DNA of 46,554 bases, from assembly GCA_021787655.1 (NCBI GenBank), contig JAJYLM010000001.1:1-46554 (forward strand), given 5' to 3'. Positions 1-46,554 of this stretch are shown here, in pieces. Position 1 is the stretch's first letter. Every line of letters begins with the position of its first letter. This stretch comes from a bacterium. GTDB taxonomy: Bacteria > JAMCPX01. The translations under genes and the position numbers were made by a program. The notes below the pieces were generated by a model, which did not search any database, was not told the DNA's origin, and worked only from the letters and a program-made list of their open reading frames with translations.

Positions 1-384
1 CAGGATATGAGGGTTGCCGGTCGAATACTGCCATGCCCTATCGGCACTGAAACCGCTGACTCCGTACAACTGTTCCGGCGTATCGAGAGATGCTGTCCCC
101 TGAACAAGGTACGGTTCGAAGCTGAAATAGTTCCAGTCCTCGTTAAGAACGCCTGCACCTGAGTTATAATAGGTTCCGGTGGTCGGTCCAAACCCGGGCT
201 CAGCCTTAGCATAATTGGGATCCCAGGGAAGGTACGGGACCCAATCGGAACTTTTTATCGAGTTCGGGGTGCCCGGTGTTCCGGGCCAGTTCGGATTGCC
301 CCCCTGGGCAAGGACACTGATACCTGCCAACAGGCCCGTCACCAGTACGACGGTAACTGCTGTCACATGCTTCTTTATGTTCAT
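1..384 (-). CDS. secreted protein, N-terminal 128 aa only (gene runs off the window edge); possibly subtilase-like
   Basis: Open minus-strand frame with no stop in the window, so it is absent from the ORF track. ATG at 384-382 is preceded by AGGAG 8 nt upstream. Translation MNIKKHVTAVTVVLVTGLLAGISVLAQGG... is a typical Sec signal peptide. The segment ...SADRAWQYSTGNPHIL weakly resembles the region before the catalytic Asp of S8 peptidases. Confidence 0.5.
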   Translation of the reverse strand, partial: MNIKKHVTAVTVVLVTGLLAGISVLAQGGNPNWPGTPGTPNSIKSSDWVPYLPWDPNYAKAEPGFGPTTGTYYNSGAGVLNEDWNYFSFEPYLVQGTASLDTPEQLYGVSGFSADRAWQYSTGNPHIL

Positions 385-405
385 GCACCTGACTCCTCAT
401 CCACT

Positions 406-430
406 GTTTCCTTCTTCCGGAAAAGGAAAC
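406..430. other. perfect 8-bp inverted repeat (GTTTCCTT-N9-AAGGAAAC) between the reductase and the secreted-protein gene
   Basis: Read directly. The loop CTTCCGGAA contains the palindrome TTCCGGAA. There is no flanking T-run on either strand, so it is not a classical intrinsic terminator. Confidence 0.6.
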
Positions 431-480
431 AACCTATGTCTGCAGACTGCGGCAGCTTTCCGCTCTTACGTCTCCGTACT

Positions 481-2499
481 TCAGAGGGTCAACGCCAATT
501 CGAATCCCTGCCTGATTGCATCCAGGGCCTTGGCCGTTGCACCTGCGTCTCCGATAACATGGATGCGCTTGTCTTTGGATTGTGCAAAGGGATTGTACGG
601 AACAACGCCGGTTGCCAGAACAACGATACCTGCATCGAACGCCTGGGTCTGGCCGTTGTTTTCTGCATACACCTTCCCGCCGCCGATTTTTGTCACCTTG
701 GTATTGGTATACATTCTTACACCGCGGCGCTTCAGCTGCTGCATGATGGGCCACCGGGTAGACCTGCCGATGTCCTTGCCGGTCTTATCCAGCATTTCGA
801 GCATGACGACCTTTCTCGTGGACTGCTTGAGGAGCTGCTGAACGAGCAGGGGATCTTCCGCATCATTTTCGAGCAGGAACCGCGCCGTCTTTTCGTTCAT
901 GGTGCCGTCCTGGGTAAGGTACAGGGCAACATCACACCCGACCGCCCCGCCGCCGATAATCACGATATTCTCCGAGGTACCGGGGAACTCGGTCGCCAGG
1001 ACATCCCATGCAAGCCTGACAAAGCCGTCTTCAAGACCTTCTGCCAGGCCCTCTATCTTCGGTATCAGCGGACTGGCGCCTGTTGCAACGATGACCTCGT
1101 CGGCCTTGAGCTTGGCGAGCTTATTTTTACTGATCATTGTTCCGAGATGAAGGTTCACACCGTGATGCTCAAGCTGGTGTGCGTAATACAGGAGAAGATT
1201 GTAAAATCCTTCTTTGTCCGGCACCGTGCTTGCAAGATTGAATTGTCCGCCGATCCACTGTTCCTTTTCGTAGAGATCAACCTTATGTCCCCGTTTGGCG
1301 AGTGTTACAGCTGCCTCAAGTCCGCCGGGACCTGCTCCGATGATCGCGATCTTCTTCGGTTTCTTTGTCTTGCCGACCTTTATTTCGTGTTCCCTGCCGA
1401 CGATGGGATTGACCATGCAGTTCGCCGGAAGGCCATTAAAGATGTTGTCGAAACACCCCTGGTTGCAGGCTATGCACGAGTTTATCTCGTGCAGCTCCCC
1501 TTTGCGCGCCTTCTCAGGAAACTGGGGATCCGCGATCAAAGCCCTGCCCATGACAATCATATCTGCCCATCCGTCATTGATGAAACGCTCCGCGAGTTTC
1601 GGATTGTTTATCCTGTTTGACGCGATGACAGGAATGCGGACAGCCTGTCTGACCTTCATTGCAAGGTACGAAAATGCACCCTCGGGAACCGAGAAGGTGA
1701 GCTGGGGAACATGCGTCTCATGCCAGCCGCCGGTGATATTGAACCCGTTGATGCCCGCCTGTTCAAGCGCTTTTGCAAATTCGACCGTCTCATTGATCGT
1801 ATTGCTTCCCCTGACGAAATCGCTGCCCGAAAGCCTCATGATGACGGCGAAATCTGCGCCGACTGCTGCACGTATTGTCTGATACACCTCGATGCCGAAG
1901 CGCATCCTGTTTTCGAAAGACCCCCCGTATTCATCCGTTCTCTGGTTGGTGAGAGGCGAGAGAAACTGGCATATAAGGTAGCCCGCTGATGCAAGGATCT
2001 CTATCCCGTCCATGCCTGCTTTCTTTGCCCTCATGGCAGCGTCCGCATACTGCAGTTGAATCTGCCGTATCTCTTCTTTGGTCAACGGCTTCGGAGCCTC
2101 ATTGGTAAGTTTTGACGGTACTGCAGAAGCCGATACCGGCGTTTCACCGTTTATCATCCATGATGCGACATAGCGTCCGGCATGGTAAAGTTGTGCGAAT
2201 ACCTTGGTACCATGTGCATGGATTCTTTCCGCCAGGACAGTCATTCCGGGCACAAAGTCGTCCGTATCCAGCCGGATCATAAAATGGCCCCCGCCGACCC
2301 TGTCTATCGTGCAGCCGCCGACAACGATGAGTCCCGCACCCCCCTTTGCCCTGTTCTCATAGAATGCCGTCATCTGATCCGTAACGTGTCCATCGGGTGT
2401 ATAATTCAGATGCATGGCAGGAAAAACGATCCTGTTTTTTATTTCGAGCTTGTTCACCCGGACGGGGCTGAACAAGGTGTTAAAATATGTGCTGTTCAT
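481..2499 (-). CDS. 2,4-dienoyl-CoA reductase-like NADH:flavin oxidoreductase (OYE FMN barrel + [4Fe-4S] Cys motif + FAD/NAD(P) domain)
   Basis: 672 aa. The N-terminus SPVRVNKLEIKNRIVFPAMH...AKGGAGLIVVGG is the Old Yellow Enzyme TIM barrel. CIACNQGC...C is the FadH-type iron-sulfur motif. IAIIGAGPGGLEAA is a Rossmann dinucleotide fold. GGAGG lies upstream of the ATG. Confidence 0.85.
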   Translation of the reverse strand: MNSTYFNTLFSPVRVNKLEIKNRIVFPAMHLNYTPDGHVTDQMTAFYENRAKGGAGLIVVGGCTIDRVGGGHFMIRLDTDDFVPGMTVLAERIHAHGTKVFAQLYHAGRYVASWMINGETPVSASAVPSKLTNEAPKPLTKEEIRQIQLQYADAAMRAKKAGMDGIEILASAGYLICQFLSPLTNQRTDEYGGSFENRMRFGIEVYQTIRAAVGADFAVIMRLSGSDFVRGSNTINETVEFAKALEQAGINGFNITGGWHETHVPQLTFSVPEGAFSYLAMKVRQAVRIPVIASNRINNPKLAERFINDGWADMIVMGRALIADPQFPEKARKGELHEINSCIACNQGCFDNIFNGLPANCMVNPIVGREHEIKVGKTKKPKKIAIIGAGPGGLEAAVTLAKRGHKVDLYEKEQWIGGQFNLASTVPDKEGFYNLLLYYAHQLEHHGVNLHLGTMISKNKLAKLKADEVIVATGASPLIPKIEGLAEGLEDGFVRLAWDVLATEFPGTSENIVIIGGGAVGCDVALYLTQDGTMNEKTARFLLENDAEDPLLVQQLLKQSTRKVVMLEMLDKTGKDIGRSTRWPIMQQLKRRGVRMYTNTKVTKIGGGKVYAENNGQTQAFDAGIVVLATGVVPYNPFAQSKDKRIHVIGDAGATAKALDAIRQGFELALTL

Positions 2500-2572
2500 G
2501 TGTTCCTCCAGTTTTTAGGCTATACCTCAGAACGGGAAAGGATGTCTATAAAAAATATCTGTGACGAAGCAG

Positions 2573-3304
2573 CTACCTTCCTCCGCAGCTTGGACACGAA
2601 GGATTCTTGTGCAGGGGAAAGGTCCTGAACTGCGTCGTCTCACCTTCCCATACCAGGAGCTTGTTCTTCAGCGGCCTGCCAATACCGGTGAGATACTTCA
2701 CTGCCTCAAGTGCCTGCAGGGACCCGATGACGCCGGGGGTTGCTCCGAGCACCGGGAACACCTCCTTGGGCGGGGCTTCTTCGAAGATACATTTCAGACA
2801 CGGTGTTTCCGGTACGTGGATGAACGACAGCCTGCCTTCGATGCCCCATATACTCCCGTAGACCATGGGGATGTGTTTCCTGATCGCACAATCATTGAGG
2901 ATATAGCGCGTCGGAAAGTTGTCCATGCAATCCATGATGATATCCGCGTCTGCCACCAGCTGATCCACGTTGTCTTCGACGATCTTGTCCGTGACCGCAG
3001 TAACCCGGATATTGGGATTCAGTTTTTCGAGCGTCATCTTTCCCGAGATCGCCTTATTGATACCGATCCTGGTGTGGTCGTGCAGTATCTGGCGGTTGAG
3101 ATTCGATAGTTCCGGGGCATCGAAATCGCAGAGGACGATGTTCCCAATGCCTGCGACGGTCAAATAGATCGATGCCGGCGATCCAAGGCCACCTGCTCCT
3201 GCTATGAAGACCTTCATGGCCTTGAGCTTTTCCTGGGTGGCTTCACCCCATCCTTCCATCATCATCTGCCGCGTGTAACGCTTCTTTTCATCTTCTGTCA
3301 GCAT
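2573..3304 (-). CDS. ThiF/MoeB/HesA-family E1-like adenylyltransferase
   Basis: 243 aa. RYTRQ...W...Q.KL....V.I.GAGGLGSP...YL..AGIG.I.L.D.D..E.SNLNRQ is the family signature. Two CxxC pairs (CLKC, CPSC) match the zinc site of MoeB/ThiF. There is no rhodanese domain. Confidence 0.85.
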   Translation of the reverse strand: MLTEDEKKRYTRQMMMEGWGEATQEKLKAMKVFIAGAGGLGSPASIYLTVAGIGNIVLCDFDAPELSNLNRQILHDHTRIGINKAISGKMTLEKLNPNIRVTAVTDKIVEDNVDQLVADADIIMDCMDNFPTRYILNDCAIRKHIPMVYGSIWGIEGRLSFIHVPETPCLKCIFEEAPPKEVFPVLGATPGVIGSLQALEAVKYLTGIGRPLKNKLLVWEGETTQFRTFPLHKNPSCPSCGGR

Positions 3305-3709
3305 GCTCTTCTCCCTTCATGGTTCTGCGCTGTTCTGAATTCCATCACGCACCGCGCGCGTTGTTCGTGTGGTTTACAAGTACATCTCTCCTGAGCCAAT
3401 ACCGGTATGGGAAACCCGTCACCGTTGTCCGTACCAGCTCCGGTATGACCAGGAATTTCGGTGATAACATTGTGCGGATTCCCGATCTGTCAACTCATTC
3501 TCTATACCATAACCGCCGTCCGTTTGTATAGTGGCCCGGTGCGGTATCATGGATGTTCTGATTTTTTTAAAAAAGGCGTTCCCCTTCTGCATACCAAGGA
3601 TATAGTTACCGATAATCGCCGTCGTCATTTATCTGGTATACGCCCGTTTCCTGTTTCTGCCGGCACCAATGCCCCGCAATCATATACACCGGTGCATGTG
3701 CTGCGTGAT

Positions 3710-4987
3710 TCACCATACAAACCTGCACTCGATCCCTGTGTCCACAACACTGCCTCCGAACGAATACCCGTCCTGATACTGCGGAACAGCCTGCATCTTG
3801 CGTACAACACGCGTTTGCAGCAGGGTATCCTGGACATATGCACTTAGACGAATCGGATTGTGCCAGAATCCAGCGCTCTTGAAGGTATAGCTTGCACCGG
3901 CCGACACGAGGTGCCTGTTACTGTCCAGAAAATTGGTCACGCCGGTCTGATCCCGCACCGGGCTCCTTATGAATGCATAGCCTGCAGACACGTCGATATT
4001 GCCCTTGATGGCAGCGCGGATCCCGAACCTTGGAACAACGGTGTCGAACAGGCTTGTTTGTGGAGCGCCGTCGCCCTGCTCGTCAACAAAATCCGACCAG
4101 TGCATATAGGTTGCGTCAAACGAGATCAACAGGACAGGGCTGCTGCTCTGGTAGGATAACCCCACAGCGTACTGTTCCGGGGAGAAAAAGCGTACGTAGT
4201 TGAACGTCTGGGTGTAGATAAGCAGTCCGGATGCAGAGAGGTTGTTGACGCCGTAATCGTTGAATTTCGTTTCAGCCCTGTAGCTAAGCCCTATCTTCAG
4301 TCCATTCTTCAGAACGACCATGATTCCGGCAACCGGCGCCGCCTTGATGAGGATAACGTTGTTCTCGGTGTGCGTGAATGACGATTGGACAAAATTTACG
4401 CTGGTGATCGTTTTGGAAGCCGCATAGATATTTGCCCCCGCACCGATCGAAAGATGACTGGTTATCCTATACGCTGCTGCAGCAAGAAAACCGAATATCT
4501 TGTTCTGGTTATCATAAAAAACAAAATAGCGGTCAACTGACGTATTCCGTTCTTTCCATCCTATGATCGCATCCGTCGGAGCATAGAAGGCAAATCCAAC
4601 ATAGACCCGTCGCGCCGGCAGTAGTCCCGCAAGTGCGGAGGGCCCGAGGGTAAGCCCCAGCTGTTCGAAGGGCAAAGGAGCGATATCCGCAGTGGACCTG
4701 CCGGAACCCGGGTCTTTTATCCATAGCATACTTGCCGCGTACCCCACGCCGAGAGAGAGCGACGTGCCGCGCCGGTCGTGTGCAAACACGGGACGGCGCT
4801 GGAACGCAAGCCCCCCGGGATTATAGTAGCAGGCAGAATAATCGTCGGCAACACCCGTATACGCACCACTCATGGAAAGGGCGTCTGCACCAAGTCCGAA
4901 GTTCGATGCGATGTCAGCGTATGCCGCCGTGCCGGTAACGATGTACATGAGTATACAACAGAATATTCTGAACAGGAGGTGTTTCAT
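3710..4987 (-). CDS. outer-membrane hydrophobic-compound channel, FadL/TodX/OmpP1 family (paralogue 1)
   Basis: I chose the internal ATG at 4987 because it gives the signal peptide MKHLLFRIFCCILMYIVTGTAAYA. It overlaps the upstream stop as ATGA. The N-terminal motif GLGADALSMSGAYTGVADDYSACYYNPGGLAF, the alternating beta-strand pattern and the aromatic C-terminus (...RFVW) fit the family. Confidence 0.7.
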   Translation of the reverse strand: MKHLLFRIFCCILMYIVTGTAAYADIASNFGLGADALSMSGAYTGVADDYSACYYNPGGLAFQRRPVFAHDRRGTSLSLGVGYAASMLWIKDPGSGRSTADIAPLPFEQLGLTLGPSALAGLLPARRVYVGFAFYAPTDAIIGWKERNTSVDRYFVFYDNQNKIFGFLAAAAYRITSHLSIGAGANIYAASKTITSVNFVQSSFTHTENNVILIKAAPVAGIMVVLKNGLKIGLSYRAETKFNDYGVNNLSASGLLIYTQTFNYVRFFSPEQYAVGLSYQSSSPVLLISFDATYMHWSDFVDEQGDGAPQTSLFDTVVPRFGIRAAIKGNIDVSAGYAFIRSPVRDQTGVTNFLDSNRHLVSAGASYTFKSAGFWHNPIRLSAYVQDTLLQTRVVRKMQAVPQYQDGYSFGGSVVDTGIECRFVW

Positions 4988-6204
4988 AACTCGAAGGTCA
5001 GTGATATGCCGGAACTCCACACAAGTCCTCCATTGGTGTAATCCATAAGGGGCTGTGGCTCAATGTTATCCCTGACCACGAGCTGTTGGAGCTGTACAAA
5101 GGCATCCACCCGCGTCCTTATGCCAGACCTGGGCATAATGAACCTGTACCCTGCACCCAGCGAATAAACATGCCGGTCAGCATCGACATAATTCGTTCCG
5201 TCCTGATGCCCGGAAAAAGGAGACGGCACATACGAGTACCCTGCCCTGAATGCCCAGGGGGGTACACCGCGGTAGTCTATGCCGAGTGCGGGCGTCGCTG
5301 TGTTGGCAGTACCCAGGACGTTGTTCTGCGTATCGGTTACACCGCTATCCGCCCAAATATTGTACGTGAGATCCGCGTTGATGCGGATGGCTGAGGAAGG
5401 GGTAATCGAGATACCGATGGCGATCTGGTCCGGTGTTGTCACGACCTTTTCCTCGGATGTTTGCGCAAGTGACGGCGTATTGTTGATGATAAACGTTGTC
5501 AGTCCTGATAGTCCTGAGCTGTTCTTTTCCCGGTAAACGGCACCGATCGACACCCTGTTCCACGGCGTCACGATGAAACCTGCTTCGGGAACGGCAGAAA
5601 TAGACAGATCCCTGTTCTCAAGGAGAACTGCGCTGGGAGGAGAGGTGGTCGTGTTTAAATAGTAGAGCGTGGTCATCTTCCCGGGCATGTATAAGAGAGC
5701 AGAGACACCAATCCGGATAAAAGACGTTATCCGGTAACCAAGCCCGAGCAAGAGCATAAGCTGGGATGCTGTATCTTCGTACAAGACAAATGACTGATCG
5801 CTCACCGGTACGGCATGTTCGCTGTACGCCCTGTCCGGCGGCGTGTACACAAGGAGTCCGAACGATAATCCTGAAAGCTGATTATACGCTGTCATGTGCC
5901 CGACGTTGGTGTTGATGCCAGCCGTGAGCCCGATCATCCTATCGTTATCGATGTATCTCGTAACACCGTCGATCCCTTTGATCCAGACCGCAGGATAAAA
6001 ATAGGTCAGTCCGAGTGAAAACGTCGTCCCCCGTTCGAGGGCAAGTCCTGCCGGGTTGTAGTATGTTGCAGATATGTCAGCCGGATGAGCTACAAAGGCG
6101 TTTCCCATAGCTGGTGCAACGGCCCCGATACCATACATACTTCCGGTGTTGGCGTATGCTCCCGAGCACAGGAGTATTAAAGAACAAATGAGAACGGCAA
6201 ACAA
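4984..6204 (-). CDS. outer-membrane hydrophobic-compound channel, FadL/TodX/OmpP1 family (paralogue 2)
   Basis: 406 aa. GIGAVAPAMGNAFVAHPADISATYYNPAGLAL aligns with the neighbouring paralogue. The signal peptide ends AYA. The first canonical start is TTG at 6204 with no SD; see the finding about a possible upstream ATC start. Confidence 0.7.
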   Translation of the reverse strand: MFAVLICSLILLCSGAYANTGSMYGIGAVAPAMGNAFVAHPADISATYYNPAGLALERGTTFSLGLTYFYPAVWIKGIDGVTRYIDNDRMIGLTAGINTNVGHMTAYNQLSGLSFGLLVYTPPDRAYSEHAVPVSDQSFVLYEDTASQLMLLLGLGYRITSFIRIGVSALLYMPGKMTTLYYLNTTTSPPSAVLLENRDLSISAVPEAGFIVTPWNRVSIGAVYREKNSSGLSGLTTFIINNTPSLAQTSEEKVVTTPDQIAIGISITPSSAIRINADLTYNIWADSGVTDTQNNVLGTANTATPALGIDYRGVPPWAFRAGYSYVPSPFSGHQDGTNYVDADRHVYSLGAGYRFIMPRSGIRTRVDAFVQLQQLVVRDNIEPQPLMDYTNGGLVWSSGISLTFEL

Positions 6205-6251
6205 TGTTTTTTGTTTGATAACAGCTTCCCCTTTGTCTCGGTATGTCGTTG

Positions 6252-6280
6252 GTTGTACTATACCATGGCAGGCGTGTCAA
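6252..6280 (-). promoter_or_regulatory. sigma-70 promoter candidate for the FadL/TodX pair, TTGACA-17-TACAAC
   Basis: On the minus strand, TTGACA is the complement of 6275-6280. A 17-nt spacer follows, then TACAAC (complement of 6252-6257). Confidence 0.4.
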
Positions 6281-6299
6281 TTCAGCAGCAATGAACATT

Positions 6300-6328
6300 T
6301 TGATAATTTTACCATTCGTGCATAGTAT
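6300..6328 (+). promoter_or_regulatory. sigma-70 promoter candidate for the MFS gene, TTGATA-17-TAGTAT
   Basis: TTGATA is at 6300-6305, followed by a 17-nt spacer and TAGTAT at 6323-6328. Only 11 nt separate the -10 from the ATG at 6340, and there is no SD. Confidence 0.35.
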
Positions 6329-6339
6329 TATCCAATTCT

Positions 6340-7575
6340 ATGTTTCGGCGGGAAATAAGAGAACTCCATCCGGCGACAGCAAAACTCCTTGCCGCGCGCA
6401 TGATACGCAGCATCGGACAGGGTATTCTGATTGTAGATTTCACCCTGTACCTCCATGCAATGCATTGGAAGGGCAGCTCGATCGGAATCGTCCTGAGTGT
6501 GGCAGGGCTGTTCGGCGCGCTGCTCAGCCTCATGATAGGTGTCGGCAGCGATCGCCTGAAGAGAAAACCGTTTCTTGTGGTCTATCAGGTCATCCTCATA
6601 CTCAGCGCTCTGACGGCCATGCTCACAGCACAGCCCTGGCTGATTGGCATCAGCGCGGTCCTGGGCGGGTTTGGCCGCGGGGCCAACGGGGCGGCAGGCC
6701 CGTTTTCACCCGCAGAACAGGCATGGCTTGCGGAAAATATACGTCCGTCTAAACGGGGGTTGATCTACAGTATGAATACGGCCCTCGGATTTTTTGGGAC
6801 AGCATTCGGTGCCCTGCTCGCAGTCCTGCCATCCGTATGGACCCGATGGTTCAGCGGTGCATTGACCTACCGTCCGTTGTTTGCCATGGTCGGCATCCTC
6901 GCGCTTGCAGACCTTATCCTGATAGGGGCAACCGAGGAAAATTACCGGGGCGGTCAACAGCGGATTGCAACAGAAACCCACAAGGAACGACGTACCAGGA
7001 CAAAAAAAGAAAATCATGCCCTTTTCAAACTGGTGTTCGTCAACGTATTCAACGGTGCTGCCATCGGCATGACCGGACCGCTCATAGCATATTGGTTCGC
7101 CCTTAAGTTCCATGTGGGACCTGACTTTATAGCTCCGGTCATGGCCCTCACCTTTGTGGTAACCGGCATCGCTTCCCTGATCACGGGTAAAATGACCGAG
7201 CATGTCGGTCTCGTCCAGTCTGTCGTGTTCCAGAGGACCTTCGGCCTTCTCATGCTTTTATTGCTTCCGGTCATTCCGTTCTACTGGCTTGCCTCTCTCG
7301 TGTATCTGCTCAGGTCTGCATTCAACAGGAGTACCGCCGGCGCGCGCCAGGCATTTGCTGTCGGACTGGTGAGAGCCGAGCGCCGGGGACTTGCGACGAG
7401 CCTCAACACGGTCTCCATGCAGTTACCGTGGGCCATCGGCCCGACGATAACGGGCTATTTTTTCGAGGCAGGCCAGCTCGTTGTACCGTTCTACATTGCG
7501 GCATTGCTCCAGGGGGCATACATTATCATGTACAAAAAATTCTTCGGCCGGTATCAAGCTGCGCAGGAGGAATAA
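6340..7575 (+). CDS. MFS transporter
   Basis: 411 aa and about 12 hydrophobic segments. There is a charged central loop (EENYRGGQQRIATETHKERRTRTKKEN) and an MFS-like GSDRLKRKP loop after TM2. Confidence 0.8.
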   Translation: MFRREIRELHPATAKLLAARMIRSIGQGILIVDFTLYLHAMHWKGSSIGIVLSVAGLFGALLSLMIGVGSDRLKRKPFLVVYQVILILSALTAMLTAQPWLIGISAVLGGFGRGANGAAGPFSPAEQAWLAENIRPSKRGLIYSMNTALGFFGTAFGALLAVLPSVWTRWFSGALTYRPLFAMVGILALADLILIGATEENYRGGQQRIATETHKERRTRTKKENHALFKLVFVNVFNGAAIGMTGPLIAYWFALKFHVGPDFIAPVMALTFVVTGIASLITGKMTEHVGLVQSVVFQRTFGLLMLLLLPVIPFYWLASLVYLLRSAFNRSTAGARQAFAVGLVRAERRGLATSLNTVSMQLPWAIGPTITGYFFEAGQLVVPFYIAALLQGAYIIMYKKFFGRYQAAQEE

Positions 7576-7584
7576 CCGAGTGTT

Positions 7585-10500
7585 CTAGAGGGTCCCTTTG
7601 ATGCTTGTATAGAGTGCTCTGGTCTTTTCCGACGGCTCGATACCGAGGGTGCCGGAGAGTGCGGACTGGCACTGTTTATACGTCGAGACAGCTTCGGCAG
7701 TGCGTCCAAGTGATTGATACAGCAGCATCAGCCGCTGGTAAAGAAGTTCTGCTTGATTTTCAATTTCCAACCCTTTCCTGTATATCCTGACTGCCTGCAC
7801 CGTATCTCCGCTCTGTTCATAGTACGATCCGAGTATGTCAATAAAATGCATAAACCGGTCATGGAGTCTATCCCGGAAACTTATTGCCCATGATGGCAGG
7901 AATACCTGCATGAAAAAATCTCCCTTATAGAGATTAAAGATTCGCTTTGCCAGCCCCCGAACCCTGTTGTCCCTGTCAGACAACGTCATTGTTGTATCTC
8001 TTCCTCTGAGAAGTTTCTCCATGCTATCGAACAAGGCCGCGAATGCCTGTACGTCTACCCAGCACAGCGCCGGATTCAGCATCAGCCTGCCTGCCTCCAC
8101 GATCACAGCATCGTTGGAACCGAGCAACTTTCTCAACCTGTGAATGGTTGTATCCAGCGTTTGATGTGCATAATCACCCTCAGCATCAGACCACAGCATT
8201 CCGCTGATATGATCGAGTTCGACTGCCCGCTCGTGATTGACGATGAGAAATTGCAGCAGTTCAATGGGTTTGAGCTGTAACTTCTTTGAAAACTCGGTAG
8301 GCACATCATCATGGAAAATCTTGAAATTCCCAAGCGTGTGTATCCGGAATGTCCATGGCCAGTTTTCGCAGGGATATGGTGGTGTGTCCGGAAAGAGTTC
8401 AAGCTTTTGTATCAAATGCTGCACATAGTTAACTTCAATATTGTTCTCCAATGCCTTGAGACATAAAGACGTCATCTTCTGTCCCCATGCAAAATACACA
8501 TTAACCATGCCATATTTCTTACCCAGCACCAAACATTTCTTCAGCATCTTAAGACCTTTGTTTTCTGTTTCTCTGTCATTCGTATGCTTTTCATCTAAAA
8601 GCCAGTAAGCCTGTATATAATACGATGTAAACTCCAACGACTTACTTTTCATACCTTTGGCAATTTTGAATCCGCAATTGTACTGTTTTTTAGCCTCCTT
8701 ATCATCTCCTTGATCATAGAGTATCTGTGCCAATGCAAGCCTGCATAAGCCCTGCGCAAAAGGAATATGTGCTTTTATAGATAAGGCAAGACTCCTCTCA
8801 ATCTTTTCAAGGGCAAGCGATGTATTCCCCTGCAGATAATCTAACCATCCGGACAATAAACTAAACTGACTTACCTGTAAGGCATTGGATTGATTTAACA
8901 CGGCCTCCATCTGTTGTAAGTATTTTTCAACACCCCTGAGGTCATTGATGGCGAACAAGAGATAAACAGCCTGTGAAATGATCATGTTGTCGAGAAAACG
9001 TACTCCGTACGTATGAGCCATCTCCATGCCTTCGGATACCACGCGCAGACACTCTTCTTTCGATACAATCTGCCGGGCGTAACCGGCATGGTACATCTTT
9101 TGCAGTAATTGGTTTTTTATAGATAAGGATTGCGGTATCGTTTGCATGAATTCAATCAATGTCTGATAGTGGGAAACGTCTCCTATCCACGCATAATAGT
9201 GTACTATGGAGAACGAATAATTTACAAACTGATCAGAATTCTTTATATGTTTTAACAGCCGTAAAGAACGATCCGCCCAGAATTTAAGTTTAGCATGATA
9301 CGGGTTATAATGTGTTAAGGCAAAAACCATCAGACTCATTGTGCGCTCTTCGAGATCCCTTGATGGAAACTCATGATGCACCTGTATTATTTTTATCATT
9401 TCCATTACCCATTTATCAATGAGCGCAAAATTGCCGTACTCATATATGAATGTTTCAATAATCCCGATCCATGACAGATAGACACCCGCGGATAAAAAGT
9501 ATTTTTTACGGTTTGTGCGAGAAAGATGAGGCGTATCATGTAAAAACTTCTTAAATGATCGTTCAAAGTATGTCCGTGCTTCAACCGGATTAAACACAGC
9601 TCTCGCCTCTCCACTCCAATATAATAGCCAGGGATCTTGATGTATCATTACTTCAGGCAGTGACATGATCCACAATTCGAGTATCTTATTTCTGCCTTGT
9701 GTTATCAAAGTATGCGCCTGTTCTTGAATTATCGCCCGGATGTCGTTTACGTTTTCGGATTTCTTTAACAGCTCTACCGCATCTTCAAACCGTCCATTCT
9801 CTTTGAGGATCAACCCTGACTGTTGATAAATATGCTGGAGCTCTGCCTCAGAATATTTCTCCCGTGCTCGGATTACGAGAAACTCTCTGAACAGATCGTG
9901 GTATGTGTAGGTATTATCCTGGCGCCTTACCGTAAAATATTGGTCCTTTACCAGTCCGTTTAAAATCCGTTCCGAGTTTGAATCACCGGTTATTCTCTTT
10001 GCCATCTCCACAGTCATGGAACGGAAAAAACATGTCTTGAGCAAAAAATCCTGTATATCAGGTCCGAGACGCTGAAATATCTCTGACGAAAAATAATCGA
10101 ATATGGCTTGATAGTCCTTCGATCCACTGTGTGCCTCTGTTTTTAATCCCTGGCTATCTTTTGTCAGCATCAGCATAATCCCTGCCGCCCAGCCGTCTGT
10201 CCACTGGTAGAGCCTCTCCATCAGCTGGCGATCCTGGACGTTTCCTGAACGCATGCGTATAAGTTCCCGTGTTTCCTCAGGAGTAAACTTGATCGAATCG
10301 CGATCAATAACTTCCATGAGACTGTTTGCCCTCAGGCGCGTATACACCGGATGAGGTTCTGAGCGGCTAATAAGAATAACAGTGCCCCGTTCAGGAACCC
10401 TCATTAATGCCTCACTCATTATCGTATGAAAGAGAGGACTTTGGTTAATCTCATGGTAATTATCGAACACAAGAACGAACCCTCTTGGCAGCATGGCATA

Positions 10501-10851
10501 TAGATTTTCAAAGTATCGCTGGGTAAAAACAGATATATTCGGAAGATATTCCGGAGTCAAAGCAGGCAGTTTTAAGTTCTTCGCCCCGTCGTTCCCTTTT
10601 ACCAGATATTTCAGATAATGGAAAAAGGTTGCCGGGTCAGAGTCGGCACTATCGATATGATACCATGCATGGGGGATCTTGTTTGACGCTATGTAGCTTG
10701 CTACCAGGGTTGTCTTGCCCGCGCCCGGCAGTCCGGTAATCCAGATACTCTTTTTTTTGCGAGCATGATCCAGCGTTCGAAATAACCGTTGTCTCAAAAC
10801 CACATTGTCCGTGTCAGGACGCTGTAATTTTGCCAAAACATTGTTCTGCAC
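7585..10851 (-). CDS. STAND (MalT-like) ATPase - helical-repeat sensor - C-terminal winged-helix + BTAD (SARP-type) transcriptional regulator, copy 1
   Basis: 1088 aa with a GTG start. Walker A is GLPGAGKTT (10708-10734). VLVFDNYHE and TDGWAAGI resemble the MalT NOD. The C-terminal 261 aa (7588-8370) carry the OmpR-type wHTH motif ...RIHTLGNF...LW...YA..LDTTIHRLRKLLG, followed by a BTAD-like region ...YYEQSGD...A..IYRKGLEIENQAELLYQRLMLLY. Confidence 0.8.
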   Translation of the reverse strand: MQNNVLAKLQRPDTDNVVLRQRLFRTLDHARKKKSIWITGLPGAGKTTLVASYIASNKIPHAWYHIDSADSDPATFFHYLKYLVKGNDGAKNLKLPALTPEYLPNISVFTQRYFENLYAMLPRGFVLVFDNYHEINQSPLFHTIMSEALMRVPERGTVILISRSEPHPVYTRLRANSLMEVIDRDSIKFTPEETRELIRMRSGNVQDRQLMERLYQWTDGWAAGIMLMLTKDSQGLKTEAHSGSKDYQAIFDYFSSEIFQRLGPDIQDFLLKTCFFRSMTVEMAKRITGDSNSERILNGLVKDQYFTVRRQDNTYTYHDLFREFLVIRAREKYSEAELQHIYQQSGLILKENGRFEDAVELLKKSENVNDIRAIIQEQAHTLITQGRNKILELWIMSLPEVMIHQDPWLLYWSGEARAVFNPVEARTYFERSFKKFLHDTPHLSRTNRKKYFLSAGVYLSWIGIIETFIYEYGNFALIDKWVMEMIKIIQVHHEFPSRDLEERTMSLMVFALTHYNPYHAKLKFWADRSLRLLKHIKNSDQFVNYSFSIVHYYAWIGDVSHYQTLIEFMQTIPQSLSIKNQLLQKMYHAGYARQIVSKEECLRVVSEGMEMAHTYGVRFLDNMIISQAVYLLFAINDLRGVEKYLQQMEAVLNQSNALQVSQFSLLSGWLDYLQGNTSLALEKIERSLALSIKAHIPFAQGLCRLALAQILYDQGDDKEAKKQYNCGFKIAKGMKSKSLEFTSYYIQAYWLLDEKHTNDRETENKGLKMLKKCLVLGKKYGMVNVYFAWGQKMTSLCLKALENNIEVNYVQHLIQKLELFPDTPPYPCENWPWTFRIHTLGNFKIFHDDVPTEFSKKLQLKPIELLQFLIVNHERAVELDHISGMLWSDAEGDYAHQTLDTTIHRLRKLLGSNDAVIVEAGRLMLNPALCWVDVQAFAALFDSMEKLLRGRDTTMTLSDRDNRVRGLAKRIFNLYKGDFFMQVFLPSWAISFRDRLHDRFMHFIDILGSYYEQSGDTVQAVRIYRKGLEIENQAELLYQRLMLLYQSLGRTAEAVSTYKQCQSALSGTLGIEPSEKTRALYTSIKGTL

Positions 10852-11009
10852 TGATTATCCCCCCGCTGTATTTTTTTACCTTTCGCAGCAAGTTTCGTCA
10901 ATACAATAATTGATCATTATTTGTGTTTATCGCATCTGTAAGCACACAACTGCTATACGGTACATCATAGACGATGCTTTTTATCAATACGGAGAGAAAA
11001 GGAGATTTT

Positions 11010-11264
11010 ATGAAACGGATTTTTGTGTTTTTCGTGCTCGCCGCTGCATTAGCAGGTTGCGGAACTGTCGTTCCCTATTACGGCATCAACATGCAGCAAA
11101 AGCTGCTGAACAACGGTGTCGGGACAACCTGCAATTTTGAGCCGTCGCAGGCGTTTGAGTCATCCAAGAGGATCATTTTGCTCAACGCAACCATAACTAC
11201 AACGACACTCTTACCTAATGGAGACAAATTCACGACAACTTGCATTTTGGTACCCCGTTATTAA
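11010..11264 (+). CDS. small lipoprotein, unknown function
   Basis: The internal ATG at 11010 is preceded by AAAGGAG. MKRIFVFFVLAAALAGCGT carries the lipobox LAGC. The mature peptide is about 65 aa with two further Cys residues. I recognise no family. Confidence 0.6.
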   Translation: MKRIFVFFVLAAALAGCGTVVPYYGINMQQKLLNNGVGTTCNFEPSQAFESSKRIILLNATITTTTLLPNGDKFTTTCILVPRY

Positions 11265-11267
11265 CCT

Positions 11268-14200
11268 TCAAACATAACGGCGTCGGTCTCCTGACGTTAT
11301 GGCACGGTGATAAATTTCTTTGGTTTTGCCGGAAGGTTCTACGCCGATCGTACGGGACAGAGCAGATGTACAGCGCCTGTAGACGGCAGCGGCCGCTGCG
11401 GTACGACCTTTTGATAAGTATATCACCATCAGGCGCTGGTAGAAAAGTTCTGCACTGTTATCTATGACCAGTCCCTTGTTGTAGGTGCCAAGAGCACGGT
11501 CCGCATCTCCTGTTTTCTCGTAATAGAGCCCCAGTATCTCAATAAAATGCAGAACATGGTCGTGCAGCTTTTGACGGAACCCCAGAGCCCATGAAGGAAG
11601 AGGTCCCTGCGCAAAAAAATCGCCCCGGTAGAGTGCAAAAACAAGACGTGAAATATCCTCAATTTCCTTCTTTTGTGAGGACGATGTCCGGATTCCCTGG
11701 TCCGCAAGAAGCATTGTACCGCGGTCCATCAAAAACTCGCCTGCAACGACATCTATCCAGCATTTCTTTAAATTAAGCATAAGCCTTCCGCCCTGCGTTA
11801 TCAGCGAATCAGGTGATCCAAGAAGCTGGCGCAGTCTGTGAATAGTAATATCCAAAACCTGATGCGCATAATCACCCTGGGTTTCCGGCCACAGAACCCC
11901 GCTGATATAATCAAAGTCGACAGCCCCGTCGTGATGGACAATGAGCAGGTGCAGTAATTCAGCAGGTTTACTGTTGGACTTCCTCGAAAGCACGACCGGC
12001 ACATTGTTCTTCAATAGAGTGAAATTACCGAGCGTATAAATTCGCACAACCCATGGCCATGATTCGCAGGCAAAAGGAGGGGTTTCCGGAAAGAGGTCCC
12101 GCCGTTTGATCAAGCCTGCGACATACTCCGGGGCAATCCCAGCGTCTAACGCCCTCACACACAATTCTGCCATTACCGAGGGGAGCCAGCCATGGAAATT
12201 GATATAGTTCCTCCTCCGTCCTATTGACATGGCGCTGCGCAGGTAGCGCTGGCCCGTGCGTTCTTTATCATGGTCAAATGCAATATGTGCCTTGATCAGG
12301 AGAATTTTAAACTCGAGCAAATCGCTCCTCTTGATTATTGTGTGAGCTTTTGCGAGATACTGCAGAGCTTGTTTATCCTGCTTCAGCCCATGTAAGACAT
12401 CTGCCATCTGGATATAACTGAGAACAATCCTTGGAACAGATCCCGACTCGAGAGAAAGCCTCGTGGCCGTTTCCTGGCTTATCAGTGCTGAAGAAAAATC
12501 TTTATTGAGCATGGCTTTCCACGCCAGGGCTATATAATACCATGATGCATCGAACGCACCTGCAGAGATAATATTTTTTGAAACATCTTTTAAAAGTTCT
12601 TCCGCTAAAAGATTATCTCCCGCCATAAGCGCAAGGAGGGCCGTGGTACCATAGAGCGTCCGGTCCAGTACGTGCACGCCGGTCATCCGGCTCAACTCCC
12701 GTGCTTCATGAAATACCTTCGCATACCGCTGAGTATCAACGACATAAAGGCAGTACAATACTTCCAGGTCTTTAAAGGTGATATTCACCAGGGGTGAAAC
12801 GTCCTGGGAGTGATCCAGATACCGGACCTGCTCAATTATTCTACCGGCCTTTTCCACCTCCCCGACGAACAGATAATACAGCGCAATGAATGTACTGATC
12901 TGTATTCTGACGTTAACGTCCTCTGTTTGTTCGAGCAGGGTAGTCAGACGTCTGAGCCATTTTTTTATCCCGGGATTAAACGTCTGGCGGAATACGAGGG
13001 CAACAAACATGTTGGTTGAAACTACCGTATCTATTTCCGGGGAGGGAAACACGGCTTTCGTGCCGGAGAACCGGTTCATATTGCGTATCCACCGATCATA
13101 GAGTCTATAGTCACCAAAACGGTATGTTATGGAGTAGATCACGCCAGTCCACGCAATGGCCATGCCTTTCTTATTTCCGCTTTTTCTGAACTGCTGGAAG
13201 GCATTCTCAAAAATTGGATAACTCTCCACGGGGTTAAACGGCAGTTTGCATCTGCCGAGCCAACAATACAACCATGGATTTTTTTTAACTCTTTGTTCTG
13301 GTAATCTGTTTAACCACGCCTCCAGCGTATGGTATCTACCCTGAGAAACGAGCACGGGGGCATACTGCAGTATGATTTCAATTGCTTTGTCCCACTGACC
13401 GGCTTTTAAAAACAACACGGCTGCATCTTCGCTGAGCCCTTCGTCGAGCAAAATCTCTGCAGCGCTGAGTTGATTGTGCTTCGCTGTTTCGGCTATCCAG
13501 ACATCGTTTGTTTTTGAACGGAGAAATTCCCGGAACAGATCGTGGTAGGTAAAGATATCGTTTGCACGCTTTATGGTAAAATAATCGGTATTCACAAGAC
13601 GTTCCAGAAAAGGTTTGACCATTTTATCACCGGTTATTTTTTCCGCCATTGCAGGGCTTATAACAGGGAAAAGACTTGTTTTCAGAAGAAACTCCTGCTC
13701 TTCGGGCTGCATCTTCTCAAATATTTCTGAGCTGAAATAATCAAATATCCCCTGAAAATCCCCACTGCTTTCCGGAAGCTCCATATCTCCGTGTGATTGT
13801 TGCTGCTGCAGCATCAGGACAATTCCCGCTGCCCACCCATTTGTAGAATTGTATACATGTTCGATTTTCTCGCGATCGTATCGATGTCCGCATCGGAGCT
13901 GTACCAGTTGTACGGTTTCCTCGGGTGTAAATCTGATGTGATCGTTTCCTATGAGTTGTATCAATCCATCCTTTATCAAATGCTGAATATTTTCCGGCGG
14001 GTGTGATCTGCTTATCACAATGACATTCCCCTGTTCTGGTACCGTCGTCAAGGCCTCATGCATGATACGGTGAAAAAGAGGATTGCTATCAACCTCATGA
14101 TAATTATCGAATACAAAGATAAACCCCTTGGGTAGCAAATTGAATAATTTTTCAAAATATCGGCGCGCGTATATCTCGATGTTTGCATAATACTCCGGAC

Positions 14201-14537
14201 TCAACAGTGGAAGCAGCGCTTTTTTTGCAGACGAAGCAGCCTTTCGACCGTTAACACGAGATGCCCCGCCCTGGTCAACCGCCGCCTCGAGGGTTCTCAT
14301 ATAATAAAAGAATGTTGCAGGATCCTTATCCGAGCTGTCGATCTGATACCATCGGCTGCGGGATTTTATTCTGCTTACATAGCTTGCAATGAGTGTTGTC
14401 TTTCCCGATCCCGGCAAGCCGGTGACCCAGAGTGCCCGCTTCTGTCTTGCCTCATCGAGCACGTGAAACAGCCTGCTCCTGAAAACAACGTTGTCGATCT
14501 CGGGTCTCTGTATCTTTGCGACAACTCCTGATCGCAC
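11268..14537 (-). CDS. STAND (MalT-like) ATPase - helical-repeat sensor - C-terminal winged-helix + BTAD (SARP-type) transcriptional regulator, copy 2
   Basis: 1089 aa. The GTG start is preceded by AGGAGG. It is collinear with copy 1 (GLPGSGKTT, IFVFDNYHE, TNGWAAGI). The C-terminal 266 aa (11271-12068) read RIYTLGNF...LW...YAHQVLDITIHRLRQLLG...LYYEKTGD...YNKGLVIDNSAELFYQRLMVIY. Confidence 0.8.
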   Translation of the reverse strand: MRSGVVAKIQRPEIDNVVFRSRLFHVLDEARQKRALWVTGLPGSGKTTLIASYVSRIKSRSRWYQIDSSDKDPATFFYYMRTLEAAVDQGGASRVNGRKAASSAKKALLPLLSPEYYANIEIYARRYFEKLFNLLPKGFIFVFDNYHEVDSNPLFHRIMHEALTTVPEQGNVIVISRSHPPENIQHLIKDGLIQLIGNDHIRFTPEETVQLVQLRCGHRYDREKIEHVYNSTNGWAAGIVLMLQQQQSHGDMELPESSGDFQGIFDYFSSEIFEKMQPEEQEFLLKTSLFPVISPAMAEKITGDKMVKPFLERLVNTDYFTIKRANDIFTYHDLFREFLRSKTNDVWIAETAKHNQLSAAEILLDEGLSEDAAVLFLKAGQWDKAIEIILQYAPVLVSQGRYHTLEAWLNRLPEQRVKKNPWLYCWLGRCKLPFNPVESYPIFENAFQQFRKSGNKKGMAIAWTGVIYSITYRFGDYRLYDRWIRNMNRFSGTKAVFPSPEIDTVVSTNMFVALVFRQTFNPGIKKWLRRLTTLLEQTEDVNVRIQISTFIALYYLFVGEVEKAGRIIEQVRYLDHSQDVSPLVNITFKDLEVLYCLYVVDTQRYAKVFHEARELSRMTGVHVLDRTLYGTTALLALMAGDNLLAEELLKDVSKNIISAGAFDASWYYIALAWKAMLNKDFSSALISQETATRLSLESGSVPRIVLSYIQMADVLHGLKQDKQALQYLAKAHTIIKRSDLLEFKILLIKAHIAFDHDKERTGQRYLRSAMSIGRRRNYINFHGWLPSVMAELCVRALDAGIAPEYVAGLIKRRDLFPETPPFACESWPWVVRIYTLGNFTLLKNNVPVVLSRKSNSKPAELLHLLIVHHDGAVDFDYISGVLWPETQGDYAHQVLDITIHRLRQLLGSPDSLITQGGRLMLNLKKCWIDVVAGEFLMDRGTMLLADQGIRTSSSQKKEIEDISRLVFALYRGDFFAQGPLPSWALGFRQKLHDHVLHFIEILGLYYEKTGDADRALGTYNKGLVIDNSAELFYQRLMVIYLSKGRTAAAAAVYRRCTSALSRTIGVEPSGKTKEIYHRAITSGDRRRYV

Positions 14538-14641
14538 AATTATTGTCCTCCTGTGTTTCAGATATCCGTGATTATTTTGTATGAAAAATACAGGTCAAAG
14601 TCAATTTTCTGCACTGCACTGTCTAACTCTGGCTGCGTGTT

Positions 14642-15532
14642 TTATCCGGCCGCCGGACTATTCAGGTCTTTTTTGTAAACGCGGCGAAAAATACTTACCC
14701 GCGGACGGCCGGAAAGATCGTTGATGGTTTTCACATAATACAGCGATGTTTGTTTCGCGGACATGCCCAGAGACTCCATAAATCTCTGATGCGTGTCATC
14801 ATGCTCTATGGCCAGTATTCCGTCATCGTTAAGGTAGTTACCCGCTTGCCGAACAATTCTTGTAATGACTTCTGTTCCATTCTTTCCTCCATCCAGCGCT
14901 TTTACCGGCTCGCACCTTACTTCTTTTTGTAAATGCGGCATCCGCGTGTTCGGGATGTAGGGGGGATTAGAAACGATAAGATCAAATTTTGCACCAACTG
15001 GCAGCGGTGAAAACAAGTCACCGTGATAAAATGAAGTTCGTGCGGCGAGGCCGAGCACTGCGGCATTCTCGCGGGCAAGGTTCACCGCTCTGAGCGAACG
15101 GTCGCTTAAACTTATTCGGGTATGCAGGTCAAGACGTGCTATGCTTAAGCCAATAACGCCGCTTCCACAGCAGAGATCAAGGATGGATGTGTTTTTGCGT
15201 GCCGCCGTATATTGCAGGCAAATTTCAGCAAGTAGTTCTGTTTCAGGCCGCGGGATCAGCACGCCGGGCCGTATTCTGAATTTGATCCCCATGAATTCTA
15301 CAGAACCGGTGAGGTATTGGAGAGGATAGTGCTCACCGCGCTTTTTGACGGCCCTTGTTATCTTCCGGAACGCGCCGGCAGGAACGACACTATCATTGTG
15401 GATGAGCAAATGCTCTCTCGGTATTCCTGTTACCCCTGCAATGATGCTATTGATTTCCGTCAACGTAATCCGGAGATGATTGCTCCGTACATATGACCTT
15501 ATCCAGGTATGAAGATCTCTCAGCAGCGGCAT
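14642..15532 (-). CDS. prmC: release-factor glutamine N5-methyltransferase
   Basis: 296 aa with the HemK/PrmC fold. It has the SAM motif ILDLCCGSG and the catalytic NPPY (VSNPPYIP). It lies 3 nt downstream of prfA. Confidence 0.9.
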   Translation of the reverse strand: MPLLRDLHTWIRSYVRSNHLRITLTEINSIIAGVTGIPREHLLIHNDSVVPAGAFRKITRAVKKRGEHYPLQYLTGSVEFMGIKFRIRPGVLIPRPETELLAEICLQYTAARKNTSILDLCCGSGVIGLSIARLDLHTRISLSDRSLRAVNLARENAAVLGLAARTSFYHGDLFSPLPVGAKFDLIVSNPPYIPNTRMPHLQKEVRCEPVKALDGGKNGTEVITRIVRQAGNYLNDDGILAIEHDDTHQRFMESLGMSAKQTSLYYVKTINDLSGRPRVSIFRRVYKKDLNSPAAG

Positions 15533-15535
15533 GCT

Positions 15536-16609
15536 TTATTGCGAGGAGATTACATGCGCGAGTTCGTTTGCCCTGTAGAACGCTACCAGTGCATCTATAA
15601 ATTCGTCGATATCTCCGGAAAGGATAGTGTTGAGCGAATACACAGTAAAGTTGATCCTATGGTCCGTGACCCTGTTTTGCGGGAAATTGTAGGTTCTGAT
15701 CTTTTCGCTGCGATCCCCCGTACCAACCTGGTTTCGTCTGTCCTGTGCACGTTCGGATATTTGTTTTTCCGTGTTCATGGTCAGTAATCGGGTTGTGAGA
15801 ATTTTCATTGCTTTAATTCTGTTCTGGTACTGGGAGCGTTCATCCTGGCAAACGACGACCATGCCTGTAGGAATATGCGTTATACGTATTGCTGTCTCGA
15901 GCTTATTGACATTCTGACCGCCATGTCCTCCGGCTCTGAATGTATCTATCTTCAGTTCATCCGGTCTGACATTCACTTCGACGTCATCCGCCTCGGGCAA
16001 TATTGCGACCGTCGCAGTCGATGTATGGATCCTCCCGCTCGCCTCTGTTTTTGGAACCCTTTGTACCCTGTGAACGCCGCTCTCAAATTTTAACCTGCTG
16101 TAGACCTTATCACCCTCGATCAGAACAACGACCTCTTTATATCCGCCGATGCCTGTCGTATTTTCACTCAAGATCTCGGCTCGCCACTTCCTCTTTTCTG
16201 CATACTTCAGATACATCCTCAGCAAATCACCGGCAAACAAGGCTGACTCTTCTCCGCCGGCACCGGCACGTATTTCGAGGAGCACGTTTTTCGAATCCAG
16301 CGGATCCTTGGGCAGGAGCAGTTCCTTGAGCTTGTTTTCTGAAGACTCCTTCTGCCTCTCCAACATCTGCAGTTCTTCTTTGGCAAGAAGTTTTATATCG
16401 TCGTCTCCGGCTGTGAGCAGTTGTTTTGCCGATTCTATATCATTCACGAAACCCTTGTACGCCTGATAGGTTAATGCAAGGGGTTCAATCTCGTTTTTTT
16501 CTTTGATATACCTGGTGTATGTCTTTGGATCATTAAAAACTTCAGGTTCTGTCAACAAAGAGTTGAGTTGATTGTAACGCTGTAATACTTTTTCAATATT
16601 TTCAAACAT
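15536..16609 (-). CDS. prfA: peptide chain release factor 1
   Basis: 357 aa with the GGQ motif (RAGGHGGQNVNK). The P-x-T type anticodon loop (VPKTEASGRIHTS) fits RF1 rather than the SPF of RF2. It sits in the conserved prfA-prmC pair. Confidence 0.95.
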   Translation of the reverse strand: MFENIEKVLQRYNQLNSLLTEPEVFNDPKTYTRYIKEKNEIEPLALTYQAYKGFVNDIESAKQLLTAGDDDIKLLAKEELQMLERQKESSENKLKELLLPKDPLDSKNVLLEIRAGAGGEESALFAGDLLRMYLKYAEKRKWRAEILSENTTGIGGYKEVVVLIEGDKVYSRLKFESGVHRVQRVPKTEASGRIHTSTATVAILPEADDVEVNVRPDELKIDTFRAGGHGGQNVNKLETAIRITHIPTGMVVVCQDERSQYQNRIKAMKILTTRLLTMNTEKQISERAQDRRNQVGTGDRSEKIRTYNFPQNRVTDHRINFTVYSLNTILSGDIDEFIDALVAFYRANELAHVISSQ

Positions 16610-16767
16610 CCTGCAGCTCTCGGTAAAAAATATTTACTGGTATCGGTACAGAAAAACACCTTCTCTTTGATAATGAAACACACACCTGATCGTGCATGCT
16701 TGAGCAGAGCATCAGCTGTTCCGGACGGCTTTTCCGCAGTCCCGCTGATTCTTCCTGAACGATACGG

Positions 16768-16995
16768 TTAGTTGGCTTTTGACGCTTTCTTGCTGGTCTT
16801 TTTGCTGTACTTTTTCTGAAATTTCTCAACCATACCTGCCGAGTCAACGAATTTCTGCTTACCGGTAAAGAACGGGTGGCAATTCGAACAAATTTCCACG
16901 GTATAGTCGCCTTTTGTCGATCTCGTTTCAATAATGCTGCCGCACGCACATTTTATCGTAGCTTTCACATAGTTAGGATGAATACCTTTTTTCAT
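16768..16995 (-). CDS. rpmE: 50S ribosomal protein L31 (zinc-binding type)
   Basis: 75 aa. MKKGIHPNY...CACG...[13 protein letters not shown] is the canonical L31 sequence with Cys pairs. Confidence 0.95.
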
Positions 16996-17010
16996 GTTTC
17001 CTCCGGTCTC

Positions 17011-18270
17011 TTAATCAAGATCGACTTTATTCATCGAGTCAAGAAAATCTTTATTTGTTTTTGTTTTCGACATTTTATCTATCAGAAATTCCATGGCCTC
17101 AACAACTCCCATGGGCTGAAGAACCTTTCTCAGTACCCATAACTTGTTGATGGCGCTCTTTTCTATCAGCAGTTCTTCTTTTCTCGTACCTGACTTGCTG
17201 ATATCCATCGCAGGGAACACCCTCTTATCGGCAAGCCTCCTGTCCAATACGATTTCCATATTACCGGTTCCTTTGAACTCTTCAAAGATAACTTCGTCCA
17301 TACGGCTGCCGGTATCGATAAGGGCCGTTGCCATAATGGTGAGACTGCCCCCTTCTTCAATATTTCGGGCCGCGCCAAAAAACCGCTTCGGTCTCTGGAG
17401 TGCATTCGCGTCAACACCGCCTGAAAGCACCTTGCCGCTCGCGGGAACAATCGTGTTATGTGCCCGTGCAAGCCTCGTGATACTGTCGAGCAGAATAACA
17501 ACATCGCGACCGTGCTCGACAAGCCTCTTTGCCTTTTCGAGAACCATGTCCGCCACTTGAACGTGCCTCTGTGCCGGTTCGTCGAATGTTGAGCTGATCA
17601 CTTCCCCTTTCACCGACCTCTGCATGTCCGTGACCTCTTCAGGCCGTTCATCTATCAGCAGAACAATGAGGTGAACCTCAGGATGATTTTTGATAATTGC
17701 ATTCGCTATGTGCTGCAGCAAAATGGTTTTTCCGGTCCGCGGCTGTGCAACGATGAGCCCCCGCTGGCCTTTACCAATAGGAGCAAGCAGGTCTATGATC
17801 CGCGTCGAAAGCTCCGAATGGTTGTATTCAAGCTTAAATTTTTCCTCGGGATACAGAGGCGTGAGGTTGTCAAAAAGTATCTTATTCCTGGCCACCTCGG
17901 GATCATCGTTATTGATAGTCTCGACCTTGACCAGAGCAAAGTACTTCTCTCCCTCTTTCGGCTGTCGTATCTGACCAGTGACCACATCACCTGTCCGTAT
18001 ACCGAATTTTCGGATTTGAGAGGGTGAAACATAGATATCATCAGGACCAGGCAGGTAATTGTAATCAGACGACCTCAGAAAGCCATAGCCGTCGGGAAGT
18101 ATTTCCAGAACGCCTTCACCGTAGATAATGCCGTTGTTCGCACTCTGTGCCTTCAGTATGCCGAATATCAGCTCCTGCCTTCGCAGGCTCATTGCATCTT
18201 CTACGTTCAATTCTTTGGCTATATTGGCAAGCTCTGCTATTGATTTTGTTTTGAGTTCTTTTAGATTCAA
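17011..18270 (-). CDS. rho: transcription termination factor Rho
   Basis: 419 aa. N-terminal MNLKELK...ELA..A..L, the RNA-binding domain [14 protein letters not shown], Walker A PRTGKT and [10 protein letters not shown] are all present. Confidence 0.97.
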
Positions 18271-18420
18271 TGCGTTTACCTTCTTTTCTGTTTTTACACG
18301 GATGCACTCTTACTGTTGACCAAATAAAAAAGGTTGCACTCTTTCCAGGTGAAAGTGTACCGGAACCGCTTTTATTTTCCTAAAGTAAAGTTTATCTTGC
18401 TGTTTTGGTTACTCTCTTAT

Positions 18421-19662
18421 TTATTTCGCGTTCGCGACGCCACTGCATCCTACCACTACGTATATGTCATATACCGAGTTCTTTACCTTTGACCGGGCAA
18501 GCTTTTCGCTTCCGGGGATCAACCGTAAAATATTTACAGCCTGGCTGTAATACGGGTCGTTAAATATAACAACAGAGTCATTGTAATTCAATGAAGGCGC
18601 TCTTCCGACTTCGATAACGTTGAATCCGGATGCTTTTATTTTCTGTGCAAAAAACTGTGCTTTATCACCCGAAGAACAACCGTTCACAACAACGACCTTT
18701 GGTCCATTCATTTGGCCGACTGGCTTCGCTGGCTGAGGAAGTGATGTCCGCTTATAAACAAATCCTTTGACAGCACTCTTTGCAGTATTAAACAAATATG
18801 AAAAGCCAAGGGTTGCAAGATAATTGGTATCCGTTCTTACCGGATCAGGCAATCCTCCGCCAACGCCCAGCGTCAGCATTGTAACATGCGTCGGCAGATA
18901 GCGGAAGCCGAACAGTGCGTAGAGGTCTTCGTCACCCAGTGGAATAATATCGGTTGAACCGGAGCTGCCGCTGCCGATATTCGCTGATTGTCCGATCATC
19001 TCTACACTGAAGTAAGCCTTTTCGAGCAGTATGGCATATTCGTAACTTAATGAGGCAAGCAGTATCGGAACATTCTGATATCCCTTCAAAGGCTGTGCCT
19101 TGTCATAATAATCACCCTGCTTGAATCCGATATCCCAGTACAGCATATTCTTTTCGCTGCCGCCTATTCTGTAACCGAAGTCAGCTTCTGCGCTAACGTT
19201 CGTGTCTCCACTTCCGAGAACAGAACTCTTACTTGCAGATGGTATTCCGATATCCAAGGTGGCTGCCAGAGAAATAGGGCTTGTTTCTCCGTTTAAGAAT
19301 CTATATTTGCCGAGAACATCAATATTGTTGATACCGCTCTGTGATTTCGGTCCCCCGCTGATATCGACTGGGAAAACGATACCGCCTTCCAAATTATTCA
19401 GAAAACCGTAGTTAAAAATACCTGAAATATTTGTATCCGCCCAGTCCCTGCTGTACCCTGACGGGTTTCCATAGTCGGACGGGGTAAGATGTCCGGTGTA
19501 TCCCAAAAAGGCGCTAAGATTCCATGCATCTCTTGACAACACATCAGGAGTTCTTGTAGAAACAAGGCCGCTGCCACCACTGTTTGACGGCATTGCTGCA
19601 AAGACATTACTTGCTATCAACAAGAAGGTTGCCACTAGTGTCAAAAATATTGAATGTTTCAT
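18421..19662 (-). CDS. signal-peptide protein: predicted beta-barrel region fused to a C-terminal LytR_C-like domain
   Basis: 413 aa. The signal peptide is MKHSIFLTLVATFLLIASNVFA. About 270 aa follow with alternating Gly/aromatic-rich strands ending ...LATLGFSYLF, an OMP-like terminal strand. After a linker, the last 93 aa (18424-18702) read VVVVNGCSSGDKAQFFAQKIKASGFNVIEVG...VVIFND...A..I..L.P, typical of LytR_C. Confidence 0.6.
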   Translation of the reverse strand: MKHSIFLTLVATFLLIASNVFAAMPSNSGGSGLVSTRTPDVLSRDAWNLSAFLGYTGHLTPSDYGNPSGYSRDWADTNISGIFNYGFLNNLEGGIVFPVDISGGPKSQSGINNIDVLGKYRFLNGETSPISLAATLDIGIPSASKSSVLGSGDTNVSAEADFGYRIGGSEKNMLYWDIGFKQGDYYDKAQPLKGYQNVPILLASLSYEYAILLEKAYFSVEMIGQSANIGSGSSGSTDIIPLGDEDLYALFGFRYLPTHVTMLTLGVGGGLPDPVRTDTNYLATLGFSYLFNTAKSAVKGFVYKRTSLPQPAKPVGQMNGPKVVVVNGCSSGDKAQFFAQKIKASGFNVIEVGRAPSLNYNDSVVIFNDPYYSQAVNILRLIPGSEKLARSKVKNSVYDIYVVVGCSGVANAK

Positions 19663-19689
19663 TTTGCCCTCCCTTAAATATAGTTAATT

Positions 19690-19716
19690 GTTATACTGCC
19701 CAATTTTAAATGTCAA
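19690..19716 (-). promoter_or_regulatory. sigma-70 promoter candidate for the beta-barrel/LytR_C gene, TTGACA-15-TATAAC
   Basis: The minus strand reads cTTGACAtttaaaattgggcagTATAACaatt...AAGGGAGGGcaaaATG. The -35 is perfect, but the 15-nt spacer is short. Confidence 0.4.
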
Positions 19717-19734
19717 GTATTTAAATATGTTGTG

Positions 19735-20454
19735 TCATTTGACCAGATTTGCCAGTTCGATAAACCCATAGCCTTGCTCTTGTGTCATGATCCAGCGGGG
19801 CTTATGCCGGATCAAGGGGAGGTAATTACGGACATTTGCAACACCAACCGACAAGGGAAACAGATCGGGGTCAAACATCGATTCATCATTTGCAGAGTCC
19901 CCTACGGTAACCGTTATTTTGTCATGGACGATGGATTTTAACGTCCTCCCCTTGCTGCAGTCCGGTGATAGAATATGTGTTTGAACGGAACTGACAACAG
20001 TCGTCAGTCCATACGCTCCTGCAATTTCTCTGATGTACTCAATATCCTGCTGCCGGAGCGACCGGTTATCGATTGATCTGTCCGTCAGCCGGAATGGATT
20101 GTCCTGAGCCTTTACCATGTGCGGGATGTTTATGGCAACAGTATCAAAGCATGTCTGGAGTCTTTTGCTGTGATCTGCAGGCAGATCGACAGACGCTATA
20201 TCATGTCCTTTTATGATGACCCCGCCATTCTCGGCAATAACCATTTCAACGGGGAGATACTGGGAAAGAGTGGTACACGCACCGCCGGATCTGCCGGTAA
20301 CAAGGATGATCTTCAGACCTGCGGAACGCAGAGCTTCGACCGCCCGTATCACCTCCGAGGTGAGCATGCCGTTTATCGTCAACGTATCATCCACGTCGGT
20401 CGCTATATATTCAAGTCCCTGCAATGACGCCTTCATTTCGTCTTTGTCGTACAT
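19735..20454 (-). CDS. HAD-superfamily (IIB/Cof-type) sugar-phosphate phosphatase
   Basis: 239 aa. HAD motif I is ATDVDDTLT, motif II is LVTGR and motif IV is GDSANDESMF. Confidence 0.8.
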   Translation of the reverse strand: MYDKDEMKASLQGLEYIATDVDDTLTINGMLTSEVIRAVEALRSAGLKIILVTGRSGGACTTLSQYLPVEMVIAENGGVIIKGHDIASVDLPADHSKRLQTCFDTVAINIPHMVKAQDNPFRLTDRSIDNRSLRQQDIEYIREIAGAYGLTTVVSSVQTHILSPDCSKGRTLKSIVHDKITVTVGDSANDESMFDPDLFPLSVGVANVRNYLPLIRHKPRWIMTQEQGYGFIELANLVK

Positions 20455-20558
20455 TGAACAACACTATAAGGACGGCATTCGGATGTCAAAGGGAACCAGA
20501 GGTAATGCTTGAAAAGCAGCGCTCATTGCAATATACGCCCAGACAGGGAGGTATGACC

Positions 20559-21518
20559 ATGAAGAGAATCGGCATTCTGACCAGTGGCGGGGATTCACCG
20601 GGCATGAACGGGGCTTTGAGGGCCGGCGTCCGCGCGGCCCTGTCGCTTGGCTGGGAGGTTATCGGTATCCACAGGGGTTACTCGGGTCTCATCAATGAGG
20701 AATTCCAGGTCATGGATTCGAAATCGGTCAGCGGCATCCTCCAGTTTGGGGGTACCATCCTGCAGACAGCACGTTCCAAGGAATTCTTTCTCGAAGAGGG
20801 GCGGAGAAAGGCCGCGGGTATTGTCAGGAAGCATGGCATCGATGCCCTCGTCATCATCGGTGGAAATGGATCCCTGACCGGCGCTCTCAAATTGCATGAG
20901 CTCGGCATAACAACAGTCGGAATACCGGGATCTATTGATAATGACCTTTATGGCACCGATATGGCGATTGGTGTTGATACCGCCCTGAATACGATCGTCC
21001 AGGCTGTTGACAAGATCAAGGACACGGCATCGTCCCACGACAGGGCATTCATCATCGAAGTGATGGGCAGGGAATCCGGCTACCTCGCCGTGATGTCCGC
21101 AATGGCGAGCGGCGCCGAGTTTGCGATTGTACCCGAAGTACCCTACGACATAAAGGCCATCTCCGCAAAATTGCGGAAGCGGTATGAAGAAAAACGGTCG
21201 AACAGCATTATCATCGTTGCAGAGGGTGCAACCAGCGGGTTCCAGATAGAAAAAGAACTCAGGGACGAAATAGGGTTCGAAACACGGGTAACAGTGCTCG
21301 GCCATGTACAGCGGGGGGGATCGCCGACCGTCTTCGACAGACTGATAGCATCTCAGTTCGGCTACTTTGCGGTTGATTTTCTGAACAAGGGCGGCAGCGG
21401 AAAGATGGTCGGTCTCATCAAGGACGATATCGTATTCACACCGTTTGAAGAGGCCATCAGCAAGGTAAAACCGATCAAAAAAGAACTGATCACCATCATG
21501 GAAATGCTCGGAACGTAA
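20559..21518 (+). CDS. pfkA: ATP-dependent 6-phosphofructokinase
   Basis: Translation begins MKRIGILTSGGDSPGMNGALR, with IGGNGSL, PGSIDND and MGRESGYLA further in. I chose the ATG at 20559 because it is 7 nt after GGGAGG. The ATG at 20553 and the track start at 20424 are less likely. Confidence 0.92.
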   Translation: MKRIGILTSGGDSPGMNGALRAGVRAALSLGWEVIGIHRGYSGLINEEFQVMDSKSVSGILQFGGTILQTARSKEFFLEEGRRKAAGIVRKHGIDALVIIGGNGSLTGALKLHELGITTVGIPGSIDNDLYGTDMAIGVDTALNTIVQAVDKIKDTASSHDRAFIIEVMGRESGYLAVMSAMASGAEFAIVPEVPYDIKAISAKLRKRYEEKRSNSIIIVAEGATSGFQIEKELRDEIGFETRVTVLGHVQRGGSPTVFDRLIASQFGYFAVDFLNKGGSGKMVGLIKDDIVFTPFEEAISKVKPIKKELITIMEMLGT

Positions 21519-21578
21519 TCTGATCCCGCGAAACCGCTCCAGCCTCTGACCGGAACAGGAACCCGGTGTGGCTGTTCG

Positions 21579-22514
21579 TTATTTCTTTTTAAGAAAGAAC
21601 TCCAGTGTCGCTTTCAGCCCTTCGTCCAGCTTGACGCCGGGCTGCCAGTGAAGCAGGGTCTTCGCAAGGGTAATATCCGGCCTGCGCTGTTTTGGATCGT
21701 CCTGGGGCAGCGGTTTATATGTTATCGTGCTCTTCGACCCTGAAAGACTGATGATGTGCTTCGCAAAATCTATTATCTTCCATTCTTCGGGATTCCCCAG
21801 GTTGACGGGACCCACATAATCTGACATCAACAGCCGGTATATTCCTTCAACAAGATCAGAAACGTAGCAGAAACTCCTTGTCTGTGAACCATCGCCATAA
21901 ACGGTCAGGGGCTCGTTCCGCAATGCCTGCATGATGAAGTTCGGCACGACCCTGCCGTCGTTGAGACGCATACGGGGACCGTAGGTATTGAAAATCCTCA
22001 CGATCCGGACATCTACTTTATGGTAGCGGTGATATCCCATGGTCATTGCCTCGGCAAAACGCTTCGCCTCGTCATATACGCTGCGCGGACCGACAGAGTT
22101 GACATTGCCCCAGTATGACTCCGGCTGCGGATTGACAAGCGGATCCCCGTACACCTCGGACGTGGATGCAAGAAAATACCGGGCTCCTTTGTCCTTTGCA
22201 AGACCGATCGTTTTGTGGGTGCCCAGCGCACCGACTTTCAAGGTCTGTATCGGATGTTCAAGATAATCAATGGGGCTTGCCGGTGACGCAAAATTCAGGA
22301 CGTAATCTATCTTTCCGGGAATGTGGATATAGTTGGCTATATCGTGGTTCATGAAAACGAATTCTTTTGTACCGAAAAGATGGGACACGTTGTCCAGCGA
22401 ACCCGTTATGAGATTGTCCACACAAAACACATCGAACGATTTTGCGAGGAAATACTCACACAGATGTGATCCGATAAACCCCGCACCGCCTGCTATAACG
22501 ACCCTTTTATTCAC
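21579..22514 (-). CDS. uxs: UDP-glucuronate decarboxylase (UDP-xylose synthase)
   Basis: 311 aa extended SDR with GGAGFIGSH and YDEAKR. The long block [52 protein letters not shown] closely matches UXS enzymes. Confidence 0.88.
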
Positions 22515-22520
22515 TTCAAC

Positions 22521-23819
22521 CTACCTTCCTATACCATAGTATTCGAAACCGGTATCCACGAGCTGCTTTCTGTCGAATATATTTCTTCCGTCAAAGATAA
22601 CGTTCCCCTTCATCAATTTCAGGACGCGGTCAAAATCCGGCTTCCGGTACTCATTCCACTCGGTGACAAGGACCAGGCCGTCGGCATTCTTCAGTGCCGC
22701 ATACATATCTTTCGCATACTGAATCTTACTGCCGAACACGGTTTTTATATTCTGCATTGCCTCCGGGTCGTGCACGGTAACGGCTGCACCGGCCTTCACC
22801 AGCGCCTGAATGATCACCAGCGACGGCGCCTCGCGAATATCGTCCGTCTTCGGCTTGAACGCCAGTCCCCAGACGGCGAACCGCCTGCCCTTCAGTTTTC
22901 CGTCAAAATGTTCTCTCATCATGCGGGGGATCAGTTCCTTCTGACGATCGTTGACCCGATCAACAGCGGACAGCAGGTCCATACTGTAACCATGCTGTTT
23001 CCCGACATGGATGACGCTCTTGACGTCCTTCGGAAAACAGGAACCGCCATACCCAACGCCCGGGAACAGGAAGAGATGCCCGATACGGTTGTCATACCCG
23101 ATACCTTTTCTCACATCATCAATGTTCGCTCCGGTAATGGTGCACAGGTTGGCTATTTCATTGATAAACGAGATCTTCGTGGCAAGCATGGCGTTTGCAG
23201 CATATTTTATCATTTCCGAGCTCCGTATATCAGTGACGATAACCGGGTTTCCTGTCCGTGTAAACGGTTCGTATAATGAGCGGAGAACATTGCCCGTGTC
23301 CTCGCTGCTGACACCGATAATAACGCGGTCCGGCTTCATAAAATCGTCGATTGCAGCGCCCTCCTTCAGGAATTCCGGATTCGATGCAATATCAAACGGT
23401 ATCCGCGTTTCTTTTGATATTATCTTCCGGACCACCTCCGAAGTGCCGACCGGTACGGTGCTCTTGGTCACGACGATCTTGTGCTCGTTCATATACCTGC
23501 CGATATTCCGTGCAACAGCCTTTATTGCGGAGAGGTCCGTTGCGCCCCGGCTATCCGGTGGTGTGCCGACTGCGATGAATATGATGCTGGATCCCCGGAC
23601 TGCCCGCTCCATATCTGTTGTAAACTTCAACCGGCGTTCTTTCCGGTTCTTCTGTATCAATTCCTGGAGTCCCGGCTCATAGATCGGAACAACTCCCTTA
23701 TTCAGCAACTCGATTTTTTTCCTGTCGATGTCCATGCATACGACTTCGTTGCCGCTGTCGGCAAAACACGTACCAGTAACAAGCCCGACATACCCTGTGC
23801 CCATAATCGTCAGTTTCAT
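22521..23819 (-). CDS. ugd: UDP-glucose 6-dehydrogenase
   Basis: 432 aa with MGTGYVGLVTG.CFA and GGSCFPKD containing the catalytic Cys. The C-terminal UDP-binding domain is present. Confidence 0.93.
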   Translation of the reverse strand: MKLTIMGTGYVGLVTGTCFADSGNEVVCMDIDRKKIELLNKGVVPIYEPGLQELIQKNRKERRLKFTTDMERAVRGSSIIFIAVGTPPDSRGATDLSAIKAVARNIGRYMNEHKIVVTKSTVPVGTSEVVRKIISKETRIPFDIASNPEFLKEGAAIDDFMKPDRVIIGVSSEDTGNVLRSLYEPFTRTGNPVIVTDIRSSEMIKYAANAMLATKISFINEIANLCTITGANIDDVRKGIGYDNRIGHLFLFPGVGYGGSCFPKDVKSVIHVGKQHGYSMDLLSAVDRVNDRQKELIPRMMREHFDGKLKGRRFAVWGLAFKPKTDDIREAPSLVIIQALVKAGAAVTVHDPEAMQNIKTVFGSKIQYAKDMYAALKNADGLVLVTEWNEYRKPDFDRVLKLMKGNVIFDGRNIFDRKQLVDTGFEYYGIGR

Positions 23820-24745
23820 ACGACTCCCTCTTCTCTTTTGATCCGGTCTGAATGCGGTTCAGCACCTGATGAACCAGGACGCTGCCGCAGTCGCCCGTTC
23901 GACTCCATGTATTCATAAAGTGCATCATACCACGGCCGAATGTCAACCTTTGTTATCTGTTTGACCGCTGTCTTGTCCAGTGCCGAATTGTGCGGCCTCC
24001 GCGCGGGCCTCGGGAACTCTGCCGAACCGACAGGAATGACATCCGTTGTCATGCCTGCAAGTTTGAGTATTTCACGGGCAAATCCGAACCACGACACAAT
24101 CCCTTCGTTCGAGAAATGGAAGACCTTCCCCCGCACGTCCGGATGTTCCGCAAACCACCGGATGACCGAGACAAGGTCCCTGGTGTACGTCGGACTTCCA
24201 TACTGATCGTCGACAACCTTCAGTGAGCTGTTCTGTTGTGCGAGCTGAAGAATCGTATCGACAAAATTTTTCCCGTTTTCGCCGAACAGCCATTGCGTCC
24301 TGAGGATTACGTAGGTATCGCAGGAGTTCATCAATTCCTGCTCGCCCAGCAGTTTCGAACGGCCGTAGGCTGAGAGCGGATTGGTTTTATCTTCCTCCCT
24401 GTAGGGACCTTCTTTCTCTCCATCGAAGACGTAATCCGTACTGATATGAATCAACCTCGACCCCGTCTTCTGCGCTGCCCGGGCGAGATACCCGACTGCC
24501 GTGCCATTAATGAGCATTGCCCGTGCTTCGTCGCTCTCGCACTGGTCGACCGCAGTGTATGCTGCAGTATTAATGATAAGTTCCGGCTGCAGTGTCTCCA
24601 CGGATTTGAAGACAGCCTCCCGGTCGGTTATATCGAGCTGCTGCTCCGTCAATGCCGTCACCGGAAAGTCGGGACTGAGGCCGGACTCAAGCGCCGTGGC
24701 AAGCATTCCTCCTGCTCCTGTGATAACGACCTTTGTGCGCGCCAT
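23816..24745 (-). CDS. rfbD: dTDP-4-dehydrorhamnose reductase
   Basis: I chose the ATG at 24745, giving MARTKVVITGAGGMLATAL, 8 nt after the rfbB stop. The track start at 24835 lies inside rfbB. Supporting motifs are NTAAYTAVDQCE, STDYVFDG and YGRSKL. The stop overlaps the ugd start as ATGA. Confidence 0.88.
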   Translation of the reverse strand: MARTKVVITGAGGMLATALESGLSPDFPVTALTEQQLDITDREAVFKSVETLQPELIINTAAYTAVDQCESDEARAMLINGTAVGYLARAAQKTGSRLIHISTDYVFDGEKEGPYREEDKTNPLSAYGRSKLLGEQELMNSCDTYVILRTQWLFGENGKNFVDTILQLAQQNSSLKVVDDQYGSPTYTRDLVSVIRWFAEHPDVRGKVFHFSNEGIVSWFGFAREILKLAGMTTDVIPVGSAEFPRPARRPHNSALDKTAVKQITKVDIRPWYDALYEYMESNGRLRQRPGSSGAEPHSDRIKREEGVV

Positions 24746-24753
24746 AACGGGTT

Positions 24754-25776
24754 TCAATACCCCTTGAGTCCTTTGACGGCGTAATTCTTTTCGTAATACT
24801 CCAGGTACTCTCCTGACTTTATCCGTTTCCACCACGTCCGGTTGACGGTATACCAGTCAATAGTGGTCTGCAGACCGCGATCGAGGACCGTCCGGGGTTT
24901 CCAGCCGAGCCTGTCCATGATTTTTGACGGGTCAATTGCATACCGCCGGTCATGGCCGGGTCTGTCTTTCACAGAGGTAATGAGGGAAGCCGGTTTGCCC
25001 ATGAGGTGCAGGACGCTCTCTATGAATGCCTTGTTTGTGCGTTCCTCCCCTGCACCGATGTTATAGACTTCACCTTCCTTCCCCTTATGCAGGACCAGGT
25101 CGATGGCCTCGGCGTTGTCCATGACGAAGATCCAATCCCTGACATTCAATCCGTCGCCGTAAACGGGAACCGGTCTGTCTTCAAGGAGGTTCGTGACGGC
25201 GAGGGGAAGAAACTTCTCCGGAAACTGGTAAGGCCCGTAATTGTTCGATGTACGTGTGATCATGACCGGCATGCTGAACGTTTCAAAATATGCCTGCGCG
25301 ATCATGTCCGCCGATGCCTTGCTCGCGGAATAGGGGCTGTTCGGATGCAGACAGGTCGTTTCCGTAAATTTCCCGGTTGCACCGAGTGACCCGTAGACCT
25401 CGTCCGTGGATATCTGAATAAACCTGCCAACGTGCTTTTCGCGTGCACGATCCAGTAAGAGCTGCGTTCCCAGAACATTCGTCTTGATAAAAGCAGCCGG
25501 TTCGAGGATGCTTCTGTCCACATGCGATTCTGCTGCAAAGTTGATGACCGCGTCCACGCCGCCGTCAAGGATTGCATCGACGAGTTTGGCATCCGCTATG
25601 TCTCCCCGGATAAAAGAGTAGTGCGGGTTACCCCCGGCGGACGCAAGATTTTCAAGATTGCCCGCATACGTCAGTTTGTCGAGATTGATAATATCGTAGT
25701 CCGGATGGTGTTCCAGCATGTAGAGTATGAAATTCGATCCGATAAATCCGGCACCACCCGTAATCAGAAGCTTCAT
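24754..25776 (-). CDS. rfbB: dTDP-glucose 4,6-dehydratase
   Basis: 340 aa with [29 protein letters not shown] and the C-terminal W....W motif typical of RmlB. Confidence 0.95.
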   Translation of the reverse strand: MKLLITGGAGFIGSNFILYMLEHHPDYDIINLDKLTYAGNLENLASAGGNPHYSFIRGDIADAKLVDAILDGGVDAVINFAAESHVDRSILEPAAFIKTNVLGTQLLLDRAREKHVGRFIQISTDEVYGSLGATGKFTETTCLHPNSPYSASKASADMIAQAYFETFSMPVMITRTSNNYGPYQFPEKFLPLAVTNLLEDRPVPVYGDGLNVRDWIFVMDNAEAIDLVLHKGKEGEVYNIGAGEERTNKAFIESVLHLMGKPASLITSVKDRPGHDRRYAIDPSKIMDRLGWKPRTVLDRGLQTTIDWYTVNRTWWKRIKSGEYLEYYEKNYAVKGLKGY

Positions 25777-26231
25777 TATCCGTCCTTTCTGGACCAGTCG
25801 TACGGAATGGTGTTCTTATGGGGGTCGATCCGGTATTCATCGGGCTGCTTGTAATCGAAGATGTTGGTCGGTACGTTGATGACCATTGCCTCTGTTTCAC
25901 TGATGCATTTAAAGCCGTGATACACCATCTCCGGTATGGAAACGAGGATGGGATTGTTCTCGCCCACAAAGAACTGGTTGACCTCGCCTCTTGTATTTGA
26001 GCCTTCCCGGTCATCATAGAGCACAATCTTCATCATTCCCCTGACAACGCTCATGTTGTCCGTTTGATGCTTGTGGTAATGCCATGCCTTGACGACGCCG
26101 GGGTATGCGGTGGTCATATAGACCTGCCCGAACTTTATGAAAAGCTCGTCATCTGATCTGAGGATCTCCATGAGCCTGCCCCGTTCATCACAGATGACCT
26201 TCAGGTTTTTAACTTTGACACCGTCTATCAT
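25776..26231 (-). CDS. rfbC: dTDP-4-dehydrorhamnose 3,5-epimerase family protein (short cupin form)
   Basis: 151 aa cupin with DERG...E, AWHYHK.Q.D and IP..V.HGF. It sits between rfbA and rfbB. The stop and rfbB start overlap as TAATG. Confidence 0.8.
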   Translation of the reverse strand: MIDGVKVKNLKVICDERGRLMEILRSDDELFIKFGQVYMTTAYPGVVKAWHYHKHQTDNMSVVRGMMKIVLYDDREGSNTRGEVNQFFVGENNPILVSIPEMVYHGFKCISETEAMVINVPTNIFDYKQPDEYRIDPHKNTIPYDWSRKDG

Positions 26232-26353
26232 ATATTCATGCTCCTTCTGTTACTATTTCATCTGTACAGTCCCGCGGTCATGCCGCAGATGCCGCGTATC
26301 GCTCCTTCACGGGAGAGCGGCCAGCGGGATCAAGCGGGCTTTCCCTTTCTTGC

Positions 26354-27418
26354 CTACGGAAGTCCGACCTTGCTGTTGTCTCCGAGCAGCAGCCGGTACA
26401 CCTTTGGTTTCTCATTCAGTTTTTTTACCTCGACATCCCTGCCGACGAGGCTGTCTTCTATTTTTATGCCGACATCCTCGATACGGCAATTTTCAAGAAT
26501 GATGCTGTGCTCTATCTCGCTGTTAACGATCTCCGTACCCGACGATATCGAGGTAAATGGGCCGATATAGGAATTGATGATCCTTGCCCCCCTGCCAATC
26601 GCAGCCGGACCTCTGATGATGGAATTTTTGATAACCGCACCTTTTTCAACGACGACCTTGAATTCGACCCGCGAATGATTGTCCACATCACCCTTGATAT
26701 CCGTTTCGTTCAGGTCGAGCATCATCCTGTTCGCTTCGAGCATGTCCTCGAGCTTCCCGGTATCCTTCCACCACCCGGTCACAATGTGGGGCAGGACCTT
26801 GAATTTGTGGTCGATGAGCCACTGGATGGCGTCCGTGATCTCCAGTTCACCCCGCTTCGACGGCTTTATCGAGCGCACCGCCGTGTGGATATGCTTGTCG
26901 AACATATAAACCCCGACAAGGGCCAGATCGCTCTTGGGCTTTTTTGGTTTTTCTTCGAGACGGATTACGGTGGAATCTTTCAGTTCTGCGACGCCGAATT
27001 GATTCGGATTTTTGACGTGGGCAAGCAATATCTGTGAGTTGGGGGACTGCTGTTTGAATTGTTCAACCAGGTTGGTGATGCCGCTCTTGATGAGGTTGTC
27101 CCCGAGATACATCACAAAGGGGTCATCCCTGAGAAAATCCCGCGCTATGAGCACTGCATGTGCGAGTCCGAGCGGTTTGTCCTGCTGGAGGTAGGTTATT
27201 TTTACACCGAATTTTTTCCCGTCGGCGACGGCATTTTTAACCTCCCCGGCAGTGTCTCCGACAATGATACCAATGTCCGTTATGCCGGCATCCCGTATCG
27301 CCTCCAGTGCATAGAAGAGGATGGGTTTATTCGCAACCGGAATGAGCTGCTTTGCACCCGTATGCGTGATCGGTCTCAGACGTGTCCCCTTACCGCCGCT
27401 CAGTATCAGTGCCTTCAT
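26354..27418 (-). CDS. rfbA: glucose-1-phosphate thymidylyltransferase (long form with C-terminal left-handed beta-helix)
   Basis: I chose the ATG at 27418, giving MKALILSGGKGTRLRPITHTGAKQLIPVANKP. The C-terminal half has hexapeptide repeats. The start overlaps the upstream stop as ATGA. The track start at 27532 would add a non-homologous extension. Confidence 0.88.
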   Translation of the reverse strand: MKALILSGGKGTRLRPITHTGAKQLIPVANKPILFYALEAIRDAGITDIGIIVGDTAGEVKNAVADGKKFGVKITYLQQDKPLGLAHAVLIARDFLRDDPFVMYLGDNLIKSGITNLVEQFKQQSPNSQILLAHVKNPNQFGVAELKDSTVIRLEEKPKKPKSDLALVGVYMFDKHIHTAVRSIKPSKRGELEITDAIQWLIDHKFKVLPHIVTGWWKDTGKLEDMLEANRMMLDLNETDIKGDVDNHSRVEFKVVVEKGAVIKNSIIRGPAAIGRGARIINSYIGPFTSISSGTEIVNSEIEHSIILENCRIEDVGIKIEDSLVGRDVEVKKLNEKPKVYRLLLGDNSKVGLP

Positions 27419-28086
27419 AACCTGAAGAAATCCTTTATCCTGTCCAGGATGGTTGGCCTGCCGCTGTACACAGCCCGCAGTTCCATTTTTTTTGCCTGAC
27501 TCTTGAGAAAAACATTCATCGGTACATTCCATGCAACATCCCTGTCTTTTATATTCCCATTTGCAGAGATCACCTTTGTCGGAAAACTTACCTTGAACTT
27601 TATGCCATAGTTTGCCAGCGACCCTTTCAGGATGTTTTCATAGTTCAACTGTGACTGCGAATGCGTTCCCTGCGGTTTGTTCATGGAATTAATCAATGTA
27701 ATTGTCAATTCCCTGTTGTGTTCAACGGTTGTGATCCGGAATTGCACATTGTTCATCCTCACATCGTTTAGAGAGCGGAACTTCACTGTTCCATCGAGGA
27801 TGTAATACCCTTTGTCCGTCGATGCCTTGACGCTCTTGACAGCAACACCTTCAAGCCCTGCAAATTGGCCGTTGAAATCTTTTACGGTCAACGGAAATTC
27901 AATGCCTGTCTGAACCATGGCGTGGCGCAGACTTTCCGGATCCTTCATGAGCGCATCGGGTATGTAATACGAGAGGTGCATGCTCCCGGAACCATTCAGG
28001 TTGAGCACGATATCTTCTTTCACATTGATGCATCCCGACAGCAGGAGTAAACCTGCAACAACTGAATATTTGAAATATTTCAGCAT
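27415..28086 (-). CDS. lipoprotein of unknown function, first cistron of the nucleotide-sugar operon
   Basis: 223 aa. MLKYFKYSVVAGLLLLSGCIN carries the lipobox LSGC. I recognise no family. It is translationally coupled to rfbA. Confidence 0.6.
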   Translation of the reverse strand: MLKYFKYSVVAGLLLLSGCINVKEDIVLNLNGSGSMHLSYYIPDALMKDPESLRHAMVQTGIEFPLTVKDFNGQFAGLEGVAVKSVKASTDKGYYILDGTVKFRSLNDVRMNNVQFRITTVEHNRELTITLINSMNKPQGTHSQSQLNYENILKGSLANYGIKFKVSFPTKVISANGNIKDRDVAWNVPMNVFLKSQAKKMELRAVYSGRPTILDRIKDFFRL

Positions 28087-28094
28087 GCTTGCCT

Positions 28095-28121
28095 TTTATA
28101 GAAAATCAGGATTCCTGTCAA
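28095..28121 (-). promoter_or_regulatory. sigma-70 promoter candidate for the lipoprotein-rfb-ugd-uxs operon, TTGACA-15-TATAAA
   Basis: The minus strand reads gTTGACAggaatcctgattttcTATAAAaggcaagcATG. Only 8 nt separate the -10 from the start codon. Confidence 0.4.
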
Positions 28122-28240
28122 CCTTACTGCTCTCCGCAACCTTTGGGTGTTTTAACCCACAAATAAATGCTATTTACAATGATTCAATAAACGATGCTAA
28201 CGGGTTAAATATTCAATAACATTAAGTAGTTTCTGATTAT

Positions 28241-28279
28241 AAAAAACTGCAAACAGGGTCGTTATCCCGCCCTGTTTGC
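28241..28279 (-). terminator. rho-independent terminator ending the glyQ-glyS-ppdK operon (bidirectional shape)
   Basis: A perfect 10-bp stem pairs GCAAACAGGG (28249-28258) with CCCTGTTTGC (28270-28279) around an 11-nt loop. It is flanked by A6 on the left (a T-run on the minus strand) and T6 on the right (28281-28286). It begins 15 nt downstream of the ppdK stop. Confidence 0.75.
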
Positions 28280-28293
28280 GTTTTTTCACCCAC

Positions 28294-31062
28294 TTATTTT
28301 TTACGCTTTTGCTTCACCGGTTCAGCACTCAGAGCTGCCTGCGCCGCCGCAAGGCGCGCAACAGGGATTCTGTACGGTGAACAGCTGACGTATGTCAGAC
28401 CGGCAGTGTGGCAGAAGTGTATGGTCTGCGGATCCCCGCCATGCTCGCCGCAGATACCCAGTTTTATGTCAGGCCTTACCTTTTTCCCTTTTTCCACCGC
28501 TAACCTGACCAGAGCGCCGACACCTTTGGTATCAATGGTAGCAAAGGGGTCGAATGATAGTATATTCTGTGGTTTTATCGTTACGTGATAGCCGCATACC
28601 TCGCATATACCGTCCTTGTTCAACCTTCCGCCGCATATCGGGCAATGCTCAGAATATGATCTGTAGAAGCTGATAAACCGTCCTGCGTCATCCCTGGAAA
28701 AACCGTAGGTTGTCTGCGTCAGGTCGTTTGTTCCAAAAGAGAAAAATTCTGCCTCCTGTGCAATTTCATCGGCAGTGACTGCAGCCCGTGGCAGTTCTAT
28801 CATCGTTCCAACCATGAATTTGATCTTCTTGTTCTTCTGCTTCATGACCTCGTTGGCCGTTTCAAGAACAATCGCCTTTTGTGCGTGCATCTCTTCCACC
28901 ATACTGATGACGGGAAGCATGATTTCGGGATAAACCTTGACTCCCTGTCCCATCAGTTCACAGGCAGCTTCAATGATTGCCCTGACCTGCATCCTCGTAA
29001 TGTCCGGCATGATGATGCCGAGGCGCGCTCCCCGAAGTCCGAGCATCGGATTGAATTCATGGAGTTCTTCAACGCGGGCAAGCAATGTCTTCTTCTCGGC
29101 TAAAACTGCAGGGGATCCTCCCTGAAGTTCCAGCTTCGCTATCTCGACCATCAATTCCTCACGCTTTGGCAGAAATTCATGGAGCGGGGGATCCAGCAGA
29201 CGTATGGTAACAGGAAGGCCCTGCATTTCTTTCAAGATCCCGACAAAATCCTTACGTTGCATGACCAGAAGCATATCGAGGAACTTGAGTCTCTCTTCCC
29301 TCGTTTCTGCAAGGATCATTTTCTGCATAATACCGATCCTGTCTTCTGCAAAAAACATGTGCTCTGTCCTGCACAGTCCGACGCCCTGGGCTCCGAATGA
29401 CCGGGCCCTGCTTGCGTCCCTCGGTGTATCCGCATTCGCCCGTACCCCGAGACTTCTGATGTTGTCTGCCCAGGTCATAATCGTCTTGAAATCTCCGGTA
29501 AGGTCCGGATCAACAAACGGGACCTGCCCGATAATGACCTCTCCGGTAGTTCCATTGATCGAGATGTAATCCCCTTCTTTCAGCAATTTATCGCCGACCT
29601 TCACGGCATGAGTTTTCTCGTCTATCTCCAGCACCTCGCACCCGACGATGGCCGGTTTTCCATACTGTCGGGCAACAACCGCGGCATGCGACGTCATGCC
29701 TCCCCGCCTGGTCAAGATGCCCTTTGAAGCATCCATACCGTGAATATCATCAGGAGATGTTTCTTCCCTCAGGAGAATGACGGCCTGTCCCTTTTGCGCC
29801 CATTCGACGGCCCTGTTCGCTTCCAGCACGATCATGCCTGAAGCAGCACCGGGTGAGGCGGCAAGCCCTTTTGCAATGACGTCATACTTCACCTTTGTAT
29901 CGAACACGGGGTGGAGGAGCTGTTCAAGTTTGTCAGGTTCAATCCGTGCTATTGCCTTTTCACGGGTGATAAGTTTTTCCTTGACCAGATCGACCGCTAT
30001 CTTTAGTGCCGCCTGGGGGGTCCGTTTTCCGGTCCTCGTCTGCAGCATGTACAGCTTTTCATTTTCGATGGTAAACTCGAAATCCTGAACGTCCCGGTAG
30101 TGCTTCTCAAGGCGTGTCGTGATATCTCTGAGCTGCTTGAAAACAACCGGCATTTCTTTTGCGAGATCCGCTATGGGCTTCGGTGTCCTTATGCCTGCCA
30201 CAACATCCTCTCCCTGGGCATTGGTAAGATACTCGCCGTAAAACATCTTTTCCCCGGTTGCAGGATTCCGGGTAAATCCAACCCCGGTTGCGGACTTATC
30301 ACCGGTGTTGCCGAATACCATGGTCTGAACATTGACCGCAGTACCCAGCGATTCCGGGATGTTGTTCTGCTTTCTGTAGTAGATCGCCCTGTCATTATTC
30401 CATGATTTAAAAACCGCTTCGATCGCCATAAATAATTGCTGGTAGGGATCCTGCGGGAACTCTATCTTCGCTTTTGATTTTATAATGCTCTTGAAATCCT
30501 CCACCACGGATTTCAGGGCTGCAGGGGGGACCGAGGTATCATCCTTGGCATTGAATTTCTTTTTGTATCCTTCAAAGATTTCCTCGAATACCTTTTTTCC
30601 CATATTCAGAACAACATCGCCGAACATGTACATAAACCGTCGGTAGCTGTCATACGCAAATCTCTGATTACCCGTCTTGTCTGCGAGACCCGCGACCGTC
30701 ATGTCGTTAAGGCCGAGGTTGAGGATGGTGTCCATCATGCCGGGCATTGAAAACTTGGCACCGGAACGGACAGATACCAGCAAAGGGTTGTCCTTGTTGC
30801 CAAATCCTTTTCCGGTAACGTTTTCCAGTCTTTTGACCGACTTTTTCACCTCGTCCCGTAAGTCGGAAGGAACCTTCATGCCCTTTTTGAAATATTCAAG
30901 ACACACAGTCGTGGGAATGGTAAAACCCGGCGGAACCGGTATGCCTGCCCGTGTCATTTCAGCAAGTCCTGCTCCTTTACCGCCAAGCAGGTCTTTCATA
31001 TCGCCGGTGCCGTCTGCCTTCCCTTTCGCAAAGAAGTATATCCGCTTTATCTTTTGTGCCAT
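28294..31062 (-). CDS. ppdK: pyruvate, phosphate dikinase
   Basis: 922 aa with GGKGAGLAEM in the ATP-grasp domain. The phospho-His motif is GGMTSHAAVVARQ. The PEP/pyruvate barrel motifs are FFSFGTNDLTQ and CGEHGGDP. It contains an extra CxxC-x9-CxxC segment; see findings. Confidence 0.96.
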   Translation of the reverse strand: MAQKIKRIYFFAKGKADGTGDMKDLLGGKGAGLAEMTRAGIPVPPGFTIPTTVCLEYFKKGMKVPSDLRDEVKKSVKRLENVTGKGFGNKDNPLLVSVRSGAKFSMPGMMDTILNLGLNDMTVAGLADKTGNQRFAYDSYRRFMYMFGDVVLNMGKKVFEEIFEGYKKKFNAKDDTSVPPAALKSVVEDFKSIIKSKAKIEFPQDPYQQLFMAIEAVFKSWNNDRAIYYRKQNNIPESLGTAVNVQTMVFGNTGDKSATGVGFTRNPATGEKMFYGEYLTNAQGEDVVAGIRTPKPIADLAKEMPVVFKQLRDITTRLEKHYRDVQDFEFTIENEKLYMLQTRTGKRTPQAALKIAVDLVKEKLITREKAIARIEPDKLEQLLHPVFDTKVKYDVIAKGLAASPGAASGMIVLEANRAVEWAQKGQAVILLREETSPDDIHGMDASKGILTRRGGMTSHAAVVARQYGKPAIVGCEVLEIDEKTHAVKVGDKLLKEGDYISINGTTGEVIIGQVPFVDPDLTGDFKTIMTWADNIRSLGVRANADTPRDASRARSFGAQGVGLCRTEHMFFAEDRIGIMQKMILAETREERLKFLDMLLVMQRKDFVGILKEMQGLPVTIRLLDPPLHEFLPKREELMVEIAKLELQGGSPAVLAEKKTLLARVEELHEFNPMLGLRGARLGIIMPDITRMQVRAIIEAACELMGQGVKVYPEIMLPVISMVEEMHAQKAIVLETANEVMKQKNKKIKFMVGTMIELPRAAVTADEIAQEAEFFSFGTNDLTQTTYGFSRDDAGRFISFYRSYSEHCPICGGRLNKDGICEVCGYHVTIKPQNILSFDPFATIDTKGVGALVRLAVEKGKKVRPDIKLGICGEHGGDPQTIHFCHTAGLTYVSCSPYRIPVARLAAAQAALSAEPVKQKRKK

Positions 31063-31070
31063 AAAACCCC

Positions 31071-33188
31071 CTATGTCAGTTTGGTAATATCTAAAACCTG
31101 CATAACAAGATTTTTAATCTTTGCAAGCAGATTTAATCTGTTGGTCTTTACACTCTCGTCATCACTCATAACGAGCACCTTGTCGAAAAAGATGTTAATC
31201 TCAGGGACCAGTTTCTCAAGTGCCTGTATATATCCTATATAATTTCTTGTTGCAAGAGATGATTGGACATCAGCATGTATTGCTATGTATTTGTCATATA
31301 AAGCTTTTTCAGACGGCTCGAGGAGTAGATCCTGCTTAACGTCATCCGGAACATGCCCCTTGGATATATTCATAACCCGTTTGAAGGCAAGCATGATTGG
31401 TTCAAAGTCCGGTTTGAAAACGATGTCCTTCAAGGCAGCTATCCGTAGATCTGCTTCAAGGATATCTTCCGGCCCGGTTGCAATAACGGCATCAATAATC
31501 TTGCTGCTTGTTGCATAACGATCCGACAGAATTCCTTTGAACCTGCCGTAAACAAACGACATGACCAATTTTAGAACAGATTCTTTGTCCGGCGCCCGAC
31601 GTTCCGCATGGGGCAAAGGGGCATTTCCGTGCTGAGAGGAAAAATCATAGAGATCAAAGCTGGTTTGGACAAGTGTTGTTATATTTATCTTTAGTGAATG
31701 CTTCAGCAGAGCATTGATGATTCCGATGACAGCCCGCCGCAGTCCATACGGGTCCTGTGTACCTGTCGGAACCTCGCCGATACTGAAAAAGCCGACGAGC
31801 GAGTCAATCTTGTCCGCAATATAAACGAGAGAGCCGGGAATTGAAGCAGGCTGGGAATACTGTTCGGCAATTACCAGTGCCGTTGTTGTATCTGAAGGAT
31901 CTTTAACGAGTATATACCGATGTCCTATGATCCCCTGCAACTCGGGAAATTCAGATACAAGCCGTGTTGCAAGGTCTGCCTTACACAGCCTCGCAGCGTG
32001 AAGGGTTGCTATCTTCAAAGCCTCGTCGACCTTAATCCCGTCGCAGAGATAGGATGCAATATTGACAATACGCTGTGTCTTGTCATAGAGGCTTCCAAGC
32101 TTCGGATAAAACGTCATGCCCTTGAGCAATTCGACGTAATATTCGAGCGGCTGTTTTATGTCTTCACGGTAATAAAACTCAGCGTCCTCAAGCCGGGCGT
32201 TCAGCACACGTTCGTACCCCTTCTTGATTACCGCTTTTTTTCCAGAGGGATTGTTGCTGATGCCAATGAAATAGGGCATCAGTGCGCGCCTGTTATCTAT
32301 GACAGGGATGTACTTCTGATGGGTCTTCATAACGCTCATGATTACCTCTTCAGGCAGGTTCATGAATCGTTTGTCAAAGCTGCCCAAAACAGCAACTGGC
32401 GATTCTACGAGACGGGTGATGGTATCGAGCAACGCATTGTCCGGTTGAGCCTGTCCTTTTACCCTTTGCGCCATTTTTCCTGTCTGATTCATGATGCTGT
32501 TCTTTCGTGCCGCAACATCGGGCAGGACCTTTTCCTTTTGCATGACTTTCAACCACGACTCAACACCGGCGACTCTAATCCTTTTTCCACTGCCGGTCCT
32601 TAGTCCATACGTATACGATGATGTTTTAACATCGCCAAGAGTAAGAGGAACGACCTTGCCCCCGTACAGAACAACCAGCCATCGTAGTGGCCGGATAAAT
32701 CTTATTGAAGTGCTTGAATTGTCAGAACTCTTTACCCTGTCTCCCCATTTCATGGATTTCCTGAATGGGGACGACAAGATTATGTTTCTCAGATGTTCTT
32801 GTATCAGCTTTTTTGCCTGTACGCCGGGCTTTTTGATTTCAACCTGGACAAACTCTCCTTTATCCAGCCTGACAACCTGGAGTGACCCGACGTTCACACC
32901 TTTTGAACGTGCAAAACCGATCGCGGCCTGGGTCGGATTGCCGTCTTTGTCAAAGGCCGCATCTCTTCGTGGACCTGTATAGGTTGTTTTACTCGGCTCA
33001 CCCTTATCAGAAACTCCGTTCACAGATAAAACCAACCGCCGCGGCGTAAAAAATGTTTTCACCTCGTTGAAGGTTATACGCTCTGATTCGAATAATTGTT
33101 TGATACTGTTTGACAGATATTCCATCGCAGGAGTGATCTCTGCAACAGGTATCTCTTCAACACCGATTTCTATAAACAATTCCGGCAT
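31071..33188 (-). CDS. glyS: glycine--tRNA ligase beta subunit
   Basis: 705 aa. MPELFIEIGVEEIP is the typical GlyS N-terminus. It follows glyQ. Confidence 0.95.
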   Translation of the reverse strand: MPELFIEIGVEEIPVAEITPAMEYLSNSIKQLFESERITFNEVKTFFTPRRLVLSVNGVSDKGEPSKTTYTGPRRDAAFDKDGNPTQAAIGFARSKGVNVGSLQVVRLDKGEFVQVEIKKPGVQAKKLIQEHLRNIILSSPFRKSMKWGDRVKSSDNSSTSIRFIRPLRWLVVLYGGKVVPLTLGDVKTSSYTYGLRTGSGKRIRVAGVESWLKVMQKEKVLPDVAARKNSIMNQTGKMAQRVKGQAQPDNALLDTITRLVESPVAVLGSFDKRFMNLPEEVIMSVMKTHQKYIPVIDNRRALMPYFIGISNNPSGKKAVIKKGYERVLNARLEDAEFYYREDIKQPLEYYVELLKGMTFYPKLGSLYDKTQRIVNIASYLCDGIKVDEALKIATLHAARLCKADLATRLVSEFPELQGIIGHRYILVKDPSDTTTALVIAEQYSQPASIPGSLVYIADKIDSLVGFFSIGEVPTGTQDPYGLRRAVIGIINALLKHSLKINITTLVQTSFDLYDFSSQHGNAPLPHAERRAPDKESVLKLVMSFVYGRFKGILSDRYATSSKIIDAVIATGPEDILEADLRIAALKDIVFKPDFEPIMLAFKRVMNISKGHVPDDVKQDLLLEPSEKALYDKYIAIHADVQSSLATRNYIGYIQALEKLVPEINIFFDKVLVMSDDESVKTNRLNLLAKIKNLVMQVLDITKLT

Positions 33189-33231
33189 AGTATTGTTCTA
33201 CTCTTGAATACTGAACTTGAATTTCGGCATC

Positions 33232-34089
33232 TTAACCATTGATTTTTGTATATTGAATTTCTGCGTACGCCTGCGCAACACCCTTTGCCATGGCCCGTAC
33301 CCTGCCGATGTATCGTGCCCGTTCGGCAACCGATATTGCACGTCGGGCATCGAGCAGGTTGAAGAGGTGGGAACATTTGAGGGTGCAGTCATAGGCCGGC
33401 AGAAACAGGCCTTCACCGGTCAGACGCAGGGATTCCTTTTCGTATTCATTGAAGAGGAGAAACAGCCTGTTGATGTCCGCCGATTCAAAGTTATACACGG
33501 ACTGCTGCCGTTCGTTCTCCTTGAACAGGCGGCCATAGGTGACCCTGTCATTCCACTTCAGGTCAAACACATTCTCGACCCCCTGGAGGTACATGGAGAT
33601 GCGTTCTATTCCATAGGTAATTTCCACGGGTGTTGACACAAGATCAAGCCCCCCCGCCTGCTGGAAATACGTAAACTGGGTGATCTCCATACCATCGAGC
33701 CACACCTCCCAGCCGAGCCCCCACGCACCGAGCGTCGGTGATTCCCAGTCGTCCTCGACAAACCGGACATCGTGATCCCGTACCTTGATACCGAGTGCAC
33801 CGAGGCTTTTGAGGTAGGTGTCCTGGATATCCGGCGGAGACGGTTTCATAATAACCTGGTACTGAAAATACCGCTGAAGCCTGTTCGGATTCTCACCATA
33901 ACGGCCATCTGTCGGCCGCCGCGATGGCTGAACGTATGCAGCAGCCCACGGTGACGGGTCCAGCACCCTCAGAAAGGTAGAAGGATGAAACGTACCGGCA
34001 CCAACCTCAACGTCATACGGTTGATCGACGACACATCCGTTCTTTGACCAGAATTTGTTCAATGTGAAGATAACATCCTGGATATTCAT
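33232..34089 (-). CDS. glyQ: glycine--tRNA ligase alpha subunit
   Basis: [21 protein letters not shown] is the GlyQ signature. I chose the ATG at 34089 ([14 protein letters not shown]...) because it matches the usual GlyQ N-terminus. The track start at 34110 adds 7 aa and remains possible. Confidence 0.93.
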
Positions 34090-34108
34090 AAGCCAGCCTA
34101 AGGCGGAC

Positions 34109-34138
34109 ATGGTATCCAGAAACCATGGTGTTTGTCAA
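34109..34138 (-). promoter_or_regulatory. sigma-70 promoter candidate for glyQ, TTGACA-18-TACCAT
   Basis: On the minus strand, TTGACA is the complement of 34133-34138. An 18-nt spacer follows, then TACCAT (complement of 34109-34114). This fits the ATG at 34089 as the true glyQ start. Confidence 0.35.
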
Positions 34139-34254
34139 CACAGTCATAAAATCCACCTGTTCCCGGCCGCCCCACCATATTCACCGTACCCGATTGACGG
34201 CCGGGGTTATTTTTGAACGGCTTGAACTCCGCCAAAAAGCGTTTTTTAAAACAG

Positions 34255-34283
34255 TTGAAATTGCCGGATTTCTAACCTATCTT
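34255..34283 (+). promoter_or_regulatory. sigma-70 promoter candidate for the hpf-PTS operon, TTGAAA-17-TATCTT
   Basis: TTGAAA is at 34255-34260, followed by a 17-nt spacer and TATCTT at 34278-34283. This leaves a leader of about 30 nt containing AGGAGG before the hpf ATG. Confidence 0.45.
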
Positions 34284-34319
34284 ATACAGAGAACCAAATT
34301 TCATTACAGGAGGAACGCT

Positions 34320-34862
34320 ATGAACATTCAGGTAACCTTCAGACACATCCCCCCATCAGGTGCACTGAAACAATATGCAGAGGAAAAAATCACCAAACTT
34401 ATAAAGTCACTGAAAGAACCTATCGAGGTTCATATCATTTTTACGCAGGAAAAAAAGAACAATACCGTGGAACTCACCCTGAAATCTGCGGGCAAGGAAT
34501 TGTATGCAAAAGAGCGCGGCTTAGACATGTATGCCGCTATCGATCTTATCTATGATAAACTGGACAAGCAGATCACGAAGCTCAAGGAAAAGAAGAAAAA
34601 ACATACGGGAGTAGCCTCCATGAAGCACCTTCCCCAGACCGAGTCCGCAGAGGAAGATCAGGACAACGACGAGGTCATGGTGATCCCGGAAAAGGACTAC
34701 TTCGTACGTCCCATGACCACGGAGGAGGCAGTACTCCAGCTCGACATATCGGAGACGCCGTTCCTTGTTTACCTCGATGCCGGTGCCGAAAAGGTGAACG
34801 TGGTATTCAGGAGAGACGACGGACATTTCGGACTCATTGAAACAGGTGCACGCTACAAATAG
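34320..34862 (+). CDS. hpf: ribosome hibernation promoting factor, long form
   Basis: The ATG at 34320 lies after AGGAGG. MNIQVTFRHI.....LK.YAEEKI.KL is the S30AE/HPF N-domain. An acidic linker and a C-terminal dimerisation domain (KPMT.EEA..QLD....FLVY) follow. Confidence 0.9.
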   Translation: MNIQVTFRHIPPSGALKQYAEEKITKLIKSLKEPIEVHIIFTQEKKNNTVELTLKSAGKELYAKERGLDMYAAIDLIYDKLDKQITKLKEKKKKHTGVASMKHLPQTESAEEDQDNDEVMVIPEKDYFVRPMTTEEAVLQLDISETPFLVYLDAGAEKVNVVFRRDDGHFGLIETGARYK

Positions 34863-35391
34863 CACGACAGGTTCAGACCGCATACACGGTGTACTGGTGT
34901 CGGTAAAACGGGTAGGCGTTCTTCTCATAGGCAAAAGCGGCGTCGGAAAAAGCGAGTGTGCTCTTGAGCTTATCCTCCGGCATCACAAAATCGTTGCAGA
35001 CGACCTTGTTGTCGCCACGGTTGAACACGGCCGGCTGTTCGGGAAAAGTGACCCGCTCATCCGGGGGTATATGGAATTGCACGGACTGGGCGTCATTAAC
35101 GTACAGTCACATTTTGGAAAACGAGCCCTGTGCCCGAAAAAGCGCATCGATATGGTCATAGATTTCATCGAGTGGGACAAATCGAGCCATGCACGGGGGT
35201 TCCTGAAACCCTACACATACCCGATCCTGGGGAAAAAACTGCCTCTCGTCAAGCTGCCGGTCCGGCCGGCACGGAACATTGCGTCACTCGTCGAAGTTGC
35301 GGTTACGAACTTCCTCTTGAAAAAACGCGGACGGGACGGGGCAGAAGAGCTCGAACGCAGGATCGCAGAAAGGATCGCTGCCCGTGGATAG
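34837..35391 (+). CDS. hprK: HPr kinase/phosphorylase, short form (catalytic C-terminal domain only)
   Basis: HGVLVSV.RVGVLLIGKSGVGKSECALELI.R.HKIVADD and ELHGLGVINV are the HprK P-loop and signature. The start is uncertain: TTG at 34837 overlaps the hpf end. The ORF cannot be longer than 184 aa. Confidence 0.85.
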   Translation: MKQVHATNSTTGSDRIHGVLVSVKRVGVLLIGKSGVGKSECALELILRHHKIVADDLVVATVEHGRLFGKSDPLIRGYMELHGLGVINVQSHFGKRALCPKKRIDMVIDFIEWDKSSHARGFLKPYTYPILGKKLPLVKLPVRPARNIASLVEVAVTNFLLKKRGRDGAEELERRIAERIAARG

Positions 35392-36259
35392 CAGGTACCC
35401 CCTGAATATCGTCATCGTCACCGGTATGTCCGGATCGGGCAAAACGACCGCCATGGCAATGCTCGAGGACATGGGTTTTTTCTGCATGGATAATATTCCC
35501 CTGCAGCTGATACCGAAGTTCATCGATCTTATTGCGGATTCGAAGGAAGACATCCGGAACATTGCCTTTTCCATTGACGTGCGGGGACGGGGATTTTTTG
35601 CAGACCTGTCACATCAGCTGCAGGCGCTCAGATCAACGAACAACACAGTCACCATCATCTTTCTCGATTCAAACGACGGTGTGCTCCTGAAACGCTACAG
35701 CGAAACGAGGAGGAAACATCCACTGGCACAGGACATGCCGATCGAGAAAGGCTTTATCCTCGAACGGAAATATCTTGAAGAAATCAAGAGCCAGGCAGAC
35801 CACATCATAGACACGTCATCCTACACGGTCCACGACCTGAAAAAAGAACTCAAGCTGTTCATTCAGCAGTCGTCAAAAACGAAATCCATGACGATCATAC
35901 TGCAATCGTTCGGGTACCGGTTCGGTATTCCGGCCGACACGGATATTGTTTTTGACGTCCGCTTTCTCCGGAACCCGTACTTTGTACCGGAATTAAAAAA
36001 TATGACAGGTCTTGACAAAGCCGTGATTGAGTATGTTAAGAAGAGTGAGATTACCATGAAGTTCCTCGGTATTTTACGGAACATGATCGAGTTCACCATA
36101 CCTCTCTATGACGCAGAGGGTAAGAGCTACCTTACCCTGTCATTCGGCTGTACCGGGGGCAGGCACAGGTCCGTAACAATCGTCGAAGAGGTCAAAGAGA
36201 TGATCACCGGACTTGGCTATACGCCGGTCATAAAACACAGAGACATTGAAAAGGAGTAA
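35384..36259 (+). CDS. rapZ: RNase adapter protein RapZ (YhbJ-type P-loop protein)
   Basis: 291 aa with IVIVTGMSGSGKTTA and the C-terminal motif GCTGG.HRSV. Confidence 0.92.
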   Translation: MDSRYPLNIVIVTGMSGSGKTTAMAMLEDMGFFCMDNIPLQLIPKFIDLIADSKEDIRNIAFSIDVRGRGFFADLSHQLQALRSTNNTVTIIFLDSNDGVLLKRYSETRRKHPLAQDMPIEKGFILERKYLEEIKSQADHIIDTSSYTVHDLKKELKLFIQQSSKTKSMTIILQSFGYRFGIPADTDIVFDVRFLRNPYFVPELKNMTGLDKAVIEYVKKSEITMKFLGILRNMIEFTIPLYDAEGKSYLTLSFGCTGGRHRSVTIVEEVKEMITGLGYTPVIKHRDIEKE

Positions 36260-36261
36260 CA

Positions 36262-36669
36262 ATGGTTGGGATTGTTGTTGTTGCACACGGCCAGTTTGCC
36301 AGCGAGATGGTTGCAACTACCGAGTTTATCGTCGGGAAAAAAGAGTACATCACCTCTGTCATGACAGATCCGACGAAGCCTGTGGAAACACTTCGGGACG
36401 GCATTGCCAATGCAATCAAAAAGGTCGATAAGGGCGACGGTGTCCTCATTTTGACGGATATGTTCGGCGGTACCCCGTCGAATATCAGCCTCTCGTTTCT
36501 CAGCGACGGGCTCGTCGAGGTACTCGCGGGCGTCAATCTGCCGATGCTGATTAAGCTCGCGTCCATGGACACGAAGATGCCGATAAAAGAGCTCGCCAAT
36601 ATGATCAAGGAATACGGCAGGAAGAACATTATTCTTGCCGATGATGTCTTGAACAAAACAGGGACATGA
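36262..36669 (+). CDS. PTS EIIA component, mannose/fructose family
   Basis: 135 aa. MVGIVVVAHGQFASEM carries the phospho-His at position 10, and DMFGGTPSN is present. AGGAG lies upstream of the start. Confidence 0.85.
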   Translation: MVGIVVVAHGQFASEMVATTEFIVGKKEYITSVMTDPTKPVETLRDGIANAIKKVDKGDGVLILTDMFGGTPSNISLSFLSDGLVEVLAGVNLPMLIKLASMDTKMPIKELANMIKEYGRKNIILADDVLNKTGT

Positions 36670-36935
36670 AGGAAGGCAGGTTCCTCATCAGCAACAACCT
36701 CGGCTTCCATGCCCGGGCAGCAGCGCAGTTTGTCAAGCTTGCAAACGCGTATGAATGCGAGATTTACGTGTACAAAAACGGGGAACGGGCGAACGGCAAG
36801 AGTATTTTGGGGCTCCTCACGCTCGCTGCAGCAAAAGGAACAACATTACAGATCAGAGCAGACGGTAAGGACGAGGAAACGGCACTTTCAGCCCTGCAGC
36901 AGCTCATAGAAAATAAATTCGGGGAAGACCGATGA
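36666..36935 (+). CDS. ptsH: phosphocarrier protein HPr
   Basis: 89 aa with the His-15 motif LGFHARAA and the Ser-46 motif GKSILGLL. It has ATGA overlaps on both sides. Confidence 0.92.
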   Translation: MKEGRFLISNNLGFHARAAAQFVKLANAYECEIYVYKNGERANGKSILGLLTLAAAKGTTLQIRADGKDEETALSALQQLIENKFGEDR

Positions 36936-38656
36936 CAACCTATTTGAAAGGGATAGCGGTATCCCCGGGCTGGGCCATGGGCAAAGCCATCATGCCCATC
37001 AGCTCGGTGTTCGATATAGCCCGCTACCACGTAGCCTTCGACCTGATACCGATGGAAATCAACCGGTTCCTGACGGCCATCGAGAAATCCAAAGCTGAAA
37101 TCAAGGACATCTCGGAAAAAATAGACCCGGTTTCCGGCAAAGAGGCACGCCTTATCCTCGACATGCACATGATGATCCTCGAAGATAAATCGTTCATAGA
37201 AAATGTCATCGTCAGGATACGGGATAATGCCATGAACACGGAATGGGCATTAACAGAGGTTCTGAGCACCATAGAAAAGACCTTCGACCGGATTGAAGAC
37301 GAATATATCAAGGAACGAAAGTTCGATGTCGCACACGAAGGACAAAGGATCCTGAAAAATCTTTCCGGGCAGGAAAACCGCGAAGAGCTGGAGGAACCCG
37401 GTATTATCGTGCTGTCCAGTTTTGCTATGTCGAACACCCCGTACCTTATGAAGGACAATGTTATCGGCCTCGCACTCGAGACCGGGGGTGTCGTATCGCA
37501 TCCGGCGATCATAGCGCGCTCACTCGGCATTCCGGCCGTCGCCGGCATTAAGAACCTTGCAAGCAAACTGCGGGACGGACAAAACGTTTTGATCGACGGT
37601 GACAACGGCATCCTGATCGTGGAACCGGAACTCGAAATCATCAGCAAATATCAGGACACCAGGACGTCCAGAAAAGATGAAGAAAGGACATCCGGAACAC
37701 GCAGCGCTACGACAACGAAGGACGGTGCCGTCATCAAGATCATGGCGAACATAGAATTTCTGGAGGAAGCTGAGGATGCATTCAATGCAGGTGCAGAAGG
37801 CATCGGACTCGTCCGAACGGAGTACCTCTACACGCGCAGGCGGGAACTTCCCTCGGAAGACACCAGCTTTACGCACTACTCCACCATGGCAAAGCTGTTT
37901 GCCGGAGCCCCGGTGATCATACGGACCCTCGATATAGGGGGCGACAAGCTGTTCTCCGCGCTCTTCAAAAAATCGGAAAACCCTGCACTGGGATTACGCG
38001 GCATCAGGGTATGCCTGAAAGAAGAGTCCCTCTTCAGAACCCAGCTCCGTGCAATCCTCAGGGCGAGTGCGCTGGGTGAAATCGGGATATTGCTCCCTAT
38101 GGTTTCTTCGGCCGCAGAAATCCTTGCGGCAAAAAAGATCATCAGCGAGGAGCGGGAGAACCTGAGCCGCGCGGGCGTTGCAACAGGCGCGACCAAACTC
38201 GGTGCGCTGATAGAAACGCCGGCCGCCGCGATGATTGTGGACACCCTTGCCGGCGCCCTCGATTTCATAAGCATCGGAACCAATGACCTCATCCAGTATA
38301 CCCTGGCCATCGACCGGGGCGATGAAGACGTTTCCTACCTCTACCAGCCGCTTCATCCGGCTGTACTCCGCCTCTTGCTGCTCATAGCAGAACAGGCACA
38401 GGCGAAGAACATCCCGGCACAGATTTGCGGAGAAATGGCAAGTGTACCGCTCTATCTCCCGGTTTTAATAGGTATGGGGTTTTCCGAACTCAGCATGAAT
38501 GTGGGAATCATGAACCGCGCAAAACGTTTTATCTCCAGGATTAACAGAACCAGTGCACATGCCTTCGTCCTTGATGCGGTCAAACTCAAGTCCGCTGAAG
38601 AGGTTGAACAATCGATTGTGAACACCTATTCTCGGGAGCTCAAGGATGAAGCTTGA
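36932..38656 (+). CDS. ptsI: phosphoenolpyruvate-protein phosphotransferase (PTS enzyme I)
   Basis: 574 aa with GGVVSHPAIIARSLGIPAV (phospho-His), IGTNDLIQYTLA and CGEMA. Confidence 0.95.
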   Translation: MTTYLKGIAVSPGWAMGKAIMPISSVFDIARYHVAFDLIPMEINRFLTAIEKSKAEIKDISEKIDPVSGKEARLILDMHMMILEDKSFIENVIVRIRDNAMNTEWALTEVLSTIEKTFDRIEDEYIKERKFDVAHEGQRILKNLSGQENREELEEPGIIVLSSFAMSNTPYLMKDNVIGLALETGGVVSHPAIIARSLGIPAVAGIKNLASKLRDGQNVLIDGDNGILIVEPELEIISKYQDTRTSRKDEERTSGTRSATTTKDGAVIKIMANIEFLEEAEDAFNAGAEGIGLVRTEYLYTRRRELPSEDTSFTHYSTMAKLFAGAPVIIRTLDIGGDKLFSALFKKSENPALGLRGIRVCLKEESLFRTQLRAILRASALGEIGILLPMVSSAAEILAAKKIISEERENLSRAGVATGATKLGALIETPAAAMIVDTLAGALDFISIGTNDLIQYTLAIDRGDEDVSYLYQPLHPAVLRLLLLIAEQAQAKNIPAQICGEMASVPLYLPVLIGMGFSELSMNVGIMNRAKRFISRINRTSAHAFVLDAVKLKSAEEVEQSIVNTYSRELKDEA

Positions 38657-39065
38657 TCATATAGCAATCGTGGTCCGCGATATGGACGAGGCGATAGCGA
38701 CCTACAGCAGTAAGCTCGGGTTCACCGTATCGTCCCGGCAGCAGGTAGCATCGGAGAATGTCGAAATAGCCGTCCTGTCCGTTGACAATACACAGATCGA
38801 ACTGCTCAGACCTCTTGAGAGCAGCAGCGGTGTCGCAAAATTCCTCGCAAAAAAAGGGGAGGGACTTCACCACCTCTGCTTCGAAGTCGACGATTTAGAC
38901 ACCCTGATACAATCACTTCTCTCCTCAGGCATAAACCTGATCGATACAAAACCGCGTACCGGCTACAAGGGCAACAGGGCGGTATTCCTCCACCCGGCAT
39001 CTGCACACGGTGTACTGATTGAATTTTACGAAAAGCAGGAGATTACCACTCCCGGTTCAACGTAA
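38646..39065 (+). CDS. mce: methylmalonyl-CoA epimerase / VOC (glyoxalase) family protein
   Basis: 139 aa with MKLDHIAIVV.D.D.A...Y...LG, GEGLHHLCFEV.D and HP....GVLIEF. Confidence 0.8.
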   Translation: MKLDHIAIVVRDMDEAIATYSSKLGFTVSSRQQVASENVEIAVLSVDNTQIELLRPLESSSGVAKFLAKKGEGLHHLCFEVDDLDTLIQSLLSSGINLIDTKPRTGYKGNRAVFLHPASAHGVLIEFYEKQEITTPGST

Positions 39066-39414
39066 TAACCAGGTCGGTCAGTTCTCTGATGTTGAATGGC
39101 TTGGTGAATATTTTGGCTACCTTCATGGTACCGATCTCTTTCTCGACATGGCTCAACGGGAGCGACGTCATCAGGATGACATCATACGTATCCGGGGCAG
39201 CCGTTGACATTAGTTTTCTGACGCCTTCAGGGGTGACGACCTCCAGATCGAGGATAAAGATGCACGGTCTCCTTTTCGCTGAACCTTGCAGATCCTTCAA
39301 TGCATCCTGCAGACTGGCGTATGACCGGACCGGACTCGAAGAATCGGGCAGCAGCTTCATGAATGACAGGTTGATAAGTTCACAGTCATCTATAATGACA
39401 ATATCCTTTTTCAT
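39043..39414 (-). CDS. single-domain response regulator (receiver only)
   Basis: 123 aa. The acidic pair is IIDD, the phospho-acceptor context is IFILDLEV, and LMTS and KPF are conserved. There is no output domain. Confidence 0.8.
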   Translation of the reverse strand: MKKDIVIIDDCELINLSFMKLLPDSSSPVRSYASLQDALKDLQGSAKRRPCIFILDLEVVTPEGVRKLMSTAAPDTYDVILMTSLPLSHVEKEIGTMKVAKIFTKPFNIRELTDLVITLNREW

Positions 39415-39429
39415 ATCTGCCCATGATTA

Positions 39430-39445
39430 TGCAAACATCATGCCA
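39430..39445 (-). promoter_or_regulatory. sigma-54 (-24/-12) promoter candidate upstream of the receiver-only response regulator
   Basis: The minus strand reads TGGCATGATGTTTGCA. This matches TGGCA(C/T)-N5-TTGC(A/T) with canonical GG-to-GC spacing. It is intergenic and points at the ATG at 39414. Caveat: the predicted transcription start is only about 5 nt before the ATG. Confidence 0.5.
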
Positions 39446-39458
39446 GAATCGGCTTTTC

Positions 39459-39482
39459 TGAAGGTATTTTTGAAGGTATTTT
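39459..39482. repeat. perfect 12-bp tandem direct repeat (TGAAGGTATTTT x2, followed by a degenerate partial third copy)
   Basis: Read directly: 39459-39470 is identical to 39471-39482. It lies 14 nt upstream of the sigma-54 -24 element. Confidence 0.9.
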
Positions 39483-39487
39483 TGGTT

Positions 39488-39619
39488 TTAAGCGCGTTTT
39501 CTGTTGTAAAGTTTGACCAGAACGACAATGAGCAGGAACACACCGAGTGAGAACAGCCCATCGCCCGCAGTAAAACCGTACAACCCGGAATATTGAAGTA
39601 TGTGGTTCAAGAGTGCCAT
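39488..39619 (-). CDS. possible 43-aa single-pass membrane peptide
   Basis: My own translation, below the track cut-off: MALLNHILQYSGLYGFTAGDGLFSLGVFLLIVVLVKLYNRKRA. It has one hydrophobic helix and a basic tail. AGGGA lies 10 nt upstream of the ATG, and a TTGCAT-17-TATAGA promoter-like element lies further upstream. There is no homology support. Confidence 0.3.
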   Translation of the reverse strand: MALLNHILQYSGLYGFTAGDGLFSLGVFLLIVVLVKLYNRKRA

Positions 39620-39724
39620 CTTACATAAGTCCCTGTTCTTTCTATAGAGCCTTTTCCTTGCTTATGCAATACATTTGTCACATGAACTGCACCAACTATG
39701 GACAGCACGCAAAAAATGATCTAA

Positions 39725-40291
39725 GTGGATTTTATGAAGATGAATGAATTCCTGTCGCTGTACAGAATAAAGCTGGGTTTTGTTTTTGCGCTCTTGTTTC
39801 TTGTCATGGCAAAGCCCACGGTTATAGGTATGACCATCGGCATTCCGATCGGCATCATGGGTCTCCTCATACGCCTGTGGGCATCGGGACATATAAAGAA
39901 AAACAAGGAACTGTCTGTGGAGGGTCCCTATTCGTACTCCCGCAATCCGCTGTATCTCGGCAGTTTCTTTGCAGGTCTCGGGGCGGCCATCATGGGGAGC
40001 TGCCTTATCTTCCTGGTCATCTTTCTTGCCGGATTCTACCTCGTCTACGCCGCCGTCATCAAGGAGGAAGAGAAACGTCTCGTTGAACTGTTCGGAGAAT
40101 CGTTTCTCGACTATAAATCGAAAGTCCCCGCATTCTTCCCCCTCCTCAAGCCGGTCAGGGTATCAAAGGATTTCGACCTCAGGCTCGTGGTTAAACACGA
40201 AGAGTACAATGCGTGGCTTGGATTTGCTGCAACTATTATCCTCTTATATCTGAAATATCATTTTCATTTATTCTCACTATGTCCACTCTGA
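39725..40291 (+). CDS. isoprenylcysteine carboxyl / phospholipid methyltransferase-family membrane protein
   Basis: 188 aa and multi-pass. GPYSYSRNPLYLGSFF...EE..L...FG..F..Y...VP is the ICMT/PEMT signature. The start is ambiguous: GTG at 39725, or ATG at 39734 or 39740. Confidence 0.8.
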   Translation: MDFMKMNEFLSLYRIKLGFVFALLFLVMAKPTVIGMTIGIPIGIMGLLIRLWASGHIKKNKELSVEGPYSYSRNPLYLGSFFAGLGAAIMGSCLIFLVIFLAGFYLVYAAVIKEEEKRLVELFGESFLDYKSKVPAFFPLLKPVRVSKDFDLRLVVKHEEYNAWLGFAATIILLYLKYHFHLFSLCPL

Positions 40292-41757
40292 AAAAGCGTA
40301 CACTGGCATATGCCGTTATAGCGGTTTCGTTCCTGTTCAATCTTTATTACATAAAGACGACACACCTGCTCCTTTCACCCGATGAGGCGTACTACTGGGA
40401 CTGGGCACGGCACCCTGAACTGAGTTACCTCGACATGGGACCGATGATCTCGTGGATCAACATGCTGATGGTTCACCTGTTCGGATCCACGGCGTTTGCA
40501 GTTCGTATGGGAGCAAATATTATTTCCGCCATCACGGCGATCGTGTTCTTTGAAACGGGCAGACGCTTTTTTTCACCGACCACGGGTCTGCTCGCCACCC
40601 TGCTGTACGAACTCAATCCGCTCGTATCAGCGGGGGCATTCATCGAAACATACTATGGCCCCCAGATTATGTTCATGGTCTTCCTGCTGTTCCTGCTGTT
40701 TGATCTCAATGAAACCCAGCGGCCGAGGCTGTGGTATTTCATCGGTTTCGTCCTCGGCCTCGGGATCCTGAGCCATCATATGTTTTTCTTTTTCAGCCTC
40801 GAGGTCGTACTGTTCGTCCTTCTTTCGAACAAAAACAGGCACTGGCTGTCCAGTAAAGAGCCGTACCTCGGCGCGGTGATAACCGTTCTCACCGCAAGCC
40901 CGGTGTTTCTGTGGAACCTCATGCACGGCATGGGCATGTTCAAGCGGGCATTGTCGCTGATGCCGTCCCACTTCAATCCGTGGTTCGTTTTTGCCAACTT
41001 CTTTTTCGGAAACATGGGACTCGAGACACCGTTCGTCTTCATTCTCCTGCTGTACACCATGTTCTATTCGATACGCCGGGGACTGATCCAGCACGATGAG
41101 CGGTTCAATGTCATCCTGGCAACATCCCTGCCGACATTTGCGTTCATTACCTTCCTTGCGTTCAGAGGCAGGGCCGAGGTCAACTGGCCGGCAGCCGGCT
41201 TTATTGCGCCGATGATCGGAGGAGTTTACCTGCTCGAAGAGTCGTACAACCGCGGGTTTAAAAAGTTTACTGCGACGGCATTTTTCCTCATGTTCATGAC
41301 AATGCTTCCTGTCCTCTACTTCGAGCATTACCCCGGGTGGGTGTTCACGAGGTTCAACATTCCACCCAAAAATCAATTTACTGCCAGGCTCAGGGGCTGG
41401 AAGCGGCTTGCGCAGGAGGTAGAACGGCATACCAAACCCGGGGAGATCGTTGGTGCAACGGATTACGGGGTTACCGCAGAGCTTGCCTTTTACCTGAACG
41501 GTCAGCCGCAGGTCTACTACCTGCCCACGGACGCAGCATCGAAAAACGCCTACTGGTATTTCCAGAACCGTTCGCTCCTCGCCGGAAAAAACATCGTCAT
41601 CGTCGACCGGGGCGACGGTACGCTGAATTCGGTGACCAATTCGCTGTTTCAGCGGGTCCGGAAACTGGCTGTCGTCAAACTCACCGACACGTCGGACGGG
41701 ATAACGTGGAAACGTTTTACAATATACAAGGGATATGATTATAACGGAAAAGAATGA
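40279..41757 (+). CDS. GT39-family (ArnT/PMT-like) polyprenyl-phosphate-sugar-dependent glycosyltransferase
   Basis: I chose the ATG at 40279 (MSTLKKRTLAYAVIAVSF...). SPDEAYYWDWARHPELSYLDMGPM is the first periplasmic-loop motif of ArnT/PMT_2 enzymes. There are more than 10 TM segments and a soluble C-terminal domain. Confidence 0.85.
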   Translation: MSTLKKRTLAYAVIAVSFLFNLYYIKTTHLLLSPDEAYYWDWARHPELSYLDMGPMISWINMLMVHLFGSTAFAVRMGANIISAITAIVFFETGRRFFSPTTGLLATLLYELNPLVSAGAFIETYYGPQIMFMVFLLFLLFDLNETQRPRLWYFIGFVLGLGILSHHMFFFFSLEVVLFVLLSNKNRHWLSSKEPYLGAVITVLTASPVFLWNLMHGMGMFKRALSLMPSHFNPWFVFANFFFGNMGLETPFVFILLLYTMFYSIRRGLIQHDERFNVILATSLPTFAFITFLAFRGRAEVNWPAAGFIAPMIGGVYLLEESYNRGFKKFTATAFFLMFMTMLPVLYFEHYPGWVFTRFNIPPKNQFTARLRGWKRLAQEVERHTKPGEIVGATDYGVTAELAFYLNGQPQVYYLPTDAASKNAYWYFQNRSLLAGKNIVIVDRGDGTLNSVTNSLFQRVRKLAVVKLTDTSDGITWKRFTIYKGYDYNGKE

Positions 41758-42341
41758 CGGATGAAATAACTCTCATAAAAGAGGAACTGAAGGCAAGCGC
41801 CGAACTGAAGCTCAGGCTCATCGACACGCACACCGCACTGATCCAGAAAACGGCGGATATCATTTACCAGGCAGTCACCAGGGGTTCCACGCTTTTTTTG
41901 TTCGGGAACGGGGGCTCTGCAGCAGACGCCCAGCACATAGCTGCTGAATTCATCAACAGGTTCAGGATAGAACGCCGTCCACTGCCGGCCATAGCACTCT
42001 CGACGGATACCTCGGTGCTCACCAGTATCGGCAATGATTATTCATTCGACGATATCTTTTCAAAACAGATAACAGCGCTCGGAAAAGCAGGCGACATTGC
42101 TTTGGGCATCTCCACATCGGGAAACTCGCCCAATATCCTGAACGCATTCGGAGCGGCACGGGATAACGGCATGTTTACCATCGGCCTGCTCGGCAAGGAT
42201 GGCGGCAAGGCACGCTCCCTGGTTGACCTCGCAATCATCATCGATCACCCGGACACGCCGCGTATCCAGGAGGCCCATATCACCATCGGGCACATTCTCT
42301 GTTCCCTCATTGATGGCAGGATCAAGAGCCGGCAGGTATGA
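41754..42341 (+). CDS. gmhA: D-sedoheptulose-7-phosphate isomerase (SIS domain)
   Basis: 195 aa with LFGNGGSAADAQHIAAEF..R, ISTSGNS.N and the HP....RIQE.H motif. Confidence 0.88.
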   Translation: MTDEITLIKEELKASAELKLRLIDTHTALIQKTADIIYQAVTRGSTLFLFGNGGSAADAQHIAAEFINRFRIERRPLPAIALSTDTSVLTSIGNDYSFDDIFSKQITALGKAGDIALGISTSGNSPNILNAFGAARDNGMFTIGLLGKDGGKARSLVDLAIIIDHPDTPRIQEAHITIGHILCSLIDGRIKSRQV

Positions 42342-43225
42342 ACGTCTTCGTCGCAGGCGGAACAGGGTACATCGGGAACCAGATCATCGAACAGCTTCTC
42401 AAGGACGGTTACAGCGTCCGGACGCTCGTCCGCAAAGGGTCCGGGCAAAAACTCCGCAGCACGTCCGCAAAAACGATCCAGGGTGACCTGACGGATCCTG
42501 CTCTGGTTGCTGCGGCACTCGAAGGGTGTTCTGCTGTCGTCTATTGTATCGGACTGCTCCGTGAATTTCCCTCACAGGGCATTTCCTTCGAAACGGCTCA
42601 TGTAACCGGCGTCCGGAGTCTCGCCGAGAAAGCCCTGCGCGCCGGGATCAAGAGATGGATCCACATCAGTGCAAACGGCGTACGTCCGGATACCCCGGAC
42701 GGCTATCGGAGGACAAAATACAGGGCAGAAGAGTTTATCAAGGTTCAGGACCTCGACTATACAATTCTCAGGCCTTCTGTGGTCTTCGGTGGAGAAACAG
42801 ACGGCACGGTCAATTTCGTAACAGCCGTCAGGGACATCATCGGGTCAATACCGCTGGTCGTTCCAGTCATCGGAAGCGGTTCCTACCTCATGCAGCCGGT
42901 CCATACTGTCGATCTCGCGACGGCCGTCTCTGCAATCATAGATATGCGGTCAACGTTTAAGAAAACATACAGCGTTTGCGGTAAACAGAGCATCTCGTAC
43001 AACAGCATCGTTGACCGGGTCACGCACATGTATAACCTGAAGAAAAAGATTAAGATCCATATTCCTGTCGTCTTTATCAGGACTCTGGCGGCGCTCTTCC
43101 AGCAGTTTAAAGCGTTCCCGGTAACCGTTGAACAGATCGATATGCTCGTCAACGGCAACACCTGCACCGATACGTCGCTGTTTGACGAGCTTGGCATGAC
43201 CCCGCAGAGCTTCTCCGGCCTCTGA
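42338..43225 (+). CDS. NAD(P)H-binding atypical SDR (NmrA/NDUFA9-like epimerase/dehydratase family)
   Basis: 295 aa. MNVFVAGGTGYIGNQI..QLL..GY.VR.LVR is a Rossmann motif, and Y...K (YRRTKY) is present. Confidence 0.8.
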   Translation: MNVFVAGGTGYIGNQIIEQLLKDGYSVRTLVRKGSGQKLRSTSAKTIQGDLTDPALVAAALEGCSAVVYCIGLLREFPSQGISFETAHVTGVRSLAEKALRAGIKRWIHISANGVRPDTPDGYRRTKYRAEEFIKVQDLDYTILRPSVVFGGETDGTVNFVTAVRDIIGSIPLVVPVIGSGSYLMQPVHTVDLATAVSAIIDMRSTFKKTYSVCGKQSISYNSIVDRVTHMYNLKKKIKIHIPVVFIRTLAALFQQFKAFPVTVEQIDMLVNGNTCTDTSLFDELGMTPQSFSGL

Positions 43226-43237
43226 GGTCCGGGAACC

Positions 43238-46200
43238 ATGGAAGAAAAATCTGTCTTACAGCTCGATGCTGATTTGACGTTCCCCCACCTTTTTGTTCTG
43301 GATGCGTCGGCAGGATCCGGCAAGACCCACAACCTGGCCCTCCGCTTCATCCAGTTTCTGCTGTCCGATCGTATCCGGAACGACCACGCAAGAACGACGC
43401 TCGACAGCCTGCTTGCAATAACCTTTACCAATAAAGCTGCCAACGAGATGAAAGAACGCATCCTCAGGCAGATTAAACGCCTCGCCCTCGGCGACCGGGC
43501 AGCACTGACCGACGCCTGCAGCGTTATCAGCATGGATCCAGACGCGCTGCAAACGGCGGCGTACGGACTCGTTGACCAGATGATACGCCGGTACACGGAT
43601 TTCCAGGTACGCACAATCGACAGCTTTCTCAGAAGTATCATGGTGGCGTCCCTGCGCGAGACACGACTTCAGCCTGACTTTGAGATCGTCATGGATCCTG
43701 TACCCTTTATAGAATTCGCCGTCGACGACCTGCTCGCAAAGATTCAGACAGACCAGGGCATCAGAGAACTGCTGCTGAGGTTCCTCGACACCTACCTCCT
43801 GGTCGAAGATAAAACGAGCTTCTATCCCCGTACGGATATCATAAAAACCGTCAACAGCCTCAGATCACGGGAAAACAAGATGGGCAAACCTCTCGGGAGC
43901 GCGGGGACTGAACCCGGCGTGCTCAACGTGAAAAAAGAACACCTGCAGGCATCTGTTATCGACCTCTATGCATTGATCGAGCGGCATGGTATTATGCGCA
44001 ACCGGCAAAAAATGCCGGATAAGGATATTCTCCTCGGCAAGATCAGCAACAACGATTTTACCAACACGCTCTGGACAAAACCCGATGCAGGATACTTGCT
44101 GACAAAACAGAGCTTAAACCGTGAAGGGGCGCTGCAGGGCCTGTGGAACACGATCCGGGAACAACTTGCCGATCTCCTGGTTGCCTCCGACGGCAGCAGG
44201 TACAGCTCCTACCGCGATATCCTGTCTGCGATCATGAAGACCCTCGAAGACCAGTCCCTGATCAGGGGGGAGATCCTGGTGGATGACATCAACAAGTACG
44301 TCCGCGGGCTGATCGATGCCTGTTCGGTGCCCGAATTGTACTTCAATCTCGGCGAGAACATCGTCCATTACTTTATCGATGAATTCCAGGATACGGACAG
44401 GGCACAGTGGAACAATATCAGGGCACTCGTCATCGAGGCTCTTGCCAACGGCGGTTCCCTGTTCTACGTCGGCGACAAAAAACAGTCCCTCTACAGGTTC
44501 AAGGGCAGCGATGCAAGCCTGTTTGACGAGGTCCCTGACGACCTTGAAATACAAGCCATACTCAGGCAAACATATCGAAAAAACCTGAGTTCGAACTACC
44601 GATCAGATCCGGTTCTCGTCAGTTTTTTTAACGAGACATTCAGGCCTGAAGTCCTGAAAGGCCTCGGAACAGGGCACAACGGTGCCGTCAGCGCGAATAT
44701 AGAAGCATACCTCGGACATCTCATAGACGCCGTGTACACCGGTTCCCTGCAGACTGAGCAACCGCTGATGTCCCCCCGGGCGAGCGGGCATCTGCTGATC
44801 GAATATGTCCCTGCCGTGGACGATTCAGCACCTGCCGTTGATGAACAAGCTGACCGGACAGGGGATCAGGGATCCCCGGACGACGGAGATGCAGAAATCC
44901 GGCGGATTGCCGGGATTATTAAGGACCTGCATGACAGCGGTTCAGCCTATTCGGACATCGCCCTGCTCGTCCGGACAAATAAGGAGGCAAAGGCACTTTC
45001 GGGCACATTAAAACAGAACAGCATCCCTGTGCAGTCGGCGCAGGGGTTCGACATACGGGAACACTCCCTGATCCGCGAAACCATATCGTTTCTCATGTTC
45101 ATCAATAATCCCCAGGATGCCCTTTCATTCGCAGGATTTGTCTCCGGAGAGCTGTTTCTTGCATGCACCGGCATACAGCCTGACGCGGTGAACGACTGGC
45201 TGCTCCGGCAGCAGGGAAACCGTAACCTCTCTGTTGCGTTCAGACAATGGCAGCCCGGGCTCTGGGATGATCTGATACGGCCGCTGCTCAACGGCGTCGG
45301 GTATCTGCCGGCGTACGATATCGTTCATGAGTTCGCCAGGAAGCTGAGGGTCCGTGAAAACTTTGCAGGCGCTGTTGGGTTTTTCATGCACCTGCTCGGC
45401 ATGCTGAAACAGCGTGAAGCGCAGGGTGAAACCAACCTGGACAGTTTTCTTGAATACTGGACACAACGCCCGGAGGAAGATGCCGCCTTCTTCATACGCC
45501 TCTCTTCCGGGGACGCGGTGAACGTCCTCACCATCCATAAGTCGAAAGGGCTTGAATACCCTGTTGTTATTCTTCCATCGGCGTCGCTGACCCCGCCGAA
45601 GAACAGCACCCCGGACATGCTGGTCCTCGAGACCGGGGACAGCCTGACCCTGACTTCTACAAGCCCGGCGCACAGGGACATCCTCGCCAGTATAAATCCT
45701 GCAGACCCTTCTGTTGAAGCCTTCATCAAAGAACGCGCCCTCTCTATCCTCGATGAACTCAACGTTTTCTATGTTGCAGTAACCCGGGCACGCCAGGATC
45801 TCTCTATCTTCATCCGTGACAGGAAGGACCCGCTGTACACGTTGTTCGGGGAAAAGCTGGGACCTGCGGGGAAGTATGAGGAGGGAACACGCCCGGCAGC
45901 CAGGCCGCGGCAGCAGGCAGAAGAGGTGTTCCCGGACAAGCCCCCGGTTTCGACCCGCTGGCAGAACCATATTTTCATAAAACAACCGGACAGGGACAGC
46001 CTCGAGCATTACAACGAGGAAAAGCGGGGAGACATTTTCCATGCACTGCTTGCACAGATTCAGGTTGGCAATCCCGGTGAAAAGATCGCGGAGTTTTTCT
46101 CAGCCGTGACAGACGAGCGCACCAGGAACCAGGCAGGTGCTCTTGATGCTGCGGTGGCGACACTCTCGCTGCAGGATGTTCAGTCATGGTTCCATCCGGG

Positions 46201-46453
46201 ACCTTCAACCGTGGTGTTCACGGAAAAAGATGTGGTGAACGAAAAAGGCGAGACGAAGAGGATTGACAGGCTGGTTGTATCTCCGGACGAGGCGATCGTC
46301 ATCGACTACAAAACCGGCGGACATGGTGACAGGGAAAGCCACAAACAGCAGGTCCGCGAATATATGAATATCATAACCGGGATGTATCCCTCCCGGCACA
46401 CCAGGGGGTTTCTCGTGTATCTCGATCTCCGGACAATTGAAGAGGTAGGATAA
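43238..46453 (+). CDS. UvrD/Rep-family helicase fused to C-terminal PD-(D/E)XK nuclease (AddA/RecB-like)
   Basis: 1071 aa. Helicase motifs are I (ASAGSGKTH), II (IDEFQDTD), III (VGDKKQSLYRFKGSD) and VI (YVAVTRARQDL). The C-terminal nuclease motifs are GDIFHALL, RIDRLVV, IVIDYKTG and QVREY. Confidence 0.88.
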   Translation: MEEKSVLQLDADLTFPHLFVLDASAGSGKTHNLALRFIQFLLSDRIRNDHARTTLDSLLAITFTNKAANEMKERILRQIKRLALGDRAALTDACSVISMDPDALQTAAYGLVDQMIRRYTDFQVRTIDSFLRSIMVASLRETRLQPDFEIVMDPVPFIEFAVDDLLAKIQTDQGIRELLLRFLDTYLLVEDKTSFYPRTDIIKTVNSLRSRENKMGKPLGSAGTEPGVLNVKKEHLQASVIDLYALIERHGIMRNRQKMPDKDILLGKISNNDFTNTLWTKPDAGYLLTKQSLNREGALQGLWNTIREQLADLLVASDGSRYSSYRDILSAIMKTLEDQSLIRGEILVDDINKYVRGLIDACSVPELYFNLGENIVHYFIDEFQDTDRAQWNNIRALVIEALANGGSLFYVGDKKQSLYRFKGSDASLFDEVPDDLEIQAILRQTYRKNLSSNYRSDPVLVSFFNETFRPEVLKGLGTGHNGAVSANIEAYLGHLIDAVYTGSLQTEQPLMSPRASGHLLIEYVPAVDDSAPAVDEQADRTGDQGSPDDGDAEIRRIAGIIKDLHDSGSAYSDIALLVRTNKEAKALSGTLKQNSIPVQSAQGFDIREHSLIRETISFLMFINNPQDALSFAGFVSGELFLACTGIQPDAVNDWLLRQQGNRNLSVAFRQWQPGLWDDLIRPLLNGVGYLPAYDIVHEFARKLRVRENFAGAVGFFMHLLGMLKQREAQGETNLDSFLEYWTQRPEEDAAFFIRLSSGDAVNVLTIHKSKGLEYPVVILPSASLTPPKNSTPDMLVLETGDSLTLTSTSPAHRDILASINPADPSVEAFIKERALSILDELNVFYVAVTRARQDLSIFIRDRKDPLYTLFGEKLGPAGKYEEGTRPAARPRQQAEEVFPDKPPVSTRWQNHIFIKQPDRDSLEHYNEEKRGDIFHALLAQIQVGNPGEKIAEFFSAVTDERTRNQAGALDAAVATLSLQDVQSWFHPGPSTVVFTEKDVVNEKGETKRIDRLVVSPDEAIVIDYKTGGHGDRESHKQQVREYMNIITGMYPSRHTRGFLVYLDLRTIEEVG

Positions 46454-46479
46454 TCTTCGGATCTTTTCAGGCCAACGAG

Positions 46480-46508
46480 TTGACACTGTATGACGATGTA
46501 CGTATAGT
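46480..46508 (+). promoter_or_regulatory. sigma-70 promoter candidate, TTGACA-17-TATAGT
   Basis: The -35 TTGACA is at 46480-46485, followed by a 17-nt spacer and the -10 TATAGT at 46503-46508. The ATG at 46515 starts 7 nt after the -10, and there is no SD. Confidence 0.55.
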
Positions 46509-46514
46509 TGCCCC

Positions 46515-46554
46515 ATGAAACGATCGAAGAACAAGACTGCGATGCCGGACTCCT
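46515..46554 (+). CDS. 5' end of an unidentified gene (13 codons, MKRSKNKTAMPDS...)
   Basis: The ATG at 46515 lies 6 nt after a near-consensus -10 element (see the promoter feature). The frame is open to the window edge. The fragment is too short to identify. Confidence 0.3.
   Translation, partial: MKRSKNKTAMPDS

Follow-up and report, generated by a model that had tools for sequence, protein, structure and literature searches.

Two adjacent paralogues with a MalT-type STAND chassis and a C-terminal SARP module, members of a large family of putative transcription factors

Two long neighbouring genes in a stretch of 46,554 nucleotides of bacterial DNA (hereafter the window) raise the question of which kind of regulator combines a MalT-type ATPase with a SARP module at its C-terminus. 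A first-pass annotation had described them as minus-strand reading frames with GTG starts, collinear from end to end. Both were found as described (Table 1), with a Shine-Dalgarno-like stretch 5' of each start (GGGGGGA in copy 1, GGAGG in copy 2), and end-to-end alignment gave 434 identities in 1097 columns (40%, E = 0), the likeness extending over the whole length. The nearest relative of copy 2 among those found was P0019 (58% identity). All motifs named by the annotation, i.e., GLPGAGKTT/GLPGSGKTT, VFDNYHE and T(D/N)GWAAGI in the N-terminal and RI(H/Y)TLGNF, YAHQ.LD.TIHRLR.LLG and LY.GDFF in the C-terminal part, occur in the sequences. The invariant residues of the family, catalytic and DNA-binding, are preserved in both copies, including Walker A, the Walker B Asp, the sensor Arg, the MHD-like His and the recognition-helix Arg residues.

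Table 1. Positions of the two regulator genes, their modules and the neighbouring elements in the window
Feature	Position	Strand	Description	Basis
Copy 1 (P0001)	7585..10851	minus	1088-aa MalT-chassis/SARP-output regulator	ORF, Pfam, NCBIfam, PDB, AF2
Copy 1 BTAD (933-1088)	7588..8055	minus		Pfam BTAD, AfsR/EmbR structure matches
Copy 1 winged helix (835-932)	8056..8349	minus	OmpR/PhoB-type	Trans_reg_C, profile, AF2/Foldseek
Copy 1 linker	8350..8403	minus	family signature ENWPW	invariant columns
Copy 1 arm (335-440) and sensor (455-816)	8404..9849	minus	all-helical sensor solenoid	AF2 secondary structure
Copy 1 helical and winged-helix domains of NOD (166-332)	9856..10356	minus		
Copy 1 N-loop (1-24) and nucleotide-binding domain (25-165)	10357..10851	minus		alignment to MalT
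Copy 1 predicted promoter	10873..10901	minus	sigma-70-like, TTGACG-17 nt-TAAAAA	consensus match
Single candidate operator unit	10936-10946	plus	CTGTAAGCACA, then -10-like TATACG at 10954-10959	
Lipoprotein gene	11010..11264	plus	small, conserved, 84 aa, MKRIFVFFVLAAALAGC...	ORF
Copy 2 (P0026)	11268..14537	minus	1089-aa paralogue, identical domain order	ORF, Pfam, NCBIfam, alignment
Copy 2 predicted promoter	14576..14604	minus	sigma-70-like, TTGACT-17 nt-TACAAA	consensus match

The N-terminal part had been read as a MalT/LAL nucleotide-binding module, and the searches agreed: the NCBIfam MalT model matches residues 7-409 (E = 4e-55) and MalT in the PDB (8bob) residues 7-406 (E = 1.5e-30), while the winged-helix domain (WHD) is based on PF25873 (WHD_MalT), found among precomputed matches. 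In copy 1, Walker A is G43-x-G45-K46-T47 and Walker B D130-N131; residues 166-332 include GWAAG and the MHD-like Y317-H318-D319, which aligns with FCYHPLF of MalT and whose H318 is at least 90% conserved. The N-loop and Walker columns are invariant or nearly so in 109 family members and preserved in both copies. N-loop residues K8, P12, R20, R22, L23 and F24, at least 90% conserved, align with the N-loop that locks the closed NOD in MalT, an autoinhibitory role (PMC10427625). In at least 90% of the family Asn takes the second acidic position of Walker B, so the family may run a different ATPase cycle from MalT. These alignments support a MalT-type, not NB-ARC-type, NOD in both proteins.

At the C-terminus, a winged helix followed by BTAD had been proposed, and Pfam, PDB profiles and AlphaFold/Foldseek all pointed to it. 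Pfam BTAD was matched by both copies (E = 1.6e-14 and 1.9e-13) and Trans_reg_C by copy 1 (1e-6, passing the Pfam cutoff), whereas the match of copy 2 (7.6e-4) fails the cutoff. A family profile of the last ~270 aa aligned collinearly with AfsR (8hvr_I, positions 22-268 vs. 46-284, E = 2e-14) and matched EmbR (2fez, E = 3e-10). When the last 274 aa were modelled with AF2 (pLDDT 87.9), the six best PDB matches were AfsR and EmbR (E = 7e-10 to 1e-8, TM 0.66-0.73); the remaining ones were TPR-only (TMq <= 0.36). No GerE/LuxR HTH was matched in Pfam anywhere in either protein. The recognition helix of copy 1 comprises residues 892-910 (GDYAHQTLDTTIHRLRKLLG). In the preceding linker W831 is invariant and P832 and W833 are at least 90% conserved; these residues are preserved in all paralogues checked. 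Profile and model thus support a genuine SARP module (wHTH + BTAD) in the place of the LuxR-type HTH of MalT. The top Foldseek matches of the full-length AF2 model of copy 1 (pLDDT 87.4) were the MalT NOD (8e-16), the STAND-TPR protein PH0952 (2e-14), the AfsR SARP module and EmbR.

For the middle part, a helical-repeat sensor of about 600 aa had been suggested; its helical-repeat nature held, but arm and sensor together span only about 480 aa. Its Pfam matches are weak (TPR_MalT, E = 2e-3, and TPR_12), so the sensor is only distantly MalT-like. The sensor is also the most divergent module between the copies (24% identity), followed by the arm (34%), compared with 57% in both the NBD and the wHTH and 84% in the recognition helix. 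Because the sensors diverged strongly while the recognition helices stayed nearly equal, the two paralogues most likely answer different signals and address one kind of site.

Alignments and predicted structure show that both proteins keep the N-loop specific to MalT together with NBD-HD-WHD, arm and helical sensor, collinear with residues ~5-411 of E. coli MalT, and also the C-terminal place of the effector. An effector placed after the sensor separates MalT from other STANDs and has been called unique to it (PMC10427625). Unlike MalT, with its ~65-aa LuxR/GerE HTH and a D-D Walker B, the proteins described here carry a ~255-aa SARP module and D-N, and their expected operator would consist of 11-bp direct repeats instead of MalT boxes. 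With AfsR and other large SARPs of Streptomyces and with EmbR of Mycobacterium they share wHTH and BTAD, homologous to those of AfsR and EmbR over the full length. AfsR is a STAND as well, and its SARP module is controlled by the NOD/TPR part, which acts through ATP binding (PMC10936776), but there SARP comes first and the NOD is NB-ARC. PH0952 of Pyrococcus horikoshii (6mfv), the second-best structural match, is archaeal and also has an N-terminal loop (PMC10427625); it aligns over 761 columns covering NOD, arm and sensor only, with no SARP-like part aligned. Two further systems were compared by description only. PimR-type SARP-LAL hybrids likewise join SARP and a LAL-type ATPase in a single protein, but the SARP is N-terminal and they are actinomycete cluster-situated regulators (bioRxiv 10.64898/2026.09.02.748808). 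GSU1771 of Geobacter sulfurreducens, the one SARP-type protein from outside the actinobacteria for which a study was found and which controls envelope and extracellular-electron-transfer genes, has a SARP-type output C-terminal to its input domain and is non-actinobacterial, but its input is a response-regulator receiver and not a STAND NTPase with sensor (PMC10599522).

The domain order had been thought to lie outside any characterised family, which was borne out: both NCBIfam models score far below their cutoffs, no PDB entry with a MalT chassis followed by a C-terminal SARP was found by sequence, profile or structure, and a full-text literature search found neither a study of any family member nor a description of the architecture. 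In the SARP literature the modules are N-terminal only, and SARPs are called actinomycete- or Streptomyces-specific (PMC11301090; bioRxiv 10.64898/2026.09.02.748808). Nevertheless, the profile searches revealed that this order is common in environmental bacteria and not unusual in sequence space, with thousands of clusters already annotated generically by pipelines ("BTAD domain-containing putative transcriptional regulator"). The C-terminal profile detected 5,459 cluster representatives (50%-identity clusters) at E <= 1e-30; in the best 150 of these, nearly all modules end a few residues from the protein C-terminus. Among 8,000 scored candidates there were 1,700 matches at E <= 1e-10, the best 120 nearly all full-length. 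Full-length relatives were found in five phyla or more, Gram-negative and other non-actinobacterial ones in contrast to AfsR and EmbR, and profile clusters in Desulfobacterota, Nitrospirota, Pseudomonadota, Spirochaetota and Chloroflexota. The neighbourhoods of distant members did not reveal a common theme. New here are the sensor as the divergent module, the mosaic paralogues, the recurrent tandem pairs and the candidate operator.

The two genes are neighbours, as had been noted, but not strictly side by side. The 416-bp gap holds a lipoprotein gene (Pfam LPAM_1 attachment site), whose homologue at the equivalent position in locus L001 is 86% identical. As it lies on the strand opposite to both regulators, these must form separate transcription units. 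The predicted promoter of copy 1 is kept in L001, and a related TTGTATTGAC is also found in L044; ATTGACTTT of the copy 2 promoter is kept upstream of P0004 (L001) and P0006 (L043).

We consider it likely that both genes belong to a very large family of STAND transcription factors, in which a SARP module replaces the LuxR-type end of a MalT chassis and which would work as a ligand-gated, oligomerising switch, by homology with MalT and AfsR. At rest, the protein would be a closed ADP-bound monomer, locked by the N-loop and sensor/arm contacts. A small-molecule or protein signal might then bind a groove of the sensor/arm, and exchange of ADP for ATP would allow the NOD to oligomerise, by analogy with the ADP-closed/ATP-oligomer cycle of MalT. 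The oligomer could set several SARP modules along one DNA face, at direct repeats one helical turn apart. There they would bind over the -35 region, with BTAD recruiting RNA polymerase.

The candidate operator consists of 2-5 units CTGTAAG(C)NNN repeated every 11 bp, and a -10 hexamer follows the end of the array after 7-8 bp. This spacing matches the rule published for SARPs, by which direct repeats recur every 11 or 22 bp and the 3' one stands 8 bp from the -10 element (PMC10936776), although the arrays reach 4-5 units and the afs box has two repeats of 11 bp. Across 820 kb of family loci, pairs of CTTACAG in phase (<=2 mismatches) numbered 9 at 11-bp spacing and 0-4 at most other spacings, with 7 at spacing 21; they adjoin family genes in L001, L022, L044 and L045. 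Further in-phase units are ~15-fold enriched around box matches, and TANNNT follows the last heptamer by 11 nt in 6 of 59 instances; any other offset has 0.93 on average, and the reverse orientation 0. An exact 18-mer was found in 68 metagenomic loci, and in 12 of them a family gene lies no more than a few kb away; the rough expectation is ~0.001-0.01 loci from a family frequency of ~3e-6 of protein clusters, to be read as post hoc, the motif having come first and the test second, against an estimated background rate and not a matched scan. In L055 the box lies 3' of the regulator stop codon.

In the window, the lipoprotein gene is the only one with an upstream unit, which ends 64 bp before its start codon and 7 nt before TATACG. 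The orthologous site in L001 has two units, ATGTAAGCCAT-CTGTAAGCACA, then TATACT at equal spacing, and the box-to-TANNNT distance is the same in L001, L044 and the window. The lone unit is not statistically significant, and the window lacks an intact box; the best of its phased pairs scores no better than control-spacing pairs. With only this half-site left, the regulators must have most of their targets in other parts of the genome.

Real STAND-SARP factors might accompany CTGTAAG repeats that are bound by another factor or travel as a lineage-restricted repeat. This we judge unlikely, albeit to be taken seriously: besides the missing intact box and the pairs at spacing 21, the stretch covered lacks a family gene in 56 of the 68 box loci (part of which may be chance matches), and regulators linked to identical boxes differ in the N-terminal half of the recognition helix. 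However, the sole recurrent neighbour of the box is a family gene, in unrelated contexts and phyla; period, arrays and -10 distance agree with the SARP promoter rule; Rfam has no family matching the box; and the flanks differ between instances, so that the candidate box is not a mobile repeat.

A MalT-like activator is also preferred over a mainly repressing protein or a scaffold that stays ATP-locked without cycling, which seems improbable to us. The D-N Walker B and the good, constitutive-looking sigma-70 promoters of both window genes would suit such a role, and deletion of GSU1771 up-regulates many genes (PMC10599522), so repression is possible. Yet ATP binding rather than hydrolysis activates MalT and AfsR (PMC10936776), and a slow ATPase is therefore compatible with activation. 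Moreover, BTAD is intact and AfsR-like in the predicted structure, and that of AfsR activates via sigma region 4, the beta flap and alpha-CTD (PMC11301090, PMC10936776). The candidate box, over the -35 region and without a -35 hexamer, has an activator-dependent layout.

Tandem pairs occur in five loci (the window, L001, L043, L044 and L050), and an obligate hetero-oligomer of both paralogues, one switch with two sensors, would account for them; near-identical recognition helices and a similar NBD beside unlike sensors would fit. We nonetheless doubt this explanation, as L051 and L052 have a single copy in the equivalent chromosomal slot and the genes are transcribed separately. The L001 pair consists of two copy-1-like genes, so the composition of pairs is not fixed. 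The modules of the paralogues are reassorted in mosaic fashion, which suggests ordinary tandem-duplicate turnover.

The switch built from a MalT chassis and SARP output thus remains our preferred reading. Strong MalT NOD homology and the JGI label 'LuxR family maltose regulon positive regulatory protein' on many relatives could make the proteins ordinary, merely odd-looking members of the MalT/LAL or AfsR-type large SARP family, but this is highly improbable and refuted by the domain tests, i.e., the missing GerE/LuxR HTH, the C-terminal SARP beside a non-NB-ARC NOD, and NCBIfam scores of 187 vs. a cutoff of 537 (MalT) and 33 vs. 1430 (AfsR). An antiviral, Avs-like STAND is extremely unlikely: despite the NTPase with TPR-like sensor and a distant Foldseek match to Avs4 (8dgf_B, E = 4e-6), PADLOC gave no meaningful match, the effector is a DNA-binding/transcription-activation module, and the window is core chromosome, the slot lying in conserved housekeeping surroundings (rho-rpmE-prfA-prmC) in five genomes.

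Two minus-strand ORFs with GTG starts, each preceded by a Shine-Dalgarno-like sequence, were present at 7585-10851 (copy 1) and 11268-14537 (copy 2), as the first-pass annotation had claimed, and all the motifs it quoted were found in both products. End-to-end alignment (1088 vs 1089 aa, 40% identity) confirmed that the two are collinear paralogues. The 416-bp spacer between them contains a lipoprotein gene, which the first-pass annotation had not mentioned. Each regulator gene has its own conserved sigma-70-like promoter and a further gene lies in the spacer, so the two form separate transcription units. In the related genome L001 (GCA_027320005.1), an ORF at the corresponding position (6276-6530) is 86% identical to the lipoprotein gene product, which is thereby more conserved between window and L001 than the regulators (71%).

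The proposed combination of a MalT-type STAND chassis with a C-terminal SARP output was supported in agreement by Pfam, PDB profile comparison and AF2/Foldseek. Residues 7-409 matched the NCBIfam MalT model NF003420 (E 4e-55), and the N-terminus matched the MalT NOD structure 8bob (E 1.5e-30). A full-length AF2 model of copy 1, built from a 109-sequence alignment (pLDDT 87.4), again found the MalT NOD as the best PDB match in Foldseek (8bob, E 8e-16), followed by the STAND-TPR protein PH0952 (6mfv, E 2e-14, 761 columns) and then by the AfsR SARP and EmbR; MalT, AfsR and EmbR, the three named beforehand for comparison, were thus all among the best matches. At the C-terminus, Pfam detected the expected domains, BTAD in both copies (1.6e-14 and 1.9e-13) and Trans_reg_C at 1e-6 in copy 1 and at 7.6e-4, below the Pfam cutoff, in copy 2. 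A profile built from the C-terminal ~270 aa of family members aligned over the full SARP module of both AfsR (2e-14) and EmbR (3e-10). When the last 274 aa were modeled separately (pLDDT 87.9, pTM 0.82), the top six Foldseek matches were AfsR and EmbR (E 7e-10 to 1e-8, TM 0.66-0.73, ~260 columns), and the remaining ones were local TPR matches only (TMq <= 0.36). Walker A (GxGKT) and Walker B D130 do not vary across the family alignment, and both copies retain every residue that is invariant in the family. The Walker B motif of copy 1, and likewise of copy 2, reads D130-N131 (nt ~10459-10464 in copy 1) where MalT has D-D, and Asn occupies this second acidic position in at least 90% of the family; judged from sequence, it may slow ATP hydrolysis and so give a long-lived ON state.

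Features of the window and of the copy 1 product, with identity between the two copies
Feature	Position	Strand	Identity, copy 1 vs copy 2	Remark
OYE + pyridine-nucleotide-disulphide reductase fusion	481-2499
ThiF	2573-3304
FadL/TodX-type outer-membrane genes (two, overlapping)	3710-5020 and 4984-6204
MFS transporter	6340-7575			divergent from FadL genes
Copy 1 promoter, sigma-70-like	10901-10873	-		TTGACG-17-TAAAAA; conserved; consensus match
Single candidate box unit, CTGTAAGCACA	10936-10946			ends 64 bp upstream of lipoprotein start codon
TATACG after single unit	10954-10959
Lipoprotein gene, MKRIFVFFVLAAALAGC...	11010-11264	+		84 aa; Pfam LPAM_1, lipobox LAGC
Copy 2 promoter, sigma-70-like	14604-14576	-		TTGACT-17-TACAAA; conserved; consensus match
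N-loop	residues 1-24
NBD	residues 25-165		57%
HD	residues 166-235
WHD	residues 248-332		49%
Arm	residues 335-440		34%
Sensor solenoid	residues 455-816		24%	all-helical; AF2 model
Linker with ENWPW	residues 817-834			W831 invariant; P832, W833 at least 90%
wHTH	residues 835-932		57%
Recognition helix			84%
BTAD	residues 933-1088

Compared with known systems, the proteins share with the STAND NTPase superfamily a P-loop NBD with Walker A/B followed by a helical and a winged-helix domain (the NOD; its winged-helix domain is supported by a match to PF25873 WHD_MalT), as well as a repeat-type sensor and a separate effector (455-816 and 835-1088 in the AF2 model). A role as antiviral STAND (Avs) was rejected, since PADLOC gave only marginal local matches (E >= 1e-4, <= 19 bits) and the effector is a transcription module, not a toxic domain. 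The contiguous OmpR-type winged helix and BTAD of the SARP family is present by Pfam, profile and Foldseek. However, in the small, medium and large SARP classes the module is N-terminal with extra domains after it, whereas here it forms residues 835-1088 of 1088, and the AfsR order SARP-NOD-TPR, with an NB-ARC-type NOD, is reversed. Pfam found no NB-ARC match in either copy, and the NCBIfam AfsR model NF053617 scored 32.6 and 22.8 bits against a 1430-bit cutoff, covering the SARP part only. The MalT-clade NOD with N-loop and arm of the MalT/LAL proteins was also found in both copies, with conserved N-loop columns. What sets MalT apart from other STANDs is its C-terminal effector together with its autoinhibitory N-loop (PMC10427625); the effector position and the N-loop are both conserved in the window proteins. 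While the effector of MalT is a LuxR-type domain, here the SARP module occupies its position; neither protein had a GerE/LuxR HTH match in Pfam at E<=1, the C-terminus being Trans_reg_C and BTAD, and the NCBIfam MalT equivalog scored 187.3 and 185.2 bits, under its 537-bit cutoff. Recent SARP papers deal with N-terminal modules only and regard SARPs as specific to Streptomyces or to actinomycetes (PMC11301090; bioRxiv 10.64898/2026.09.02.748808). GSU1771 of Geobacter is a receiver-SARP protein (PMC10599522), and its receiver input therefore makes its architecture a different one. The architecture of the window proteins is a MalT-chassis STAND with SARP output.

A word-indexed search returned 1,700 proteins at E<=1e-10 among 8,000 candidates scored, and nearly all of the top 120 were 1,040-1,130 aa long with BTAD and WHD_MalT. 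With the C-terminal profile, an exhaustive HMM search against 1.84 billion cluster representatives (50%-identity clusters) gave 5,459 representatives at E<=1e-30. Among the best 150 of these the module ends a few residues from the protein C-terminus in nearly all, and the shorter entries look like contig-end fragments. Full-length relatives in GTDB species genomes were found in Deltaproteobacteria/Desulfobacterota, Deferrisomatales, Nitrospira, Ca. Sulfobium, Burkholderiales, Gammaproteobacteria, Spirochaetia and Anaerolineales/Chloroflexota; GTDB matches to the N-terminus alone were MalT/LAL proteins of Actinomycetota and Bacillus. The nearest named relatives of the window proteins carry the label Deltaproteobacteria. 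Annotation pipelines give family members unspecific or conflicting names: “BTAD domain-containing putative transcriptional regulator”, “DNA-binding SARP family transcriptional activator” and “LuxR family maltose regulon positive regulatory protein”. No solved structure or NCBIfam equivalog of the architecture was found, nor any paper on it in the literature searched, older STAND surveys in subscription journals being outside its reach. The earlier statement that this order is absent from characterised families therefore held within NCBIfam, the PDB and the searchable literature. The architecture is thus widespread and listed by annotation pipelines, yet, so far as could be established, uncharacterised. 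Its size, more than 5,000 clusters at 50% identity from five phyla or more, may place the family among the larger groups of one-component signal-sensing transcription factors of environmental bacteria that have yet to be studied.

Tandem pairs of family genes were present in the window and in L001, L043, L044 and L050. The NOD of copy 1 was closest to the relative P0002 (NBD 88%, WHD 94%), while its sensor was closest to P0004, the relative in L001 (78% vs 55% for P0002). Moreover, 400 bp of copy 1 (9771-10170) were 97-100% identical to L001, compared to 75.8% for the whole gene. On sequence comparison, the genes are mosaic. The split affinities of NOD and sensor, together with this stretch of near identity, suggest gene conversion or recombination between tandem paralogues, by which sensor and NOD modules would be reassorted.

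SARPs are described to bind direct repeats 11 or 22 bp apart, the 3' repeat lying 8 bp from the -10 element (PMC10936776), and this rule guided a scan of intergenic DNA near family genes. Similar boxes of 11-bp-phased CTGTAAG(C)NNN direct repeats (CTTACAG on the reverse strand) appeared in two unrelated loci, GCTTACAGATGGCTTACA in L001 and ACTTACAGATCGCTTACA in L044. Counting CTTACAG with <=2 mismatches over 820 kb of family loci, we obtained 9 pairs at 11-bp spacing vs 0-4 at most other spacings; the 11-bp pairs adjoin family genes in L001 (twice), L022, L044 and L045 (Geobacteraceae), and in L022 (Burkholderiales) the pair lies 68 bp upstream of the family gene start. Seven pairs occurred at 21-bp spacing and may be units two helical turns apart. 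A metagenome scan for exact CTTACAGATSGCTTACAG gave 68 loci (59 non-redundant), 12 of which had a family gene within the retrieved stretch, with about 0.001-0.01 loci expected by chance, a rough estimate from the family frequency. Read as CTGTAAG, the box points towards the downstream gene. In L086 and L022 it precedes the start of the regulator gene itself by 57-68 bp; in L055, L061, L088, L096 and L045 it lies 35-90 bp after the stop of a co-directional regulator, and in the remaining family-linked loci it is further off. Extra in-phase units were enriched ~15-fold, giving arrays of 3-5 units. In 6 of the 59 instances the distance from the last heptamer to the start of a TANNNT hexamer was exactly 11 nt, while other offsets averaged 0.93 instances each and the opposite orientation gave 0; L001, L044 and the window show this spacing too. 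Among the downstream genes, the more clearly recognisable ones code for products that are secreted or belong to the envelope (a beta-propeller lipoprotein, a porin, a FecR-domain protein, lipoproteins), and the box-linked regulators have the helix core TT(L/I)HRLR(R/K)LL in common. A known RNA family at the arrays was ruled out, as no Rfam match was obtained. The CTGTAAG arrays, which fit the SARP repeat/-10 rule and co-occur with family genes, are therefore presented as a candidate operator, a statistically supported but post hoc prediction. For the box just after the regulator stop, no gene served by it was identified in L055 or L088. In L055 no convincing ORF follows the box for ~600 bp, and ~70 nt downstream of it are alike in L055 (~2300-2380), L061 (~660-735) and L073 (…cccggatgcgcttctgcc…tgggaa.ggaatccc…); this stretch may represent a small RNA or else a long leader.

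In the window, a PWM scan found no intact phased box, and the best 11-bp pair was no better than control spacings. In L001 the orthologue of the single unit upstream of the lipoprotein gene is a two-unit box. In that genome, two CTTACAG boxes (6599-6625 and 9789-9813; window counterpart 10909-10946) enclose a 3.2-kb segment that carries an NHL beta-propeller gene and an HTH_11 gene and is missing from the window. With one unit remaining at the window junction, this arrangement is consistent with deletion of the segment in the window's lineage by recombination between the boxes. A regulatory signal in the MFS-FadL intergenic DNA was dismissed, as its identity between window and L001 (89.6%) equals that of the flanking FadL genes (89.6-90.0%). 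TTGAC and TATRGT, 12 nt apart, are conserved 5' of the first FadL gene (window 6205-6339, L001 14437-14526, L052 ~12390-12425); a SARP-like half-site in this three-way footprint was dropped, the motif more probably belonging to a conventional promoter, TTGACA-17-TACAAY. An inverted repeat at 6299-6335, TTTGATAAT/ATTATCCAA, shares sequence with the putative promoter of the MFS gene. Repeat searches in three intergenic regions gave only short two-copy repeats at chance level.

By analogy with MalT and AfsR, we infer a mechanism in which ligand- and ATP-gated oligomerisation would start the switch, the oligomer would present its SARP modules to the 11-bp-phased repeats over the -35 region, and the DNA-bound modules would recruit RNA polymerase. 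More doubtfully, many sensors might serve one operator: the CTGTAAG arrays would then be shared by a pan-bacterial STAND-SARP family, in which paralogues with interchangeable, recombining sensors and one recognition helix converge on the same promoters, seemingly mostly of lipoprotein, porin and secreted beta-propeller genes. If this were true, SARP-type activation would not be an actinomycete speciality. In the literature SARPs are regulators of actinomycete antibiotic synthesis with an N-terminal DNA-binding module, and MalT is an odd STAND with a C-terminal LuxR-type output; the family joins the two. Here nature has exchanged the effector on a STAND chassis that is itself conserved, and the family could help to probe how NOD oligomerisation is coupled to different DNA-binding outputs. 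With a candidate operator at hand, the family is open to direct tests, and regulons could be predicted in uncultured organisms. The sensors, being modular and recombining, suggest that the family may form a toolbox of ligand-gated switches. The practical value of all this would hinge on DNA binding being confirmed and at least one ligand being found.

The window is core chromosome, with glyQS, ppdK, rho, prfA, prmC and dTDP-sugar genes. Among distant members a neighbourhood survey found no shared partner gene, their neighbours being unrelated. Family genes recur beside a hemA-type operon and, one or two per genome, downstream of rho-rpmE-prfA-prmC in five genomes (window, L001, L043, L051, L052). 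A FadL x2-ThiF-OYE/FadH-like block follows the regulators of the latter slot in three of these five (window, L001, L052); this link is confined to close relatives and may be plain synteny. Together with the MFS gene, the block (window 3710-7575 and 481-3304) is kept beside family regulators in L001 and L052. The place just downstream of rho-rpmE-prfA-prmC (window 14642-18270) is a recurrent insertion slot for family regulators, and beyond them its content varies between MFS/FadL, patatin/FadL, Pkinase/FHA or a transposase.
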